Source: Candidatus Pacearchaeota archaeon
Lineage (GTDB): Archaea; Nanobdellota; Nanobdellia; Pacearchaeales; GW2011-AR1
Direction of reading: 5' to 3'
Assembly: GCA_041659945.1 (NCBI GenBank)
Contig: JBAZXH010000001.1
Location: forward strand, 262,742-326,741
DNA length: 64,000 bases
Shown here: positions 1-64,000 of the stretch, piece after piece
How the letters are laid out: every line of letters begins with the position of its first letter
How positions within the stretch are numbered: position 1 is the stretch's first letter
The notes under the pieces: generated by a model
What the model was told of the DNA's origin: nothing
The model's input: only the letters and a program-made list of their open reading frames with translations
The model's database searches: none
Position numbers and translations under genes: made by a program

Positions 1-1
1 T

Positions 2-3000
2 GGAAATGTTGTTTGGAGTGATGTTAACAATACTAATTTTATCAAAAATACTTATCAATATATGCTTCATAGAGATGCTAATAGTAGTGAATTAATTTCC
101 TGGGCATCTCAATTGGACAGAGGATTGCAAAAAAAAGAGTTTGTTTATAAGATTTATATTACTTCTGAGTATCAAACTTTAAACAAAATTAATGGTCTTT
201 CAAATGAAGAGTTTGTTGAGTTTTTATATAATGACTTGCTTGGAAGAAAATCTGATTCGGGAGGGTTTAGTTACTGGCTCAGAACAATTAATTCGGGAAT
301 GTCTAGATCAAGTGTTGCTAAATCTTTTATCTTATCACCAGAATTTGAAAGAGTATTTGGTACTTATAATGTTAAGGTTTTACCAGATTTGATAGATAAT
401 TATAATCTACCAAAAAATTTTAAACCTATTGTGGGATATTACTTTCCTATGCCAGACAATAGATCTGGAGGAAGAATTAATTTGTGGGATGCCCAAGGAC
501 AGTTGTTTGTATACAATGGGAGTTATTGGTTTAATAGAACAAATACAAAAGTTAGTTCGGGTTTACCTGATGATTTTAAGCCGGTCGTTGGTTTTTATTC
601 TCCAGCCGCAAATAATCAAATAAGAGTGCATTTATTTGATGCAGGTGGTCAATATTATGTTTATAATGGAACAATGTGGACTAATCAAACTAGAGATAAA
701 TCTGGTAGATTTGGAAAGCTCCCAAAGGACTTTAAACCTATTGTAGGCCTTTTTCATCCATTTTCTGCACCGGGAAGAATTAATTTGTGGGATGCCCAAG
801 GACAATTATATATTTATAACGGTACTGGATGGTTTAACAAAACTGGAAGTCAGGAATCTTTAGGTTTGCCAAATAGTTTTAAACCTTTTGCAGGTTATTA
901 TAATCCTATTTATCCAGCAAAAGTTGAGTTATTTGCTGAAACCGGAAAAACATTTGTTTATAATGGAACAAGATGGATTAACAAATCTAACACTATTCAA
1001 AGTAGAAATCTACCTTTTGGACAATCACCCAATGTTGCATATTATGATGCTTTTTCTAAAAGATTTGTTTTATGGTATGGAAATGAAGCATATGAATCAA
1101 AGGATGGCAATAATTTTGAAAGAGTAATTTTTTCACAGCAAGTAAATAGAACAATTATTCCTCCCTCTGATGGTGTTGTTAATATTTCTATTGAGACTAC
1201 AAAAAGATATTATGAGCTTGGAGATAATATTAAAATAACTGATCCTCCTGAAGATAACCTAGAAGGTAGTTCTACAAAACCAGCTTACTCCTTGCTAGAG
1301 GGAGGGTTTGAAAGCAGAGATGCTGAGATTGAGGGATATATTGTTCAGTTAAATGAAAAACCAGTTGTAGAAAGGGAGTTAGAATTAAAAAAAGAACTAG
1401 CAGACACAGAAAAGAGTTTTGAAGACTATTCATTAAAATCTCAAAAAGCATTTATTGCAGTTAAACCCTATTACAATTTGCAATTAAATAGAGAAAAAAC
1501 TAAATATGAAAGTCTAAAAAGCAATTATCCTACTGAAATTGAAAATTCTAAACAAAAGATAGTTCAAGAGCATGAAACCTTTCTTAATTCTGCAGGCATT
1601 TCTAATATTGGTAAGTCAATAAATAGCCCGAATGTTAATTTAAATTCTAAAGTAAAAAGAGAATTTAACTATGCCTTTAACGGTTATGTTTTAAATATAT
1701 CTAAACAAGAAGCAGAAAGAATTGGAAAGTTAAGTGGTGTAAAAAAAGTTTATCCAAATTATAAAGTTAAAGCTTTTTTGGATTCTTCTGTTTTGGCAAT
1801 GGACCTTGATTTTTTTAGAAACCAGACAGGGTTAACTGGTAAAGGTGTTGTGGTTGCAGTGATAGATACGGGTATCGATGCAACTCATGAAAGTTTGGAT
1901 GATTTAGATGATGATGCAAACACTAGCGACCCTAAAGTGATTGGTTGGATGGATTTTGTTAATTTTAGAACAGAGCCTTATGATGATCACGGTCATGGAA
2001 CACATTGTTCAGGTATTGCAACTGGAACCGGAGGAAGTTCTAAATATAAAGGTGTAGCTCCAGAAGCACAGTTAGTTGGGGTTAAAGTTTTAGATGAGGG
2101 CGGATCAGGCAGTTTTTCTGATGTTATTGCTGGAATTGAGTGGACTATTCAACATAAAGAGGAATATAATATTTCCATAATAAGCATGAGTCTGGGAACA
2201 AATGTTAATGGTGACGGAACTAGTCCTGTTGAAGTTGCTGCAGATTATGCTGTAGAAAGTGGAATTAATTTTATTGTTGCAGCGGGAAATGATGGTGCAT
2301 GGGGACCAAATACGGTAGGTATTCCTGCATCTGCCAAAAACGTGGTTACTGTTGGAGCAGTTGATGATAATTTAGATATAGCTTATTTTTCTTCAAGAGG
2401 ACCTACAAAAGATGGAAGAATTAAGCCCGAAGTTTCAGCAGTAGGTGTTGATGTTACAAGTTCTATTCCTGGAAAGGGGTATGAAGAATGGTCTGGTACA
2501 AGTATGGCAACTCCTCATGTTGCAGGTTTTGTTGCTTTGTTATTAGAACAAAATCCATCTTTAAATCCTGTTCAGGTTAAAAAACTACTAACTGATTCTG
2601 CATTAGATAAAGGAGTATCAGGCCCAGATAATGATTATGGTTATGGTGTTGTTAGTGGACTTGAAACTTTAACTTATACTGATCCACCACAACATGAAAT
2701 TAGTTTAATTAGCTTAAGTGTGAGAAATTACTTAATCTTAAATGAGGAAACAAAAATAAGCTCAGAAGTTAAAAATTACGGCACTAATTCTGAAAATATA
2801 GAAATAAAACTCCTTGTTGATAACAAAGAGATAGAAATTAAAAATATGGCAATACTATCAAAAGAAATTAAAACAATTGAATTTAATTATACTGAAACAG
2901 TTAAAGGAGTTCATAATACAACTGTTTTTGTAACTTTAGTGCCTGGAGAATTAGTATTGGATAATAACCGAGTGTCTAAAGAAGTAAATGGGGTGACGGT

Positions 3001-6000
3001 TTCTGGAACAATAAAAGCTGTTGTTGTTGATTCTTGGGGTAATTATAAGCCAGAGTATACTATTTTTGACGAGCTAAAAAATAATTGGTTTAATTATGGC
3101 AGTTATACTGTTGATATAGATTATAATTCTCTTAAAAAGTCAGATTTTACTTACGAAGATATTGCTGCAACTAATGCTGATGTACTAATTTTATCAAATG
3201 CCTGGGCAAATGGTGATTTTGGGATGTATTTACAGTATACTAATTCTGAAGTCGCTGCAATAAAGAGGTATGTTGAGGAAGGACACGGATTAATAGGTAC
3301 CTCTGGAACTTTGTCTGAGTTAGTTCCAAATAACATGAAACTTGCAGAATTATTTGGTTTGGATGATAATCTTGGTTTATGGAATGATGCAGAAGCTTCT
3401 GGAGGGGATGCTGTTTATGGTAAAAATATGGATGTTCTTGTTGACGATTTATTAACTAAAGATATTCCCGCAAAGTATATGCCCTTTGAAATGACAGTAC
3501 TAAATCTTAAAGATGATAAAACAAAAACAGCAACACGTGTTGCCGAATTAGATGGTAGAGATGATGTTTTTGTAAGTGCTTTTAAACCGGTTTTAGGTGC
3601 TTCAGTTTATTTTACTAATATGGTTGAATATGATAGTGTTGGTGAAACTGAAAAACAATTTTTTTATAATTCAATAGTTTGGACAAAAAATAATACTGGT
3701 GAATTAACAAAAGATGTTTTAATTTATGGTTTACAGATGCCTGAACGATCAAAATTGAATCAACCGGTGCAAATATCTGCAAAAGTAAAAAATAATGGAG
3801 TGAATGTAGAATCAAATATTAGAATTAACTTATTAATCGATGGGACTGTCAAAGAAACAAGAACAATAAGTTCCCTTTCTGCTGGGCAGGAACAGGCAAT
3901 AAACTTTTCTTTTGCTCCTAATGAAGCAAAAAAATATAACGTTAATATAGAGGTTCTTCCACAAAATGGAGAAACTTATTTGATTAATAATAATCTAAGA
4001 AAACAATTAACTGTTCCGGGAATATTAATGAATGGAAATAATGGAGATTATCTTGTGGATATAGGAAATGATACGAAGTATGATTATCTTGCTATTTCTG
4101 TTGGTGTTGATGTAGTTAGAGAAGGAGAGTATAATGTGAAATTAGACTTGGAATCTTATTTAGGTGTTGAGTTGTATAATGGATATAAATTTATTGAGTT
4201 AAACCCACGAAGCAATAATATAACTGTTTTAATTCCTTTGCAGACAATAAAAAAATATCAATTAAATGGACCTTATAAAGTTAAAAATATTAGAATATTC
4301 TCGTATGGAAAAGAATCAACACTAGAAGATTCAAATGAAACAGGCTTTGTTACTGGTCCATATAAATACGCCTCATTTAGAGATCCTGCACAAATTGTTG
4401 CTGGCAGTTTTTCTGATTATGGTTTGGATGAAAATAGTAATAAATTATATGACAAGCTTGTTGTTAAGTTTAATGTTAATGTTCCTGTCGCAGGAGATTA
4501 TAGTATTGATGGTCGTTTATCCTCATATACCTATGCTAATAGCTACTTTTATTTTGATAAGCCAGGAATTTATGAAGTAAATCTATCTTTTTCTGGGGTA
4601 GAGTTAAGAAAAAATAAAGTTAATGGTCCGTATAACCTTGAAAAGGTGAGTATTTATTCAAATACTTTTGAATCTGAAGTTAGTGGAGAAGTTTACACCA
4701 CTAACGAGTATAAATATGAAGATTTTGAAAAGTTGGTTAATCTTGCTATTAGAGGGTCTTATAATGATTATTTAATTGTTGGAGAGGCTGGTCAAATAAG
4801 TGTTCAGTTGTATAATGAAGGCACTGAAGATACTGGACCGTTTAATTTATATTTGTATCTTGAGGATGAAGATAATTCTAGTTTGATTGGAAGCAGGACG
4901 TTTAAAAATATTGATATTAATTCTTTTGAAAGGGCATCCTTTGCTTATACCCCTGCAACAACAGGCTATTTAAAATTTAAAGTGGCAGCAGATATAAATG
5001 ACGGTATAAGTGAAGATAATGTGGATTATTTTTCTACTAAGTCTTACCCTTTTAGGGGTGCTGATCTAAATATTTATCCTTCTTATTGGAATACTGTTTT
5101 TGTTATTGGTGAACAATCAAAAGTTAATTTTGAAGTATCAAATAATGGTGTTGAAGAGGCTAGGAATGTTGTAGTTGACTTATATTCAGTTAGCTGGTAT
5201 TATAATGAAACTAGTGGTGAAAATATTGAAAACTTAACTTTAATTGGAAGTAATACTCTGGGCAATATTCCAGTTTGGGATTATGTAAGGGAGAGCATTG
5301 ATTATACGCCTACTAATAGGTATAATAATTTAAAAATAATTGTTAGAACGAATAACGAAGTATTTCCTGGAGACAATCTTCGTGAATTTCAGATTGAAGC
5401 TAAAGTGCGCGGGGCAGATTTACGCTTAGAAATAGCTTATGATCAGTTAAATTTTGTTGTTGGTTCAAGCAATTTGATAAATATCTCAGTAAGAAATATT
5501 GGAACAGAAAAAGCAGATAGTCTAGTTTTGAATGTTTTTTCTATGGAGAATTATGGTGAAGGAATTCAGAATTTAACTTTGATTGGAAGGAGTAGTTCTG
5601 GAGAATTGTTACCTGATGCCTCTCAGTTGTTTAGCTTCGTTTATGTTGCTAAGGAAAAAGATCTTGGATGGAAAGACTTTAAGGCTAATGTGACCTGCAC
5701 AAATGAAGCTGATTCTTTAAATAATGAGGATTATTTTAGCAGATTTGTTGTCTCTCAGTCAAAAATAACTAATAATGGACCTACGGAAGTTAGTGGCAAA
5801 CTCTTTTTTGAGATTGATAAACTAACTGGTGAAGAAAAGGACTGGAACTGGACTTATTTTAACAGCACTAATAAAATTAATCTTGTTATTCCTGCGGGAA
5901 GAGTGGTTAAACTCGACAAAATATTTAACCTCTTAAATTTATCTATAGGCCAAGCTGGAGAATATAGGGTTTGTTCAAATTTTGAATCTGGCATCACTTA

Positions 6001-6031
6001 TTCTTCTTGTGGAAATTTTCATGTTTATTAG
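2..6031 (+). CDS. Giant secreted/surface subtilisin-like serine protease (peptidase S8), N-terminus cut off by the window edge
   Basis: The frame is open from nt 2, with no stop before the track's Met at 62. Domains in order: two DUF4214-like repeats (FIKNTYQYMLHRDANSSELISW, FVEFLYNDLLGRKSDSGGFSYW); 4-5 copies of a ~50-aa repeat; an I9-like propeptide (EGYIVQLNEKP...FNGYVLNISKQEAE); the S8 triad motifs VAVIDTGID (Asp codon 1865-1867), HGHGTHCSG (His 1994-1996) and SGTSMATPHVAG (Ser 2501-2503); then a long series of CARDB/Ig-like repeats (e.g. NNGVNVESNIRINLLIDG...SLSAGQEQAINFSF). Confidence 0.9.
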   Translation, partial: GNVVWSDVNNTNFIKNTYQYMLHRDANSSELISWASQLDRGLQKKEFVYKIYITSEYQTLNKINGLSNEEFVEFLYNDLLGRKSDSGGFSYWLRTINSGMSRSSVAKSFILSPEFERVFGTYNVKVLPDLIDNYNLPKNFKPIVGYYFPMPDNRSGGRINLWDAQGQLFVYNGSYWFNRTNTKVSSGLPDDFKPVVGFYSPAANNQIRVHLFDAGGQYYVYNGTMWTNQTRDKSGRFGKLPKDFKPIVGLFHPFSAPGRINLWDAQGQLYIYNGTGWFNKTGSQESLGLPNSFKPFAGYYNPIYPAKVELFAETGKTFVYNGTRWINKSNTIQSRNLPFGQSPNVAYYDAFSKRFVLWYGNEAYESKDGNNFERVIFSQQVNRTIIPPSDGVVNISIETTKRYYELGDNIKITDPPEDNLEGSSTKPAYSLLEGGFESRDAEIEGYIVQLNEKPVVERELELKKELADTEKSFEDYSLKSQKAFIAVKPYYNLQLNREKTKYESLKSNYPTEIENSKQKIVQEHETFLNSAGISNIGKSINSPNVNLNSKVKREFNYAFNGYVLNISKQEAERIGKLSGVKKVYPNYKVKAFLDSSVLAMDLDFFRNQTGLTGKGVVVAVIDTGIDATHESLDDLDDDANTSDPKVIGWMDFVNFRTEPYDDHGHGTHCSGIATGTGGSSKYKGVAPEAQLVGVKVLDEGGSGSFSDVIAGIEWTIQHKEEYNISIISMSLGTNVNGDGTSPVEVAADYAVESGINFIVAAGNDGAWGPNTVGIPASAKNVVTVGAVDDNLDIAYFSSRGPTKDGRIKPEVSAVGVDVTSSIPGKGYEEWSGTSMATPHVAGFVALLLEQNPSLNPVQVKKLLTDSALDKGVSGPDNDYGYGVVSGLETLTYTDPPQHEISLISLSVRNYLILNEETKISSEVKNYGTNSENIEIKLLVDNKEIEIKNMAILSKEIKTIEFNYTETVKGVHNTTVFVTLVPGELVLDNNRVSKEVNGVTVSGTIKAVVVDSWGNYKPEYTIFDELKNNWFNYGSYTVDIDYNSLKKSDFTYEDIAATNADVLILSNAWANGDFGMYLQYTNSEVAAIKRYVEEGHGLIGTSGTLSELVPNNMKLAELFGLDDNLGLWNDAEASGGDAVYGKNMDVLVDDLLTKDIPAKYMPFEMTVLNLKDDKTKTATRVAELDGRDDVFVSAFKPVLGASVYFTNMVEYDSVGETEKQFFYNSIVWTKNNTGELTKDVLIYGLQMPERSKLNQPVQISAKVKNNGVNVESNIRINLLIDGTVKETRTISSLSAGQEQAINFSFAPNEAKKYNVNIEVLPQNGETYLINNNLRKQLTVPGILMNGNNGDYLVDIGNDTKYDYLAISVGVDVVREGEYNVKLDLESYLGVELYNGYKFIELNPRSNNITVLIPLQTIKKYQLNGPYKVKNIRIFSYGKESTLEDSNETGFVTGPYKYASFRDPAQIVAGSFSDYGLDENSNKLYDKLVVKFNVNVPVAGDYSIDGRLSSYTYANSYFYFDKPGIYEVNLSFSGVELRKNKVNGPYNLEKVSIYSNTFESEVSGEVYTTNEYKYEDFEKLVNLAIRGSYNDYLIVGEAGQISVQLYNEGTEDTGPFNLYLYLEDEDNSSLIGSRTFKNIDINSFERASFAYTPATTGYLKFKVAADINDGISEDNVDYFSTKSYPFRGADLNIYPSYWNTVFVIGEQSKVNFEVSNNGVEEARNVVVDLYSVSWYYNETSGENIENLTLIGSNTLGNIPVWDYVRESIDYTPTNRYNNLKIIVRTNNEVFPGDNLREFQIEAKVRGADLRLEIAYDQLNFVVGSSNLINISVRNIGTEKADSLVLNVFSMENYGEGIQNLTLIGRSSSGELLPDASQLFSFVYVAKEKDLGWKDFKANVTCTNEADSLNNEDYFSRFVVSQSKITNNGPTEVSGKLFFEIDKLTGEEKDWNWTYFNSTNKINLVIPAGRVVKLDKIFNLLNLSIGQAGEYRVCSNFESGITYSSCGNFHVY

Positions 6032-6109
6032 TAATATACTAAATATTTATTTTATTTTTTGATAAAGCAAAAACACAAAAACTTTAAATGGTCTTTCTTT
6101 TGTTAAAGG

Positions 6110-6655
6110 ATGGTTAGGTTATTTATTGCTGTTGATTTGCCGGAAAATTTGAAAAAAGAGATCATTGATATTCAGAAAAAAATTGATAAGGAGAAACTAT
6201 TTGTTGGAAAGTTTACCGAAGTGGAGAATCTGCATTTGACTTTGAAGTTTCTAGGAGATATTTCCGAGGATAAAGTTGAAGAAGTTCAGAAAAGACTTGA
6301 AAGGGTTAAATTTAATAAATTTGAAGTTAAAATTGATAGGGTTGGAGTGTTTGATAGTTCATTTATAAGAATTATTTGGATTGGGCTTGCTGAGGATGCT
6401 TTGTTTGAATTGCAGAAGAGGGTTGATGATAGTTTAGAGGGTTTGTTTTCTAAAGAAGAGAGATTTATGGCGCATATTACTATTGCTAGACCAAAATTTG
6501 TTTCGAGTATAAATAGGCAAAAATTAATTGAGTTTTTGAATAAGATTGAAATTAGAAGTGAAAAATTTACTATTGATCGAATTTCTCTGAAGAAATCTGA
6601 GTTGAAAAGTAGCGGACCATTTTATGAAGACTTGTTGGTTGTTGAAGGAAAGTAA
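6110..6655 (+). CDS. thpR: 2H-family RNA 2',3'-cyclic phosphodiesterase / 2'-5' RNA ligase
   Basis: Two HxTx motifs at the expected spacing (NLHLTLKFLG and AHITIARP) in a ~180 aa protein. A TATA-like ctttaaat lies ~25 nt upstream of the ATG. Confidence 0.8.
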   Translation: MVRLFIAVDLPENLKKEIIDIQKKIDKEKLFVGKFTEVENLHLTLKFLGDISEDKVEEVQKRLERVKFNKFEVKIDRVGVFDSSFIRIIWIGLAEDALFELQKRVDDSLEGLFSKEERFMAHITIARPKFVSSINRQKLIEFLNKIEIRSEKFTIDRISLKKSELKSSGPFYEDLLVVEGK

Positions 6656-6761
6656 AAATATACCATATAAAGAAAATCTAGATTTAAATAACTTTTGTTC
6701 TTGATTGTATATTTTATAGAATCCTCTTTCTTTTAAATTAAACTAGCTTGAAGTTATTTTA

Positions 6762-7097
6762 ATGGATAAACAAAGAGAATCACAAAGAACACCTAGGTTT
6801 ACTGTTGATTCCTTTTGTGATGAAATTGCAAAATCGTTTTCTCAAGGGCTTAAGAGAGGATTTAGGTATTCGGGGTTATATGTTTATTCAAGTGATGGTT
6901 TAACTCAACAGGATTTGAATGAATTCAGAGATAAAATTTTAACTAGGTTGGAGAGTTCTATTCAAGGTACAACAGTAATTGCAAGTATTTGTTCTCCAGA
7001 TAATTTACAGAGCTATGATGTAAGATTTCCGGGAGTTGAGGGATGGTTAATTGTTGATGCAGGCTATTTTGTTAAAAGTGGAAATTTAGTGACTTGA
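6762..7097 (+). CDS. Hypothetical protein (111 aa)
   Basis: Clean ORF with a TATA-like ttttaaat ~27 nt upstream of the ATG. No recognisable motif. Confidence 0.5.
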   Translation: MDKQRESQRTPRFTVDSFCDEIAKSFSQGLKRGFRYSGLYVYSSDGLTQQDLNEFRDKILTRLESSIQGTTVIASICSPDNLQSYDVRFPGVEGWLIVDAGYFVKSGNLVT

Positions 7098-7781
7098 ATT
7101 AGTTAAACTAGCTATTTTGAAAATCTCGGCTTTTTTACCTATGGATTTTTCTAGATCTTCTTGAGAAGCGTTAATTATTCCTTTTATTGTGTGGAATTCT
7201 TTTATTAGTTTTCTTGCTGTTTTTGGTCCAATGCCTGGAAATCCTTCTAAAATATGCTGAATTTGTTCGTGTACATCTGAAGTTCGTTTTCTAAAGTGTG
7301 TTGTGATTTCTCTTTCTTGTTTTTTGGCCAAAATTGATATAAAAGATGCGGTATCTTGAGCATCTTTTGTAAATACTATTGGAACTTTGTATTTTAGCAA
7401 AATTGAGAGAACAAAACCCTTTATGGCATTTTCACTTATTCCACTATCATTTTGATACAGGTCTTTTTCTTCAATACCTTCAATAATCAGTAGTTTATTT
7501 TCAAATTGTTGTAGATCTAGGAGTTGTTTTAAAAGTCTTTTGTTTATCATTGAGGAAATAAAATCACTGACTGTTTTTCTTTCTATTATTGTATCCTTAA
7601 CAATAAAGTCTCCAACTTCCAAATTTGAAAATTCAATTTCATGTCCTAGATGAGAAAGTTCTGATGGTACAAGAGAATTTTTCTCTCTGTGATCTATGAT
7701 TATCTTTGGCAGTTGTTTGCTGCTGCTTTCTATTTGTTCGCTTTCTTGTTTTTTTGAAAATATTTCATAGAATTTTGGCAT
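7086..7781 (-). CDS. ERCC4/XPF-type structure-specific nuclease (Hef nuclease-domain homolog) with C-terminal HhH2
   Basis: IIIDHREKNS and ERKTVSDFISS match the ERCC4 GDxnERKxxxD-type core. The C-terminal GFPGIGPKTARKLI is a helix-hairpin-helix. Confidence 0.85.
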   Translation of the reverse strand: MPKFYEIFSKKQESEQIESSSKQLPKIIIDHREKNSLVPSELSHLGHEIEFSNLEVGDFIVKDTIIERKTVSDFISSMINKRLLKQLLDLQQFENKLLIIEGIEEKDLYQNDSGISENAIKGFVLSILLKYKVPIVFTKDAQDTASFISILAKKQEREITTHFRKRTSDVHEQIQHILEGFPGIGPKTARKLIKEFHTIKGIINASQEDLEKSIGKKAEIFKIASLTNSSH

Positions 7782-7787
7782 TTTAAA

Positions 7788-8054
7788 TTAATTACTTTCC
7801 TCTTTTAAAAAATTATAGATCTCTTGCTGTTTATGACTGTTTAATGATATATGTTTTTCTCCAGTAGAAATTTTGATTAGTATAAATTCTTTGTCTACTA
7901 ATTCTTTTATGGCAAATTTTGCTTCTTTAGTTCCTCTAAGATGATCTGGAAGGCATTTTTGCAGGTTTGCTAGTTCAGTATGTCTTCCTCCCCAGATGTT
8001 TAAATTAACTAACTTTCTGAGAAACCTTTTCATTATTGCCTCTTTTAATTCCAT
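7788..8054 (-). CDS. Hypothetical small protein (88 aa), possibly winged-helix-like
   Basis: ORF packed 6 nt upstream of the nuclease gene on the same strand. No diagnostic motif. Confidence 0.45.
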   Translation of the reverse strand: MELKEAIMKRFLRKLVNLNIWGGRHTELANLQKCLPDHLRGTKEAKFAIKELVDKEFILIKISTGEKHISLNSHKQQEIYNFLKEESN

Positions 8055-8160
8055 ACTTAAGATAATATTTCTTATCTATTAATATTTTAGCTTATTTTTT
8101 ATTGGAACACTAATGTTTCAAAAGAGAAACATTTATAAATCAGTGTTTTCTCTTGTTATC

Positions 8161-8457
8161 ATGGAAACTTTATTTAGAAAAGCACTTGGAGATAATCCTA
8201 AGATAAGAGTGTTGGAATTTCTTATTGAGGGAAGAGAATTAGATTATAGCATATCAGATATTGCAGAAGGGGCCGAGATAGGAAGAACTACTTTGTTTAG
8301 AATATGGGACGATTTGTTAAGCGCAAAGATTATTGTGTTTACAAGGCAAATAGGTAATGCTCAATTGTATAGATTAAATTTAACTAATAATTTAGTTAAA
8401 AAATTAATAGAGATTTTTGATGAGATTATAATGCCCAAGAAGAAGTTAGCTGTTTGA
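8161..8457 (+). CDS. Winged helix-turn-helix transcriptional regulator
   Basis: NPKIRVLEFLIEG..DYSISDIAEGAEIGRTTLFRIWDDL fits a wHTH. The track starts at 8113, but tttataaa at 8132-8139 sits ~25 nt upstream of the ATG at 8161, matching the leaderless promoter geometry seen across the window. Confidence 0.6.
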   Translation: METLFRKALGDNPKIRVLEFLIEGRELDYSISDIAEGAEIGRTTLFRIWDDLLSAKIIVFTRQIGNAQLYRLNLTNNLVKKLIEIFDEIIMPKKKLAV

Positions 8458-8466
8458 GGTTTATTC

Positions 8467-10116
8467 CTAAATTAGGGTCTTTTGTTTTTCTTCTTTGTCT
8501 AGGATTGAATTTTCTTTTTTCTTTTCACTTTCTTTTTCTTCCTTTTCTATTTGTATTGCTTTTCCTTCTGCTAGATCTTTTTTTATTGAATCTAAGGCAT
8601 TGTACATTCTTTTTTCTTTATGAAATGCAGACCAGAAGTGAGCTTCATCTTTTGTGTTTTTTGTGACTAGAGTTATGGTTTCTCCGGGCATTAGTCTTCC
8701 TGTTCGACCGGCACGTTGAATTTTTCTTATGGCACTTGGAACGGGTTCGTAGAAGAAAACTGCATTTACTTCAGGAATATCCAGGCCTTCTTCACCAATG
8801 CTTGTGGCACAGAGAATGTTAAACTCCCCTGATGAGAATTCTCTTACTATTGCTTGTTGTTCTTTCTGTGAAAGTCCACTTTCTTCTTTATTACTTTTTG
8901 AATTTGATTCTTTTTTTGTTTGACCAACAAAAACTCGGGCACTTACTCCATCTAAACTGTTTAATTCTTTACATATTTTAGTAACACTATCTCTATACTG
9001 GGAAAAGACAATTGCTTTAAACTTTGGATTTTTTACTTTTCTTTGTTTTACTAGATCTTTTAGTTGAAGAAGTTTTGGATGTTCAATGTTCTCTGCTAAT
9101 AGTTCTTTTGTTATTGTGTAGGCTTTATTAAATTCGGGTTCAAGTATTAGTGTTTTAACTGCTTTGCTTTGATTTTGATTTGCTTGTTCAAATAAACCCT
9201 GGAGATAGTTATCTAGAGAGTAAAGAGTTTGAGTTTCAACTAGTTCTATGGCGTGTTGTATTTTTAGTGCTTGGGCACAGAGGGATACTCCTCGATATAG
9301 GGTAAAATTTTTACTTCCATGGGACAATTGAGACATTAATCTTCTTTGGGTGTCTAAAATAGTGATTTTGTTTGGTGCTCCGAATAAAAGTTTTTTTGCC
9401 TTTAGTTCATCTGTTCTTTTTGTTAGCATTGTCTGAAATAAATTTCTTATTTCTTCGAATTTCTTTGGAAATTCTATTTTAATTGTTTGAATTTCCAGAT
9501 CTTGAAGATACTCTTTTACATCTTCGCTATTTCGGGTACGGATTTCTACATTTTCTATTGAGAGATTGTCACAAATTGTTTTGATTGCTAATTTATCAGC
9601 ACCGGGTGAAGCACTTAGACCAATTAGATTTGGATGTTGAGCTTGTTCTAGATATTTTTTTGCAACATAAGTATAGCTGTAATTTTTAACGCATCTATGC
9701 ACTTCATCTTCTATTAAAAGAGAAACATTTTCTAAAGTATAGAGATTCTTTTTTATATCATTTCCAATGCACTGAGGGGTTGAAAAGACAATGTCAGCTT
9801 TATCCCAGATTTTTCTACGATTTTGAGCATCTACCTTTCCGGTGAAAAGGTCTATCTGGGCAAAAAGTTCGGGAAGATGTTTCTTAAAATAATTCATTTG
9901 TTGTTCAGCTAGCGGGCGAGTGGGAGCAAGAAAGAGAATTTTTTCTAGGGGAAACTTTTGCATGCGGTCTATAACTAACATCAGAGCGACTAGGGTTTTT
10001 CCAATGCCTGTTGGCAGTACAATCAAACTATTTTTGTCTTTTGATTTTTCAAATATCTGCTGCTGATAATCTCTAGGAGTTATGTTCAGGAGAAATTTAT
10101 TTTTTTCAGGAGTCAT
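8467..10116 (-). CDS. hef: Hef-type SF2 helicase (DExH box), helicase portion only
   Basis: Motif I LPTGIGKT, motif II IEDEVHR and motif VI IQRAGRTGR, followed by a C-terminal K/E-rich tail. There is no nuclease domain in this ORF. Confidence 0.85.
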   Translation of the reverse strand: MTPEKNKFLLNITPRDYQQQIFEKSKDKNSLIVLPTGIGKTLVALMLVIDRMQKFPLEKILFLAPTRPLAEQQMNYFKKHLPELFAQIDLFTGKVDAQNRRKIWDKADIVFSTPQCIGNDIKKNLYTLENVSLLIEDEVHRCVKNYSYTYVAKKYLEQAQHPNLIGLSASPGADKLAIKTICDNLSIENVEIRTRNSEDVKEYLQDLEIQTIKIEFPKKFEEIRNLFQTMLTKRTDELKAKKLLFGAPNKITILDTQRRLMSQLSHGSKNFTLYRGVSLCAQALKIQHAIELVETQTLYSLDNYLQGLFEQANQNQSKAVKTLILEPEFNKAYTITKELLAENIEHPKLLQLKDLVKQRKVKNPKFKAIVFSQYRDSVTKICKELNSLDGVSARVFVGQTKKESNSKSNKEESGLSQKEQQAIVREFSSGEFNILCATSIGEEGLDIPEVNAVFFYEPVPSAIRKIQRAGRTGRLMPGETITLVTKNTKDEAHFWSAFHKEKRMYNALDSIKKDLAEGKAIQIEKEEKESEKKKENSILDKEEKQKTLI

Positions 10117-10173
10117 GTTTACCTCTAATTAATGATGCTTTTAGAATTTATCTAGCTTATTAATATTATTGTT

Positions 10174-10872
10174 TTAATATGGTAGCAGAGCATATCCCAG
10201 GAAGACAAGACATATTAAACCTAGAACAACCCAAAGAGTTGGAAGACCTCCAATTCTTGTTCCACTTCCTAGCTGGCCACCGCTAAAGAATATTTTTGCT
10301 CCGTCTAGATTGCTTAGAGGGATCATTGAAAAACAAGCATAGTAAATGCTTAGTCTTGAAAACTCTGGAAATCCGGCAATGTAACCAACAATTGCAGCCA
10401 ATAGGCTGGCAATAACGCCGGCAGCAGCAATTAATCCAATGTGAATTTCAGTCATTTCTGTAAATCTGTGAATTCCGTGCATTTTACTTGTACGAGCAGT
10501 TGTTGAATAAACATCAAATTCTAGCAAAGTCATTATCATTAGATAGCCATAGGATAATAGTGATAAAATAAATGGAACTAAAATTCCTGCAGGAATTGGT
10601 TTGTTAAAATGAGATTCTTTTTTGAAACCGTATCTTCCAATTACCCAGATTTGATGTTGTATTTTTGCTTCATAGTAAAAGGCAGCTATTTTTTTTGCAA
10701 AAACATTTACAAGAATTACTATTGCAACTAAAATTAAATTAAACAAGAGGAAATAGTAGGAAAAAGTCTGGCCAGTGGTCATGTAGTGAAATGTTACTAT
10801 TCCGGTCAAGAGAATTATGACTATTAGAATGCTAGTGAATTCTTTGACCCCTGGAGATGCGCCCTCTGACAT
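10174..10872 (-). CDS. Polytopic membrane protein, M50/site-2-protease-like but without a visible HExxH
   Basis: Multiple TM segments. MIPLSNLDGAKIF resembles the S2P NxxPxxxLDG motif. The position where HExxH is expected reads VFAKKIAAFYYEAKI. Confidence 0.5.
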   Translation of the reverse strand: MSEGASPGVKEFTSILIVIILLTGIVTFHYMTTGQTFSYYFLLFNLILVAIVILVNVFAKKIAAFYYEAKIQHQIWVIGRYGFKKESHFNKPIPAGILVPFILSLLSYGYLMIMTLLEFDVYSTTARTSKMHGIHRFTEMTEIHIGLIAAAGVIASLLAAIVGYIAGFPEFSRLSIYYACFSMIPLSNLDGAKIFFSGGQLGSGTRIGGLPTLWVVLGLICLVFLGYALLPY

Positions 10873-10965
10873 TATTTAAATATAGTATTATTTTCTTATA
10901 AATGTTCTGTTTATTATGATTTGGCCATAGAAAAGTATATAAATGGGTGACTGCTAAATTGTTTT

Positions 10966-11238
10966 ATGCTTAAAATAAAAAAGATAAGTGAGGTTATTGG
11001 AAAGAAGGCTTTTACCGACGAAGGAAACTTTTTCGGAGAAGTTGAAGAGGTGAATCTTGTGAATAATAAAATTGAGAGCTGGAGAATTAGACTTAAGCCA
11101 GGTTTGAACAACATCTTTAGTGGTGCTAGAGGAGTTATTATACCTCATAGCTATGTAAGGTCTATTGGAGATGTTTTTGTTATAAGCCAAATGGCAGTTC
11201 CTGCTCAACAGCAAGAGTTGCCCGAGTTCACACAATAA
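10966..11238 (+). CDS. PRC-barrel domain protein (90 aa)
   Basis: KISEVIGKKAFTDEGNFFGEVEEVNLVNNKIESWRIRL fits the PRC-barrel pattern. tatataaa lies ~26 nt upstream of the ATG. The two overlapping minus-strand ORFs have no motif or promoter support. Confidence 0.7.
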   Translation: MLKIKKISEVIGKKAFTDEGNFFGEVEEVNLVNNKIESWRIRLKPGLNNIFSGARGVIIPHSYVRSIGDVFVISQMAVPAQQQELPEFTQ

Positions 11239-11247
11239 TAAAAAACA

Positions 11248-11784
11248 ATGGCAACAATCTTAGAAAGCTACTTTGCAGTTAATGTGATATATCCTTTTTT
11301 GCTTTCTTTTACATTAATTTTTGCTATTCTTCAGAAATCTAAAATTCTTGGTGATGATAAAAAGCAAATAGATGCTTTGGTGGCATTTTCAATATCAATT
11401 ATTTTTGTAACTTTTTCATGGGCAACAGGTATTGTTTCAGCAATGATGCCTTTTTTGGCAGTATCTTTGGTTATTTTACTTGTATTTATGATTTTATACG
11501 GGTTTGTTGCTAGTACAAATACTAATGGGCTTGTTATGGGTGCGGGTTTAAAAAAAGGATTAGGAGTTTTGGCTGCTTTAGCTGTTATTGTTGCTGTTAT
11601 TGTTGCAACAGGTCAGTGGGATAAGGTAGTTGGTTCGCTGTTTAGCAGTGGAGGTCAGACAACTGGTTTGGCTTCAAATATTTTGTTAATTGCAATTATT
11701 ATTGGAGCATTGGCCGTTGTTTGGAGAGCACCCGGATCTGATAAGGGAAAAGGATCAAAATCAAGTGGTGGATCTACTGAATAA
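11248..11784 (+). CDS. Small polytopic membrane protein, paralog A1 of a window-expanded family
   Basis: 4-5 TM segments. Shares the N-terminal core PFLLSFTLIFAILQKSKILGDD with the next two genes. Confidence 0.7.
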   Translation: MATILESYFAVNVIYPFLLSFTLIFAILQKSKILGDDKKQIDALVAFSISIIFVTFSWATGIVSAMMPFLAVSLVILLVFMILYGFVASTNTNGLVMGAGLKKGLGVLAALAVIVAVIVATGQWDKVVGSLFSSGGQTTGLASNILLIAIIIGALAVVWRAPGSDKGKGSKSSGGSTE

Positions 11785-11923
11785 TTTTGAAAATATAAAG
11801 ATGAAATCTTAAAGTTTATTTCTTAATTTTTATTTAACAATATAATCTTGCTAATTTATAACATGATAAGATACAAAAATCATAAGACGAAAGGTATTTA
11901 AATAAGATTTTTGTTTTATTATC

Positions 11924-12487
11924 ATGGTACAGGGAATAGGGGTGATATTGCAACAGTGGGCAGAGATGGATATTTTTTTCTATGTGTTGCCTTTTTTGTT
12001 AATATTTGCATTGGTATTTGCAATTTTACAAAAAGTCCAGTTAATGGGTGCGGGTGCTGGTAAAGATCCTGACGGTTATACTCATAATAGAGGAGTAAGT
12101 GCAATCATTGCTGTTTGTGTTGGATTGTTAGCTTTACAATTTGATTCAGTACCCGTATTTTTTAGTATTATATTTCCTAAGTTAGGAATTGGTTTGTCTA
12201 TAATGTTAGTAATTTTAATTTTTGCTGGATATTTTATTGACTTTAAGACAAAACAAGCAGGAATATTATTTTTTGGAGTAGGAGGAGTTATTGCTTTAAT
12301 AATAGTTATGACTTCATTTGTAGACTATAGTTGGTGGACTGGGGGTTTTTGGCAGGATAATCTTTCTGCGATAGTTGCAGGAATAATTATTTTAGTTTTT
12401 GTTGGAGTTGTTGTAGGAACTGGTGGAAAAGGTAATGATCCAAAACATATTAATTGGTTATATAGGGATATTGCTCCTGGACCCTGA
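11924..12487 (+). CDS. Small polytopic membrane protein, paralog A2
   Basis: LPFLLIFALVFAILQKVQLMG core. BRE/TATA (gaaaggtatttaaata) lies ~24 nt upstream of the ATG. Confidence 0.7.
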   Translation: MVQGIGVILQQWAEMDIFFYVLPFLLIFALVFAILQKVQLMGAGAGKDPDGYTHNRGVSAIIAVCVGLLALQFDSVPVFFSIIFPKLGIGLSIMLVILIFAGYFIDFKTKQAGILFFGVGGVIALIIVMTSFVDYSWWTGGFWQDNLSAIVAGIIILVFVGVVVGTGGKGNDPKHINWLYRDIAPGP

Positions 12488-12507
12488 ACATAAATATTTA
12501 AAATAAA

Positions 12508-13017
12508 ATGGCAATGTTAGATTTATCTTGGCTTTCATATTACATAACTATCTTTGGATTTCTTTTTGTTTTTACAATTATGCTTGCAATTCTTAGTAAA
12601 ACTAAAATTTTAGGAGATAGTTCAAATTGGGCAAACATCCTTGTTTCTTTGGTTTTTGCAATTGTTTTTGTTACATTTTCTCCTGGAGTTGAGTATGTGC
12701 AGACAATTATTCCGTGGTTTGTAATTTTAATTATTGCTTTATTTTTTGTATTGATAATTGTAGGTTTTTCTCAGAAAAAGATGGACGATTTCATGAAACC
12801 TGGTTTGGGTTGGGTGTTTATTATTTTATTGGCTATTGTTTTTATTGTTGCGGCAATAAAAGTGTTTAATCCAATATTTGTGCAGTTTTTACCCGGAACT
12901 GCTTCAAGTGCATCCGGTATAAAGAGCTTTTTTTATTCTGAGCGATTTCTTGGAGGAGCTTTGTTGCTGATAATAGCTGCCGCAGCTGCTTGGGTTTTAA
13001 CTAAGAAAGTTAAGTGA
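12508..13017 (+). CDS. Small polytopic membrane protein, paralog A3
   Basis: FLFVFTIMLAILSKTKILGDS core, with the same length class and TM layout as A1 and A2. Confidence 0.7.
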   Translation: MAMLDLSWLSYYITIFGFLFVFTIMLAILSKTKILGDSSNWANILVSLVFAIVFVTFSPGVEYVQTIIPWFVILIIALFFVLIIVGFSQKKMDDFMKPGLGWVFIILLAIVFIVAAIKVFNPIFVQFLPGTASSASGIKSFFYSERFLGGALLLIIAAAAAWVLTKKVK

Positions 13018-13071
13018 TTCTTCTTAAAACTGATTTTTGAAATAATCTAAAAATCTTTTGAAAATGTAATC

Positions 13072-13172
13072 TGAAAATGTATAAACAATAATTCGCGCTG
13101 CTCATTAAACTTCTGTAAGTTTTAGTTTAGTTTTATGGATGATGAATTAATCATCTTTAAACTTTGAATTTT
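13072..13172. repeat. Conserved intergenic element, copy 1 (possible small ncRNA gene or shared terminator/regulatory module)
   Basis: Alignable with 30074-30197. Shared segments: tgaaaat(g)tataaa.acaat; an identical 19-mer acttctgtaagttttagtt (13109-13127 vs 30112-30130); and aaactttRaatttt (13159-13172 vs 30184-30197). Both copies sit between convergent genes. Confidence 0.45.
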
Positions 13173-13228
13173 CCGTAAGAAAATTCTTATGACATGTTTT
13201 CAAGATTATATTAAAACTTTTAAGAAAA

Positions 13229-14269
13229 TTATTTCTTTGATTTTTTGCTAGAAGTTTTATGAGTAGCCTTTGTGTGGAATTTGTGAGGAGACCTTAGAGA
13301 AATTCTTTCTACTTCTCTTACATTATTTACTAGCGGGTTTAGAACCTTGCTGAAACTTGATTGAGTTTGCTGCAGTTCAGATTTAATATCTTCAATATTT
13401 TGGCTTTGTTCCATTGTTTTTCTCATTATTGAATTTTGTATTTGGTCTATTATTGATTCTATTCTTTGAAGTCTTTGATCAATCTTTTCAACTTTAGATT
13501 CAACAAGAGCCTTTGCTTCTGCAAGAGTTCTAACATCTGTACTTGTTTTTGAGAGTTTTTCGCTTATTAGCTGATCGGCTATTTCACTTATTGTTTCTGT
13601 GCTATAGCCATAACCCTGATCATAACCTCCTCCTGCATTTTGTTGTTGACCTTCGGGCATCATTCCAGTATTGTCATATCCACCATAACCTTCCTGTGAA
13701 TAACCCTGCCCTTGAGATGAATAATCGGGGTTTTCAGTTCCAGCATAACCTTGAGTTTGAGCATTCATTTCAGGAGACATTTCTTGAGATCCAGCATATT
13801 CTGGCCCGTAGCTGTATGATTGATCATAGGTTGGATATTGTTGTGTTTCCTGTCCTTGAGGTTGCATTGCAGCACCAAGATCGTAGCTTGATTGAGTTTG
13901 TTGGTATGGATCTTGCTGAACTGGCGTGCTTTGATATTGGTTTGCATTTGGATATTGATTTTGAGGATATTGTCCGGGAGAGGTTTGTTGCATATTTTGA
14001 CCATAATTTGAATCATAACCTTGTTGTGGAGGCATTCCTGCTTGATTTGTGATTGATTGCTGCATATTATTTTGGCTTGCTTGGGAAGGATCTTCGCTCA
14101 TGTTAACACTTTGAATGCCTGGATTTGTTACGGCTTCTCTTATTTTTAGTTGAGCCATGGCATCATTTATTTCTCTTGGAGAAACTCCTTTAGCTTGAAG
14201 AGAGCCAGCTATATCTCTGTCTCCATAACCCATTTGTTTCATTTGTTTAACTTGATCTAGTAGCGCCAT
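13229..14269 (-). CDS. Q/Y/G/P-rich low-complexity protein with a folded N-terminal ~45 aa and a C-terminal coiled coil
   Basis: N-terminus MALLDQVKQMKQMGYGDRDIAGSLQAKGVSPREINDAMAQ. The central ~170 aa are dominated by Q, Y, G, P, N, S and M. C-terminal heptad-like region (VEKIDQRLQRIESIIDQIQNSI). The start overlaps the upstream stop by 1 nt (TAATG). Confidence 0.75.
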   Translation of the reverse strand: MALLDQVKQMKQMGYGDRDIAGSLQAKGVSPREINDAMAQLKIREAVTNPGIQSVNMSEDPSQASQNNMQQSITNQAGMPPQQGYDSNYGQNMQQTSPGQYPQNQYPNANQYQSTPVQQDPYQQTQSSYDLGAAMQPQGQETQQYPTYDQSYSYGPEYAGSQEMSPEMNAQTQGYAGTENPDYSSQGQGYSQEGYGGYDNTGMMPEGQQQNAGGGYDQGYGYSTETISEIADQLISEKLSKTSTDVRTLAEAKALVESKVEKIDQRLQRIESIIDQIQNSIMRKTMEQSQNIEDIKSELQQTQSSFSKVLNPLVNNVREVERISLRSPHKFHTKATHKTSSKKSKK

Positions 14270-14712
14270 TATAGTTTATTTCTCCAAAAGTCGTGTTTTT
14301 GATATTCACTAGCCTCTTTTGATTCATTTTCCTCTGATTTATTATGTTGGTGGTGTTTATTTAGTTTTTCATCAACTATTTTTTCAACGTCTTCTATTCT
14401 TGCAAATTTTAATGGCTCAAACATTTTTAATTGCCTTGAAAGAATTGCAAGTTCTTCTTTTCTAGCACTTTTTGCTATCTCATCTGAAAACAATTGAATT
14501 AAATCTTTTATTCTTCTGACGTCGGTTTTTAGCTCATCAATTGTTTTTTTTATTTCAATAATATCTGATGAATTTTTTTCTTGAAAGTCTATTAGGTTTT
14601 GACCAAGCAATAAAACCCTTTCTTTTGTTAATCTTTGATTTTCTTCCAAGTCTCTTATTCTGAGACCTATTTCATATGAAACTGAATCCTGTGAAAGCTC
14701 TTCTTGCACCAT
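14269..14712 (-). CDS. Coiled-coil protein (147 aa), co-operonic with the Q-rich protein
   Basis: Charged heptad-like sequence throughout (IIEIKKTIDELKTDVRRIKDLIQ). Its stop overlaps the downstream start. Confidence 0.7.
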   Translation of the reverse strand: MVQEELSQDSVSYEIGLRIRDLEENQRLTKERVLLLGQNLIDFQEKNSSDIIEIKKTIDELKTDVRRIKDLIQLFSDEIAKSARKEELAILSRQLKMFEPLKFARIEDVEKIVDEKLNKHHQHNKSEENESKEASEYQKHDFWRNKL

Positions 14713-14803
14713 CTTTTTACAAAATAATGATGTTAAGGGGGTTTAAAATTGTTACGGCAACAATTTTAATGGTTGTTATTTGGGAGTTTTTGTTAAATTA
14801 TTT

Positions 14804-14821
14804 CCGAAAGATATATATATC
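14804..14821 (+). promoter_or_regulatory. BRE/TATA-like promoter of the 14893 surface-protein gene; a GGAGG Shine-Dalgarno follows at 14873-14877
   Basis: ccgaaagatatatatatc matches the cgaaa+TATA pattern recurring upstream of genes in this window. aggagg lies ~15 nt before the ATG at 14893. Confidence 0.45.
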
Positions 14822-14892
14822 TTTTTTTATTTTAATTGTAAGTTTATTTATGAAGTTAGTTATTAGGTGAAAGGAGGTTAAAAAAATAAAAG

Positions 14893-16743
14893 ATGGTGAA
14901 AAATGTGAATAATTTTCGCGGAAAACAGTTAGCTATTCTTATTGGCGTTGTGGTTGTTGTTGGTCTTATTGCTGGATTTATCGGAAGTGGAGTAGGAAAT
15001 TTGACAGCAAATGTAATAAAAGATTCTCAAGCTGGCGCTGGTAAAGCAAATGCTGGTGCAGTATTATTAGAAGATACTTCAACAAAGACTGCTTGGCAAA
15101 TAACACATAGAGGAAGTGCTGCTGGAAATGAAGCTGGAGATTTGGCCGTGTATTATAAAGATGCTCAGGGGAATTGGTCTAATAAAATGACTCTTGATAA
15201 AAATGGAGAAATGACTGTTAATGGAGGGATAGTAGCTACTTATCATAGAGGAGCTAAATTAATCTTACAAGATGGAAGTTATGTAGTAAAAGATTCATCA
15301 AATGTTTATGGAGCTGTTACATCAATAACTTCGTTTGGAGGGAAAGTTTCTAAGTTTACAATTAATGTGACTCCTTATGCAATGGATAACCGAGTACCAT
15401 ATGTAAAACTTGGAAGTTCATTGATAGATCCAGTTTTTGAAAGCTTTAATTGGAATTTTATATCAGTAAATCCTGATCTTTTAGATAGCTCAAGAGAGTT
15501 GATTGAGATAAAATCTTCTGGAGAACAAAGAGGTCATTTGAAGTTTACTAATAGAGTTGGAAGTGTATATGACCTAGATTTGTTTAAACCAAGTAGCATT
15601 GTTGTAGGTAGTGGTTTAAATTCTACAATGCTTGGATTTGATACATACAGAGTAGTTTCCAATGCTTCAGGGATAACAAGAGAAAGAGATTTAGTTATAA
15701 CACGAAGTGGACAATATTCTCAAATTTGGGAAGTTGTTAGAATTGATGTAACTAATCGTCGTGTAACTCTTAAAGATAAGGGAACTAATGGTATGGAGGC
15801 AGCAGTAACTTTAAGTGGAAGTAATATTGGAGCTATTGGAGATTTAGTACTTTCAGATGGGAGTAGTGCAATAATTACATTAGCTAATAATGTGTCAATT
15901 GCAAATGTTGCACCGAATATAGTTGTTAGTAAAGCTGATTCAGTAATATACACTTATAATGGAGCAAAAATAGACTTAACTTATCTATCTGACCCAGTTA
16001 GGTATCAAAGAATTGGACCAGGAATTATACAAATAACTGAAGAAACCCCATATAACTTGGGTGATTATAGGAATAATGCTGGAAAGATTTTGGGAACTGC
16101 AGCTATTAATGTCACAATGAGATATAACAGTGCAACAAGATCAGGAAATGATCTTGAAATCAGTTCTGTATCTGTGCCTGGTGCAAGTGCAATAAGAGTT
16201 GGTGACTATGATGACTATTATCTAGATGCTTATGGTAGCTACATAAAGAACATTGGTAACTATGATAAGGTGTTTGATATGCTTTACTCTGGAAGTGCTA
16301 CTAACTATGGATTTTATCTAAACTCTTTAGTTGGTGGAGATTCAAAAGCGGTTGAAACCTCGGGCCAAAAATTATACCTTGGTGATTATATGAGTACAAC
16401 TAAGGAAGCTATGACGAAGTCTGACATGCCCACGCTTTTAGCTGATGGTAAGATTGTTGGAAATGATGGAGTAAGATATGATTACAATCAAGTAATTAAA
16501 GTTCCAAATTCCTACATTACATACAGTAAGACAATGGACAATCTTGTAACTCCTGTGTTAAATGCGTATTTTGAAACGACAGGTAAAGGTTATAGTATGT
16601 CAATTGTTTTTCCTACAGCCGTTGATCCTAAAAAGTTGGTAAATCAAGAGATTACTTTATTTGGAAAGAAGTATAGATTCTCTGCAAATGCCGATGATTT
16701 GAGTACTAATAAGTTAGTCTTATATGAGTATCAACTAAAATAA
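14893..16743 (+). CDS. Large surface protein with an N-terminal basic/hydrophobic anchor or class-III-like signal (candidate S-layer or pilus-associated protein)
   Basis: N-terminus MVKNVNNFRGKQLAILIGVVVVVGLIAGF. The remainder is beta-rich and T/S/N/G-rich with many NxS/T sequons. It has its own promoter, SD and a strong terminator hairpin. Confidence 0.75.
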   Translation: MVKNVNNFRGKQLAILIGVVVVVGLIAGFIGSGVGNLTANVIKDSQAGAGKANAGAVLLEDTSTKTAWQITHRGSAAGNEAGDLAVYYKDAQGNWSNKMTLDKNGEMTVNGGIVATYHRGAKLILQDGSYVVKDSSNVYGAVTSITSFGGKVSKFTINVTPYAMDNRVPYVKLGSSLIDPVFESFNWNFISVNPDLLDSSRELIEIKSSGEQRGHLKFTNRVGSVYDLDLFKPSSIVVGSGLNSTMLGFDTYRVVSNASGITRERDLVITRSGQYSQIWEVVRIDVTNRRVTLKDKGTNGMEAAVTLSGSNIGAIGDLVLSDGSSAIITLANNVSIANVAPNIVVSKADSVIYTYNGAKIDLTYLSDPVRYQRIGPGIIQITEETPYNLGDYRNNAGKILGTAAINVTMRYNSATRSGNDLEISSVSVPGASAIRVGDYDDYYLDAYGSYIKNIGNYDKVFDMLYSGSATNYGFYLNSLVGGDSKAVETSGQKLYLGDYMSTTKEAMTKSDMPTLLADGKIVGNDGVRYDYNQVIKVPNSYITYSKTMDNLVTPVLNAYFETTGKGYSMSIVFPTAVDPKKLVNQEITLFGKKYRFSANADDLSTNKLVLYEYQLK

Positions 16744-16754
16744 ATTTTTTAAAG

Positions 16755-16796
16755 ATGCCCAAGGACTTTTGTTCTTGGCATTTCTTTCTTTTTTTA
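16755..16796 (+). terminator. Hairpin plus T-tract terminator after the surface-protein gene
   Basis: atgcccaaggac-tttt-gttcttggcat forms an ~11-bp stem with one bulged C, followed directly by tttctttcttttttt. Confidence 0.5.
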
Positions 16797-16901
16797 TTAA
16801 TACTTAACTAAATCCTAATAGTTTTCTACCATAATTTTAACCATAGAAAACTATTTTAATCGATTTTAGATTCTTTATTTGTTATAAAGAGGAAAAAAGA
16901 G

Positions 16902-19175
16902 ATGTTATTTGATAAGACAACAAAATTATATGCATATGAGATAAGAAATGAATCGGGCCAAAATGTGGCCTATGTAAACTACTTGGGAGCACCCTACATA
17001 CCCTCAATAGCGGCTATTCCTGAAGTTATGGTTCGTACGGTAGATTTACTTATTGAATCTCAGAATATAACTAGGATTGTTTTTGTACAACAAAGAAATT
17101 ATAATTATGATTCTGATAAAGTTAATTTGCTTGCTGAAATAGCTTATCTTTATAACTTTTTAGTTAAACAGGAAAGGGTTTTATCCCCTGAAAAATTAGG
17201 AATGGCAAGCCAGGTAGTTATTTCTCAAAGATATGAACTAATTAATTATTTTTTGCAGTTGATGAAGCAGGACCCGGTTGCAGCATATCAACTAATTAAA
17301 AATGCATTGATAGAAGAGAAAGCCGCAGCAAGTGTTCCGGGAGCAATTAAAGAACTAGCTTATCTTATGCTGTTGGAAAAAGTTGTTTCTTTATTTGAAG
17401 ATACTGCTTTGATAAAAAAAGTTCTTGGAGATTATCAAGCAGGCCTTCCAAAAGATCGTAGTGTTTATAATCAGATATTTTTGGCAGATATAATACCAAA
17501 TTTTGCATTTGCAAGACTTGTTTCTTCACTTCCAGAAGACTCTAAAATTATTTCACAATATGAGATTGGTAGTGGTTCTGATAAGAGTACTGTTACAATA
17601 TTGAAAAAACCAAATGAGCTAAAATACTTTTATCATTTGATGCCCCCAGAATATTCTCTTAATGAAGAATTTCAAATGCTTTTGAACTTAGCAAGAAACG
17701 TTTTAATTGAGCATCAACCAAAGGCTGAAGAATTTATTGATCCGGCTAGGACAAGGCAGGTCTTTTTTAATGTTGCAAGAGACTTATTAAGAGAGCTTTC
17801 AGAAAATAAAAAGATATTTGTTTCGTATTCGGATTTGAACAAATTAGCAATGATTTTGGTTAGACATACAATTGGGTTTGGTTTATTGGAGGTGTTGTTG
17901 CAGGATAGACAACTGCAGGATATTGTTTTAAATGCTCCAATTAGTTTAACTCCGATTTATTTGAGACATGAAAAATATGATGAGTGTGTTACAAATATTA
18001 TGCTTAGTCAGGATGATGCTGATTCTTGGGCAGCTAAATTTAGAATGAGTTCGGGTAGACCTTTGGATGAGGCTAATCCCATATTGGATACTGATTTAGC
18101 TTTGGAAAAGATTAGAGCAAGAATTGCCATTGTTCAAAGACCGTTATCTTCTCAGGGATTGTCCTATGCTGTTAGAAGACATAGAGACTATCCGTGGACT
18201 TTGCCTTTGTTTATTAAAAATAAAATGATTAATTCTTTTGGTGCAGGTTTAATGAGTTTTTTAATTGATGGTGCTAGAACTTTATTGATTGCAGGAACAA
18301 GAAGCTCAGGAAAAACATCTCTTTTGGGAAGTTTAATGTTGGAAATAAAACCAAAGTATAGAATGATACTTATTGAAGATACTCCAGAATTGCCTGCAGA
18401 TTATATGAGGGAATTGGGTTATGATTTATTGAGTATGAAAGTTAGATCTTCCATGACTGAGACTTCCAACGAACTTGCTGCTGAAGAAGGAATAAGAACT
18501 AGTCTGAGACTTGGAGATTCATCTTTAATTGTTGGTGAAATAAGAAGTAATGAAGCTAAAGCTCTTTATGAAGCAATGAGAATTGGAGCTTTAGCAAATG
18601 TTGTTGCAGGTACAATTCATGGTTCGTCTCCCTATTCGGTTTTTGATAGAGTTGTTAATGATTTGAATGTTCCGGTAACTAGCTTTAAAGCAACAGATTT
18701 AATTTTGGTTGCAAATCCGGTTAGAACTCCGGATGGATTGCACTCCATGAAAAGAGTTATACAACTGACAGAGGTTAGAAAGCATTGGACTAAAGATCCG
18801 CTGGAAGAGGGAGGTTTTATTGATTTACTTAATTATAATGTTGAAAAAGATGATCTGGAACCAAGCCAGGAATTGATGAATGGTGATTCTGAAATTATTA
18901 AAACAATTGCTGCATCGGTTAAGGGATGGGTTGGTGATTGGGATGCGGTTTATGATAATATTTTGCTGAGAGGAAAGATAAAACAAGAACTAGTTAATAT
19001 TTCTGATAAACTGAAAAAACCAGAATTACTGGAAGCTAAATTTTCTTTTATTGCAAATAATATTTTTCATGAAGTTTGTGATGAAGTAACAAAAGAAATA
19101 GGAATTCCTAAATCTGAAAGAGTTTTTCCTGTTTGGGTTAAGAGACTGGATGAAGAAATACGGAAGTTCAGTTAA
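16902..19175 (+). CDS. Type IV pilus/secretion ATPase of the GspE/VirB11/FlaI-PilB family
   Basis: Walker A GTRSSGKTSLLGS (nt ~18291-18332), Asp box MILIEDTPEL, Walker B LIVGEIRSNEA and His box AGTIHGSSP, in the canonical order. The N-terminal region is unusually long (~450 aa). Confidence 0.85.
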   Translation: MLFDKTTKLYAYEIRNESGQNVAYVNYLGAPYIPSIAAIPEVMVRTVDLLIESQNITRIVFVQQRNYNYDSDKVNLLAEIAYLYNFLVKQERVLSPEKLGMASQVVISQRYELINYFLQLMKQDPVAAYQLIKNALIEEKAAASVPGAIKELAYLMLLEKVVSLFEDTALIKKVLGDYQAGLPKDRSVYNQIFLADIIPNFAFARLVSSLPEDSKIISQYEIGSGSDKSTVTILKKPNELKYFYHLMPPEYSLNEEFQMLLNLARNVLIEHQPKAEEFIDPARTRQVFFNVARDLLRELSENKKIFVSYSDLNKLAMILVRHTIGFGLLEVLLQDRQLQDIVLNAPISLTPIYLRHEKYDECVTNIMLSQDDADSWAAKFRMSSGRPLDEANPILDTDLALEKIRARIAIVQRPLSSQGLSYAVRRHRDYPWTLPLFIKNKMINSFGAGLMSFLIDGARTLLIAGTRSSGKTSLLGSLMLEIKPKYRMILIEDTPELPADYMRELGYDLLSMKVRSSMTETSNELAAEEGIRTSLRLGDSSLIVGEIRSNEAKALYEAMRIGALANVVAGTIHGSSPYSVFDRVVNDLNVPVTSFKATDLILVANPVRTPDGLHSMKRVIQLTEVRKHWTKDPLEEGGFIDLLNYNVEKDDLEPSQELMNGDSEIIKTIAASVKGWVGDWDAVYDNILLRGKIKQELVNISDKLKKPELLEAKFSFIANNIFHEVCDEVTKEIGIPKSERVFPVWVKRLDEEIRKFS

Positions 19176-19222
19176 GTAATTTTTTTCATTAGATTTATTA
19201 ATCTAAAATAATACTGCTATTT

Positions 19223-19813
19223 ATGTTAGAACTTGAGATTGTCAGAGCAATTAGTAATCTTGGAAGTGGAACTTTTTTAGATAAGATAAGCTGGTTTATT
19301 AGTTTGTATTCTTTTTTTGTTGTTCTTGGAGTTGTTTTGATGGTTTTGGTTTGGATTTATGATAGAAAGAATTTTAAAAAAGTACTTTTTGCAGTTATAA
19401 TTGCTCTTGCTTTGCATTTTGTGATAACTGAAGGAGTTTTTAAGGTTGTTATACCTCAGTTTACTGGAATTGGAATTCGTGAAAGGCCGTATATCTCTGA
19501 TAATAACCTAGTACCAATTGGCAAAATAGTTGTTGATTCATCTTTTCCCTCAGGACATGTATCTACGATTTTTGCCGTTGGAAGTGTATTTATGTTTTTT
19601 TATAGAAAGAAATGGTTTTTTGTTTTGGGAATAGGATTTGGAATTTTGGTAGCTCTTTCAAGAATACATAATGGGATGCATTATCCGAGCGATGTTATTG
19701 TTGGAGCAGGATTGGGGATTTTGTATGGATTAGTTGGTTTGTATTTTGCTAATCAGTTATATAAAATGAAAAGAATGAATGTTTTGAAAAGTAATAAGAA
19801 AATAAAATCTTGA
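19223..19813 (+). CDS. PAP2-family (type 2 phosphatidic acid / polyprenyl-diphosphate) phosphatase, copy 1
   Basis: All three PAP2 motifs are present: GIRERPY, FPSGHVS and SRIHNGMHYPSDV. The protein has six TM-like segments. Confidence 0.85.
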   Translation: MLELEIVRAISNLGSGTFLDKISWFISLYSFFVVLGVVLMVLVWIYDRKNFKKVLFAVIIALALHFVITEGVFKVVIPQFTGIGIRERPYISDNNLVPIGKIVVDSSFPSGHVSTIFAVGSVFMFFYRKKWFFVLGIGFGILVALSRIHNGMHYPSDVIVGAGLGILYGLVGLYFANQLYKMKRMNVLKSNKKIKS

Positions 19814-19854
19814 ATTTACTCAAAGTTTATTAATCACTATTTGTTTTATTTTTA

Positions 19855-20394
19855 ATGAAAATTGAGGCGAGGATAGTTCATTTTTTTAATAGAATTGGGA
19901 AAAATACTGTTTTGAACAAGATAACTTTGATTTTAAATTATATACCTTTCTTAGTAGCTCTTGTATTTATTATTATTATTTTTGTTTATTCTTATGACCC
20001 TGCAAATTTGAAAGTATTTTTAGCATCATTAATAATCGTGATTTGTTTTCACTTTTTAATAAGTGAACTTATTTTTAAGAAAGTAGTAGTTAGTTTTATT
20101 GGTATAAGAAAAAGACCCTATCTCTCTTATAGTTCTATTAAAGGAATTGGAAAGAAGTTTTCAGACAGTTCTTTTCCATCAAGTCATATGTCTGCAATTA
20201 CTGGTATCTTGTTTATTGTTAGTTACTTTTATCCATTAACAATTATCTTCTCAATTATCTTCCTTTTATTTATGGCTTTTTCAAGAATCCATAATGGAAT
20301 GCATTACCCTTCAGATGTTTTAGCAGGGTTTATTTTAGGATTATTTTATGGAGTTATGGGATTGAGTTTAGTTAATTTAATTTACGTTTTTTGA
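19855..20394 (+). CDS. PAP2-family phosphatase, copy 2 (tandem paralog)
   Basis: GIRKRPY, FPSSHMS and SRIHNGMHYPSDV, with the same architecture as copy 1. Confidence 0.85.
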   Translation: MKIEARIVHFFNRIGKNTVLNKITLILNYIPFLVALVFIIIIFVYSYDPANLKVFLASLIIVICFHFLISELIFKKVVVSFIGIRKRPYLSYSSIKGIGKKFSDSSFPSSHMSAITGILFIVSYFYPLTIIFSIIFLLFMAFSRIHNGMHYPSDVLAGFILGLFYGVMGLSLVNLIYVF

Positions 20395-20452
20395 TGCATT
20401 ATATTTATTAAGTCTTTTTTCTTTGATTTGTTATAAATAGAGGTGATACTTT

Positions 20453-22669
20453 ATGTCAGATGTAGATGAAATTATGAAGAAGTATGGGGCAAAGATTTCA
20501 AAACAAATAGACTTGAAAGATGAATACAAGGTCGGAGATTTGAGTAGAGAATATTTACAATTTAAAAAAGAATTAATGCCTGCTTTGTCAAGATATGAAT
20601 CTTGGGCAAAAACTTTTAATATAAAGGTAAAACCATCAACTAAAGATTTAGTAGGTATTCAAAGACAGTTGGATGTTGCTCATCTTGATCTATCTCCAGA
20701 AAATGTTTCGGGTTTTGCATTTTTTAGTGCTTTTTTGGTTTTTACTATTGGTTTGGTAATCTTTTCGGCATCATACTTTTCATTTGTTGGGTTGGAAGGA
20801 GATTTTCTTACCTATTTAATGGGACCTGCAGGTCTTTTTTTGGTTTTATCTTTGTTTGCTGCAATGTTTGTTTTTTATTATCTTTATTCTATGCCAAGTA
20901 GGCTTGCTAATTCCTGGAGATTAAAGGCAAGTGCACAAATGGTTCCGTGTATTTTGTATATTGTTGTTTACATGAAACATACTTCAAATCTTGAAAGAGC
21001 TGTTGCATTTGCATCTAAACACTTGAATTATCCTTTGGGGTTGGATCTAAAAAAAATATTTTGGGATGTTGAAACTGGGAAGTATAGTACTATTAAAGAA
21101 AGTTTAGATAAATATTTGGAAACCTGGGAAAAAGATAGTTTAGAATTTGTAGAAGCTTTTCATTTGATAGAATCTAGTCTTTATGAGCCATCTGATGGTA
21201 GAAGAATAATGATCCTTGAAAAGGGGCTGCAAACAATTTTGGATGGTGTTTACGAGAAGATGCTTGCATTCTCAAGAGAGGTTAGAAGTCCTTTAACTAA
21301 TTTGTATATGTTGGGAGTTGTTTTACCTACCTTGGGATTGGCACTTTTGCCTCTTGCCTCTGCTTTTTTGGGAGACATATTAAAAGTTTATCATGTCTTT
21401 ATATTTTTTAATTTAATTGTTCCATTTTTTGTTTTTTACTTAACCTCTCAAATAATGCTTAAACGACCGGGAGGTTATGGGGAAACTGATTTTCTTGAGT
21501 TGAATCCGGATTATGAGAAATACAAGAGTAAAAAGCATTATGTTACTGCTGCTTTGATTGCTATTCCTTTAATTTTAATTGCTCTTACTCCTTTTTTGTT
21601 ACAGTGGGACGAGTTAAGAAATACTATTGGATTGCAATGTCAGTATTATATAACTGGGACGAGTGGTTGTGATTTTGATTTTAATTATTTTGGTTTGAGC
21701 ATATTGGGAGAGACACGTGTTTTTGGTTTTAGATATGTGGAGGGAGCGGGAATTGTGGGGCCCTTTGGAATTTTGGCCATAGTTCTAAGTTTATTTATTC
21801 CCCTTGCTATTGGTTTGTTTTTTTACCTGTCCTATAATTCTAAAACAAAAGACTTAATTAAATCAAGAGATTTTTCTAAGCAACTTGAAAAAGAGTTTAC
21901 AAATTCACTTTTTCAATTGGGTAATAGAATCGGAGATGGGATGCCTGCAGAGGTGGCATTTGGTAGAGTTGCAGAATCAACTCGCGGACAGAAAACTGAA
22001 AATTTCTTTAGAAGAATTAATTTGAATTTGCAGCAGGGAGGAATGTCTTTGGAAAAAGCTATTTTTGATGAAAGAAGAGGAGCTATAATTTATTATCCTT
22101 CAGCTTTAATTGCAACAAGCATGAGAATCTTATTAGAGTCTGTTAAAAAAGGATTGAATATTGCAGCACAGAGTTTAATGAGTATTTCGGAGTATATTAA
22201 GAATATTCAGAAAGTAACCCAGAGACTTAATGATTTATTGGCAGAGGTTGTTTCTGATATGAAAAGTAATATGGTATTTTTAGCTCCGTTATTATCTGGA
22301 ATTGTTGTGGGATTATCTTCAATGATTGCTTTTCTTTTGGTAAGGCTAAGTGGAATATTTACTCAAATTGGAGGTAGTACTGAGCTGGGAGGTTTTAATA
22401 TTGGAGATTTTTTAAGAATTTTTGAAGTAGACAAAATGATTTCTCCTTACTTTTTACAAATTTCAGTTGGGCTTTATATTATAGAAATTATATTTATTTT
22501 AACAAATGTTCTTGTGGTGATTGATGCAGGAGAAGATAGGCTTAAGAGAACAAAAGAAACGGGAAATAATCTTGGTAGGGGAGTTGCAATTTATTTTGTT
22601 ATTACTTTGATTGCAATTGTTCTTCTTTCATCAATTGCAGCCATAGCTTTGGGAAGTTTGCAAACTTGA
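20453..22669 (+). CDS. Polytopic platform protein of a type IV pilus system (TadC/FlaJ/PilC-like, two T2SSF-like cytoplasmic repeats)
   Basis: 738 aa with alternating TM bundles and two helical cytoplasmic domains. It sits downstream of the secretion ATPase. A strong SD (gaggtgat) lies 5 nt before the ATG. Confidence 0.7.
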   Translation: MSDVDEIMKKYGAKISKQIDLKDEYKVGDLSREYLQFKKELMPALSRYESWAKTFNIKVKPSTKDLVGIQRQLDVAHLDLSPENVSGFAFFSAFLVFTIGLVIFSASYFSFVGLEGDFLTYLMGPAGLFLVLSLFAAMFVFYYLYSMPSRLANSWRLKASAQMVPCILYIVVYMKHTSNLERAVAFASKHLNYPLGLDLKKIFWDVETGKYSTIKESLDKYLETWEKDSLEFVEAFHLIESSLYEPSDGRRIMILEKGLQTILDGVYEKMLAFSREVRSPLTNLYMLGVVLPTLGLALLPLASAFLGDILKVYHVFIFFNLIVPFFVFYLTSQIMLKRPGGYGETDFLELNPDYEKYKSKKHYVTAALIAIPLILIALTPFLLQWDELRNTIGLQCQYYITGTSGCDFDFNYFGLSILGETRVFGFRYVEGAGIVGPFGILAIVLSLFIPLAIGLFFYLSYNSKTKDLIKSRDFSKQLEKEFTNSLFQLGNRIGDGMPAEVAFGRVAESTRGQKTENFFRRINLNLQQGGMSLEKAIFDERRGAIIYYPSALIATSMRILLESVKKGLNIAAQSLMSISEYIKNIQKVTQRLNDLLAEVVSDMKSNMVFLAPLLSGIVVGLSSMIAFLLVRLSGIFTQIGGSTELGGFNIGDFLRIFEVDKMISPYFLQISVGLYIIEIIFILTNVLVVIDAGEDRLKRTKETGNNLGRGVAIYFVITLIAIVLLSSIAAIALGSLQT

Positions 22670-22755
22670 TAGAAAAAAGTACTTCTTGTCTATATACACT
22701 TTCCAACATATATAATAAAAGATATATTTAAAAACCCCAAATTATTATATTTAGT

Positions 22756-23283
22756 ATGGCAAAAAGAGGTAAGGTGAAATTAAAGAGGAGAAAACCTGTT
22801 AGTAGAGTTGCTGTTAAAAATTATAGAAGTTCTAGAAAAACAAAACCCCCTATTAGTGTTAAGATAATATCTATTTTAACTTATGTTAGTGCTATCCTTA
22901 GTATTTTATTTGGTTTAGTTATGGTTGTTGGAAGTATTCTTGGAGCATCATTAATTAGTTATGTTGGTATGCAAAGATTAATTGATCTTGTTCCTGGATT
23001 AACTCTTGCTCAATCAATAATTGGGCCAGCTTTGCTTGTTTTAATGTTCCTTGGTTTTATTGCAATTGTTGTCGGAGTAATTGAGTTTTTAGTTGGAGCA
23101 GGGTTATGGAAAGGTAAAAAATGGGCATATGTGCTTGCTGTAGTTATTGTCCTGTTAGCTTTTATTAAGAATTTACTATTGCTCTTTGTTTCGCCAGCTG
23201 CCGGAATTGCAGGAGTGATTATATATGGAGTAATTGGTTACTTCTTATTGTTTGATAAAAGAACAAGAAATTATTTTTCTTAA
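22756..23283 (+). CDS. Membrane protein (175 aa, basic N-terminus, ~4 TM)
   Basis: MAKRGKVKLKRRK is followed by four hydrophobic segments. No diagnostic motif. Confidence 0.6.
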   Translation: MAKRGKVKLKRRKPVSRVAVKNYRSSRKTKPPISVKIISILTYVSAILSILFGLVMVVGSILGASLISYVGMQRLIDLVPGLTLAQSIIGPALLVLMFLGFIAIVVGVIEFLVGAGLWKGKKWAYVLAVVIVLLAFIKNLLLLFVSPAAGIAGVIIYGVIGYFLLFDKRTRNYFS

Positions 23284-23325
23284 TTATTTTTTAATTTATT
23301 AATTTTTAGGTTTTAGAGTGTTAGC

Positions 23326-23340
23326 AGAAGGTTTATTAAT
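23326..23340 (+). promoter_or_regulatory. BRE/TATA-like promoter of the pilin-like operon
   Basis: agaaggtttattaat, with tttattaa centred ~25 nt upstream of the ATG at 23361. Confidence 0.45.
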
Positions 23341-23360
23341 AATATTTCTTTAGTAAAAAT

Positions 23361-23528
23361 ATGATTAAAAAGAGAGGTAAAAAAGGAGAGGTAAATCGTG
23401 ATCTTGTTGCTTGGTTAGTTATAGGTGCTGCAGTTGTGGTTTTAGTAGGAACAATTTATATTCTTCTTACAAAGAGAGGTTATAGCATTGGAGAAATGCT
23501 TAGTAATTTATTTAGACTGAGGAGGTAG
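23361..23528 (+). CDS. Mini pilin-like protein P0 (55 aa; not in the ORF track)
   Basis: MIKKRGKKGEVNRDLVAWLVIGAAVVVLVGTIYILL has a basic K-K-G motif followed by a ~20-residue hydrophobic helix. The promoter is at the leaderless distance. The stop lies 8 nt before the next start. Confidence 0.55.
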   Translation: MIKKRGKKGEVNRDLVAWLVIGAAVVVLVGTIYILLTKRGYSIGEMLSNLFRLRR

Positions 23529-23536
23529 TTTTTTTA

Positions 23537-25192
23537 ATGAGAAGGATAAAAAATAAAAAGGCGGAGGGAGATACTAATTGGAGCATGATTGCAGGTTTTA
23601 TTCTTTTAGTTTTGGCAATCTTTTTTGCTATTACTTTTATTTTTAAGATACCCTTGGTAAGCTGGTTTGAAAATTTAATTCCAGGTTTTGACTTACCTGG
23701 AGATAATGTTCTTAATCTTGGGGACCCAAGAAACCCAGATACCTTAGTTCCAGAAGGGTGTGATCGGATTGCAGTTTTAGTAAATGAGGGAAATGGAATT
23801 ATTAATACTATTAAACGTCAAACATCTGGAGAGTATGTTTATTTTATAAATTCTGGAACCCTTGAGAGTTCATATTTTTATTTTGATGGCAACTTAGAAT
23901 CTGGGAAAATAATTGTTAAGGACTTTTTTACTAGTGATGTTGAAGTTGGCACAGTTATTGCATCAAAAATATTTATAATTCCAGATTTTTTTGATGCTTC
24001 TTCAAAAGAATATCAGAACCTGAGGGTGAATTTGCTTCATGCAGGTTATGGAAAAGATGTTTTCATAGAAAAACTTAAAATTTTGAATAATGCTAAAATT
24101 TATTCTAAAATTCAAAAATCAGTTTGTCGTGGTGATGAGCAAACACAAATTGTTAATCAGTGGCCTGAAGATTTGGGAGTTTATAATGCAGACACAAGTA
24201 GCATATTAAAGAACACACAAAAGATCATTTTTGAATTTAGAGATGGAACCTATAAGAGTAATTTATTTTATAGGTATTTTATAAAAGATAATCTGGGTTA
24301 TTGGCAATGGTCTCTTGATATTAATGAATGGTTTTATTGCAAAGATAAAATTATTAAAAATGTAGGGGATAAAAATAAAGAGTTTATTATGAGTTTGGTA
24401 GGTAAAAATTATCAAGAGGGCATTGGTCTTTTAATTTCAAGAACATTCACTAATGATGAAGGGGCTTTATTTGGGAACTCTCAATTGTATATTTCTAAAG
24501 GAATTGTTATTTTAAATAATAAAGGCCTTTTTGAATTGGATAGAGCCTTTTTTGGAAAAGCAATTTATTTTTTCTTTGATGAGAACAACTATTGGAGATG
24601 GTCTTCTGATGGTAAAACTTGGGCATATACTTCAGTAGATGTTGACTTGAATAATTTTGCATTGTCTAAAGAAAATATTGCTATCATAGAAAATATTAAG
24701 AAAATAAACTCTCCGCCAAAATCAGAAGACTTCTTTGCTGGCGCTGAAGCAATTTTTGATAGCAGTATTGAAAAAGAAATAAGTTCTGTTGATTTAAAAT
24801 TAGTTGGAATTGATAATTCTAATGATTTTGGTAAGCTACAAATGTTTTCTTCAAATAACAAAAACTTTATTTTAATCGAATCTCAAGAAAATGGTAAGAC
24901 TATTGGGGTTATTTATGGTGATGGTTCTATTTGGTTTGATATGAGATTTTTGTTTCAAAATGATGGAAAATTGATTTTAGAAAGTGGCAAAATTAAACTT
25001 AGAGAAATTAATGGATATTCTTTGTTTTATCCTAATTCATTTAAGAATTCCCCCGAGTTAAAGTTTGATTTACCATGTAATGAAGAATCATTCAAAGTTA
25101 TCCCTAATTTTGGAAATTATTTTTGTGAAACTAATTTAAGGCTCGAGAAGGATAAGTTTGATTATATTAAACAGTTTATTAAAGAGGTTTAA
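23537..25192 (+). CDS. Large pilin-like protein P1 (551 aa) with class-III-like signal
   Basis: MRRIKNKKAEGDTNWSMIAGFILLVLAIFF. The N-terminal motif GDTNW(S/G)MIA is shared with P9. There is an internal duplicated YWxWSxD..W motif. Confidence 0.75.
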   Translation: MRRIKNKKAEGDTNWSMIAGFILLVLAIFFAITFIFKIPLVSWFENLIPGFDLPGDNVLNLGDPRNPDTLVPEGCDRIAVLVNEGNGIINTIKRQTSGEYVYFINSGTLESSYFYFDGNLESGKIIVKDFFTSDVEVGTVIASKIFIIPDFFDASSKEYQNLRVNLLHAGYGKDVFIEKLKILNNAKIYSKIQKSVCRGDEQTQIVNQWPEDLGVYNADTSSILKNTQKIIFEFRDGTYKSNLFYRYFIKDNLGYWQWSLDINEWFYCKDKIIKNVGDKNKEFIMSLVGKNYQEGIGLLISRTFTNDEGALFGNSQLYISKGIVILNNKGLFELDRAFFGKAIYFFFDENNYWRWSSDGKTWAYTSVDVDLNNFALSKENIAIIENIKKINSPPKSEDFFAGAEAIFDSSIEKEISSVDLKLVGIDNSNDFGKLQMFSSNNKNFILIESQENGKTIGVIYGDGSIWFDMRFLFQNDGKLILESGKIKLREINGYSLFYPNSFKNSPELKFDLPCNEESFKVIPNFGNYFCETNLRLEKDKFDYIKQFIKEV

Positions 25193-25762
25193 ATGAAAAA
25201 CAAAAAGGCAATTCTTATTCCTGAGATTTTGAAACTTGTAATTGGTGCATTAATTATTGTTTTTTTATTTGTGGCTGCAATAAAGATTTATGGAATTGTT
25301 CAGTCTAATTCTGATAGAACTCAAGCGGCTTCTGAAATAGAAGTGATTGCTAGAACTATAAATGGCCTCGGTGAGGGAGATGTGGGTAAGTACGATCTGC
25401 TTTCCCCAAGTGGTTGGGCTTTGTATGGTTTTCCCTATGGAAATGTTAAAACAATAAGGTGTGAAATCTCGGAGTTTTGTGTTTGTTTATGTCCAAAAGC
25501 AAGTGTCTCTATGGGATCAACAGTCAATCCTCGTTTAATTTCCGAGGAAGAGTATTTTAAAAGTTATCGTGATTCTTGTGATAGTCAAGGCGTTTGTTCC
25601 AAAGTTGAGAAAGAGGTTTTTGTGAATAATATTAATTTAGAATTTAAGGAGATTAAAACATTTATTTTAGTTGATGATTTAGTTGAAGCTAAAAAATCCA
25701 TCGCAATGACAATCAAAAATGACAAAGCATTTGTTAATTTCAATGATCAAAATGAAATCTAA
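25193..25762 (+). CDS. Pilin-like protein P2 (189 aa), Cys-rich ectodomain
   Basis: MKNKKAILIPEILKLVIGALIIVFLF has KKA followed by Glu at +5. Cys-rich stretch CEISEFCVCLCPK...CDSQGVC. The start abuts the P1 stop (taaatg). Confidence 0.75.
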   Translation: MKNKKAILIPEILKLVIGALIIVFLFVAAIKIYGIVQSNSDRTQAASEIEVIARTINGLGEGDVGKYDLLSPSGWALYGFPYGNVKTIRCEISEFCVCLCPKASVSMGSTVNPRLISEEEYFKSYRDSCDSQGVCSKVEKEVFVNNINLEFKEIKTFILVDDLVEAKKSIAMTIKNDKAFVNFNDQNEI

Positions 25763-25886
25763 TTCACTAAAAAAAGCGCAGTTATTACCAGAACAAGTAA
25801 TTCAAGCTCTCTTTTGGGTTGTTCTAGCTGTAGCTTTATTTACTGCGGCTTACTTTATTTTTAAATCAATTACCTCTATGGCTTAA
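25752..25886 (+). CDS. Mini pilin-like protein P3 (44 aa; not in the ORF track)
   Basis: MKSNSLKKAQLLPEQVIQALFWVVLAVALFTAAYFIF has KKA followed by Glu at +5. It overlaps the P2 3' end by 11 nt. Confidence 0.5.
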   Translation: MKSNSLKKAQLLPEQVIQALFWVVLAVALFTAAYFIFKSITSMA

Positions 25887-25926
25887 AAAGTATAAACTAT
25901 AAAAACCCTTGAGTTTTATTATTATT

Positions 25927-27048
25927 ATGATCTCTCATTTAAAAAAAGGTGAATTGCCAGTTAGCTGGACAGTTACAATAATTCTTTTGCTTATTGGTTT
26001 TGTTATTCTTTTGGTTATTTATTTTGAATTTTTTAATTTTGATATGATTGATAGGCAAGCCTGTCATAAATCTGTTCTTTTAAGAGGTTCTCTACCTTAT
26101 CAATCAGTTTCTCAAGGTTATGTTCCTTTACAATGTAAAACTCAAAAAATTTGTATAACTGGAGATTCTGGCGGAAAGTGTACTGAATTTAAAAATGAAG
26201 AAAAAGTTAGAAGAGTGAAAGTTCTTAATAATGAAAGAGGGTTGGATGAAATACAAAAGCTTTATGCTCAAGAAATCTTGGATTGTTGGTCTATGATGGG
26301 CGAGGGAAAATTAAGTATATTTTCCCCAAGTCTTTCACAAAGTTTTCAAATCGGTTCTCTTTATCCTAATTGTGTAATTTGTTCTAGAATTGCTATTGAC
26401 GAAAAAACCCTTGATAAAGTTGGGTTGAATAAGTTAAATATTTTTGAATACATGAATACTCATTTGGTCCCAAGTACTAATCAAACCTATTTGCAGTATA
26501 TTACTGGTGAAGATTTTGCAGGAATTGCTGTTGATGATCAAGCTTTTAATGAATTTGTAAAACAACAGGTTTCTAGTTCGGGAACTGGAGGAGTTGAAGG
26601 AGAATTAAATGGTGGAGGATTGGAAGGAGAGACAGACTATGTTGATGATGAAGTAGCTGTTTTGTTTATGCAAGTTAGTAGAGTTCCAAGTGCGTTAGAT
26701 GTTGCAAAAAAAGATATTTTGGTTGCATTGGGAATGGGTGCCGGCGCAACAGCTACTTATATTTCTGTTGGAGGTGCAACATTTGGTTGGTCTACTAAAT
26801 TGATTGGGTGGGTTAGTTCTGTTCCGGTTATTAGAGCAGGTGTAGCTGTCATTGCTCTAGTTGCAGGTACCACAACTCTTAGTACTCAAGCAATTAATCT
26901 GTACAAAAGCAAAAGTGTGGTTGCTGCTTCTTGTAGTGATGTTGAAGTAGGTAATGGGGTTTATAGTGGTTGTTCAGTAGTTAGAACAGTTAAATATGAT
27001 TCTCAAGAAATATTAAAAAATTGTAAAAAAATACAAAGTATCCCTTAG
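25927..27048 (+). CDS. Pilin-like protein P4 (373 aa from the ATG at 25927), Cys-rich with a hydrophobic G/A-rich C-terminal region
   Basis: MISHLKKGELPVSWTVTIILLLIGFVILL. The track start at 25909 is a TTG; the first ATG is at 25927. Many Cys residues are present. Confidence 0.7.
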   Translation: MISHLKKGELPVSWTVTIILLLIGFVILLVIYFEFFNFDMIDRQACHKSVLLRGSLPYQSVSQGYVPLQCKTQKICITGDSGGKCTEFKNEEKVRRVKVLNNERGLDEIQKLYAQEILDCWSMMGEGKLSIFSPSLSQSFQIGSLYPNCVICSRIAIDEKTLDKVGLNKLNIFEYMNTHLVPSTNQTYLQYITGEDFAGIAVDDQAFNEFVKQQVSSSGTGGVEGELNGGGLEGETDYVDDEVAVLFMQVSRVPSALDVAKKDILVALGMGAGATATYISVGGATFGWSTKLIGWVSSVPVIRAGVAVIALVAGTTTLSTQAINLYKSKSVVAASCSDVEVGNGVYSGCSVVRTVKYDSQEILKNCKKIQSIP

Positions 27049-27049
27049 A

Positions 27050-27466
27050 ATGAATAAACGTGGAGATGATTTATTAATTGAAAATTTAGTTGTTGTAGTT
27101 GTTGTTATTGTTTTTTTTGGTATGCTTTTGTTTTTTGTCGCTAGATCTAGTTCGGGTGGCGCTTTTTTGGGACAGTATTATTCTAAACAAGTAGGAGTTT
27201 TAATTGATGGTGGGAAACCAGGGACTCAGATAACTTTAGATGTAAGTGATGCTTATAAAGTTACAAGGAAAAATAATTTTGACTATCAAAAGATGGTTAA
27301 ATTTGAAGATAATAATGTTCTTTTTATGTTTGGTGATGGTAAGGAGTATAAGTTCCATTATTTTAGTGATGTTGAAGTTGAGGGACCAGTTTATTCTATT
27401 CTTGGAGAGACAAAAAACCCCCAAGTTCTTTTGAACTTTAAATTAAATTCTAAGAAAAATGTATAA
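27050..27466 (+). CDS. Pilin-like protein P5 (138 aa)
   Basis: MNKRGDDLLIENLVVVVVVIVFFGMLLFF. The start lies 1 nt after the P4 stop. Confidence 0.7.
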   Translation: MNKRGDDLLIENLVVVVVVIVFFGMLLFFVARSSSGGAFLGQYYSKQVGVLIDGGKPGTQITLDVSDAYKVTRKNNFDYQKMVKFEDNNVLFMFGDGKEYKFHYFSDVEVEGPVYSILGETKNPQVLLNFKLNSKKNV

Positions 27467-27965
27467 AATATCTAATAAAAGAGCTAATGTATTCTCTATT
27501 TGGTTACTTGTCATGTTTGTGTTAGTGGGAGGAGGTATAGCTATTAGTGTTATGTTCTTTTATTCTTATTCTTTAGATGTAAGAATTTACGAGGCAAAAG
27601 CCCTTTCGGAAAAAATAGTTGATTGTTTAGTTGTTAATGGATATATTAATGGAGAATTTGTTAAGAAAAATTCTATGGAATTTGATGTTTTAAGTTACTG
27701 TGGTTTGGACAAAAAATCTTTTAGTGAAGGATCTCCGTATTTTTTAAGATTAAAGTTAACTAGGGATTCGGAGGAGGTAAGGTACATTAAATTTGGTAAT
27801 TTTGCTATGGAAAAAGACTGTGAGATAAAACAAGGGCTTGTGGAATCAGATAAATTTCCAGATTGTATTAAAAAGTCTGTAATTGTTACGGACAGATCAA
27901 GAAATGAGTTTGTTTTAGAAGTTCTTTCAGGATCAAATAATCAGGGAGAGATAAGTCAAAAATGA
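27459..27965 (+). CDS. Pilin-like protein P6 (168 aa)
   Basis: MYKISNKRANVFSIWLLVMFVLVGGG. It overlaps P5 by 8 nt. Confidence 0.7.
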   Translation: MYKISNKRANVFSIWLLVMFVLVGGGIAISVMFFYSYSLDVRIYEAKALSEKIVDCLVVNGYINGEFVKKNSMEFDVLSYCGLDKKSFSEGSPYFLRLKLTRDSEEVRYIKFGNFAMEKDCEIKQGLVESDKFPDCIKKSVIVTDRSRNEFVLEVLSGSNNQGEISQK

Positions 27966-28516
27966 ATTTTAGACTAATGTTATCTAAAGGTAAGAAAGCA
28001 CAAATTTCAGAGGGCATGACCTGGCTAGCTGCGACATTTTTTGTTCTCTTAGCAATGGTTTTTTTTACGCTTTTAGTTGTTATGATTTTTTCACAAACCG
28101 ACAAAAAAATAGTTGATACAAGTCTTAAACCCTCTATTTCTAGTTTTTTTGTTCAAAATAGAGCAGTTATTTCTTTATGGTCTGATGATGAGTGTATCTG
28201 GACTGGAACTTATTTTGAGGAAACTGAGAAATGTAAACAGATAGATGTTCAAAAGAAATATGAAGATCTCTGTAATGTTCTTATGAATTATTTTAACAAC
28301 CCAGAGGTTTATTATAAGCATTTTTGTATTGAAACAAGAACTGACGATAAAAATGAAGTTATATCTATTATGATTGGTGACAAAACATGTGGGCTCAAGC
28401 CAAATGGTGAAACATGTATCTCTTCTGATATGCTTAATGTTTATGACTCAAATTATTTTATTTCAAAAGGAGGAAAACCAATAATAACTTTTTTTTATGA
28501 TGGAAAAACTAAATAA
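27962..28516 (+). CDS. Pilin-like protein P7 (184 aa)
   Basis: LSKGKKAQISEGMTWLAATFFVLLAMVFF. ATGA start/stop overlap with P6. Confidence 0.7.
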   Translation: MNFRLMLSKGKKAQISEGMTWLAATFFVLLAMVFFTLLVVMIFSQTDKKIVDTSLKPSISSFFVQNRAVISLWSDDECIWTGTYFEETEKCKQIDVQKKYEDLCNVLMNYFNNPEVYYKHFCIETRTDDKNEVISIMIGDKTCGLKPNGETCISSDMLNVYDSNYFISKGGKPIITFFYDGKTK

Positions 28517-29015
28517 GCGAGGTATGGTTTTAGCAATCGGTGTTTTTGTCCTAATGACCATGATTTTAATTGGAGCTGCACTTTTTTATTTTATTACTGA
28601 AAAGAGTAAAATTGACAAGCGGTTTGAGGGTTCTAGTGTTTTGGAGGAGGTTTACGCTAAGGAGAATCTGATTAATTTTTATGTTCAAGACATATTGGAT
28701 AAGGCTGTTCAGTCTAAGCCGAAAACTAGTCAAGAGTTGATTATTGCGTTAAAAAGTTCGATTGGTAGTTATAATATAAATAATCCTAATCCTCTAACTA
28801 TTGAAGAATCGCAGAATCCGTCAAAATACTTTTTTATGCCAGAACTTTTGCAGGTTGAGAATCAAATTGATTTTCCTGATAGGGTTAAAATTCAAAATAA
28901 CAAAGCTTTTTTTACAGTTGATATTTCACTGAAAAAGGAGATTTTTTATAAGGGTAAGAAAAATTTTGATGTTACCTATGTTTACACCAAAACTTTTGAA
29001 TCAGAGATTTCTTAA
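28497..29015 (+). CDS. Pilin-like protein P8 (172 aa)
   Basis: MMEKLNKRGMVLAIGVFVLMTMILIGAALF. It overlaps the P7 3' end. Confidence 0.7.
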   Translation: MMEKLNKRGMVLAIGVFVLMTMILIGAALFYFITEKSKIDKRFEGSSVLEEVYAKENLINFYVQDILDKAVQSKPKTSQELIIALKSSIGSYNINNPNPLTIEESQNPSKYFFMPELLQVENQIDFPDRVKIQNNKAFFTVDISLKKEIFYKGKKNFDVTYVYTKTFESEIS

Positions 29016-29028
29016 TAAAAGAATAATT

Positions 29029-29045
29029 TACGAAATATTTATAAA
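29029..29045 (+). promoter_or_regulatory. BRE/TATA promoter upstream of P9; 17-mer identical to the promoter at 34602
   Basis: tacgaaatatttataaa occurs identically at 29029-29045 and 34602-34618. Confidence 0.45.
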
Positions 29046-29082
29046 GGAGCTTTAGTTTGTTTTGTTATAAAAAGAGTTTAAG

Positions 29083-29781
29083 ATGAGATCAATAGTTAAT
29101 AAAAGGGGAGATACAAATTGGGGTATGATTGCTAGCGGATTGCTAGTTGCTCTTGCAGTAATTTTCGCATTCTTATTTTTTAGTGGCGCCTGGGGTAAAA
29201 TTTTGAATTGGTTAGGTGCTGTTCCAGGAGATACTTTACAAACAACTTTAGAAGGATGTAAAATTCGTTCAATGCCTTCATATACTTTACCAATTGAGTT
29301 TTGTAAGTTCAGATTAGTTAAGTTAGATGATCCTATTAGTAAGTCTGTTTATTTGACGTGCGAATATCCTCCGATTTATAGCCAACTTCCTGTTGAAAAC
29401 AGAGAGGCTGTTAATTGTAATAATCCAAAAGATCTTAATGAAAGAGTAAAAGATCTTTGCGATAGTCAAAAGACCAAGTTTACAGATGCAGCAGGCAAGA
29501 TAGAGGTAGCAAAATTACAAAAGGTTTTTGTTGCTAAGGCTGATGGAACTGTAGTTAATTGTGATGCCTTTTTAGCAGGAGTTGGTGGAACTCCTGATGC
29601 AACTACTAACAAAAAGAATTGTGTTGGTGCTGATGGTTGGAATGGAAACTGGTACGCTCTTAGTTGTCCTAGTCCTGCAACTGCTGGAAGTTCGGGTACT
29701 TGGGTTCAAATTGAACCTTCTAAAATAACTGATGCAGATCTTAATGCTAATGCAGGAAAGGTTTGTTGTAAAGCTGCTTAA
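29083..29781 (+). CDS. Pilin-like protein P9 (232 aa), Cys-rich ectodomain ending in CCKAA
   Basis: MRSIVNKRGDTNWGMIASGLLVALAVIFAF has an N-terminus paralogous to P1. There are at least 12 Cys residues in the ectodomain. Confidence 0.75.
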   Translation: MRSIVNKRGDTNWGMIASGLLVALAVIFAFLFFSGAWGKILNWLGAVPGDTLQTTLEGCKIRSMPSYTLPIEFCKFRLVKLDDPISKSVYLTCEYPPIYSQLPVENREAVNCNNPKDLNERVKDLCDSQKTKFTDAAGKIEVAKLQKVFVAKADGTVVNCDAFLAGVGGTPDATTNKKNCVGADGWNGNWYALSCPSPATAGSSGTWVQIEPSKITDADLNANAGKVCCKAA

Positions 29782-29923
29782 TCCTTTCTAAAAACATTTA
29801 AATATCTTGGATAATTTTTATTAATATGGGAGATGAACCCATAAAGTTCAAAAGAACTTTAGGCCCCAAAATCCAAAAGGATTTTTAGGGTTTTTAAAAG
29901 GTTCCCAAACCTAGAAAGAAAAA

Positions 29924-30049
29924 ATGACAAGTGATTATGGTTTTGCTGGCAAGAGAACAACAAAGAAAGATCTAAGAACTAAAAGCAAGAATAGAGTTTA
30001 TAAGCGTGGTGGAAAGAATAGAACTAAGTGCTTAGACGGCTGTTGTTAA
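29924..30049 (+). CDS. Possible very basic mini-protein (41 aa) ending in CLDGCC (not in the ORF track)
   Basis: MTSDYGFAGKRTTKKDLRTKSKNRVYKRGGKNRTKCLDGCC. gtttttaaaagg lies ~27 nt upstream of the ATG and a T-tract follows the stop. No homology recognised. Confidence 0.3.
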   Translation: MTSDYGFAGKRTTKKDLRTKSKNRVYKRGGKNRTKCLDGCC

Positions 30050-30073
30050 TGCTTTCTTTTTGAAGAGAGGTTT

Positions 30074-30197
30074 TGAAAATATAAAGACAATTGTTCACAT
30101 CCGTTCACATTACTTCTGTAAGTTTTAGTTAATTTAACAGTTGACTTTTATTGTACTGATTAATTATTAAATCTTTTAACCTTAAACTTTAAATTTT
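30074..30197. repeat. Conserved intergenic element, copy 2
   Basis: See copy 1 at 13072-13172. It shares the TATA-like head, the identical 19-mer (30112-30130) and the 3' aaactttaaatttt followed by a T5 run. Confidence 0.45.
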
Positions 30198-30271
30198 TAT
30201 CTTATTAAAAATTTGTTAAGGTGATATTTTCAGAGAATGTTACTTTTTCAAAATATTATCTTTTTAAATAA

Positions 30272-31129
30272 TCAATACATTAATCCTAAGATTTTGTAAA
30301 TACCTACATAGTTAACAATTATAAGTACAATAAATGCAAATAGGAACGAAGGGCTAAAGGGTATACCATATTTTACTAGAACTTTATTTTTGTAGTTTTT
30401 TTGTAGAAACTCTAGGTCACTTTCACTAATTCCTTCCCAATTTGAGGCGATTTTTCTATCTTTGACTTCTAAATCTTTAACTAACCAATCACCTATTGTA
30501 ATTTTATCAACTGATACCCATTTTACCATGCAGCACTGTTCAATGGCTTTTGTGTAGATGTAAAGCAGGGGCATTAGTAGGATCAGAAAGGAAAATACTA
30601 AGAATAATAACGAATTTCCTCTTGCAAGTAAAATAATAAAAAAAGCAAGGATAAAAGCAATGCCTAGACCAATGAATAATAGGCCTTTATTTTTATTAAA
30701 TTGTTTTTCTAGTTCAATCTTAAAACTCTTTTTATTTTTCAATGCTAGAACACCACTGTAAACTAAACTGTAAATTCCTCCTAAAAAGAGTAGAGCCATG
30801 ATAAAGATCATTGCATAGACTATATTTTCTAGCCAGCTAAGAGAGAGTGGAACTATAACTCCAAATGCTATAAATAACTTAGCATCTCCTCCTGCAAATA
30901 ACCTAGCATGGTAAAATAAATGTCCTAGTAGGAAGAATATTCCTAGGCCAATAAGTCCAAAAAGAAACCACCAGTAGTTATTTGAAAATAAACTGTAGAA
31001 TAATCTGATTACTAAAACAAAAATTATTAAACTAAAACTTATCCAATTTGCAATTTCTCTTGATTTTAAATCTTGGATATTTGCAAAAATAACCCAGATC
31101 AATACTAGTGCAATTAATAGTTCTATCAT
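30272..31129 (-). CDS. A24-family prepilin/preflagellin peptidase (PibD/FlaK/EppA-like) with an extra C-terminal soluble domain and terminal TM
   Basis: The first catalytic-Asp context is NIQDLKSREIAN and the second is FAGGDAKLFIAFG (GxGD-type). The core is polytopic. About 80 aa of extra sequence (ITIGDWLVKDLEVKD...) precede the last TM. Confidence 0.8.
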   Translation of the reverse strand: MIELLIALVLIWVIFANIQDLKSREIANWISFSLIIFVLVIRLFYSLFSNNYWWFLFGLIGLGIFFLLGHLFYHARLFAGGDAKLFIAFGVIVPLSLSWLENIVYAMIFIMALLFLGGIYSLVYSGVLALKNKKSFKIELEKQFNKNKGLLFIGLGIAFILAFFIILLARGNSLLFLVFSFLILLMPLLYIYTKAIEQCCMVKWVSVDKITIGDWLVKDLEVKDRKIASNWEGISESDLEFLQKNYKNKVLVKYGIPFSPSFLFAFIVLIIVNYVGIYKILGLMY

Positions 31130-31179
31130 CAGAATACTAAAATAAAAACATTAATAAAGGTTTTTAACTAAAAGGATTA

Positions 31180-32196
31180 ATGAAAAAGAGGGGAAAGGAG
31201 GATAAAGCTAGTTACATAAGGAAGTATGTTTATTTAGGAGTGATACTTGCGCTAGTTGTTTTATGTTACTTTATACTTAGAGATTTTTTAATATCTTTTA
31301 TTGCCGCATTTATTTTTGCATATTTACTTAAGCCTTTGCAAAAAAGATTATCAAAACATTTGCCTAAAAAATTATCTGCTTTGATAATTATAATTTGGCT
31401 TTTGATAATCTTGGTTGCGCTTTTAGTATTATTTTCTTATTCACTAATAAGTCAGTTTTCAAAGTTTATAGCAGTCTTTTCATGGGATCAAATTTTTTCT
31501 CTATTTTCACAATTGCCCTATTATGAGTCTTTGGCTCAGAATTTAGATGTTTTCACAAGTAAAATTGGAGAGTCTTTATTTTCTATGGTTTACTCTTTAA
31601 TTTCTTCTATCCCAAATATGGTAATAAACATGTTAATTATTGTATTTACAACTTATTATCTGTTGATTGATCTGGAGAAAATTGAAGCCAAAATAGCGAG
31701 CATCATTCCATTTAAGAATAAGAAAGAGATTTTAGCTGATGCTGAAAAAATTTCAAAAGAAGTAATCTATGGAACTCTTATCATAGCTTTGATTGAAACA
31801 GCTGTCGCCATAGTTGCATTTAAGCTGCTGGGGATTTCATTTTACCTTGTGTTGGGTTTGTTAATTGGACTTTTGGCATTTATTCCTTTGTTAGGCCCGA
31901 TTTTAATCTGGGGGCCATTGGCATTATATGAACTTGCTGCTAAAGATTATACCTCGGCCATAGGAGTATTAATTGTAGGTTTAATAATTAGTATTGGCAT
32001 TGATTTTTTCCTTAAGGTAAAAATTCTTGGTCAAAGAACAAAAATACATCCAGTTATAATGCTTTTGGGAGTTTTAGGAGGAGTTAAGTTATTTGGTTTA
32101 ATGGGGTTTATTATAGGTCCACTAATCCTTGGGACAGCAATTATTATTTTTTCAAATATTCATAAAGAAAAAGAAAAGCAGAAAAAGAGGAGATAG
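31180..32196 (+). CDS. AI-2E/PerM (UPF0118) family transporter
   Basis: 338 aa with ~8 TM. The layout is typical, including the LLAFIPLLGPILIWGPLAL segment. Confidence 0.65.
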   Translation: MKKRGKEDKASYIRKYVYLGVILALVVLCYFILRDFLISFIAAFIFAYLLKPLQKRLSKHLPKKLSALIIIIWLLIILVALLVLFSYSLISQFSKFIAVFSWDQIFSLFSQLPYYESLAQNLDVFTSKIGESLFSMVYSLISSIPNMVINMLIIVFTTYYLLIDLEKIEAKIASIIPFKNKKEILADAEKISKEVIYGTLIIALIETAVAIVAFKLLGISFYLVLGLLIGLLAFIPLLGPILIWGPLALYELAAKDYTSAIGVLIVGLIISIGIDFFLKVKILGQRTKIHPVIMLLGVLGGVKLFGLMGFIIGPLILGTAIIIFSNIHKEKEKQKKRR

Positions 32197-32385
32197 TTAG
32201 TTTTTATTGTTTGTTTCAATGACTGAGATTATATTAACAAAGATAGAGATAAATAGTCCTATGAAACTAATGATTAGTTCATTTAGCTTAAAACAAGAGG
32301 TGTTTATAGAACCAACTAGAATATAGATTAATATCCCAAAGTTTATTATATGAGATAAAACAGAGAGAGGATTTGTTAATCTCAT
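32197..32385 (-). CDS. Small membrane protein (62 aa)
   Basis: Two hydrophobic segments. It lies immediately downstream of the 36-aa ORF. Confidence 0.35.
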   Translation of the reverse strand: MRLTNPLSVLSHIINFGILIYILVGSINTSCFKLNELIISFIGLFISIFVNIISVIETNNKN

Positions 32386-32386
32386 C

Positions 32387-32497
32387 TTAACCAGCTTTTG
32401 TAAGTTTTATAATTATTCCATAAGCTAGTAGGGCTAAGGCAATAAATCCAAGAATCCAGGCAATTGTCTGTAAAAGTTTTAATGTCCTCTTTTTCAT
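32387..32497 (-). CDS. Mini membrane protein (36 aa; not in the ORF track)
   Basis: MKKRTLKLLQTIAWILGFIALALLAYGIIIKLTKAG. A TATA-like aaatatataaat lies upstream on the minus strand. The stop is 1 nt before the next ORF start. Confidence 0.35.
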   Translation of the reverse strand: MKKRTLKLLQTIAWILGFIALALLAYGIIIKLTKAG

Positions 32498-32598
32498 ATA
32501 TTTAATTTACTTTTTGATATTTATATATTTATTGAATCTAAGGAATTCTAATTGGATATGTGGGAGAACCAAGTTTCTCCTAACACTACCTCTCCTTT

Positions 32599-33288
32599 TT
32601 ATGGTATTCTTATGGGATACTTTGGTAAACTTCGTAATTCTTCTTCTGGAGAAATCTTTTTTTCGGTTTTAGGTCGAGGTTTTCTTGGAGTTTTTTCTTT
32701 TTCTTTTATTTCTAAAATTTTTTGAAGAGTTTTTAGTTGTTCTTCATCTGCTTTTTGGCGAGGTGTTTCTAAATTTTCGTTATCGTATATTGGCAGAACA
32801 TTAATGACTCCATGATTAAGGACTTCTTTAGTTATTATGTCAATCTTTTGAGGATTTAATTTTTCTTTTATTTTTTTAGCAACTTGCTTTGCTAGAGAGT
32901 CTGTTTGTTTGGGAATTTCGCTTTTATTTTTATGTTCTTTTGGGATAATTAGAACATGCCCATTTGAAGCAGGATTTATTTCAAGAATTGCTATTGAATC
33001 TTTGTTTTCTGCAATTTTATAACTGGGTATTTTGCCTTGGTTGATTAGGCAGAAAATACATTCTTGTTGAATTGACTCTTTTTTGGTATTTGAACCTGAA
33101 TCTGAATTATCTTCACTATCAGCTGATTTGACTTTTATAAGATTGTTTTTTATAAGAAATTCCTCTAATTCTTCATCACCCAAAGAGTTTATTTGTTTCT
33201 TTGCAGTTTCTCTTTGGGATTCTGGCCAGGATTCTAACTGGCTGAAGATTTGTTCTTTTATTTGCTTTATTTGTTCAGGAGGTAGCAT
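32599..33288 (-). CDS. HIT-like protein with a degenerate histidine triad and acidic N- and basic C-terminal extensions
   Basis: ECIFCLI...AILEINPASNGHVLIIPKEH matches the HIT-fold N-terminal half. The position of the HxHxHxx triad reads LNHGVINVLP. Confidence 0.55.
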   Translation of the reverse strand: MLPPEQIKQIKEQIFSQLESWPESQRETAKKQINSLGDEELEEFLIKNNLIKVKSADSEDNSDSGSNTKKESIQQECIFCLINQGKIPSYKIAENKDSIAILEINPASNGHVLIIPKEHKNKSEIPKQTDSLAKQVAKKIKEKLNPQKIDIITKEVLNHGVINVLPIYDNENLETPRQKADEEQLKTLQKILEIKEKEKTPRKPRPKTEKKISPEEELRSLPKYPIRIP

Positions 33289-33405
33289 GTTTTTTTCAAT
33301 TGTAGGAAGTTTATATACTTTTATTTCTAGTTAGTTTTGTGACTACTTGATTTAACACAAACTTTAAATATGGTTTTTAACTAAGATTATTAATAAAGAG
33401 GCAAT

Positions 33406-33678
33406 ATGAATAAGGTAATTGGTTATGTGTTAGCTATTGTAGGGATTGTTTTATTGGCTTTGACTGTAAATCCGATAAAAAATAATAGCTTTGTAGTAAA
33501 AATACTTCCATTTATTCAGAGTGTTCCAAATTATGTTTTAATCGGTATTGGACTTGTTTTAGTAATTCTTGCATTTTTAATTATAAGGCAATTTGGTGGC
33601 GATTCTAAACAACCTGTGGAAGTTCCAATTTACCAAGGAAAGAATGTTGTTGGATTTAGAAGAATGGGTAAGAAATAA
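33406..33678 (+). CDS. Small two-TM membrane protein (90 aa)
   Basis: Two hydrophobic helices and a basic C-terminal tail (EVPIYQGKNVVGFRRMGKK). Confidence 0.5.
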   Translation: MNKVIGYVLAIVGIVLLALTVNPIKNNSFVVKILPFIQSVPNYVLIGIGLVLVILAFLIIRQFGGDSKQPVEVPIYQGKNVVGFRRMGKK

Positions 33679-33718
33679 TTTTTTAACTTAGTAAGTAAGT
33701 TTTGATCTTATATTTTAA

Positions 33719-34534
33719 TTAAGGAGGAGTAGTCTCTCTAATATTTTTTGCTCCTAATCTATAAAGTCTTCTTAATATCCTTTTTTGTTTTGCTTCTGAT
33801 TCTTTTGACTTTACTGCCAGAGCCTCTTGATATTCTCTTTGAAGATTAACTATTTCATTCCCTCTTGCATCTTCTTCCCATTGTTTTAGTTCTGCTCCCT
33901 TGAAGTAAGCAGCAATTCGCCGATCGAAAATAACTGTAACTACAATAACGATGAACATGATAAGATATATTTGGTTTCCTATATCTCCTATTTTATCTGT
34001 TTTATATGACCATAGCACGAAAATAACAACTCCGAAAAATATCCATGCAAGTTTTCTGGCTACACCTGGCAAACCCCACTGATAAATAAAATAACCAAAT
34101 ATTATAAACGGAATGCTGGTACCCATAGCTATTCCAACTGCACCATAGGGAAGGATTATTGCATTGATTATATCGTTATCTGCAATAAATCTTACAGCAA
34201 TTATGGAGACTATTGCTGATATTATTAGGGGAATTTTATTTCCGTAATCTTTGAAAAGGGGAACATTAACTAGTGCAGCATAGATTAATATAGAGAGTAA
34301 AATGAAAAATAGTATTTTTGTAAAAAAGATTTCACCAGTGCTATAGTCTCCTAGAAGGTATTGAAAAACTGGTGTGAAAAAACTAGTTACCTGTTCTATT
34401 ATCTGGCGCATTCCCTCGCCAAGATTAATATACCACATTCCTCCACCTCCATAATACTGTGCACTTACCAACGGAACTATAACTGAAGAGAGTAGTAATA
34501 TACCAATTACTAACATCAACACTCTTTTTTTCAT
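33719..34534 (-). CDS. Signal-peptide-bearing polytopic membrane protein, family member B1
   Basis: Sec-type signal MKKRVLMLVIGILLLSSVIVPLVSA. Core KILFFILLSILIYAALVNVP ... YGAVGIAMGTSIPFIIFGYF. C-terminal charged helix. Confidence 0.7.
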   Translation of the reverse strand: MKKRVLMLVIGILLLSSVIVPLVSAQYYGGGGMWYINLGEGMRQIIEQVTSFFTPVFQYLLGDYSTGEIFFTKILFFILLSILIYAALVNVPLFKDYGNKIPLIISAIVSIIAVRFIADNDIINAIILPYGAVGIAMGTSIPFIIFGYFIYQWGLPGVARKLAWIFFGVVIFVLWSYKTDKIGDIGNQIYLIMFIVIVVTVIFDRRIAAYFKGAELKQWEEDARGNEIVNLQREYQEALAVKSKESEAKQKRILRRLYRLGAKNIRETTPP

Positions 34535-34601
34535 ATGATACTTAGCAATATTAAGTTTAAAAAGATTCCTTTAATCTGTTATTTTTAGGAAAAGGGCAAT
34601 G

Positions 34602-34618
34602 TACGAAATATTTATAAA
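34602..34618 (+). promoter_or_regulatory. BRE/TATA promoter of B2 (identical 17-mer to 29029-29045)
   Basis: tacgaaatatttataaa, with the TATA ~26 nt upstream of the ATG at 34640. Confidence 0.5.
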
Positions 34619-34639
34619 CTAGATTTTTTTAGATATATT

Positions 34640-35545
34640 ATGATGGTGACAAAAAAGAGGATGAATAAGAGTGCTATTTTATTAGTGTTATTGTTGATTT
34701 CTACATTTATTATTTCTACTTATTTTGTAAGTGCAGTAACTGTTCCTCCAACAATAACTCAAGATTCTGGCATGTATAACACTCTCTTTGGTAATGTTGT
34801 TTTTAAACCAGTGCAAGAGTTTTGGCAAGGTTGGAGTACTGGAGAAGGAATTAATTTGAATGTGGCTAAAATTTTGTTGTTGATTATTATTACTTTGATT
34901 GTTTATGCGGTTCTTAGTAGTATTCCAACTCTTGAAAGTGCTTTGTTTAGTGAGGATAGTAAAATTTTGGGTATGCTGCTTTCTTTGGTTATTGGTATTT
35001 TATCAACAATTTATTTAACACCTAAGGATGTTTTTGTTACAATAATGAGTTATAATGCTTTGGGTATTACTCTGGGTATAGCTATACCTTTCTTGATACT
35101 TCTTACTTTTAGTACTAAGATTTTACTTTCAAATATTACTAGAAGTAGTGCAGCAAATGCCTTTGAAAAGAGATTACTTACTAGATTATCTCTTTATCCT
35201 CTTTGGATTATATTCTTATTTTACCAGGCATATAGGCTTTTACAGTTGTTTGGGGGAATTGAAGTAGATCCTAATGTGGCAAATCAATTATCTTCTTTGG
35301 CTTCTAGTGGTTTTTCAGGAGTTGTTTTATGGATAACATTTGGTTTATTCCTTGCATCACTTTTGTTTATAATATGCATGGGTTGGATTTCTAGAAGAAT
35401 GGGTAAATATGCATTAAGAGGAATGCTTAACGATATAAATACAAATTCTAACGTTGCTGGAGCAGGATTTGAAGCATTGCGAAATATTGGAATGACTGCT
35501 GCAGGAGCACCTGCGCCAACATTTACAAGAGGAAGAAGAGTTTAA
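34640..35545 (+). CDS. Signal-peptide-bearing polytopic membrane protein, family member B2
   Basis: Signal ...LLISTFIISTYFVSA. Core AKILLLIIITLIVYAVLSSIP ... YNALGITLGIAIPFLILLTF. G/A/P-rich C-terminal tail. Confidence 0.7.
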   Translation: MMVTKKRMNKSAILLVLLLISTFIISTYFVSAVTVPPTITQDSGMYNTLFGNVVFKPVQEFWQGWSTGEGINLNVAKILLLIIITLIVYAVLSSIPTLESALFSEDSKILGMLLSLVIGILSTIYLTPKDVFVTIMSYNALGITLGIAIPFLILLTFSTKILLSNITRSSAANAFEKRLLTRLSLYPLWIIFLFYQAYRLLQLFGGIEVDPNVANQLSSLASSGFSGVVLWITFGLFLASLLFIICMGWISRRMGKYALRGMLNDINTNSNVAGAGFEALRNIGMTAAGAPAPTFTRGRRV

Positions 35546-35615
35546 TTAAACTTTTGTATCTTGGTGTTTATGTTTTTAACAAAATGTTTATAAAGGTTAT
35601 TTAATTATTTATCCT

Positions 35616-36434
35616 ATGGTGAAAATAAAAAAAGGTGTGAGTAAGAGTGTTATTTTAATATCTTTATTATTAATTTCTACCTTTGTTATTTCTATCTATC
35701 TTGTTAGTGCTCAAGGAACTGATGCAAGTTCCATAGTTAATAGTATTCGAAGTGGAGTAAGTTCTTTTTTTAGTAATTGGTTAATGGGTGCGGGTTTTAG
35801 TGAAGGAATTGCTAAGGTATTAATGACTATTCTTATATTTATGATTATCTGGTCAGTTTCAGAATATGCTCCAATAATTTCAGACTCGGGAAATTGGATT
35901 AGACTTGTGTTTGTTTTAATTATTACTTTCCTATCTACGGCATTTTTAACACCTGATGAAATCTATATAATGATGATGAGTTATAGGGGGGTTGGATTTG
36001 CAATAGGAATTATTATCCCATTTTTAATTATGATTCTTTTTACTATTGCTCTTGCTGCTGGTGGGAAAACTGGTGGTAGAAATATACGTCCGGTTGATGT
36101 GCTTTTTAAAAGAGTTTTAGCTGTTTTTCTTTGGTTGATATTTACAGTTTATTTAGCTTATAGGTCTTACACCGCTCAAATGCCAACTAGCGGGGGTGAT
36201 GCATATACTCTTTTAATATGGGTTCTTGTTGCAGTTTCGGCCTTTATGACTATTTTTGTCTGGTATATTTTTATATTTATCCAAAGGCAACTAATGAAGG
36301 TTCAGGTAGAACAAATGGGTAATAAGTATGATTTGGCCGTTGAATTAACAGATACACAAGCAAGATCTGCACAAAGATTAGCAAATAGTAGAACTATGTC
36401 AAGTCGGTTTAGTAGATGGTGGAATGGCCCTTGA
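35616..36434 (+). CDS. Signal-peptide-bearing polytopic membrane protein, family member B3
   Basis: Signal ...LLISTFVISIYLVSA, near-identical to the B2 signal. Core AKVLMTILIFMIIWSVSEYAP ... YRGVGFAIGIIIPFLIMILF. Confidence 0.7.
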   Translation: MVKIKKGVSKSVILISLLLISTFVISIYLVSAQGTDASSIVNSIRSGVSSFFSNWLMGAGFSEGIAKVLMTILIFMIIWSVSEYAPIISDSGNWIRLVFVLIITFLSTAFLTPDEIYIMMMSYRGVGFAIGIIIPFLIMILFTIALAAGGKTGGRNIRPVDVLFKRVLAVFLWLIFTVYLAYRSYTAQMPTSGGDAYTLLIWVLVAVSAFMTIFVWYIFIFIQRQLMKVQVEQMGNKYDLAVELTDTQARSAQRLANSRTMSSRFSRWWNGP

Positions 36435-36473
36435 TTGGCTAATCTTTAAAAATTATGTTTTCTTTGTAGACAT

Positions 36474-37232
36474 ATGAAAAAACAAGGTGCTGTTTCTAGA
36501 AAGAAGGATAAGACTGGAAAGACAGAGGTTGCTAAAAAGATACTTTTATTATTGCTGGGCGTTTTTTTATTGATTCTTCTTGTTTTTTCTATCCGGCCAT
36601 TATTTAACTTTAATAGTACTCAATTTACTGGAAGTGTAATAAATCCTACGAATTTAGATGATCCTATCGGTGTTGGTATAAGCGCTAGTGATTTGTCTGA
36701 TTCTAACCTGATTAAAGATAAGGCCCAATTAAAATGGGAATATCTTCAGCAGGAATGGAAAAAGGCTTTTTTAGAAAATAGAGTCATTAAAGGATTAGAT
36801 TACTTTTTTACTGAGATAAGTTTTGTTTTTAGAATCCTTTTTGGAGAGTCCTATTCATTTTCTTTTTTATTGTTTTTAGTTATAGTTGTCTGGATAATTG
36901 TTTTGATTATTGTTAAATCCTTTATTAAGTCTTTTTTTAATTTTCCTTTAGGGGTTTGTTATTTAGTTGGTGTTTTGGTAGCTATTGTCTTTGCCCAGTT
37001 AAATTTACTCAAAATAATTGTCACTTGGATCTTATGGTTAATTTTTTCACAGGAGGCTTGGTATATGCGGTTTTTTATGATTTTAGTTGTTATCGGAGCG
37101 GTTATTGCGGTAGTTTTTGTGATTAAAATCATTCAAAAAGAAGCTGAAGCATCAAAAAAAAGAGATAGAGAGAATAAAAATGAAAAGAATATGAAGAAGA
37201 TAGATAGTTTTGTTAAGAAGAGTGGGATTTAG
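36474..37232 (+). CDS. Polytopic membrane protein, probable distant family member B4
   Basis: Basic N-terminus plus TM, an ectodomain, then the FLLFLVIVVWIIVLIIVKSFIKSF core and a K/E-rich C-terminal tail. Confidence 0.6.
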   Translation: MKKQGAVSRKKDKTGKTEVAKKILLLLLGVFLLILLVFSIRPLFNFNSTQFTGSVINPTNLDDPIGVGISASDLSDSNLIKDKAQLKWEYLQQEWKKAFLENRVIKGLDYFFTEISFVFRILFGESYSFSFLLFLVIVVWIIVLIIVKSFIKSFFNFPLGVCYLVGVLVAIVFAQLNLLKIIVTWILWLIFSQEAWYMRFFMILVVIGAVIAVVFVIKIIQKEAEASKKRDRENKNEKNMKKIDSFVKKSGI

Positions 37233-37846
37233 TTATTATTTTTTCTAATTGATCTATCTGCAGCATCTGCTAGAGAATTAAGATTTCTTAATTTTTGAGC
37301 TTTTATTTCGGTGCTCTCATTATCTACTCGGTTAAGTATGGAGTTAATGACAATAATTCCCCCGGCAAATAATACTATTGCCAAGGCTAATGCAACTAGC
37401 AACGAAATGAACTTATTTTGTTCCATTATATGGAAAACATTAACAAAATCTAAGAATAATGTTGAAACTTCTCTTATTGCTCCACTTAGACCAATCAAAC
37501 TTGTAATTATTATGGTAGCTATTAACCTAAAAATCTTTTTTTCAAAAAAAGGTATGAAATCTAGTATTTTAAAGATAAGTATTAGAAAAAATGCCCATAG
37601 AACGCTTAGAATAATCAGTAGCTGTAGGGTTATTTCCCCCTTTATGCCAAATAAAATCTGAGTTGGGAATTTTAAAGAGTCTGGAGTTGTGAAACTTTCA
37701 CCTAATTTAAAGAATTTGTCGACGTTAAAATTTAAGGGTTCATTTATATTAAGGTTGTTGATTGTTTCTGTTAACTGAGCTATTGAAAGAGGAATTAGTA
37801 AAATAAAAATTCCTACTAATAGTAATGTGAAAAGCCCCTTTTTCAT
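37229..37846 (-). CDS. Signal-peptide-bearing polytopic membrane protein, probable family member B5
   Basis: Signal MKKGLFTLLLVGIFILLIPLSIA. Core LLIILSVLWAFFLILIFKILDFIPFFEKK. The antisense ORF 37311-37661 has no support. Confidence 0.6.
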   Translation of the reverse strand: MKKGLFTLLLVGIFILLIPLSIAQLTETINNLNINEPLNFNVDKFFKLGESFTTPDSLKFPTQILFGIKGEITLQLLIILSVLWAFFLILIFKILDFIPFFEKKIFRLIATIIITSLIGLSGAIREVSTLFLDFVNVFHIMEQNKFISLLVALALAIVLFAGGIIVINSILNRVDNESTEIKAQKLRNLNSLADAADRSIRKNNN

Positions 37847-37892
37847 GATAAAAATAAGAACTTAATGTTTAAAACTCTTTTCTTTGATTGAT

Positions 37893-38165
37893 TTATCCAA
37901 AAGCTCTACGAAAATCAATAATCTCTGCAGAATTAACATTGTCTATGTTTGAAAGCTCTTTTTCTAGTTGGTCTCTGTCAGCATCTTCTTGCCAGGCAAA
38001 GGTGATTATTATGGCATTTAAACCAAAGGCTATTGGTTCTCTTTCTATCTTAAGATTTTTACCACCTTCTTTGGTGATTTTTTCTTCAGCCTTGCTTTCT
38101 ATTGCTGTTAGATCAGCATCAGGAGAGTCAGGCATTATCTTAATTTTAACTCCAGCGATTCCCAT
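37893..38165 (-). CDS. ef1b: Archaeal translation elongation factor 1-beta
   Basis: 90 aa. MGIAGVKIKIMPDSPDADL...PIAFGLNAIIITF...VNSAEIIDFRRAFG matches the aEF-1beta pattern end to end. Confidence 0.85.
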   Translation of the reverse strand: MGIAGVKIKIMPDSPDADLTAIESKAEEKITKEGGKNLKIEREPIAFGLNAIIITFAWQEDADRDQLEKELSNIDNVNSAEIIDFRRAFG

Positions 38166-38278
38166 TGTAACAGAAGCGAAAGTTGGTTTAAAAGTGTTTT
38201 GGTGCTAATTGCTGTGGCATAATGCTTAAAAATGATGTTTTATTTTAGCATATATTAAACTTAATAAAAAGGGTGAAT

Positions 38279-39217
38279 ATGGTACTTCCGAATTATCAAC
38301 AACTTGTAGAGAAAATTGCTAAAGCTTCAGGCTTAACTGTAGATGAAATTGACAGAAAGGTTGAGGCTAAGTGTGCTAAACTTTCAGGACTTATTTCTAA
38401 GGAAGGGAGTGCTCAGATTGTTGCTTCTGAATTGGGAATTTCTTTTGAAAAGGAAAAGTTAAAGATAAGTGAACTTTTGAGCGGAATGAAGAGAGTGAAT
38501 ATTACTGGGAAGGTAATTGATATGGCACCAATAAGAGAGTATAATAAGAATGGAAAGAGCGGAAAGATTGCTGCCATGACTATTGCTGATGAAACTGGAA
38601 ATATACGAACTGTTCTTTGGGATACTAATCATATAGCTCTTTTTGAGGATGGAAAAATAAAACGAGAGGATACAGTCGAAATTTCAAATGCAGCCGTAAG
38701 AAATGATGAACTTCATTTATCGGGTTTTTCTGATATAAAATTAAGTAAGGAAAGTATGCTTGAGGTTAAGGTTGAAAAAAGAGTTATTGATAGGAAACTT
38801 TCTGAAATTAAGGCAGGAGATAATGCTAAAATACGAGCAGTTATGACACAAATTTTTGAACCTAAATTTTTTGAAGTTTGTCCAGAATGCAGTAAAAAGG
38901 CTACTGATAACACTTGTGCTGAACACGGAAGTGTTTTACCAGTTAAAAAAGCTTTAATTGGTGTTGTTTTGGATGATGGTTCTGAAAATGTAAGAGGAAT
39001 TGTTTTTAATGATCAGATAAAAATGTTGGGAATCACAAGTGAGGAGTTGGAAAATCCTGAATTTTTTGTCAAGAAAAAAGAAGAATTGCTTGGGAAAGAA
39101 GCTGTTTTTTATGTTAATGTTAGAAACAATAAATTGTTTAATACGCCTGAATTAATTATTAATAGTTTTGAAGAGATTAATCTAGATAATTTAATCCAGA
39201 GCTTGAAGACTAATTAA
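38279..39217 (+). CDS. Replication protein A-like ssDNA-binding protein (OB folds plus zinc finger)
   Basis: OB-fold-like segments (VNITGKVIDMAPIREY..., IRAVMTQIFEPKFF) and the zinc motif CPECSKKATDNTCAEHG. The track start at 38273 is a GTG. The ATG at 38279 lies ~25 nt downstream of catatattaaac. Confidence 0.7.
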   Translation: MVLPNYQQLVEKIAKASGLTVDEIDRKVEAKCAKLSGLISKEGSAQIVASELGISFEKEKLKISELLSGMKRVNITGKVIDMAPIREYNKNGKSGKIAAMTIADETGNIRTVLWDTNHIALFEDGKIKREDTVEISNAAVRNDELHLSGFSDIKLSKESMLEVKVEKRVIDRKLSEIKAGDNAKIRAVMTQIFEPKFFEVCPECSKKATDNTCAEHGSVLPVKKALIGVVLDDGSENVRGIVFNDQIKMLGITSEELENPEFFVKKKEELLGKEAVFYVNVRNNKLFNTPELIINSFEEINLDNLIQSLKTN

Positions 39218-39225
39218 ATACTAAA

Positions 39226-40095
39226 ATGTCTAAATCAAGAAGAGACTTAAAAAAAGTAAAAGGTGATGTTTATGCGATAATTCGATTAGTTTCTGATGCT
39301 TATGGAATTAAAATTCCAAAAAAAGATATGCCTCGAGTTGAGGTTGTTAACCAGGGGAGCATTTTAACTGCTTATAATCCTTATAAAAATTTGATTAGAT
39401 TGGGTAGTAATCATGTGGATGATGGAGGGGCTTATGCTGCAGAGGCAGGGCATTTTTTAAGATATTACGCTGCTGGTAGAATAGGTAAACCAAATGAGGG
39501 TTTAGAAGAGAAAAAGGTTGATGAATTTTTTGATATGGCTACTCAAATTGTTTCTTTAGAACTAGTTAAACAAACACCTCTAATTAGACTGTTTAAGAGA
39601 AAAAAAACTTTTGGAGTGGGAGCTAGAGATGTTGCTGATAGAATAAGAAAATCAAGACAAGAGTATAATCAGTCTGTTGCAGAGAATAATGAAACTGATC
39701 AGAGTAGAAGATTGATTTTTCCTAATGAGATCAGTCTCCGTAAGAGAATGTTGGATATGGATAAAACTTATGTGGGTTATGCTTATGCTCAGCAGTATTC
39801 TCCGGGTGAACTTTTAGAGGTTAAAGATTTATATTCTTTACCTGATGAAGAGGTGAAAAAAAGATTTTTTAAGTATCATAGAAAAGGTAGAGGGTTAGAA
39901 GGTAGAGTTTTAGGTTTTATTGGAATTGCAAGTCTTTTAGCTGGTTTTTTTCTTTTGGTTTTTAATTTTAGTAAGATTACGGGATTTTCTGTTTTTAATA
40001 CAAATTATAAATCTTATTCAATTTCATTATCATTATTACTAATCCTTTTTGGAGCATTTTTGTTTTTTTATTCTAGATATAAAGGGAGAACATAA
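39226..40095 (+). CDS. Hypothetical protein with two C-terminal TM segments
   Basis: Soluble N-terminal ~230 aa followed by LGFIGIASLLAGFFLLVF and SLSLLLILFGAFLFF. Confidence 0.55.
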   Translation: MSKSRRDLKKVKGDVYAIIRLVSDAYGIKIPKKDMPRVEVVNQGSILTAYNPYKNLIRLGSNHVDDGGAYAAEAGHFLRYYAAGRIGKPNEGLEEKKVDEFFDMATQIVSLELVKQTPLIRLFKRKKTFGVGARDVADRIRKSRQEYNQSVAENNETDQSRRLIFPNEISLRKRMLDMDKTYVGYAYAQQYSPGELLEVKDLYSLPDEEVKKRFFKYHRKGRGLEGRVLGFIGIASLLAGFFLLVFNFSKITGFSVFNTNYKSYSISLSLLLILFGAFLFFYSRYKGRT

Positions 40096-40098
40096 AAA

Positions 40099-40566
40099 AT
40101 GATGAGAAAAACCCACATTGCTTTGGCTATTCTTGGGGTGCTTATTTTACTTCCGTTTGTTAAATCTAAGATGATTTTTGCAGCTATGGCTGTTGTGGCT
40201 ACTCTATTGCCTGATTTGGACTCTCGTTCATCAAGATTGGGAAGAAATCCGCTTATGCGGCCAGTGCAATGGATTACGGGGCATAGAGGAGTGTTACATA
40301 GTCTGACTTTTTGTTTGTTGGTTAGCATAGCTCTTGCAATTTTTATTCCAATTTTAGCTTTGGGATTTTTTCTTGGTTATTCTATTCATCTTTTTGCTGA
40401 TAGTTTTACTGTTATGGGGATTTCTGCTTTTTGGCCCGTGAAGAGTATTGTTTCGCGTGGAAGAATTGAAACTGGTGGGAGATTTGAGAGTATTTTATTA
40501 GTTTTAACTATGATGGGTATTTGTTTGCTTGGAGGAGCTTATTTAGTGAGTATGTTTGTTGTTTAA
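40099..40566 (+). CDS. YdjM/DUF457-like membrane-bound metal-dependent hydrolase
   Basis: THIALAILG..., LPDLDSRSS, GHRGVLHSLTF and HLFADSFTVMGISAFWP fit the family pattern. Confidence 0.65.
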   Translation: MMRKTHIALAILGVLILLPFVKSKMIFAAMAVVATLLPDLDSRSSRLGRNPLMRPVQWITGHRGVLHSLTFCLLVSIALAIFIPILALGFFLGYSIHLFADSFTVMGISAFWPVKSIVSRGRIETGGRFESILLVLTMMGICLLGGAYLVSMFVV

Positions 40567-40617
40567 GGGATAATGTTTTATAATTAATTATTTAAACAAT
40601 GTATTTCTGAAGTTTAA

Positions 40618-41850
40618 ATGGATGAAACAAAAAAAAGGTTGATTGCAGATTTGCATATACATTCAAGATATGCTCGAGGATGTTCCAATGCAATTGATTT
40701 TGATAATCTGGTGAAATATGCTAGAATAAAGGGAATTGATTTACTTGGAACTGGAGATTTTACACATCCAAAATGGTTTGAGGAGATAAAAAATTTCAGG
40801 GAAAAGAATGGAGTGTATTATCATAATGGTTTTCCATTTCTTATTTCTGGTGAAGTGTCTTTAATATATAGTCAAGGGCGTGGAAGAAGAGTGCATTTGG
40901 TTATACTGGTGCCAAGCATTGAAATCGCTGAAAAGATTCATACTTTTTTAGATAGTCTTGGAAGAAGAGATTATGATGGCAGACCAATTTTTGGAATTTC
41001 TTGCATTGAGTTTACCAAAAAAATGATGGAAATTTCTGAAGATATTGAACTAATTCCAGCACATTGTTGGACACCGTGGTTTGGTATTTTTGGAAGTAAA
41101 TCGGGTTTTGATTCTCTTAAAGAAGCTTTTGGTGAGGAATTAGAGCATATTCATGCCATTGAAACTGGTTTAAGTAGTGATCCTCCAATGAATTGGAGAA
41201 TTAAAGAGCTTGATAAGTTCACTATTTTATCATTTTCAGATTCGCATTCATTTTGGCCTTGGCGAATGGGAAGGGAGGCAACTATTTTTGATTTTAGAGA
41301 GAATGAAGAACTGAGTTATAAAAAAATAATTGATGACATTAGGAATAATAAGATACTTGGTACAATTGAGGTTGATCCGGCCTATGGAATATATCACTAT
41401 GATGGGCATAGAAATTGTAATTTTTCATGTAGTCCTGAGGAAACTAGAAAGTTAAATGGAATTTGCCCCGTTTGTAATGACAAACTAATAATTGGTGTTG
41501 ATTATAGAGTTGATGAATTGGCGGAAGATGATAGGAAATTGGGATTTAAAATCAGTAACTCTAAGATTTTTTATAAAATACTTCCATTGCACGAAATAAT
41601 TGCACTTTTTACTGAAACGGGAATTTCCACGAAGAAAACTTGGGATATCTACAATCTTTTAATTGAAAAATTTGGCAATGAATTCAAGGTTTTGCTTGAT
41701 GTTGACAAAAAAGATTTACTTGTGGAGGGATTTAATGAAAAACTTGTGGATTTAATAATTAGGAATAGAAAGGGGCATATAAAAGTCAAGCCAGGTTATG
41801 ATGGCCTATATGGTGTTGCAGTTTTGGAAGAACAAAAGACGCTTTTTTGA
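40618..41850 (+). CDS. endoQ: EndoQ-like PHP-domain endonuclease with zinc finger
   Basis: N-terminal ADLHIHSRYARGCS and GTGDFTHPKW are PHP metal ligands. The later motif is CPVCNDKL. Length is ~410 aa. Confidence 0.7.
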   Translation: MDETKKRLIADLHIHSRYARGCSNAIDFDNLVKYARIKGIDLLGTGDFTHPKWFEEIKNFREKNGVYYHNGFPFLISGEVSLIYSQGRGRRVHLVILVPSIEIAEKIHTFLDSLGRRDYDGRPIFGISCIEFTKKMMEISEDIELIPAHCWTPWFGIFGSKSGFDSLKEAFGEELEHIHAIETGLSSDPPMNWRIKELDKFTILSFSDSHSFWPWRMGREATIFDFRENEELSYKKIIDDIRNNKILGTIEVDPAYGIYHYDGHRNCNFSCSPEETRKLNGICPVCNDKLIIGVDYRVDELAEDDRKLGFKISNSKIFYKILPLHEIIALFTETGISTKKTWDIYNLLIEKFGNEFKVLLDVDKKDLLVEGFNEKLVDLIIRNRKGHIKVKPGYDGLYGVAVLEEQKTLF

Positions 41851-41884
41851 TTATTTCTAATTAATGCTAATTACTAAAACGCTT

Positions 41885-42619
41885 TTATGTTTTTACTATT
41901 CCTATGGTAGGTATTCTAATTGGATTACCATCCCAATCTACTGGTCCCTTAAAGATGTAATCTCCAAAGACGGTAATTCCTCCTGCTCCATTAGAAGAAA
42001 TAGAGCACAGATTGACTATTTCTTTATCATCTAATTTGAGATGAACCCCATGACTTCCTTTATAATTTTTAGCAATCTCACGAAGTTTTTCTTCACCCTC
42101 TTCTCCGTATCTTGCTAAAATATAATCATTATTTATTAATCCTTTTGTGGTGAAACTCTCTGGAATGTTGAATAGTCCTGTTCTGGCGCGATTCTCTGGA
42201 GCAAAGGCAACAGCTTCATCAGCGCTGAATATGACACTTCTAACTTGTCTTGTACCAGATTCTAGTTTTTTTACTAGACCTTTTCTGTCTATTAGTGACC
42301 AATCTTCCATATCAGGACTGTGCTCAATGAAATATCCATCACTTAAATCTTCTCCAGGTATTTTTGGAACATATATGCTCCTAGTATACTCAAAGAATAG
42401 TCTAGGGATCATTTTCCTTTCATATTTTCCTTTTGGATTTTTCCATAATTCATGAAGTAACGAAACAATATGTTGAGAACTAGGTAATCCTAAATTTTCA
42501 GATTCTAGTTCATTACCTCCACCATAGAATGTATTTTCTTCTCCTAAATCTACAAAGGTTAACATTTTCCCTTTGTGAGGAATTTCGCTGAATACAGTTC
42601 TACCAATTTCAATTTTCAT
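41885..42619 (-). CDS. Hypothetical soluble protein (244 aa)
   Basis: Long ORF with no recognisable motif. The antisense ORF 42147-42455 is rejected. Confidence 0.55.
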   Translation of the reverse strand: MKIEIGRTVFSEIPHKGKMLTFVDLGEENTFYGGGNELESENLGLPSSQHIVSLLHELWKNPKGKYERKMIPRLFFEYTRSIYVPKIPGEDLSDGYFIEHSPDMEDWSLIDRKGLVKKLESGTRQVRSVIFSADEAVAFAPENRARTGLFNIPESFTTKGLINNDYILARYGEEGEEKLREIAKNYKGSHGVHLKLDDKEIVNLCSISSNGAGGITVFGDYIFKGPVDWDGNPIRIPTIGIVKT

Positions 42620-42688
42620 TTTGTTATATTCTCCATATAATAATCCTGTAATAGAGATATATTTAAATACTTGCTACTACATGTAGGT

Positions 42689-43450
42689 AGTATGGATAAC
42701 TTAATTGTAAAACAACTTATGGCTGGTGGGCTAACTCAAAATGAGGCGAGGGTATATATTGGGTTACTGGAGCTTAAGCAATCAAAAACTGGAAAATTAT
42801 CTGAGCATGTAGGTATCCCATCATCTCACTTATATCCATTATTACAAGATTTAATTAAACTAGGTTTGGTTAGTTATAAGTTTGTTAATAAGAGAAAAGT
42901 TTTCATGCCCAGTTCACCTAATGTTCTTAATGAAATTTATCTTAGAAAAAAACAAGAATTGGAAAATCAGCGAATTGTAATTCAATCTTCTATACAAAAC
43001 CTTAAGCAGTTTTCACCAAAAGAAGAAAAAGATTCAGATTATCAATATTTTGAAGGACTTTTAGGCATTAAGGGGATGTGGAGTGAAATTAATGAACTAA
43101 TGATTCCGAATACTCAAGCAAGGTGTTTTGCTTCTATAATTGAGGGTTTTGAAATGCTTAATCAATTTTATTTAGAACATCATAAATTAAGAGTATCAAA
43201 GAATATCTTTGAGAAAATGATTCTTCCAGTTGGAGCTGAAAGGTTTGCAAATCAAAGAAAAAAATTAGGAAAGTTTGATGTTAGATTTCTTGATTTAAAA
43301 AACTTAGCAGAGTTCATTGTATTTGATGATTTTATGTGTATTCAGTATATAGTTAAGGATAAACCGAGAGGGTTTCTTATTAAAGACTCAGTATTTGCCC
43401 AGTCTTTTGCAAATATTTTTGATAACTTATGGAAGTCAGCTAAAAAATAA
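42689..43450 (+). CDS. TrmB-family transcriptional regulator
   Basis: LTQNEARVYIGLLELKQSKTGKLSEHVGIPSSHLYPLLQDLIKLGLV is a TrmB-type wHTH. The ATG at 42689 lies ~25 nt downstream of atatatttaaatac; the track start at 42671 is a TTG. Confidence 0.75.
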   Translation, partial: SMDNLIVKQLMAGGLTQNEARVYIGLLELKQSKTGKLSEHVGIPSSHLYPLLQDLIKLGLVSYKFVNKRKVFMPSSPNVLNEIYLRKKQELENQRIVIQSSIQNLKQFSPKEEKDSDYQYFEGLLGIKGMWSEINELMIPNTQARCFASIIEGFEMLNQFYLEHHKLRVSKNIFEKMILPVGAERFANQRKKLGKFDVRFLDLKNLAEFIVFDDFMCIQYIVKDKPRGFLIKDSVFAQSFANIFDNLWKSAKK

Positions 43451-43453
43451 GAT

Positions 43454-44155
43454 TTATTTCTTGGTAGAAAACTCACACTTTTCTTTTTTTGCTTGTTTTT
43501 CTATCTGTTCGATCATTTGATTTATTAATGAGGTTGTTTGTTTGGGGTTGTTTGATTTTATTTTTATCATAAAAGCTGAACTACCTAAATAATTTATTCC
43601 TTCATATGAAGAGAGAATACGTTTTATCCTTAGTATTCCATCTGATTCTTTGCAGCTTAGATTAAAACCCTTTTTTATGTCAACTTCTTTTTCTTTTTTT
43701 TCTTTAAAAATTGGTTTTATTTTTTCTATTTCTTCTTTGGTGAAATACTTTTCAAGAAGTTCGGTCTTTTGTTTTGCTTCCTCAAAAAATTCCATTATAT
43801 TTTCATTTTCTCGTATTGTTTCTATTATTTTTTCTCCTTTTTCAATTAAGACTTTTTTTATAAAACTTTCAATACTCTTTACTTTTTTATACTGGCTAAG
43901 TAGTTCTTCTTTTTCTTTTCCTTTTACTCTTCTAATACTTAGAAATAGGTGATTTTGAGAGGCATCTAGAATTTTACAAACTATAATTTTGTTTGGTACA
44001 ACATAATCTCTTATGTTTCTTATCCTTCCTGGAGCTACTTCACTAAAATTTATACTTCCCGGAATTTTGTCTTCTGTTTCCACAAATACGGTAGTTTTGA
44101 CTACATCTCTTACTATGCATAAAACTAGATCTCCTTCTTTGTATTGTTTAGCCAT
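43454..44155 (-). CDS. eif2a: Translation initiation factor aIF2 alpha subunit
   Basis: The N-terminal S1 domain (EGDLVLCIVRDVVKTTVFVE...INFSEVAPGRIRNIRDYVVPNKIIVCKILD...LSIRRV) is followed by helical and alpha-beta domains. Confidence 0.75.
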   Translation of the reverse strand: MAKQYKEGDLVLCIVRDVVKTTVFVETEDKIPGSINFSEVAPGRIRNIRDYVVPNKIIVCKILDASQNHLFLSIRRVKGKEKEELLSQYKKVKSIESFIKKVLIEKGEKIIETIRENENIMEFFEEAKQKTELLEKYFTKEEIEKIKPIFKEKKEKEVDIKKGFNLSCKESDGILRIKRILSSYEGINYLGSSAFMIKIKSNNPKQTTSLINQMIEQIEKQAKKEKCEFSTKK

Positions 44156-44250
44156 AGAAAGTTGATGAAATTGCGCTTTAAAAGAGTTGTTATTTTATGT
44201 ATATGTTTTATAAGGGAATTGTTTATAAAGGCTTTTTGTTATCTGGTTTT

Positions 44251-44706
44251 ATGGGAAATTATAAATTTGAACCAAAAGAATTTATTGAAGCATCTAAGTC
44301 TGTTGTAGATGACCAAGGATCTAGAGTTTATGATGATCTTGTGGGAATTGCTTATAGGGCTTTTCCCGAAGAAGATTTGGAAGTTGGAGTTAATTTGACT
44401 GCTGAACGTTTATTAAGACGTAGCAGGATTCATAGACATGGTAGATCACATCAAGCTCACTTTTTAATGTTAAGTGGTTTTGAAGCTCCGTTAGTTGGTT
44501 TTGATGCGGAGGAATTAACTAGAAGAGATGCAAATCATTCTTATGAAATGAATGCTGAAACTTTTGCAAGAGCATTTAAGGCGTATGAAAATGGTAGAGC
44601 TTTTCAAGAACGTGGAAGAAGAGAAAGTATAAGTCCTGGCGCTGAATACCCTGCTCAAGTAGACTGGGAGATAATGCAGGCACATTTAGCAGGCTTATTG
44701 AGGTAG
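44251..44706 (+). CDS. Hypothetical protein, tandem paralog 1 (shared C-terminal YPxxxDWxxMQ motif)
   Basis: gtttataaag lies ~25 nt upstream of the ATG at 44251 (track start 44197). The C-terminus FKAYENGRAFQERG...YPAQVDWEIMQAHLA aligns with the next gene. Confidence 0.55.
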   Translation: MGNYKFEPKEFIEASKSVVDDQGSRVYDDLVGIAYRAFPEEDLEVGVNLTAERLLRRSRIHRHGRSHQAHFLMLSGFEAPLVGFDAEELTRRDANHSYEMNAETFARAFKAYENGRAFQERGRRESISPGAEYPAQVDWEIMQAHLAGLLR

Positions 44707-44750
44707 TTTAGTATAACAATTTTTATAAAGCTTTTAGAAGTTTTGTTTTT

Positions 44751-45230
44751 ATGGCCCAAGAAGGATTAATCTCAAGAATACCAATAACACCTGAACAAGT
44801 TTTTAGTTATATTACTAAAGATAATTGTGGGAGAGTTTTTTTTGATGATTTGAAGTATTTGGGACATAAAGAATTTCATTTTGGTTCTGGTGCAGGATGG
44901 ATTCATACTGTTGCAAAGTCTGTTTTAAATTATGAACAAATGTGGCATGATCTTCATGTTCAGGATAGTTTTGATTCACAGTTTAATTCTGGATTAGGGG
45001 TTAGACCTCTATATGTTGATGGAGAACATAAACAAATTAATCCTAATTTAACACCTAAAGATGTTTTAGTTGTTTTTAAAGAATTTATGAGAGTTTGGGC
45101 TGCAAGAGAACATACAGGTTATCCTGAAAGAGACTGGGATAAAATGCAAGAGGAAATTGCAAGTCGTGGTTCTACTAATTTTAGTAGGACTTTTTGGTTT
45201 AATTATGAAGAACCAACATATAGGGGTTAG
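44751..45230 (+). CDS. Hypothetical protein, tandem paralog 2
   Basis: The C-terminus is FKEFMRVWAAREHTGYPERDWDKMQEEIA. Confidence 0.55.
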   Translation: MAQEGLISRIPITPEQVFSYITKDNCGRVFFDDLKYLGHKEFHFGSGAGWIHTVAKSVLNYEQMWHDLHVQDSFDSQFNSGLGVRPLYVDGEHKQINPNLTPKDVLVVFKEFMRVWAAREHTGYPERDWDKMQEEIASRGSTNFSRTFWFNYEEPTYRG

Positions 45231-45233
45231 TTT

Positions 45234-46550
45234 TTATATCTTTACTATTTCAATCTCTAATCTTTTTTGTAGAAGGTCTAGAAATTGTTTTTCTTTATCT
45301 TTTTCAAGAAGACAGCCTGCTGCGTATTTATGGCCTCCGACTTCACCACCAATCTCTTCAATAACTGAATTTAAAAGTTCTCTTAGATTTTTTCCATTTT
45401 TACCAACAACTCTTGCTGAAACTTTTATTTTATCTTCATTGTATGCCATGGCTATGATTGCTTTTCCTTCTTCATAGGATCTTGAGTTTGAAAGGATGCT
45501 TGCAATTGTTCCAATTATGGTATCTTTAATTTTATCTTCTGCATTAATTATTATGTAATTCTTTTTTTCAATTTTTCTCATTTTTGGAATGTTTTCAAGA
45601 GCTTTAATTATACTTTGTTTGTATTCTGCATAAATTGTTTCTGCCTGAGATTTAGCTTTTTTATTTTGTAAACAAAAAGCAATTGCTATACCACTTTCAC
45701 CTAATCTGCTACAGGCATTTATCATTGCACTTATTTGGCGAACATCTTCTAGTTTGTTAAACAGATTTATGAGATAGATGTTTCCAATTAATTCAGAAGG
45801 ATCTTTTAAATCTGATTTTTGTATACTAATTGCTGTTATTAATCTTGATGTTTCTTCCTTATCTAATTCTATTAAATTTTTATACTGGCCTGAAACTGGT
45901 TTGATTCCTATATCCTTTAGAAAGCCACTTACTCCAATTGAAGAGCCAGTTACTCCAGGAATATAAACCTCTGAACTATACTCTAATATTTTATTTACTG
46001 GGCGGGTTGCAGGATACATTGTGAGACCTTGTTTGATTATAACTTTAGAATCGTCTATTATCTCCTTGTAGAACCGGTTTATGTTTTTTTCTAGTGTGTC
46101 TCCCACCATTCCTATTACTGCCAGGTATGACAGGTCAGTGTTTTGTTCATCAATTGCTTTTGAAAAGAGATATGTGACTCCTGCAGCGCTTATTTCTTCT
46201 TCCTTGTAGAAATGCGGATTTATCATGGTTATATTCTTAGGTATGTCTGAAATAATTTCATGATGGTCTAGAATAAATATTTCTGTTTGTAGGTCAGCAA
46301 GATATTGAAAACTGTTTGAAGCCAAGTCTAAAAAAACAAGAATATTGTCTTTTGGAAGATTATCTATTACATTTTCTTCTATCTGCTTAACTATCCTTAG
46401 TGAGAACTGTTTACCAAGTCTTTGTAGTGTCTTTGAAAATATTGCGGCAGAGGTTATTCCATCGGTATCATGATGGCTTATAACTTGGATTTGTTTATCT
46501 TGCGATTTTATAAGGAATTGTTTAGCAGCCTCTTTTATTGATGCTAACAT
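45234..46550 (-). CDS. RecJ-like DHH/DHHA1 phosphoesterase (archaeal RecJ/GAN/Cdc45-like)
   Basis: ISHHDTDGITSAA, FILDHHE (DHH) and the C-terminal GGEVGGHKYAAG (DHHA1 GGGH-like). Confidence 0.8.
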   Translation of the reverse strand: MLASIKEAAKQFLIKSQDKQIQVISHHDTDGITSAAIFSKTLQRLGKQFSLRIVKQIEENVIDNLPKDNILVFLDLASNSFQYLADLQTEIFILDHHEIISDIPKNITMINPHFYKEEEISAAGVTYLFSKAIDEQNTDLSYLAVIGMVGDTLEKNINRFYKEIIDDSKVIIKQGLTMYPATRPVNKILEYSSEVYIPGVTGSSIGVSGFLKDIGIKPVSGQYKNLIELDKEETSRLITAISIQKSDLKDPSELIGNIYLINLFNKLEDVRQISAMINACSRLGESGIAIAFCLQNKKAKSQAETIYAEYKQSIIKALENIPKMRKIEKKNYIIINAEDKIKDTIIGTIASILSNSRSYEEGKAIIAMAYNEDKIKVSARVVGKNGKNLRELLNSVIEEIGGEVGGHKYAAGCLLEKDKEKQFLDLLQKRLEIEIVKI

Positions 46551-46553
46551 CCT

Positions 46554-46910
46554 TTATCCTCTTTTTTTATTTGCGTATCTTTTTATTTTTCTTTTAAGTG
46601 AGACGTATCTTGAGATTTCTCTTTTAGCTCTTTTGTCCTGTTTGTTCTTTTCAAAATGTCTTTCTATATTCTTTAATTTACTTTCCATGGAGCTAAGCTC
46701 ATCTTTAATTTCAATTTTATTTTCTTTAAGTATTTGGCCTATTTTTTTACCAAGAACTTTTGCTTTTTGTATGCCATATGTTTCTTTTAAAACTAAACCA
46801 ATCTTTGCTGGAGGCATACCGCTTTTTCCAAGGTCTACAACTATCTTTTCGATGTCTTCTACCTTTGCTCTTTCAGGAGTCTTTTTTTCTTGCTTTTTTG
46901 CTTTTGCCAT
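46554..46910 (-). CDS. rps15: Ribosomal protein uS15 (S15P/S13e)
   Basis: VEDIEKIVVDLGKSGMPPAKIGLVLKETYGI...GKKIGQILKEN...ERHFEKNKQDKRAKR fits the archaeal S15 pattern. Confidence 0.8.
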   Translation of the reverse strand: MAKAKKQEKKTPERAKVEDIEKIVVDLGKSGMPPAKIGLVLKETYGIQKAKVLGKKIGQILKENKIEIKDELSSMESKLKNIERHFEKNKQDKRAKREISRYVSLKRKIKRYANKKRG

Positions 46911-47081
46911 AGTGTTGATTCTTAATCGATGTTTAAAAACCTTTTTGTTTATGTTTTCTCACTATAACTCACTGGGAGATATATTGAATTTTTTGCTTTT
47001 TCTGTTAAAACATAAACTATATAAATCGACTTTCCTTGTTTTATTAATCTCAATTTTTTAAAAAAGGAAGAGAACTACTTA

Positions 47082-47522
47082 ATGGATAGAATAATCAAGG
47101 AGAAAATTAGCGCTGATCACTTACTTTATGTAAGTTTAAAGTATACAAAAACATCTGAAGTAATTATTAATTTAATAATTCGATGGACTACTATGATAGA
47201 TTACAGTCTCGATACCGTTCTTCTTCATGCAAAAAAGAAAAAATTACTTAAATCAATTCCCGAATCTCCAAAACAAAAAATTGATTTGATTCGAGAGGTG
47301 TTTAAAAAAGAACCAGTAGTTTTACAAACAATTGATCTCTATGAAATGTTTCGTAGAATTGAAGTTTTAACTAAGGAATCTGAGGGAGAGTTTAGAAAGA
47401 ATGTGGCTCTGAAGGTAACTTATCGGGGGGAGGTAGTAAAAATCAACCTGGATAAGCTTAAGGAATATTCTCTTCTTTTAGAAAAGTTTATAAATTATCT
47501 TAAACAATTTCTATCATCTTGA
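47082..47522 (+). CDS. Hypothetical helical protein (146 aa)
   Basis: Clean ORF with an A/T-rich TATA-like tract ~22 nt upstream. Confidence 0.5.
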   Translation: MDRIIKEKISADHLLYVSLKYTKTSEVIINLIIRWTTMIDYSLDTVLLHAKKKKLLKSIPESPKQKIDLIREVFKKEPVVLQTIDLYEMFRRIEVLTKESEGEFRKNVALKVTYRGEVVKINLDKLKEYSLLLEKFINYLKQFLSS

Positions 47523-47550
47523 TCTTAGAGTTTAATAAGGTCTATAAAAA

Positions 47551-48318
47551 ATGTCAAAGTTTATTGTGATCACTTCTGGGAAAGGAGGCGTTGGTAAGAC
47601 TACTACGGCTGTTAATCTTGCTGCAGCAATGAGTGCTCTTGATGAAGATGTAGCTCTAGTTGATATTAATTTGAGTACCCCCAATGTTGGTTTACATCTG
47701 GGTGCTCCGGTTGTTCCGGTAACTTTAAATCATGTTTTAGCAAGAAAAGCTGATTTGGTTGATGCTATTTATGAGCATGAATCGGGTGCTAAGGTTATTC
47801 CTGCTTCTCTTTCAATAAAGGATTTGAGTGCTTTGGATGAGGTTAATTTAACCCCCATACTTAAAGATTTAAGGCATGTTTCTGAGGTAGTTATCTTTGA
47901 TTCGGCTGCAGGACTTGGAAGTGAAGCAACAAGTGCCATGGCCATTGCAGATGAGGTTATTATAGTCACAAATCCAGAAATGCCTGCAGTTACTGATGCT
48001 CTGAAGACAGCTAAACTTGCAGAGAGCATGGGTAAGACCGTTAGAGGCGTTATACTAACAAGAGTTAGAGGCTCTAAAAGTGAAATGCCCTTTCCAAATA
48101 TTAAAGAAATGTTGGAATTGCCTATTTTGGGTATTGTTCCGGAGGATGAGGCTGTTCAGGAGTCTCTTGCTTTGAGAAATGCTGTTTTTTCTACACATCC
48201 AAGAAGTAAAGCTGCAAGAAGTTATTTAGCAATTGCGGGCAAACTACTTGGTAAGGAAATTAGTCCGGAATTGGGTTTTTTTGATAAGCTGATGGTTGGG
48301 TTGAGATTGAGAAGATAA
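47551..48318 (+). CDS. minD: MinD/ParA-family P-loop ATPase
   Basis: Deviant Walker A SGKGGVGKTT and Walker B VVIFDSAAG. Length is ~255 aa. Confidence 0.85.
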   Translation: MSKFIVITSGKGGVGKTTTAVNLAAAMSALDEDVALVDINLSTPNVGLHLGAPVVPVTLNHVLARKADLVDAIYEHESGAKVIPASLSIKDLSALDEVNLTPILKDLRHVSEVVIFDSAAGLGSEATSAMAIADEVIIVTNPEMPAVTDALKTAKLAESMGKTVRGVILTRVRGSKSEMPFPNIKEMLELPILGIVPEDEAVQESLALRNAVFSTHPRSKAARSYLAIAGKLLGKEISPELGFFDKLMVGLRLRR

Positions 48319-48335
48319 AAATTCTTAAGAATATT

Positions 48336-48944
48336 TTATATTAACATATTAAAAATTCCATTTTTAGCAAGTATAAATATTCCTAATATTATTAGAATCC
48401 AGGGCATAATTTTTACCCCATATTTTTCGATTATTACTTTAAATCTTTTATAATTCACAATTTTATATGCTGCATAACACCACAAAGCAACAAAGATTAG
48501 AAACATAAAAATGATCTCAAAAACATTTAACCAAGATTGATTTATGAACAATGGGATATATATACTTAAATTATCTCCAGAGTTTGCAAAAGTTATTGCA
48601 GCAACACTCCAAACTTCTATGTTAAATATCTTTTTAAAAAAAGCTGGTTCTTTTATCTTTTTTGGTACTTCTATTTTCTTTGGTTTTTGTCTAAGTTTTT
48701 TTATCCCAATAATTATCGGAAGAATTCCAAGAAGACCAACCCATTTTGAATTAACTAGCAAGGAAGCTGCAAAACCAATAAATGATACTAATAAAATAAA
48801 TGTAAATCCAAGATATTGTCCTAGGATAATTCTCTTTGGATTGCTCTCTCTTTGCGAGAAATAAATGATTAATAGGATGAGGTCATCAAAATTAGTAGCT
48901 GTGAATGTTAATATGGCAGTTATTATTAATAAGATAATTTCCAT
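48336..48944 (-). CDS. cadD: CadD-family (cadmium resistance transporter-like) membrane protein
   Basis: TATNFDDLILLIIYF, GQYLGF, WVGLLGILPIIIGIKKL, NSGDNLSIYIPLF and ILIILGIFIL match the CadD pattern. Confidence 0.7.
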   Translation of the reverse strand: MEIILLIITAILTFTATNFDDLILLIIYFSQRESNPKRIILGQYLGFTFILLVSFIGFAASLLVNSKWVGLLGILPIIIGIKKLRQKPKKIEVPKKIKEPAFFKKIFNIEVWSVAAITFANSGDNLSIYIPLFINQSWLNVFEIIFMFLIFVALWCYAAYKIVNYKRFKVIIEKYGVKIMPWILIILGIFILAKNGIFNMLI

Positions 48945-49033
48945 TCTGATTTTATTAGTTTTATTTAATTTTTAAAGCTATTCTAGAATATGATCCGAGA
49001 GTTTTTTATTGTTGTATTCGGAGTATAGATGTT

Positions 49034-50866
49034 TTATCTAATTCGGCTGCCTAGTTCAATGTCTTTTTCGGGGCTGACGAGGATTACTTTGCTTTCATCA
49101 TTGTTAACTGCTGCTAAAAGCATACCTTTACTTTCAATTCCTCTCATCATTCGCGGAGCGAGGTTTACGAAAAGAATTATATGTTTACCCTTAAGATTAT
49201 CTTTTGTGTAGAATTTTTTTAAACCTGCGCAAACTGTTCTTTTTCCCAGTTCGTTTCCTAAATCTACTGTTAGTTTGTAAAGTTTGTCAGCACCTTCAAT
49301 ATCTTCTGCACTAATTATTTTTCCCACTCTTAGATCAATTTTTTCCCACTCTTGATAATTTACTTCTGACATTTTGATTATTCCCTCTATTTGTTTAGAT
49401 TTTTCTTTATTTAAATTATTCTCTTGCTTTTTTTCTATTTCAATCTTTTTAAATAAGATATCTGATTTTTTTATTTTTGTATTAGGATTTAGAGGTTTTT
49501 TTATTTCCTTAAAGTCTATTTTAAAATTAAACTGCTTTGCTATTTTTTCGCTTGTTTCTGGGATAAAAGGCCATAGAAGAATAGCTGCTGCTTTGATTGA
49601 GTCTGCTAGTTCGTATAGGACTTTTTTATCATTGGTTTCCCAGGGTTTTGTTTTTTGAACATATTCATTGCAGCAATCTATGAATGTGAAGATTTCCGCT
49701 AGAGCTTTGTCTATTTCGTATTTTTCGAAATGTTTTTCGATTTTACTTATGTTAAGCTTTTTTAGAAGTTTGTTTTGAGTTTTTTGAAGGCCATTTTTCT
49801 CAGCTAGAGTGCTTACTCGACTTATTAAATTTCCCAGCTTATTTGCAAGTTCGTTGTTGTGACGTTCAATTAGGATTTGTTCGGAATAATCAGAGTCATC
49901 AAAGACTGAACATTTTAAAAGAGAGTATCTTATTGAATCGGAGGGATATTTTTCTGCTAGTTCTAGTGGGTCGATTACATTTCCTAGAGATTTTGACATT
50001 TTTTGGCCTTTTATGTTTAGGTAACCATGAACTAGCAATTGTTTTGGTAGTTTATAGTTTGCAGATAGTAACAATGCAGGCCAAATTACTGCATGAAACC
50101 AATTAATTCCTTTTCCAACAATGTGAAGATTAGCTGGCCAGTATTTTTTTTCTTTTGATTTTAATCCAGAGATATAATTAATTAGTGCATCAATCCAAAC
50201 CCAAATTTTGTATTCTTTATCATTTGGAAAATCAATACCCCACTTTGCTCCCTTTCTACTAATGCAAATGTCTGTTAGTTCTTCTTTTACTCTTGCTAAG
50301 ACTTCGTTTTTTTTAGATTCAGGCATTACATATTCGGGGATTATTTTTAATAGCTGTGGTTTGTACTTGCTTAATTTAAAGAAATATGCTTCTTCTTGTC
50401 TTAATTCTGGTGTGGTTTTATGTTCGGGGCATTTACCGTCAACTAGATCTTTTTCAGTGTAATATGTTTCACAGCCAACACAGTATAATCCCGAATACTT
50501 GCCCTTGTAGATGTCTCCCTTGTCTATCATTTTTTTAACTAGCTTTTGGACAACAATTCCGTGTTCTTTTGCTGTTGTTCTGATGAAATCATCATAGTTT
50601 ATGTTTAGTTTTTTGCATAGCTCAATGAAAAAAGCTGCGTTTTTGTCTACGAACTCTTTTACAGGAATTCCTGCTTTTTGGGCAGCTTCTACGTTTTTTT
50701 GGGCATTTTCATCAACACCTGTTAGGAAAAATACATCTTTGTTTTGTAGGATTTGATATCTTGCTATGGCATCAGCTAGAACTTTCTCAAATGCGTGACC
50801 TATGTGAGGTTTTGCATTTACATAGTCTATTGCTGTGGTTACATAAAACGTTTTTTTAGTTGCCAT
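49034..50866 (-). CDS. metG: Methionyl-tRNA synthetase with C-terminal tRNA-binding (Trbp111/EMAPII-like) domain
   Basis: HIGH motif (KPHIGHAFE), KMSKS motif (QKMSKSLGN), zinc knuckle CVGCETYY...GKCPEH, and a C-terminal OB-like domain DLRVGKIISAEDIEGADKLYKL. Confidence 0.95.
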   Translation of the reverse strand: MATKKTFYVTTAIDYVNAKPHIGHAFEKVLADAIARYQILQNKDVFFLTGVDENAQKNVEAAQKAGIPVKEFVDKNAAFFIELCKKLNINYDDFIRTTAKEHGIVVQKLVKKMIDKGDIYKGKYSGLYCVGCETYYTEKDLVDGKCPEHKTTPELRQEEAYFFKLSKYKPQLLKIIPEYVMPESKKNEVLARVKEELTDICISRKGAKWGIDFPNDKEYKIWVWIDALINYISGLKSKEKKYWPANLHIVGKGINWFHAVIWPALLLSANYKLPKQLLVHGYLNIKGQKMSKSLGNVIDPLELAEKYPSDSIRYSLLKCSVFDDSDYSEQILIERHNNELANKLGNLISRVSTLAEKNGLQKTQNKLLKKLNISKIEKHFEKYEIDKALAEIFTFIDCCNEYVQKTKPWETNDKKVLYELADSIKAAAILLWPFIPETSEKIAKQFNFKIDFKEIKKPLNPNTKIKKSDILFKKIEIEKKQENNLNKEKSKQIEGIIKMSEVNYQEWEKIDLRVGKIISAEDIEGADKLYKLTVDLGNELGKRTVCAGLKKFYTKDNLKGKHIILFVNLAPRMMRGIESKGMLLAAVNNDESKVILVSPEKDIELGSRIR

Positions 50867-50921
50867 GTTAACTCCCTATAGAATAGTGAGAAATAGATTA
50901 ATAAAGTTAACTTAATCCTTT

Positions 50922-51461
50922 TTAGGACAATAGCTCTTCTGCATATTTTCTAAGTCCCGGGCTTATTTGACCGCTAGTTCGTCCTTTTAGATTCGGGTCG
51001 TGATATAGTTCTACTCCAATTATTCCACTTGTTACCTCAACCCAGTCTATTGGTTTTTTTGTGCAGGTCTGAAATCTCATTAGTCTATACCAAAGTTTGG
51101 GGGTTTCGAGCGTTTCACTGTGTCCGTCAAAAACCTCTCTTAGATTATTTAAATCTCGTTCAAAATCTCCTATTTCATCATCAATTACCTCACTACTAGT
51201 TTCATGAGGTTCTATGTTTTCTGGACTGGCTGTTTCAGCTATGCTTCTTTCAGTGAAGATATAATTTTCTAGTCTTGCTTGTCTTTTTAATCTTGTTTCA
51301 TAGGTGCTAAAACCTGTTTGAGGACTGACTATCAAAACCCAGTAGGTATGTTTTTCAGTTTTAGGTTGATATACTTCATTGTACACTACTTTTTTCCCTA
51401 TTGCTCTTTTTCCACGTCTTCTGAGAATCCACAGAGCAGGAGGTTTTTTTCTACTATCCAT
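50922..51461 (-). CDS. Hypothetical protein (179 aa)
   Basis: ORF with a basic N-terminus and no motif recognised. Confidence 0.5.
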   Translation of the reverse strand: MDSRKKPPALWILRRRGKRAIGKKVVYNEVYQPKTEKHTYWVLIVSPQTGFSTYETRLKRQARLENYIFTERSIAETASPENIEPHETSSEVIDDEIGDFERDLNNLREVFDGHSETLETPKLWYRLMRFQTCTKKPIDWVEVTSGIIGVELYHDPNLKGRTSGQISPGLRKYAEELLS

Positions 51462-51540
51462 TTTATTCCATATTTTTTTAGTTTATTTAAAGATTATTGC
51501 AATTCATAAGTTTTTTAAACATACTCGCCATCTTAATTGG

Positions 51541-52284
51541 ATGATAAGAAAGAAATGTCCTAACTGTAGTAATAAGTTTAGTAAGAAATATGAATATTGC
51601 CCTTTTTGTGGTTTTAATACAAATCATCTAGGTGAGGGTCTGAAAAATAAGGAAGATGATTATGGTTTTCTTGGAAAGGATGATCTAAAGAGTTTTGAAA
51701 ATGAAATTGGCGTTAAGTTGCCTTTTGGTTTTAAAATGTTAATGAAACCTCTGCTTAAGGAACTAAACAAACAGATGACTGAGCTGGATAAGGAACTTAA
51801 GAAGGAAAATCCAGAAAATTCAAAAGAAACTGTAAAAAAAATTAATGGACTTCCAATATCAAGTTTTAGTGTTTATATTAGTTCTGGAAATGGACAACCA
51901 ATTAAGTTTAGCTCAAATAATCTTCCTCAGTTGAATAATTCTCAACAAAATCCTCAACAAAGGCAGATTAAAGTTGGTCCGGGTGTTCAGGAAAGTTTAG
52001 TTTTACCTGTTTTTGAAGATGATGTTTTTGATAAAATTAAAGATTTACCAAAAAAAGAACCGGAAACTAATGTTAGAAGACTTTCAGATAAAATTGTTTA
52101 TGAGCTTGATGTTCCGGGAGTTAAATCAACAAAACAGGTGAATATTAATAAGATTGAAGAGGGTTTTGATATTAAGGCCTTTTCAAAAGATAAAATGTTT
52201 GTTAAGAAGCTAAGTTTAGGTTTACCTTTATTAAAATATTATTTGAAAAATCAAAAATTATTTCTTGAGTTGGGGCTTAGGTAG
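51541..52284 (+). CDS. Zinc-ribbon plus Hsp20/alpha-crystallin-like domain protein
   Basis: The start is moved to the ATG at 51541 because ttttaaac lies ~25 nt upstream and the track's 5' extension overlaps the opposite gene. N-terminal CPNC...CPFC. The C-terminal IVYELDVPGVKSTKQVNINKIEEGFDIKA resembles the ACD core. Confidence 0.65.
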   Translation: MIRKKCPNCSNKFSKKYEYCPFCGFNTNHLGEGLKNKEDDYGFLGKDDLKSFENEIGVKLPFGFKMLMKPLLKELNKQMTELDKELKKENPENSKETVKKINGLPISSFSVYISSGNGQPIKFSSNNLPQLNNSQQNPQQRQIKVGPGVQESLVLPVFEDDVFDKIKDLPKKEPETNVRRLSDKIVYELDVPGVKSTKQVNINKIEEGFDIKAFSKDKMFVKKLSLGLPLLKYYLKNQKLFLELGLR

Positions 52285-52289
52285 CGAAG

Positions 52290-52329
52290 GACACCGATGG
52301 TTTCCTACCGCTCTACCTTCCTTTTTTTG
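52290..52329 (+). terminator. Hairpin plus T7 tract after the Hsp20-like gene
   Basis: aggacacc-gat-ggtttcct is an imperfect stem, followed by ctttttttg (T-run 52322-52328). Confidence 0.3.
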
Positions 52330-52360
52330 CAAACTTAAGTATTCCATCTTGATAATATAA

Positions 52361-52483
52361 TGAGCCTGCCAAGATTCGAACTTGGGACCACCGGCTCTCT
52401 TAGATTGTACTAAAAAAGCACTAAATTCTCACGAATTTGAGTCATATAAGACCGGTGCTCTAACCTGGCTGAGCTACAGGCTC
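52361..52483 (-). tRNA. tRNA-Ile(UAU) with a 48-nt canonical (37/38) intron
   Basis: On the minus strand: acceptor GAGCCUG/CAGGCUC plus discriminator A; D arm GCUC..GAGC; anticodon stem CCGGU/GCCGG; loop CUUAUA|intron|A; T arm CCAAG-UUCGAAU-CUUGG. The intron is at plus coordinates 52397-52444 and the anticodon at 52446-52448. The bulge-helix-bulge is: 4-bp helix CUUA/UAAG flanked by the 3-nt bulges UA|U and AG|A. A TATA (tttaaata) lies ~27 nt upstream. Confidence 0.8.
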
Positions 52484-52653
52484 ATAGAATTTTAATATAT
52501 CATTTGTATTTAAAGATTCCTGAATCATTTTTAATGCTTGTGATAAGGATGTTTTTGCATTAAGTATCTTGGGTTTTTAAGCAAAGGTTATTACTCGAAT
52601 GTTACAAAAAAACCCTCGATAAGTTTTTAAAGGATGTGTAATGACTAGGTATT

Positions 52654-52788
52654 ATGAAAGACAAAAACAAGTTTGATGAAGAGGACTTCGAAGATCTGGA
52701 TAGTGAGGAGGAGGATTTAGATAAGGAGTTTGATGAAGAGGGAAATGAAAAAGATGGTTGGAGTTCTCCAAGTTATGATGAAGAGTAA
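52654..52788 (+). CDS. Possible highly acidic mini-protein (44 aa; not in the ORF track)
   Basis: MKDKNKFDEEDFEDLDSEEEDLDKEFDEEGNEKDGWSSPSYDEE. The only support is an open frame in an otherwise empty intergenic region. Confidence 0.25.
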   Translation: MKDKNKFDEEDFEDLDSEEEDLDKEFDEEGNEKDGWSSPSYDEE

Positions 52789-52819
52789 ACTGTAACGAGG
52801 TTAACCTTTTCTTTTATTT

Positions 52820-53758
52820 TTATTTTAAAGTTAGTGTTACTCTGTTATTTTGATGATCGATTTCATCAAATTGGTTATTTTCATTTACTACAAATGTGAA
52901 GTTTTCTGAGGTTGGAGAAATCCTCAAATTTTGTACTTTTAATATTTTTCCAGATCCGCTTTCTAAACTTTCTAAAGAATACTCAGCTATTTGATTAGTT
53001 TCTTCATATATTGTAATATTTGTTTTTGAGGAATTTTTTAGGCCTTCATTAATAACTGAAATTTCAAAACTAAGGTATCTATCTTTTTTTGTAGCGTTTA
53101 CTTTTTCAATTACAAGATCCGGAAGGCTTGGATCTGAATAAAGGCTGTTTATTTTAGTGATTATTACTGGATCTACTTGTTGGTTGCAATTTGACAGGTT
53201 ATACATTATTGAATTTTTATTTGAAGAATGTATGAATCCTAAAATATGTAATATTTCATGTATTGCAACAATTGGTTTGCTACATTTATTTTCTTCATAC
53301 AACATAACTGTTCCATTTAATATTATACTATACTTTGTTGTGTTTATTATTACTGGAGCCCCCTCTCCGGCAATGTAATAATCTTCAGAAGTTTGTTTTT
53401 TATCATCAGAACAAGATATCATTATTTGACCATTATCTTTAATTTCAGTAAATTTAAGAATTGTGCTGTTTTGTATTAATCTAAATGCATTTATGGCATC
53501 TGTTGTTTTTCCGTTGTTGCAATTGGAATCTATGCTAAATGTGATTGTTTTATCTGGGAATCTTATATTTTCGTATAGAACCAATCCCTGAGGGTAATCT
53601 TTTATGGAAAATGTTGAGTTCATAACATTTGGTTTTATGGGTATGGAGAATATTGAGATGTTTTCTGGGTTTCTTAAATAGAAGTTGTAGAGCATAAAAG
53701 AGCTTATTCCCAGAGAAACTAATGCAAGTATAAAAGCTAGAGTTATTAGGTATCTCAT
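52820..53758 (-). CDS. Membrane-anchored zinc metalloprotease (metzincin-type HExxHxxGxxH) with C-terminal CARDB-like domain
   Basis: N-terminal TM, then AIHEILHILGFIHS. The C-terminal beta-sandwich-like region (LVIEKVNATKKDRYLSFEISVINEG) resembles CARDB. Confidence 0.8.
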   Translation of the reverse strand: MRYLITLAFILALVSLGISSFMLYNFYLRNPENISIFSIPIKPNVMNSTFSIKDYPQGLVLYENIRFPDKTITFSIDSNCNNGKTTDAINAFRLIQNSTILKFTEIKDNGQIMISCSDDKKQTSEDYYIAGEGAPVIINTTKYSIILNGTVMLYEENKCSKPIVAIHEILHILGFIHSSNKNSIMYNLSNCNQQVDPVIITKINSLYSDPSLPDLVIEKVNATKKDRYLSFEISVINEGLKNSSKTNITIYEETNQIAEYSLESLESGSGKILKVQNLRISPTSENFTFVVNENNQFDEIDHQNNRVTLTLK

Positions 53759-53792
53759 TTGAATAAGGAAATATTAGTTCTTTTAAATCTAC

Positions 53793-54407
53793 CTATTTTA
53801 TAGAATCTCTTAGATAGTCAAATCCTGCTACAATTCCTACAAGGAATGTTATGATTACAAGTATCCAAAGCGCGATTATTAATTGAGGTACTACAATCAC
53901 TAATAGTATTCCTCCTATTGCAAAAGATTGAATAAATGTTGTAATCTTGCCCACCAGTTTTACTTTGTATGGGCTTGATTTTCTTACTAGCCTAATTAGA
54001 ACTCCTGGAAAGCCAATTATCTCTCTTGAAAGACAAAGAATTGCAAGATAGGCTAGATTATGATCATTTTGGTAGAATTTTATAATTAACAAAATGACTA
54101 GTGGGATCATAAAGATTCGATCTATTACTTGGTCTAGCTTAGCTCCTATTTTTGTTTTTTGGTTTAGTCTTCTTGCAAAGAAACCATCGAAAAAATCAGT
54201 TATTGCCGCAATTGCAAAAATAAATATAATTAAAAGATAAGCTTCTGTAAACAGAATCATGTATATTAGAACAAATCCGAGTATAAGTCTTAGAAAAGTT
54301 AGAGAATTTGGGACATTTAGTAATACTTCTTTTTGAAGTTCTTTTTCAGCATCTTTTAGTTTGGTATTAAATCCTTTTTCAGGTTTTACAGCTCTTTTTT
54401 TTGGCAT
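53793..54407 (-). CDS. CDP-alcohol phosphatidyltransferase (archaeal polar-lipid headgroup synthase)
   Basis: Perfect D(x)2DG(x)2AR(x)8G(x)3D(x)3D match: DFFDGFFARRLNQKTKIGAKLDQVIDR. The protein is polytopic. Confidence 0.85.
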   Translation of the reverse strand: MPKKRAVKPEKGFNTKLKDAEKELQKEVLLNVPNSLTFLRLILGFVLIYMILFTEAYLLIIFIFAIAAITDFFDGFFARRLNQKTKIGAKLDQVIDRIFMIPLVILLIIKFYQNDHNLAYLAILCLSREIIGFPGVLIRLVRKSSPYKVKLVGKITTFIQSFAIGGILLVIVVPQLIIALWILVIITFLVGIVAGFDYLRDSIK

Positions 54408-54493
54408 TGTATCTAAATTAAAATATATATTGTAGTAGTATAATAATCTATGTTTTTAAATCTTTTTTATCTGCTAATCTTAAGACCGGAAAC

Positions 54494-54502
54494 CTTTAAA
54501 AA
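54494..54502 (+). promoter_or_regulatory. TATA box of tRNA-Asp
   Basis: ggaaacctttaaaaatcc, with the TATA centred ~29 nt upstream of tRNA position 1. Confidence 0.45.
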
Positions 54503-54526
54503 TCCAGTATGTTAGTTCTTATTAAT

Positions 54527-54599
54527 GCCCGGATAGTGTAGTGGCCTAGCATTCCACCCTGTCACGGTGGCGACCCGAGTTCAAATCTCGGTCCGGGCG
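54527..54599 (+). tRNA. tRNA-Asp(GUC); integration target of the downstream element
   Basis: Acceptor GCCCGGA/UCCGGGC plus G73; anticodon stem CCACC/GGUGG; loop CUGUCAC (anticodon 54561-54563); T arm CCGAG-UUCAAAU-CUCGG. 73 nt with no encoded CCA. Confidence 0.9.
54588..54599 (+). repeat. attL core (direct repeat)
   Basis: tcggtccgggcg, the last 12 nt of tRNA-Asp. Confidence 0.7.
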
Positions 54600-54685
54600 C
54601 TTTTCTTAATTTTATAAACGCCCTGTTTTACCTTTTAGTAAACGTTCTGAGGATATAAAAGCATAATAGTAATAATAAACTCAGA

Positions 54686-55972
54686 ATGGAAACAAAAATA
54701 GAAATTCATAACTCGGAAAGACAATTTGCAAGGTCAAAAGAATTGCTTATGCAAGACCCTTTAATTTGCAAGGAAAATAAAGAGATTATTCTTCAGTTTA
54801 TTTTAGACTGTGAAATGGGAAAGACATTAAGGAATACTTCTAAGAAGAAGATTGAGACAAGAAGACTTACTCGTTTGGTAGATATTCTACGTAATTTTTC
54901 ACACTGGTTCAATAAACCATTTAATGAAATTACTCAAGAAGATTTAGAGAGAGTTATTTTCAAACTTGAAAAAGGCGAGTATAAGAAAAAATTTACAACA
55001 AGAGTTAATGGGGAGTTTGTTGTTAGGCTTACAGATAAACCATATAGTAATGGGTCAGTAGTCTATTTTAAAAAAGTATTGAAAAAATTTGATAGATGGT
55101 TAAAGGTAAATAAAATTAATTTGAATCTTGATATGGGCTATGTGGAGATAATAGAACAAACACAAACAGACTTTGAGATAATTACAAGGAAAGAGCTTAA
55201 TACTCTTTTAGAACATGCTGACTCTACCTTTTGGAGAGCTTTTATCTCTATCCTTTGGAGTTGTGGTTTTAGAATTGAAGAGACACTAAATATTCGGATG
55301 AGGCACGTAATTCCTCCACATAATACTGAAGAAGATAATGAGAACCACATAATTAAGATTATGTTTTCTAAAAATAAATTTGGTATACGAAATGCAGAGG
55401 TTTTACTTGAATGTGCTAACAAATATTTAAAAGAATGGATTGACGAATACAAAACTAAGGAAGGGCATAATGATAGTTCTCCTTTATTCCCAATAAAGTA
55501 TATAACTGCATTCTCAAAACTCCAAAGTTTAGGTAAAAAATGTCTTAACAAGAAAGTAGGGTGCCATACTTTTAGACATAGTTCGGCAACATATTGGTGT
55601 AATATTTTAACTCACGCTAAACTTTGTTGTTTGATGGGATGGGCATTCTCCAGTAAGATGCCAGACGTCTATATTAAACGTTCAAGTGTTATGTCTGATA
55701 AGACAGCTATTAAACTTATAAAGAATTTAGAAATTAGTGAGTTTAAACAAGAAAATGATTCTTTGAAAGAGGAACTTAGCCAATTAAAGATAAGACAAAC
55801 TGAGACAGAAGAAATGCTTAAAAAAATGGCGAGTCAGCTTCAATCACCTATGCAAATACCTTATAACGGGAATACTGCAATAATCTCTGTAAGTGGATTA
55901 TCTTATCAGGATAATTTCATGCCATTTGAGATTCCAAAGAAAGATATAAAAACTAATTCCTTTCTTTTATAA
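54686..55972 (+). CDS. Tyrosine recombinase/integrase (intact, non-partitioning type)
   Basis: Catalytic signature in order: CGFRIEETLNI (Arg), CHTFRHSSATYW (HxxR) and MPDVYIKRS (Tyr). The gene is adjacent to the tRNA. Confidence 0.85.
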   Translation: METKIEIHNSERQFARSKELLMQDPLICKENKEIILQFILDCEMGKTLRNTSKKKIETRRLTRLVDILRNFSHWFNKPFNEITQEDLERVIFKLEKGEYKKKFTTRVNGEFVVRLTDKPYSNGSVVYFKKVLKKFDRWLKVNKINLNLDMGYVEIIEQTQTDFEIITRKELNTLLEHADSTFWRAFISILWSCGFRIEETLNIRMRHVIPPHNTEEDNENHIIKIMFSKNKFGIRNAEVLLECANKYLKEWIDEYKTKEGHNDSSPLFPIKYITAFSKLQSLGKKCLNKKVGCHTFRHSSATYWCNILTHAKLCCLMGWAFSSKMPDVYIKRSSVMSDKTAIKLIKNLEISEFKQENDSLKEELSQLKIRQTETEEMLKKMASQLQSPMQIPYNGNTAIISVSGLSYQDNFMPFEIPKKDIKTNSFLL

Positions 55973-55987
55973 TCTTATATTGATTTA

Positions 55988-56446
55988 TTAACTCTTTAGC
56001 TTTTCAGAAATTAGATTAAAGTTACTATAATAATACTCTCTGTTGTAATAGCAGGAAACAGAATGGTTTTCTAACTGAAAAAAGTGCTTGTTGTAATGCC
56101 AACCATAATTTATAGTTAAATTTAAATTATTGATGCTACTTTGATTTAAAATTAATTTGAATTGGGCTGTTGAACCAGGTGAAAGATATAGATAATCTGA
56201 ATTTTTAACAAATGTAATATTAGGATCTTCTGACCAGATATTTACATAAAGGGGGTTTGCTTCTTTATTGCCCTGATTAATGAATGAAACTTCGAAGGAA
56301 GAAGGAATTAAAGTGTTTGGACAAGTTGAATCATAGCCTATTTGTCTGATTCTTATAATATTAGGGCTATTAAAAAATCCAATAGTGCTCAAAACTATGA
56401 TAATTGTTAATATAGTTCCAATTACCCATTTAATTTCATATCGCAT
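55988..56446 (-). CDS. Element-encoded N-terminally anchored beta-rich protein (152 aa)
   Basis: TM segment WVIGTILTIIIVLSTIGFF, then a beta-sandwich-like ectodomain with NxS/T sequons. Confidence 0.55.
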   Translation of the reverse strand: MRYEIKWVIGTILTIIIVLSTIGFFNSPNIIRIRQIGYDSTCPNTLIPSSFEVSFINQGNKEANPLYVNIWSEDPNITFVKNSDYLYLSPGSTAQFKLILNQSSINNLNLTINYGWHYNKHFFQLENHSVSCYYNREYYYSNFNLISEKLKS

Positions 56447-56475
56447 CTTAAATTATGTTTTTGTAACTTATAAAT

Positions 56476-57558
56476 TTATTGTAAACTTAAAAAATTTTTA
56501 ACAATGATTGGAACTGAGAGTAAACAAAACCCGAGTAATGCTAAGGTTAAATACATAAAACTATTTTTTTCAGTTTTAAACTCTTCATAATTTGGGTATC
56601 TTATTGGCCAGCCAACAGAAAAACAGGTATTATTATCTCTAAACTCAAAACTAATGTAAGATAAATTAAACGGAACAATAAAGGAGTAACTTTCGTTACT
56701 ATATATTTTTTCAGTTTTTGAAGAGCCATCAGCAAAGGTAAAGTTAACTTTCCCCTCACCAGGGAAACTTTCTATTATCATATTCTGAAATTTGCAATAA
56801 ACTTTATTTCCAGAAATTACATGATTATTCAAATCCGCACATTTAATTTCTCCCAATTTCTCGTGGTTGCCATAACAATTAGTTAAATCAAAATCCATTC
56901 TTCTTTCACCAGTATAAATATTAATAAATACTGAGCCTATATTAAGCAATAAAATTATCAAAAAAATTGAAATTAATAATCTTTTATTTCTTTTATTTAC
57001 TGGTGTCCATACTTTCTTTAAGAATATTAAATGTAAGACTAAGATTATAAGAATTATTATAAACAGTGAAAAATCACCAATAATATCTGTACTTCTTAAA
57101 AAGAAGACTATAAAAGTTATGGCTGGAAATAAAAAGTATTGTATAAAAATATTTTGGTATTTATAAATTAATGGTAGCACTAAGAATACAAGATTAAATA
57201 ATACTATAATATAAACTACTGTTTTTAATGGAAACCAAGTAATATCTCCAAAGTTAGTTGAAAGAATCCCTTTTAGTATTAAATATAAAAAGAAACTAAA
57301 TAATGAAATCAAAAATAAAACTATCGCAAAAATATATTTTTCAAAAGGATAATCTTTAAAATATAAATTAATATTTTTGATAGCTATGACTAAATGTCTT
57401 TTTAATACTGATAAAATCTTTTTTATTTTTTTAAAAATGATTATAATATAATAACTGAGTTTATTTCTAATAACAAAAGAAGTTATAATAATTAAAATTA
57501 TACCTAAAACATACCAAAATTTAATTAGATAACTTAATAGATATGGGATATTTTCCAT
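56476..57558 (-). CDS. Element-encoded polytopic membrane protein (360 aa) with a C-terminal ectodomain and terminal TM
   Basis: ~8 hydrophobic segments, a Cys-containing soluble region (CYGNHEKLGEIKCADL...CKFQ) and a final TM YLTLALLGFCLLSVPIIV. Confidence 0.6.
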   Translation of the reverse strand: MENIPYLLSYLIKFWYVLGIILIIITSFVIRNKLSYYIIIIFKKIKKILSVLKRHLVIAIKNINLYFKDYPFEKYIFAIVLFLISLFSFFLYLILKGILSTNFGDITWFPLKTVVYIIVLFNLVFLVLPLIYKYQNIFIQYFLFPAITFIVFFLRSTDIIGDFSLFIIILIILVLHLIFLKKVWTPVNKRNKRLLISIFLIILLLNIGSVFINIYTGERRMDFDLTNCYGNHEKLGEIKCADLNNHVISGNKVYCKFQNMIIESFPGEGKVNFTFADGSSKTEKIYSNESYSFIVPFNLSYISFEFRDNNTCFSVGWPIRYPNYEEFKTEKNSFMYLTLALLGFCLLSVPIIVKNFLSLQ

Positions 57559-57591
57559 GTATTATTAAATAAACAGGAATTTTATACTTTT

Positions 57592-57846
57592 CTATATTTC
57601 TCCTCTTATTTTCTTACCTTTTTCTGTTAGAGTGTAAACTCTTCCTAACTTTTCTTGTTCATTAAGGCATTTTGCTATTTTTTGTTCTACAAACAACCTT
57701 AAAATATCACTTACATTATTTAATGCCAAACCCGTTAGTCTTTTAATCTGGGTGGGAGTCAATGGCTTATCCATTATTTTGATTATTTTCTCTCTTTGGG
57801 AACCCCTTACTATCCAAGAGTATAATTTAATCTCTTCTTTGTTCAT
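57592..57846 (-). CDS. Small winged-helix (ArsR-like) regulator
   Basis: KPLTPTQIKRLTGLALNNVSDILRLFVEQKIAKCLN...GRVYTLTEKG. Confidence 0.7.
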   Translation of the reverse strand: MNKEEIKLYSWIVRGSQREKIIKIMDKPLTPTQIKRLTGLALNNVSDILRLFVEQKIAKCLNEQEKLGRVYTLTEKGKKIRGEI

Positions 57847-57937
57847 ATAACAGTATCTTTTAAGAATTAAAAGGGATTACACTGAATTTATACCGAAACA
57901 ACGAAAGGTTTATATATCTCTTAAAGATTGATTTTTT

Positions 57938-58840
57938 ATGAGAAAGTTAGTTGTTGGGGTATTATTTGCCTTTCTTTTAGTGGGAATAGTTAGTGCCGTT
58001 CAAGTTTGTGAGAACTATGATAATTTTAATTCTGGAAGTTTAGATTCGTCAAAGTGGACTATTAAACAAGATATTGAGGGTCAACCTCTTATGGATGAAG
58101 GAACTATTCTTAATGAAAATGGTTTTGTATTTCATACTAAACAAAATACTCCTACAGATAGAAGAATTTACTTAGTTCCTAATTATGCTTTCAAATCTGG
58201 AGATGTTTTTGAGTATGATTTGAATGTAGTATCTTATGATGGAGTTTATGGTAGTTTAGTTTTATTGACTGGTGACTTGTATGCCAGACTGGGAATAGTT
58301 GGACAAAATGGCGGTCCTCAACCGTTTAATGAATTAGGATTAACTCATGTAATATTAAACTTCTCTCAGAATAATCTTCAGCTAACAAGAATTTCTCCTT
58401 CAAATCAGTCTTATATACAAAATATTGCTCTACCTATTCAGAATGGAACTTATGGATTATACGTTGGTTCTTTTTCAGGTAGCAACGGCGTTGCTCATAT
58501 AGATTATGATAATTTCAAAATTTGTAAAGATGTTCAAGTTGTAGATTCAGATAATGATGGGGTAAATGATAATATTGATAAATGTCTTAATACAAACTTG
58601 CCAGAAAAATTTAATAGATTGATTCTTGCAAGATATGGCGATATTGATGGAGATAAGATTTTTGAAACTGTTAAATTAAACAAAAAAGATAAACTAACAG
58701 TGATTGATAGTTCTTATGCCTTAAAAGATACTTTTGGGTGTTCATGTAAACAAATCTTAAAATTAACACATTCTCACTCAGCAGAACAATTTTTTGGTTG
58801 TAAGAAGGCTACAATTACTAAATTTATACGTTCTTTTTAA
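57938..58840 (+). CDS. Secreted ConA-like lectin/glucanase-fold protein with a thrombospondin type-3 (Ca-binding) repeat
   Basis: Signal MRKLVVGVLFAFLLVGIVSA. YDNFNSGSLDSSKWT is the typical GH16/LamG-like N-terminal strand. DSDNDGVNDNIDKC is a TSP3 repeat. tttatatat lies ~25 nt upstream of the ATG. Confidence 0.65.
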   Translation: MRKLVVGVLFAFLLVGIVSAVQVCENYDNFNSGSLDSSKWTIKQDIEGQPLMDEGTILNENGFVFHTKQNTPTDRRIYLVPNYAFKSGDVFEYDLNVVSYDGVYGSLVLLTGDLYARLGIVGQNGGPQPFNELGLTHVILNFSQNNLQLTRISPSNQSYIQNIALPIQNGTYGLYVGSFSGSNGVAHIDYDNFKICKDVQVVDSDNDGVNDNIDKCLNTNLPEKFNRLILARYGDIDGDKIFETVKLNKKDKLTVIDSSYALKDTFGCSCKQILKLTHSHSAEQFFGCKKATITKFIRSF

Positions 58841-59298
58841 TGGAAACTGAAAAACCTAAAAACTGGTTTAAGAAACATAAGATAATTACTGGATTTTTAA
58901 TCTTCTTTGTCCTCATATGGTTAATTGGTTCTACAGCTTATATTTTTGGGTATAGGTCTGAAAATTCGCAACAGACTTCTTATAACTCAAATACTCAAAG
59001 TTCTATTTCTTCAACAAGTCCTTCTATCGGAGAAGAGGGCAGACTTTACTCTAATGGTCAAGACACTCTTGTTGCAGTAGACAAAGCAAGCCTTGATGAA
59101 CTAACTCATGCTTTTACTGTTAAAGATACAATAGGTGCTCAAAATATGGTTTTAGATGGTAGAGCTTTTTTTGTTAAAAGCAATACAAAAATTTTAGTTT
59201 TGGATAGTGATTTTGCTGTTAGAGAGTTTAGAATTCTTGAAGGAGATAATTACGAAAAAGTTGGTTGGGCCCCTAAAGAATGGATTATTAAAGGGTAA
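58840..59298 (+). CDS. Membrane-anchored protein with S/T/Q-rich linker and small C-terminal beta domain
   Basis: TM IITGFLIFFVLIWLIGSTAYIF. ATGG/TAATG-type abutment with the upstream gene. Confidence 0.55.
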   Translation: METEKPKNWFKKHKIITGFLIFFVLIWLIGSTAYIFGYRSENSQQTSYNSNTQSSISSTSPSIGEEGRLYSNGQDTLVAVDKASLDELTHAFTVKDTIGAQNMVLDGRAFFVKSNTKILVLDSDFAVREFRILEGDNYEKVGWAPKEWIIKG

Positions 59299-59487
59299 AT
59301 AAAAAGGGACTAAAAGAATATGAAGATAGTATTTACAAAGAATATATTAAAGAAAAAGCAAGGTTACAAGCAAGGAAAAAACACAGTAAATAATAATACT
59401 TTATTTCTCAATTAATTAACTACAATCCAGGAAAGTTTAAATTAGGCTTATTCTTAGTATTAACATGGAATAAGAAGTATAAAGAAA

Positions 59488-60015
59488 ATGAGTTTAACAT
59501 TAATTGAGTTTTTAGGGATATTTTTAGGTTTAGGGGGATTTATTTTAGGAGTTATTAATTCTTGGGTATTATTAGCAAAATATAGAAAAGATAAACCAAT
59601 TATTAAAATAAAAAAAGATATTACTTACAAAAAACATAAAAAATTTGATGAAATAAGCCCTGTTAGTTATGCAGATAAAGCTATCAGAGGAGAATTTAAT
59701 AACAATATCCTTAATTGTGAAATTAGAGAATTTATAGTAGATATAATAAATAAAGGGCATAGAGATGCAAGACTAAAAAGTGTTTTACCATTATATAAAC
59801 CGAAAGGACTAAAAGATTTTTATCCAAAGGTTATAGGTTTTCATCCAATGACAATAAGTGCTGGAGATAAAGAATTTGTTCATCTATTTTTTGAGTTTCC
59901 ATCAGATATAATCAAAAAAATTGAAAAGACGTCAATAAATGTAATAATAGTTGAATTTGATTTTGTACATAAAAAAATCAAAGAAAAATTTTTGATAGAG
60001 CTGAAAGAAAATTAA
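59488..60015 (+). CDS. N-terminally anchored hypothetical protein (175 aa)
   Basis: TM LIEFLGIFLGLGGFILGVINSWVLL. The promoter gaaagtttaaatta lies upstream. Confidence 0.5.
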   Translation: MSLTLIEFLGIFLGLGGFILGVINSWVLLAKYRKDKPIIKIKKDITYKKHKKFDEISPVSYADKAIRGEFNNNILNCEIREFIVDIINKGHRDARLKSVLPLYKPKGLKDFYPKVIGFHPMTISAGDKEFVHLFFEFPSDIIKKIEKTSINVIIVEFDFVHKKIKEKFLIELKEN

Positions 60016-60230
60016 TCATTTACTTTAAGCCATAATCTCCCGTCTCTTTTAACAGCTACACCTCCCAAGTCTCCAATAGCAATAACCTCTTCGGGATTAC
60101 CAGAGGTTATAAAACCGCAACTAATTTCCTCTTGTTTTACAAGTAATTCTTTACATACTTTACATTTTAGGTTTTTCTTAGTCAAATTAGTTTCAATTTC
60201 TCTATTACACGTTTTACAGATAAGTCTCAT
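60012..60230 (-). CDS. Zinc-ribbon protein (72 aa)
   Basis: CKTC...CKVC. It overlaps the upstream gene by 17 nt. Confidence 0.55.
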   Translation of the reverse strand: MRLICKTCNREIETNLTKKNLKCKVCKELLVKQEEISCGFITSGNPEEVIAIGDLGGVAVKRDGRLWLKVND

Positions 60231-60822
60231 CTTCTTGTTTCTCCTTTAATTCTTGTTCTTTTTTAGGTTCTTTCTGGGTGGTTACCTTTTCTTTTGGATA
60301 AACTACTTCTATCATATGATCTGGTTTACCTTCTTGATTTTTGACTATTACAAGGTCTCCATTCCAAAATTTTCTTTCAAAGCTATATAACTCTCTGTCA
60401 AATTGCTCTTTTTCTTCAATACTTAGTCGTGGAACTAACCAAGAAAGTAAATAGTTCTTTAGCTCTTTTCTTCCCCTAGTCTCTTTCTCCCATAAATCAA
60501 TAAAGTCTAGTGCATCCTTTTTCCAAGATTGAGCCTCTTCATCTAACTGAGGTATTGGTTTGTAATAATCTCCAAAAGTTTTGAAGACTGACAATAATGT
60601 ATTTACAAGAATAAGCCTTTCTCTTACATCTAAATCACTTTTTTCAATTTCTTCAATATTTTGAGCTATTTTTTGTGCAAAATTATCTGGATTCCTTATT
60701 AGGTCAAGGATTTTTGGATTAAGGTATTTTGAGTATTCTCCAGTTTTTAGTGGATTAAGGATTGCACTAACTTGCTTACGTTTACTGGTTCGTTTTGACT
60801 TTTCCTCTTGTTCGTTTTTCAT
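60214..60822 (-). CDS. Element hypothetical protein (202 aa, basic N-terminus, acidic C-terminus)
   Basis: ATGA overlap with the upstream mini-ORF. Confidence 0.55.
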   Translation of the reverse strand: MKNEQEEKSKRTSKRKQVSAILNPLKTGEYSKYLNPKILDLIRNPDNFAQKIAQNIEEIEKSDLDVRERLILVNTLLSVFKTFGDYYKPIPQLDEEAQSWKKDALDFIDLWEKETRGRKELKNYLLSWLVPRLSIEEKEQFDRELYSFERKFWNGDLVIVKNQEGKPDHMIEVVYPKEKVTTQKEPKKEQELKEKQEDETYL

Positions 60823-60959
60823 TGTAACTCCTCCAGGTAATTTGTTAGTTTCTTTCCTATTTTGGCCAATTTAGGTTCTATTCCATGAATTTCTGGCTCT
60901 TCTTGGTCTACCCAGAGTAATGTAGCTTCTAATACTCTGATTATTTCTTCCTTGTTCAT
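60819..60959 (-). CDS. Mini-protein (46 aa; not in the ORF track)
   Basis: MNKEEIIRVLEATLLWVDQEEPEIHGIEPKLAKIGKKLTNYLEELQ. ATGA start/stop overlaps on both sides (with 60956-62389 and 60214-60822) argue for translational coupling. Confidence 0.55.
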   Translation of the reverse strand: MNKEEIIRVLEATLLWVDQEEPEIHGIEPKLAKIGKKLTNYLEELQ

Positions 60960-62389
60960 TTTAATGTCTCTGAGAAATTAATCTCTTCAATTTTAGTTTG
61001 TTTTATATCGTTTAGAGGTTTAATACCTTGAATACCTTTAGCACCTGTTTTATTTTCTTGAGGTATTAAAGGTTCTAAAGGTGTTAAATCGATTTTAGTC
61101 AACTCTTCAAACTCGGGTAGATTTATTTTTTCATTTTCTCTATAGCTCTTTGATATACTATATATTGTTATATCTCTATTCCAAGTGTCTTTATCCGTGA
61201 ACATTTCAAGGAGCCCATATTTTACTAAAAAACCCAAGTTAGTCTGCAGTGCTGGTAGAGACATAAACTTCATTTTAGAATCATGTAACATTGAGGCAGA
61301 ACCTGTTAATTGAGGTTCATTCTCAAAGGTTTCTAAAATGTGCTTTTGATTTATTGTCAGTGGAATCATATACTTGTTTGAACAGAGTTTTAGAAAGCAT
61401 AATCTTGCTATTTCGTAATCCTGTTTTTCTGCTAAAATATACCCTTCTTCGTCTATTTTTCTTTGAAACTGGTGGAATGCTGCAGCTGCTGCAATGAAAT
61501 CAAGAAACCTTGGGTAATGGGTTCTCATTATCACGTTTTTTACTGGTAGGTATTTGTCAATTAAATCCGCAAAAGGAACTTTTACTTTAACTCTCTTCAA
61601 ATGTTTCATTACTTCAGTATAATATTCATAGTAACCTGGAACAATTCCCTTTTTCTTATACTCGGAGTGTCTTTTCATAATTGCCTTTGTTTGTTCTTCT
61701 GAACTATCAAGATTTAGAATAACAAATCTTCTTATTAATTCAGGACTGGGTATTGCAGAGGCGGTAGTAGTTATCATTACTGGTTTACCTTTTATTTCAA
61801 TGTCTACTGCTTTTTGTTTTATGGTTACTGTGGCAGAACTTCCTTTAGAGGTCATTACTTTAAAGACGTCAGAATTTAGAACCATCTCTGAAATGTCTTC
61901 AGGGTAGAATACCTTTCCGTCCCAAGTCCATTCTTCTTCAGTATGCCAGTAGGTGAATACTGCAGGCGAGATTCTTGTTTTGTGTATATAGTATTTAGTA
62001 GGTAGTATTTCAAGAACTGCTCCTACTACATAATCTTTACCTGTTCCAGCTTCGTCATTTACTAAAAGGTTATATGAGGCAATTTGGCAGTTTTCAACAA
62101 GCCTACCACATGCACATAAAAATATGACTTTCCTTGCTTCAATTTCTCCAACAATTTTTTTATCAAACTCATTTTCTGTAATTTCATTGAATATGTTAGG
62201 ATTTTTTAAAACTTCAAGGTATTCTGGAGAAATATCTTTTTCTAACATTAATTTTTCATAATTTTCTGGACTAATACCTCCAATACTTAAAGCAAGATTT
62301 TTATTAACAGGGTCACGAAAATTCGGTTGACCCTCACCTTCAAAAACGCTTTTATCTCTCCAGTATTTTGCTTCTGCTTCAGTTGTCAT
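60956..62389 (-). CDS. Element P-loop-like NTPase (probable replication/helicase or packaging protein)
   Basis: The hydrophobic strand plus deviant P-loop is YNLLVNDEAGTGKDYVVG. A later segment reads KPVMITTTASAIPSPELIRRFVILNLD. It is the largest gene in the overlapping operon. The family is not recognised with confidence. Confidence 0.5.
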   Translation of the reverse strand: MTTEAEAKYWRDKSVFEGEGQPNFRDPVNKNLALSIGGISPENYEKLMLEKDISPEYLEVLKNPNIFNEITENEFDKKIVGEIEARKVIFLCACGRLVENCQIASYNLLVNDEAGTGKDYVVGAVLEILPTKYYIHKTRISPAVFTYWHTEEEWTWDGKVFYPEDISEMVLNSDVFKVMTSKGSSATVTIKQKAVDIEIKGKPVMITTTASAIPSPELIRRFVILNLDSSEEQTKAIMKRHSEYKKKGIVPGYYEYYTEVMKHLKRVKVKVPFADLIDKYLPVKNVIMRTHYPRFLDFIAAAAAFHQFQRKIDEEGYILAEKQDYEIARLCFLKLCSNKYMIPLTINQKHILETFENEPQLTGSASMLHDSKMKFMSLPALQTNLGFLVKYGLLEMFTDKDTWNRDITIYSISKSYRENEKINLPEFEELTKIDLTPLEPLIPQENKTGAKGIQGIKPLNDIKQTKIEEINFSETLK

Positions 62390-62561
62390 TTTTCACTCCT
62401 AATTTTTCTTTAATTTTTAGAATTCTATCTAAAGGAAGTATTAACCGATTGGTATCAGTAATTAGAGTTATGAAATGTTCGTCTATATTTTCAATTATGG
62501 CAATTAAACTTTCTGGTTCTTCTCTTTCACCCTTATAAATTATAGTTTTCTTTTCTTCCAT
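62379..62561 (-). CDS. Small element protein (60 aa)
   Basis: Overlaps the downstream ATPase gene by 11 nt. Confidence 0.45.
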   Translation of the reverse strand: MEEKKTIIYKGEREEPESLIAIIENIDEHFITLITDTNRLILPLDRILKIKEKLGVKNDN

Positions 62562-62661
62562 CTTTTCTTATCCTATCAAGTCTTGCCTTGCACGAAGGAC
62601 ACTCTCGTGGTTGTTCGACCCTATTTTCCCACTCTAACCCGCAATTGATGCATTGTTTCAT
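62533..62661 (-). CDS. Zinc-ribbon mini-protein (42 aa; not in the ORF track)
   Basis: MKQCINCGLEWENRVEQPRECPSCKARLDRIRKDGRKENYNL has CxxC...CxxC. The segment is locally GC-richer and is the first gene of the minus-strand operon. Confidence 0.45.
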   Translation of the reverse strand: MKQCINCGLEWENRVEQPRECPSCKARLDRIRKDGRKENYNL

Positions 62662-62732
62662 ATTATTACTACGAACTTATGCCTTAAAAATGCTTAATAT
62701 CTTTACATATAGGTATAGGTTTACCTAAAGGG

Positions 62733-62746
62733 AAACGTTTAAATAG
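62733..62746 (+). promoter_or_regulatory. BRE/TATA promoter of the 62767 regulator gene
   Basis: ggaaacgtttaaatag, with the TATA ~25 nt upstream of the ATG. It is divergent from the minus-strand operon. Confidence 0.45.
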
Positions 62747-62766
62747 TTTAATAATCATAGTAATAT

Positions 62767-63288
62767 ATGGCTGATGTAATTATAAAGAGAAGACAGAAAA
62801 AATCGAGAGAAATATTCGTAGAAGAAAGAGTAGCAAAGGGGTATAATCAAAAAAGTAACGAGAAACTTCTTACTATTATCAGTATTTTAACCGAGTTATT
62901 AAAAGAGCATTCAAGAGAAGGATTGTTAATCACTGAAATAGCAGAAAAAATAGGTAGGACAAGACAAACAGTAAACAATACCATCTATGAATTAGAATCT
63001 GAACTGGGAGTAGTTGAAAAGCGAGGAGAAAAATGGTTTGCTAATCATGAAACTGGTATGTTTTATGAATCTTTAATGGAAAAGGAACTTGGCTTTAACA
63101 CATTTAAACCTGTTCAGATTAAAACTTTTAAAAATGAAACTATTAGGATAGGAAACCAAAATATTTCAGCCACGGGCTCTATATGGACAAATCAATTTAC
63201 AAAAGAAACTGACCCAAATAAGATTATTTCTTCTGGTATGGCTGATTTAATAATACTTAAACCTGCAGGAGCACAACCAATTATATGA
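62767..63288 (+). CDS. Element wHTH regulator (173 aa)
   Basis: GLLITEIAEKIGRTRQTVNNTIYELESELGVVEKRGEKWF. Confidence 0.65.
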   Translation: MADVIIKRRQKKSREIFVEERVAKGYNQKSNEKLLTIISILTELLKEHSREGLLITEIAEKIGRTRQTVNNTIYELESELGVVEKRGEKWFANHETGMFYESLMEKELGFNTFKPVQIKTFKNETIRIGNQNISATGSIWTNQFTKETDPNKIISSGMADLIILKPAGAQPII

Positions 63289-63324
63289 TATTTCAACGAA
63301 CGTTTATAAAAAAAGTATAACAAT

Positions 63325-63336
63325 TCGGTCCGGGCG
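63325..63336 (+). repeat. attR core (direct repeat)
   Basis: tcggtccgggcg is identical to 54588-54599. Confidence 0.7.
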
Positions 63337-63448
63337 TTCTTGATATTGAACTCGGTGAAATATCATAAACTCTTTTTAATTGTATTTAGTTTGTTATTAT
63401 GCTTCTCAACACAACAAACTTATTAAACAACTAAAATTATGTTTTTTT

Positions 63449-63727
63449 ATGACTTATGAATATCTTGTAGAAGAATTAGGAACTGGAGGACATTTTCATA
63501 TATTTTATCTTAGCCCAGAAGATGCTGAAAAGATGAAGGTTGAATCGGGGTATCGTTGTAATCAAGGGACATTGACTCTTTCTGGACCCTTTGAAACTGA
63601 AGATGAAGCGAGAAAACAATTAAAACCAGAAATACTAAAAATCATTGCGAGAGAAGAAGAAATAGCTAATCGAACTTTAGAAAGAATGCAATCCGCAAGA
63701 GCAAAATTAGATTCAGTTGGGTTTTAA
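63449..63727 (+). CDS. Hypothetical small protein (92 aa from the ATG at 63449)
   Basis: cttattaaac lies ~26 nt upstream of the ATG at 63449. The track start at 63380 is a TTG. Confidence 0.45.
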   Translation: MTYEYLVEELGTGGHFHIFYLSPEDAEKMKVESGYRCNQGTLTLSGPFETEDEARKQLKPEILKIIAREEEIANRTLERMQSARAKLDSVGF

Positions 63728-63789
63728 ATTCAAGAAAGACTATTATTTAGAATACATTTATTTTTATACTTTAGATATGTTTTATTTTT

Positions 63790-64000
63790 ATGTTATCTGA
63801 TGATCCTAACAAAAGAGAAACTGCAGCATTTCTTGAGTTTTGTGGTCTGCCTGGAATGATTACTGGTAGATTTCTTAACCTGAAAAGAGTTGAATCTCCT
63901 TTAGTGGGTATAACTGGTTGGAGTGGAGATGAATATCAGAGAGGAGAACAGCCAAGAAGTACCTGGATTCATGGAGAAATTATAAGCCCGGTTTTTATTG
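63790..64000 (+). CDS. Hypothetical ORF, 3'-truncated by the window edge
   Basis: The frame is open from the ATG at 63790 to the window end (MLSDDPNKRETAAFLEFCGLPGMITGRF...). It is not in the track, presumably because no stop codon falls inside the window. Confidence 0.35.
   Translation, partial: MLSDDPNKRETAAFLEFCGLPGMITGRFLNLKRVESPLVGITGWSGDEYQRGEQPRSTWIHGEIISPVFI

Follow-up and report, generated by a model that had tools for sequence, protein, structure and literature searches.

Gene content of the tRNA-Asp locus

The DNA analyzed here is a 64-kb stretch (the window) from a genome that bears the NCBI name Candidatus Pacearchaeota and is placed in the kingdom Nanobdellati (DPANN), in agreement with the DPANN host that a preliminary description had expected from the sequence. 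It contains a tRNA-Asp gene whose 3' end is repeated downstream, and the 8,737 bp of DNA between the repeats has an intact tyrosine integrase gene first. The features of the locus are as follows.

54527–54599, + strand: intact tRNA-Asp(GTC) (ARAGORN; Rfam RF00005, 59.5 bits)
54588–54599, + strand: attL core TCGGTCCGGGCG, an exact 12-mer present twice in the window
54610–54620, no strand: right arm of the attP inverted repeat, TTTTATAAACG, 10 nt from the core
54686–55972, + strand: intact 428-aa tyrosine integrase of the non-partitioning type (Pfam PF00589, phrog_1)
55988–56446, − strand: 152-aa cargo protein with one N-terminal transmembrane helix (hydropathy; no family match)
56476–57558, − strand: 360-aa membrane protein with about 7 transmembrane segments, cargo (hydropathy)
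57592–57846, − strand: 84-aa winged-helix (wHTH) DNA-binding protein, directly upstream of the 360-aa gene (sub-threshold HTH_45/IclR)
57938–58840, + strand: 300-aa secreted protein of predicted ConA-like lectin/GH16 fold (AF2, Foldseek)
58840–59298, + strand: 152-aa cargo protein with an N-terminal transmembrane anchor (hydropathy)
59488–60015, + strand: 175-aa cargo protein with an N-terminal transmembrane anchor (hydropathy; no family match)
60012–60230, − strand: 72-aa zinc-ribbon protein (CxxC...CxxC), last gene of the Rep operon
60214–60822, − strand: 202-aa charged protein of the Rep operon, no transmembrane helix, no family match
60819–60959, − strand: 46-aa ORF overlapping Rep at one end and the 202-aa gene at the other; a gene is called here in the source assemblies
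60956–62389, − strand: Rep, AAA+/P-loop replicative helicase of 477 aa that ends in a winged-helix-like domain at the C terminus (PF27228, AF2/Foldseek)
62379–62561, − strand: 60-aa ORF overlapping the Rep start (ORF list)
62533–62661, − strand: 42-aa zinc-ribbon ORF (CxxC...CxxC), first gene of the Rep operon, absent from the source annotation
62767–63288, + strand: 173-aa wHTH regulator adjoining attR (HTH_11 8.6e-5 and HTH_20 1.3e-4, both sub-threshold)
63301–63311, no strand: left arm of the attP inverted repeat, CGTTTATAAAA, 13 nt from the core
63325–63336, + strand: attR core TCGGTCCGGGCG, exact 12-mer repeat
63337–63386, + strand: displaced tRNA-Asp trailer, host DNA (alignment to the sequence following tRNA-Asp in L029)

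The ORFs of the element carry no frameshifts and are tightly packed, with frequent overlaps. Membrane or secreted proteins are encoded by 5 of the 15 (hydropathy), and seven ORFs have no detectable function; apart from the integrase and the precomputed Pfam assignment of Rep, none reached a family threshold in Pfam, NCBIfam, PHROG or PADLOC. The gene list of the preliminary description (two wHTH regulators, two zinc ribbons, a P-loop protein, five membrane or secreted proteins, and no housekeeping gene among them) was essentially correct. The GC content of the element (0.294) is below that of all host windows of 8.7 kb (0.316 ± 0.007, minimum 0.3045).

Site-specific insertion at the 3' end of tRNA-Asp

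The left att core consists of the final 12 nt of the tRNA gene, so the end of the tRNA is attL. This end lies at 54599 according to Rfam and at 54600 (54527–54600) according to ARAGORN, and the 12-mer runs from the T-stem (its 3' part) through the 3' acceptor strand to the discriminator base. As first described, it recurs exactly at 63325–63336; these are the only two copies in the window, none of 100 dinucleotide shuffles contained a match, and allowing one mismatch yielded no third copy in the 64 kb.

Three independent results, namely trailer homology, reconstruction of an attP-like site, and a recurring architecture, show that this is a genuine site-specific insertion. First, the attR flank aligned to the DNA directly following the tRNA-Asp gene of L029 with a score of 22, versus 9.2 ± 1.8 for shuffles (0/2000), and the attL flank gave no alignment to that trailer. 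The displaced trailer contains a hairpin, TGATATT-N11-AATATCA, at 63341–63365. The L029 locus holds its own att-bounded 2.1-kb remnant and is not a pristine empty site. The order peptidase, CDP-OH transferase, tRNA-Asp, then TspO (L029 only), DUF4234, HerA and RFC (L027 only) is kept in L027 and L029, and the element's genes are present at neither syntenic locus. In another relative (L011/L058), a different element with integrase and Rep occupies the same site, the tRNA-Asp sequence being identical in L011.

Second, joining the element ends produces an attP-like site whose core is flanked by an 11-bp perfect inverted repeat, which arises only upon joining (6/1000 shuffles, a moderate significance for an 11-bp arm by itself in AT-rich DNA). 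The two arms are likely, on sequence grounds, to be integrase-binding sites. Comparable arms were found in L009 (13 bp, 0/1000 shuffles), in L015, and in the circular-looking L037, where the most GC-rich 14-mer lies between perfect 15-bp inverted repeat arms, 65 nt upstream of the integrase gene. Trailer comparison and attP reconstruction together bear out the earlier proposal of an element of about 8.7 kb inserted into the 3' end of tRNA-Asp with a duplicated att core.

Third, the layout of a tRNA, a terminal repeat of 12–15 nt, an integrase and a homologous Rep is shared by four other elements.

L009: tRNA-Arg, 12-nt repeat, 5.6 kb
L015: tRNA-Asp, 15-nt repeat, 8.7 kb
L111: tRNA-Gln, 13-nt repeat, 7.3 kb
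L026: tRNA-Glu, 14-nt repeat, 12.8 kb, a second element in the same genome as the tRNA-Asp element

The integrase ORF starts 87 nt past the core and is intact, as had been noted: it matched Pfam Phage_integrase PF00589 with 32.7 bits (cut-off 27.1) and the phrog_1 integrase at 1.7e-18, and it keeps the catalytic residues R196, H294-x-x-R297, W319 and Y329. Its best NCBIfam match was XerA. Since 12 nt is a short repeat, we considered a coincidental repeat in ordinary chromosomal DNA beside an Xer-like recombinase. This explanation is highly improbable and was rejected: it is refuted by the lack of an extra copy in every shuffle, the trailer homology exactly at the distal repeat, the inverted repeat across the joined ends, the recurring architecture of the four further elements, the missing genes at the syntenic loci, and the XerA score (53.8 bits), which is far under the equivalog cut-off of 220.

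Searches for excised and unoccupied forms

All five contigs carrying the element's genes, which come from several samples, have it in the integrated state. Neither the excised circle nor the empty site expected of a mobile element was found for the tRNA-Asp element among the contigs examined, and searches of JGI metagenome contigs and of IMG/VR for the exact attB/attR and attP strings gave no match; circular-looking forms were found among its relatives (L037 and L041). Together with an AT-rich composition near that of the host, these results could point to a formerly mobile island that is now fixed and domesticated, having lost excision and replication and kept its cargo for the host. However, the cores are identical, both inverted-repeat arms are intact, the integrase retains all its catalytic residues and Rep every residue invariant in its family, and the reading frames are undamaged and compactly arranged. 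Furthermore, the search was made in assemblies, whose consensus contigs seldom record rare excision products. We therefore regard fixation as improbable.

The Rep helicase and its operon

A precomputed assignment places Rep in Pfam family PF27228 (MTBMA_p00010_2nd). Its motifs comprise a Walker A (G115-x-G117-K118-D119), an acidic pair (E164-D165), T208-T209 and R220-R221. The family has 451 homologues, some of them fused to PrimPol PF09250 or PF08800, and distant matches occur in bacterial plasmids, under Toprim/CHC2 primase genes. When the AF2 model (pLDDT 80.7) was compared with the PDB using Foldseek, all of the top 50 matches were MCM subunits (E ~1e-8, TM 0.37–0.45), and the matches in BFVD were primase-helicases (best E 1e-20). 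Rep is thus a replicative helicase with a predicted MCM-like fold, and not a packaging or morphogenesis NTPase. It corresponds to the P-loop-like ATPase in an overlapping operon noted earlier.

Within the operon, a GC-richer stretch at 62533–62661 is accounted for by the 42-aa zinc-ribbon ORF, and no RNA structure signal was detected there. Related elements have small ORFs at the position equivalent to the 60-aa ORF, with weak similarity.

Cargo and regulator genes

The 360-aa membrane protein has an extracellular domain of ~120 aa preceding the last transmembrane segment (hydropathy) and is represented by 85 clusters at E ≤ 1e-3. Its closest homologues (44% identity) lie in another context, beside solo Cas1, and no virus match was obtained in deposited virus genomes or IMG/VR. 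The 300-aa protein, earlier called lectin-like, consists of a signal peptide, a lectin/GH16-fold domain at residues ~20–199 (AF2 pLDDT 80–90), and an unmodelled, Cys-containing C-terminal region of ~100 aa; the best PDB matches of the domain were GH16 glucanases and legume lectins (E 7e-7 to 1e-4), and just six homologues of the protein were found. Of the two 152-aa proteins, the first (55988–56446) has no counterpart in related loci and the second (58840–59298) gave a marginal match (3.7e-4) to a PHROG without an assigned function. None of ~100 related Rep-bearing loci contained the membrane or lectin genes. Weak homologues of the 84-aa wHTH protein occur in L006, L019 and L036, all of which bear Rep, and the 173-aa wHTH protein matched phrog_1368, a transcriptional regulator, at 1.7e-4.

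A probable integrative plasmid rather than a virus

The preliminary description had offered a provirus or an integrative plasmid and likened the gene content to that of pleolipoviruses or fuselloviruses. We conclude that the 8,737-bp element is probably an integrative plasmid, or "cryptic integrated element", of its Candidatus Pacearchaeota host. The plasmid reading is favored because the ATPase is a replication helicase, no element protein matched a virus protein, the membrane and lectin genes are unshared with the related Rep loci, and two relatives that look circular from their terminal overlaps have no recognizable structural gene; for the same reasons, the resemblance to pleolipoviruses or fuselloviruses is without support. 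These relatives are L037 (6,025 bp, 127-nt overlap, 5.9 kb as a circle) and L041 (7,499 bp, 55-nt overlap, 7.4 kb). They encode an integrase, Rep and small DNA-binding or accessory genes, and no virion gene was recognized in them, the profile scan of their smaller ORFs having covered three.

It is unlikely that the element is the provirus of an archaeal virus with enveloped, pleomorphic or spindle-shaped virions, in which the membrane proteins and lectin would serve as envelope or spike and exit would be as particles. The share of membrane or secreted proteins would suit a provirus, a ConA-like lectin domain could act as a receptor-binding protein, and the genome size and the integrase-helicase module are in keeping with small archaeal viruses; Rep homologues are also present on IMG/VR contigs, and at least one contig of a head-tailed virus, L024 (portal 3.6e-23), has the family as well. 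Nevertheless, no ORF matched a PHROG structural family, in line with the earlier remark that no capsid protein is recognizable, and tblastn with the Rep, membrane, lectin, 152-aa (58840–59298) and 202-aa proteins gave no match in a set of 50,697 deposited genomes of phages and archaeal viruses or in IMG/VR. Profile and virus-genome searches revealed no virus, defense or conjugation signatures. The element lacks a small hydrophobic protein with two helices like the major capsid protein of fuselloviruses, a C-terminally anchored spike and a morphogenesis ATPase, and a virion module would be expected to be conserved in the related Rep loci. The preference for a plasmid leans on negative results, and archaeal virion proteins frequently evade profile searches.

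The Rep family is also encoded on larger contigs of virus-like character from DPANN hosts (L024, L007, L008, L023 and L025), a plausible helper pool for a virus satellite, that is, a plasmid-derived, tRNA-integrating replicon mobilized in virions hijacked from a helper virus of the same host. An integrase, a primase-associated helicase, small regulators and no capsid are a typical satellite layout, with P4/PICI in bacteria and pSSVx/SRCE in archaea as analogues, and Nanohaloarchaeota have been suggested to harbor satellites (bioRxiv 10.1101/2025.02.15.638363). However, SRCE and pSSVx are defined by a helper-derived morphogenesis gene (a major capsid protein or AAA+ ATPase), and none was recognized in the tRNA-Asp element; nor did we identify a packaging-related gene, a cos/pac site or a helper, and plasmids commonly share a Rep family with viruses. 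We give the satellite explanation a low probability.

As an integrative plasmid, the element would form a circle carrying attP, with the 12-bp core flanked by the inverted repeat CGTTTATAAAA/TTTTATAAACG at 10–13 nt. The integrase, encoded right beside attP, would catalyze recombination between this core and the 3' terminus of tRNA-Asp in the chromosome; because a substitute 3' end comes with the element, the tRNA would remain intact, and the native trailer would be moved 8.7 kb downstream. Rep may drive episomal replication and, as no primase is encoded, presumably recruits the primase and replisome of the host. Four further small proteins, including the two zinc ribbons, would be made from the Rep operon, and the two wHTH proteins are the probable regulators of maintenance versus excision. 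Some 4 kb is element-specific envelope cargo, namely the ConA-like lectin, which is secreted, and the four membrane proteins; these may change the cell surface of the episymbiotic host. The family to which the element belongs is a widespread, little described group of small integrating plasmid-like elements.

Boundaries of the integrated element

The only tRNA gene that ARAGORN called in the window, a tRNA-Asp(GTC), was also recovered by Rfam (59.5 bits), and the 12-nt sequence TCGGTCCGGGCG, which comprises the 3' half of its T-stem, its 3' acceptor strand and the discriminator base, was present exactly twice in the 64 kb. One copy forms the 3' end of the intact tRNA gene and the other lies at the distal end of an insertion of 8,737 bp, which is thus flanked by direct att repeats. 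The features referred to below are as follows.

54527-54600, forward strand: tRNA-Asp(GTC) as called by ARAGORN (54527-54599 in Rfam)
54588-54599: proximal copy of the core (attL)
54610-54620: attP arm TTTTATAAACG, 10 nt from the core
54686-55972, forward strand: tyrosine integrase, 428 aa
56476-57558, reverse strand: membrane protein, 360 aa
57938-58840, forward strand: secreted lectin-like protein, 300 aa
60956-62389, reverse strand: Rep helicase, 477 aa
62533-62661: second CxxC...CxxC mini-protein, a zinc ribbon of 42 aa, not called in the source annotation
63301-63311: attP arm CGTTTATAAAA, 13 nt from the core
63325-63336: distal copy of the core (attR)

A third copy of the core was not found in the window when one mismatch was allowed, none arose in 100 dinucleotide-preserving shuffles, and a chance 12-nt repeat was refuted. 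No further copy of the tRNA end lay within 10 kb downstream of the window, and no longer direct repeat bracketing the element region was found. Joining the ends of the element in silico gave the attP junction ...AAAGTATAACAAT-TCGGTCCGGGCG-CTTTTCTTAATTTTATAAACG..., and the reconstructed attB junction reads ...GAGTTCAAATC-TCGGTCCGGGCG-TTCTTGATATTGAACTCGG.... The core in the reconstructed attP is flanked by a perfect 11-bp inverted repeat (6/1000 shuffles). The integrase ORF is uninterrupted and attP lies outside it, so that the gene is not split by integration. The element has a GC content of 0.294, lower than that of every 8.7-kb window of the host (0.316 ± 0.007, minimum 0.3045). That the insertion might be a fixed island, no longer mobile, is unlikely, since the cores, the arms, the integrase and Rep are all intact.

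The exact attB and attR strings had no match in JGI metagenome contigs, nor had the attP string in IMG/VR. A look-up via the flanking and terminal element proteins retrieved five contigs carrying the element, all in the integrated state; two Logan contigs end inside the tRNA and are uninformative. Upstream of the element, Rfam detected a 123-nt, evidently intron-containing tRNA (52361-52483, reverse strand; 57.7 bits) that ARAGORN had missed.

Comparison of the integration site

The contig that contains the window (ENA ERZ27249449, k141_293002; 832,568 bp) encodes proteins labelled 'MAG: Candidatus Pacearchaeota archaeon' at NCBI (locus tags WC796_). NCBI taxonomy places Pacearchaeota within the kingdom Nanobdellati, i.e., DPANN. 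The flanks of the element consist of ordinary archaeal genes, encoding Met-tRNA synthetase, MinD/ParA, ribosomal protein S15, a DHH-family protein and CDP-alcohol phosphatidyltransferase upstream, and ALAD, topoisomerase IB, TspO, HerA and RFC downstream.

The site was compared with two distant Pacearchaeota contigs, L027 (GCA_038869755.1) and L029 (JGI 3300037810), whose CDP-OH transferases are 57-60% identical to that of the window. Both keep the order peptidase, CDP-OH transferase, tRNA-Asp, with DUF4234 and HerA farther on; in the syntenic region, TspO was found in L029 only and the large RFC subunit in L027 only. Neither contig encodes element proteins at the syntenic tRNA-Asp locus. The tRNA-Asp of L029 contains an intron (63-65 nt), as confirmed with Rfam. 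A 50-nt stretch adjoining the distal core on the right aligns to the sequence directly after this tRNA (score 22, compared with 9.2 ± 1.8 for shuffles; 0/2000), and a trailer hairpin, TGATATT-N11-AATATCA, is common to L029 and the distal flank of the window (63341-63365), with identical arms. The 50 nt that adjoin the proximal core on the right, by contrast, gave no alignment to the L029 trailer (score 8 versus 7.8). Homology to the trailer at the distal and not the proximal core is expected if an insertion of 8.7 kb has separated the end of the tRNA from its native trailer.

A further relative (L011/L058) shows an identical tRNA-Asp with the same upstream genes, and there the site is occupied by another element, whose integrase and Rep are 29% and 60% identical; the attR of the L011 element was not found within 14 kb of sequence. 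At positions 13887-19054, L011 encodes a resolvase (Pfam, 4.8e-48), after which come three long ORFs without annotation (517, 425 and 782 aa).

Several minor observations concern the same locus. Three copies of the tRNA-end 12/13-mer are present at the tRNA-Asp locus of L029 (7480-9880; Ga0376277_0000032), where a segment of 2.1 kb, encoding a metallophosphoesterase and no integrase, is bracketed by a duplication of about 150 nt that consists of 'core + trailer + partial core'; this segment is probably a decayed element or a recombination scar at the same hot spot. In the spacer region of the hairpin in the window, TTGAACTCGG (63346-63355) is complementary to the T-arm CCGAGTTCAA of the tRNA; a terminator, a processing signal and a relic of an inverted tRNA fragment are candidate explanations of the hairpin. 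On the continuation of the contig beyond the window (L005), genes for porphobilinogen synthase (ALAD) and a eukaryote-type topoisomerase IB adjoin the integration site (10989-12976, just past the window end); they are not syntenic in L027 or L029 and are unusual content for a reduced DPANN genome. Farther on (14258-16687, about 4.3-6.7 kb past the window end), the host HerA/DUF87 ATPase is a protein of 809 aa with an intein and a LAGLIDADG endonuclease, and its orthologues in L027 and L029 are of 436 aa and without an intein.

Integrase and gene content

The intact 428-aa integrase, which starts 87 nt past the core, matched PF00589 in Pfam with 32.7 bits (cut-off 27.1) and phrog_1 (1.7e-18), and it retains the catalytic set of tyrosine recombinases, R196, H294-x-x-R297, W319 and Y329. 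The preliminary description had listed, besides the integrase, two small wHTH proteins, two CxxC...CxxC mini-proteins, a P-loop operon and five proteins with signal peptides or transmembrane (TM) segments, and this inventory proved correct, the P-loop protein being encoded within a tightly overlapping operon. Its statement that no housekeeping gene lies inside the element was borne out by Pfam and NCBIfam scans, in which no element ORF matched such a family. The GC-richer stretch at 62578-62655 corresponds to the ORF of the 42-aa zinc ribbon; a structured RNA was considered here and rejected (folding z-scores of 0.2-0.7, no Rfam match). Iterons were absent from three intergenic regions of the element, and a promoter and terminator scan, based on bacterial-type consensus, was uninformative. 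The 60-aa ORF upstream of Rep showed weak, unconvincing similarity to related elements.

A search for viral hallmark genes and a conjugation apparatus, made with Pfam, PHROG, NCBIfam and PADLOC in all ORFs of at least 42 aa except the integrase and by tblastn against phage records, was negative. An integrative conjugative element was rejected, as no ORF had a Pfam or NCBIfam match to a VirB4/TraG-type ATPase or a mating-pore component, and 8.7 kb is too small for such an element.

Rep, a probable MCM-like helicase of family PF27228

Precomputed annotation assigned Rep, as well as all 120 listed homologues, to PF27228 (MTBMA_p00010_2nd), a family named after an ORF of the plasmid pME2001 of Methanothermobacter marburgensis. 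Among the candidates scored, 451 homologues were found at E<=1e-3, the best 120 being 54-74% identical to Rep and hundreds of family members 55-72%; many are encoded on contigs of 2-10 kb, and some are fused to PrimPol (PF09250) or PF08800. The invariant columns of the family, all of which Rep keeps, include the Walker A motif of the P-loop/AAA+ type, an acidic motif, a polar TT motif and an RR motif resembling the MCM arginine-finger region.

An AlphaFold2 model of Rep was built from 23 homologues (mean pLDDT 80.7). Its 50 best PDB matches in Foldseek were all MCM subunits (E ~1e-8, TM 0.37-0.45), and residues ~60-430 of the predicted fold superpose on the AAA+ core and C-terminal winged helix of MCM (TM 0.40-0.45). 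PMC6563490 mentions that archaeal mobile genetic elements (MGEs) have recruited MCM, and it also cites Cch, a helicase of staphylococcal SCCmec. Unlike MCM, Rep had no match to the Pfam MCM family (PF00493) at E<=0.1, and a distant relative (L021) alone gave 17.9 bits, below the cut-off; a sequence search of PDB chains returned nothing at E<=1. Membership of the MCM family was rejected, since the likeness is at the level of the fold alone, with no MCM sequence match and no N-terminal OB/zinc domain, and Rep would at best work like an MCM-type hexameric helicase.

In a viral structure library the model matched primase-helicases best (E as low as 1e-20), among them NrS-1, DUF3987, VirE and D5 types. 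A tblastn search of PLSDB with Rep hit 14 bacterial plasmids, where residues ~40-330 share 23-26% identity with regions that are for the most part described as DNA primase, toprim or CHC2 zinc-finger proteins (three lack annotation and one is a hypothetical protein); no Methanothermobacter plasmid was among these matches. The same search of 50,697 deposited phage and archaeal virus genomes gave no match. Taken with the model, Rep appears to be an MCM-like, primase-associated AAA+/P-loop replicative helicase. It may belong with either the AAA+ MCM-like or the SF3-like helicases, the PDB fold matches being MCM subunits and the best matches in the viral library primase-helicases. In contrast to the PrimPol-helicase fusions of archaea and the Toprim/CHC2-primase-helicase fusions of bacterial plasmids, Rep of the window is helicase-only, and the element has no recognizable primase.

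Related elements in DPANN archaea

To place the element among its relatives, the Rep alignment was used to scan GTDB species genomes (16 loci), IMG/VR (4 loci) and JGI metagenomes (80 loci), the family spanning MAGs with Pacearchaeota, Woesearchaeota, Micrarchaeota and Iainarchaeota labels. A homologous integrase is also encoded at at least 25 of these about 100 loci, many of the others being short contigs. In four further elements the last 12-15 nt of a tRNA gene are repeated a few kb away, with the integrase and Rep genes in between.

Related elements bounded by repeats of a tRNA 3' end (locus; host; tRNA; repeat; length)
L009; Micrarchaeota; tRNA-Arg; 12 nt; 5.6 kb
L015; Micrarchaeota; tRNA-Asp; 15 nt; 8.7 kb
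L111; host label not given; tRNA-Gln; 13 nt; 7.3 kb
L026; same Pacearchaeota genome, contig 626-647 kb; tRNA-Glu; 14 nt; 12.8 kb

Inverted arms were also present in the reconstructed attP of L009 (13 bp, 0/1000 shuffles) and L015 (3/1000) and were weak in L026, and the attP arms of the family start alike, with an ACGTT(N)TA-like sequence.

Two contigs with overlapping ends encode Reps 65-67% identical to that of the window and are likely circular, judging by these overlaps. The first (L037; 6,025 bp, 127-nt overlap, 5.9 kb as a circle) has genes for Rep, for an integrase that scores 52.7 bits in Pfam and for several small proteins, most of them uncharacterized. The second (L041; 7,499 bp, 55-nt overlap) encodes an integrase and a resolvase besides a 681-aa PrimPol-Rep fusion. 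Across the L037 circle, the 14-mer with the highest GC content lies 65 nt upstream of the integrase gene between perfect 15-bp inverted repeat arms, a candidate for a ready-made attP of the same design. L037 also encodes (368-544) a 58-aa protein with two hydrophobic helices, the shape of which recalls the major capsid proteins of spindle-shaped viruses; the element in the window has no such ORF.

The second element in the same genome, L026, occupies positions 7607-20403 of the extracted locus (~633.7-646.5 kb of the 832-kb contig), the last 14 nt of tRNA-Glu(TTC) (20390-20403) recurring at 7607-7620. It encodes an integrase, a Rep 65% identical to that of the window, a serine resolvase and, as a separate ORF, a 165-aa protein with an AEP-primase-like motif.

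Distant Rep homologues were also found on contigs of 30-40 kb. One of 41.7 kb (L024, IMGVR_UViG_3300017963_000425, 10001-19778) encodes a homologue 47% identical to Rep together with a portal/minor-head fusion (phrog_9232, 3.6e-23). The presence of this portal gene beside a Rep homologue indicates that head-tailed viruses, one at least, use the same Rep family as the small plasmid-like elements.

Nature of the element and comparison with known systems

The element is probably an integrative plasmid or cryptic integrated element, which is the best-supported reading: it combines an integrase and an MGE-type replication protein with an absence of viral hallmark and conjugation genes, the latter half being negative evidence. 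In the mechanism that we propose, the integrase would recombine the minimal tRNA-end core set between inverted arm sites, which it may bind, and thereby regenerate the tRNA. The MCM-like helicase would drive episomal, plasmid-type replication with host primase and polymerase, since no primase is encoded in the element; the wHTH proteins would regulate the element, and the envelope-directed cargo would be accessory.

tRNA-integrating elements with pNOB8-type integrases are found in Sulfolobales and Thermococcales, and pME2001, with which the element shares its Rep family, is a 4.4-kb non-integrating plasmid. Cryptic integrated elements and integrative plasmids of archaea have been defined for Thaumarchaeota (Krupovic et al. 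2019, PMC6563490). Like these, the element is smaller than 20 kb, lies between att direct repeats and encodes a tyrosine integrase of the non-partitioning type. Its replication protein is likewise MGE-type (in the known elements MCM, MCM-like or primase-helicase), and it has wHTH regulators and variable cargo, lacks viral hallmark and conjugation genes, and is validated by relatives without the insertion. It differs in its DPANN (Pacearchaeota) host, its very short att core (12 nt; 12-15 nt in the family) at the extreme tRNA 3' end, its distinct Rep family PF27228, in which MCM is not detectable by sequence, and its cargo of mostly envelope proteins.

The element further resembles known archaeal virus satellites, namely pSSVx, pSSVi and SRCE, the last described from haloarchaea and Nanohaloarchaeota (bioRxiv 10.1101/2025.02.15.638363): like them it is a small plasmid-type replicon of an archaeal or DPANN host, with a replication protein family that co-occurring viruses share. 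A spindle-virus major capsid protein and/or a morphogenesis AAA+ ATPase defines SRCE and pSSVx, and neither is detectable here. A virus satellite (of the pSSVx/SRCE or P4/PICI type), with which the gene set and the occurrence of the Rep family in viruses are compatible, is unlikely; the defining helper-derived capsid, ATPase or packaging gene was not detectable.

DPANN mobile elements are barely characterized, and a 2026 survey reported few proviruses in Nanobdellota and none in Micrarchaeota (PMC13573593). At this locus the limits of the element are sharp, with attL and attR defined and attP reconstructed, and together with its relatives it makes up a recognizable family, characterized by a PF27228 Rep, a tyrosine integrase and a 12-15-nt tRNA-end core with ACGTTnTA-type inverted arms. 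Wu et al. reportedly devoted one paper to DPANN viruses and MGEs (Nat Microbiol, 2024). The locus could serve as a practical template when reduced DPANN genomes are searched for integrated elements, as a candidate genetic-tool backbone (small replicon, site-specific integrase and known target), and as a route by which envelope genes could pass between episymbionts. The family is arguably new as a delineated, DPANN-wide group, and the kind of element is well known. Pfam has an entry for the Rep domain, and no concept is changed, tRNA-targeted integrative plasmids being standard in archaea.

Cargo

The other 13 ORFs of the element were not found in the ~100 related Rep loci, save for weak homologues of an 84-aa wHTH protein. 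The cargo had nothing above threshold in Pfam, PHROGs, NCBIfam or PADLOC, including the PHROG structural families and PADLOC defence models, and no match in deposited virus genomes. Residues ~20-199 of the 300-aa secreted protein were confidently modelled as a concanavalin-A-like lectin/GH16 beta-sandwich (Foldseek E 7e-7 to 1e-4), in agreement with its earlier labelling as lectin-like; only six homologues were found.

The pleolipovirus- or fusellovirus-like gene content that had also been suggested was not upheld, there being no PHROG or virus-record tblastn match and no small two-TM ORF; as for a virion module of this type, the lectin-like protein lacks a C-terminal anchor and the sole NTPase is the Rep helicase. 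Virion proteins of archaea easily escape recognition, yet positive evidence for a provirus of an enveloped or spindle-type virus is absent and the genes that would be 'structural' in it are the ones least conserved within the family, making such a provirus unlikely. More speculatively, the element might be one of a DPANN-wide set of tRNA-targeting replicons with a minimal 12-15-bp core, and its own variable cargo, a secreted lectin with four membrane proteins, might re-tool the cell surface of the obligate episymbiont (a 'lysogenic conversion' of host attachment or recognition) or constitute the envelope module of an unrecognized enveloped virus or satellite lineage of Pacearchaeota, a proposal that we regard as unlikely.

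The 360-aa membrane protein, with about seven TM segments, belongs to a family of 85 representative clusters. A conserved module of a wHTH and this membrane protein was considered and rejected, the small proteins upstream of the 360-aa homologues not being detectably homologous. The closest homologues of the 360-aa protein (44% identity) are encoded in unrelated surroundings on three 3.6-kb contigs (L033-L035), beside a solo Cas1 of 398 aa and preceded by a small HTH protein, an arrangement that could represent a casposon-like or CRISPR-adjacent context.
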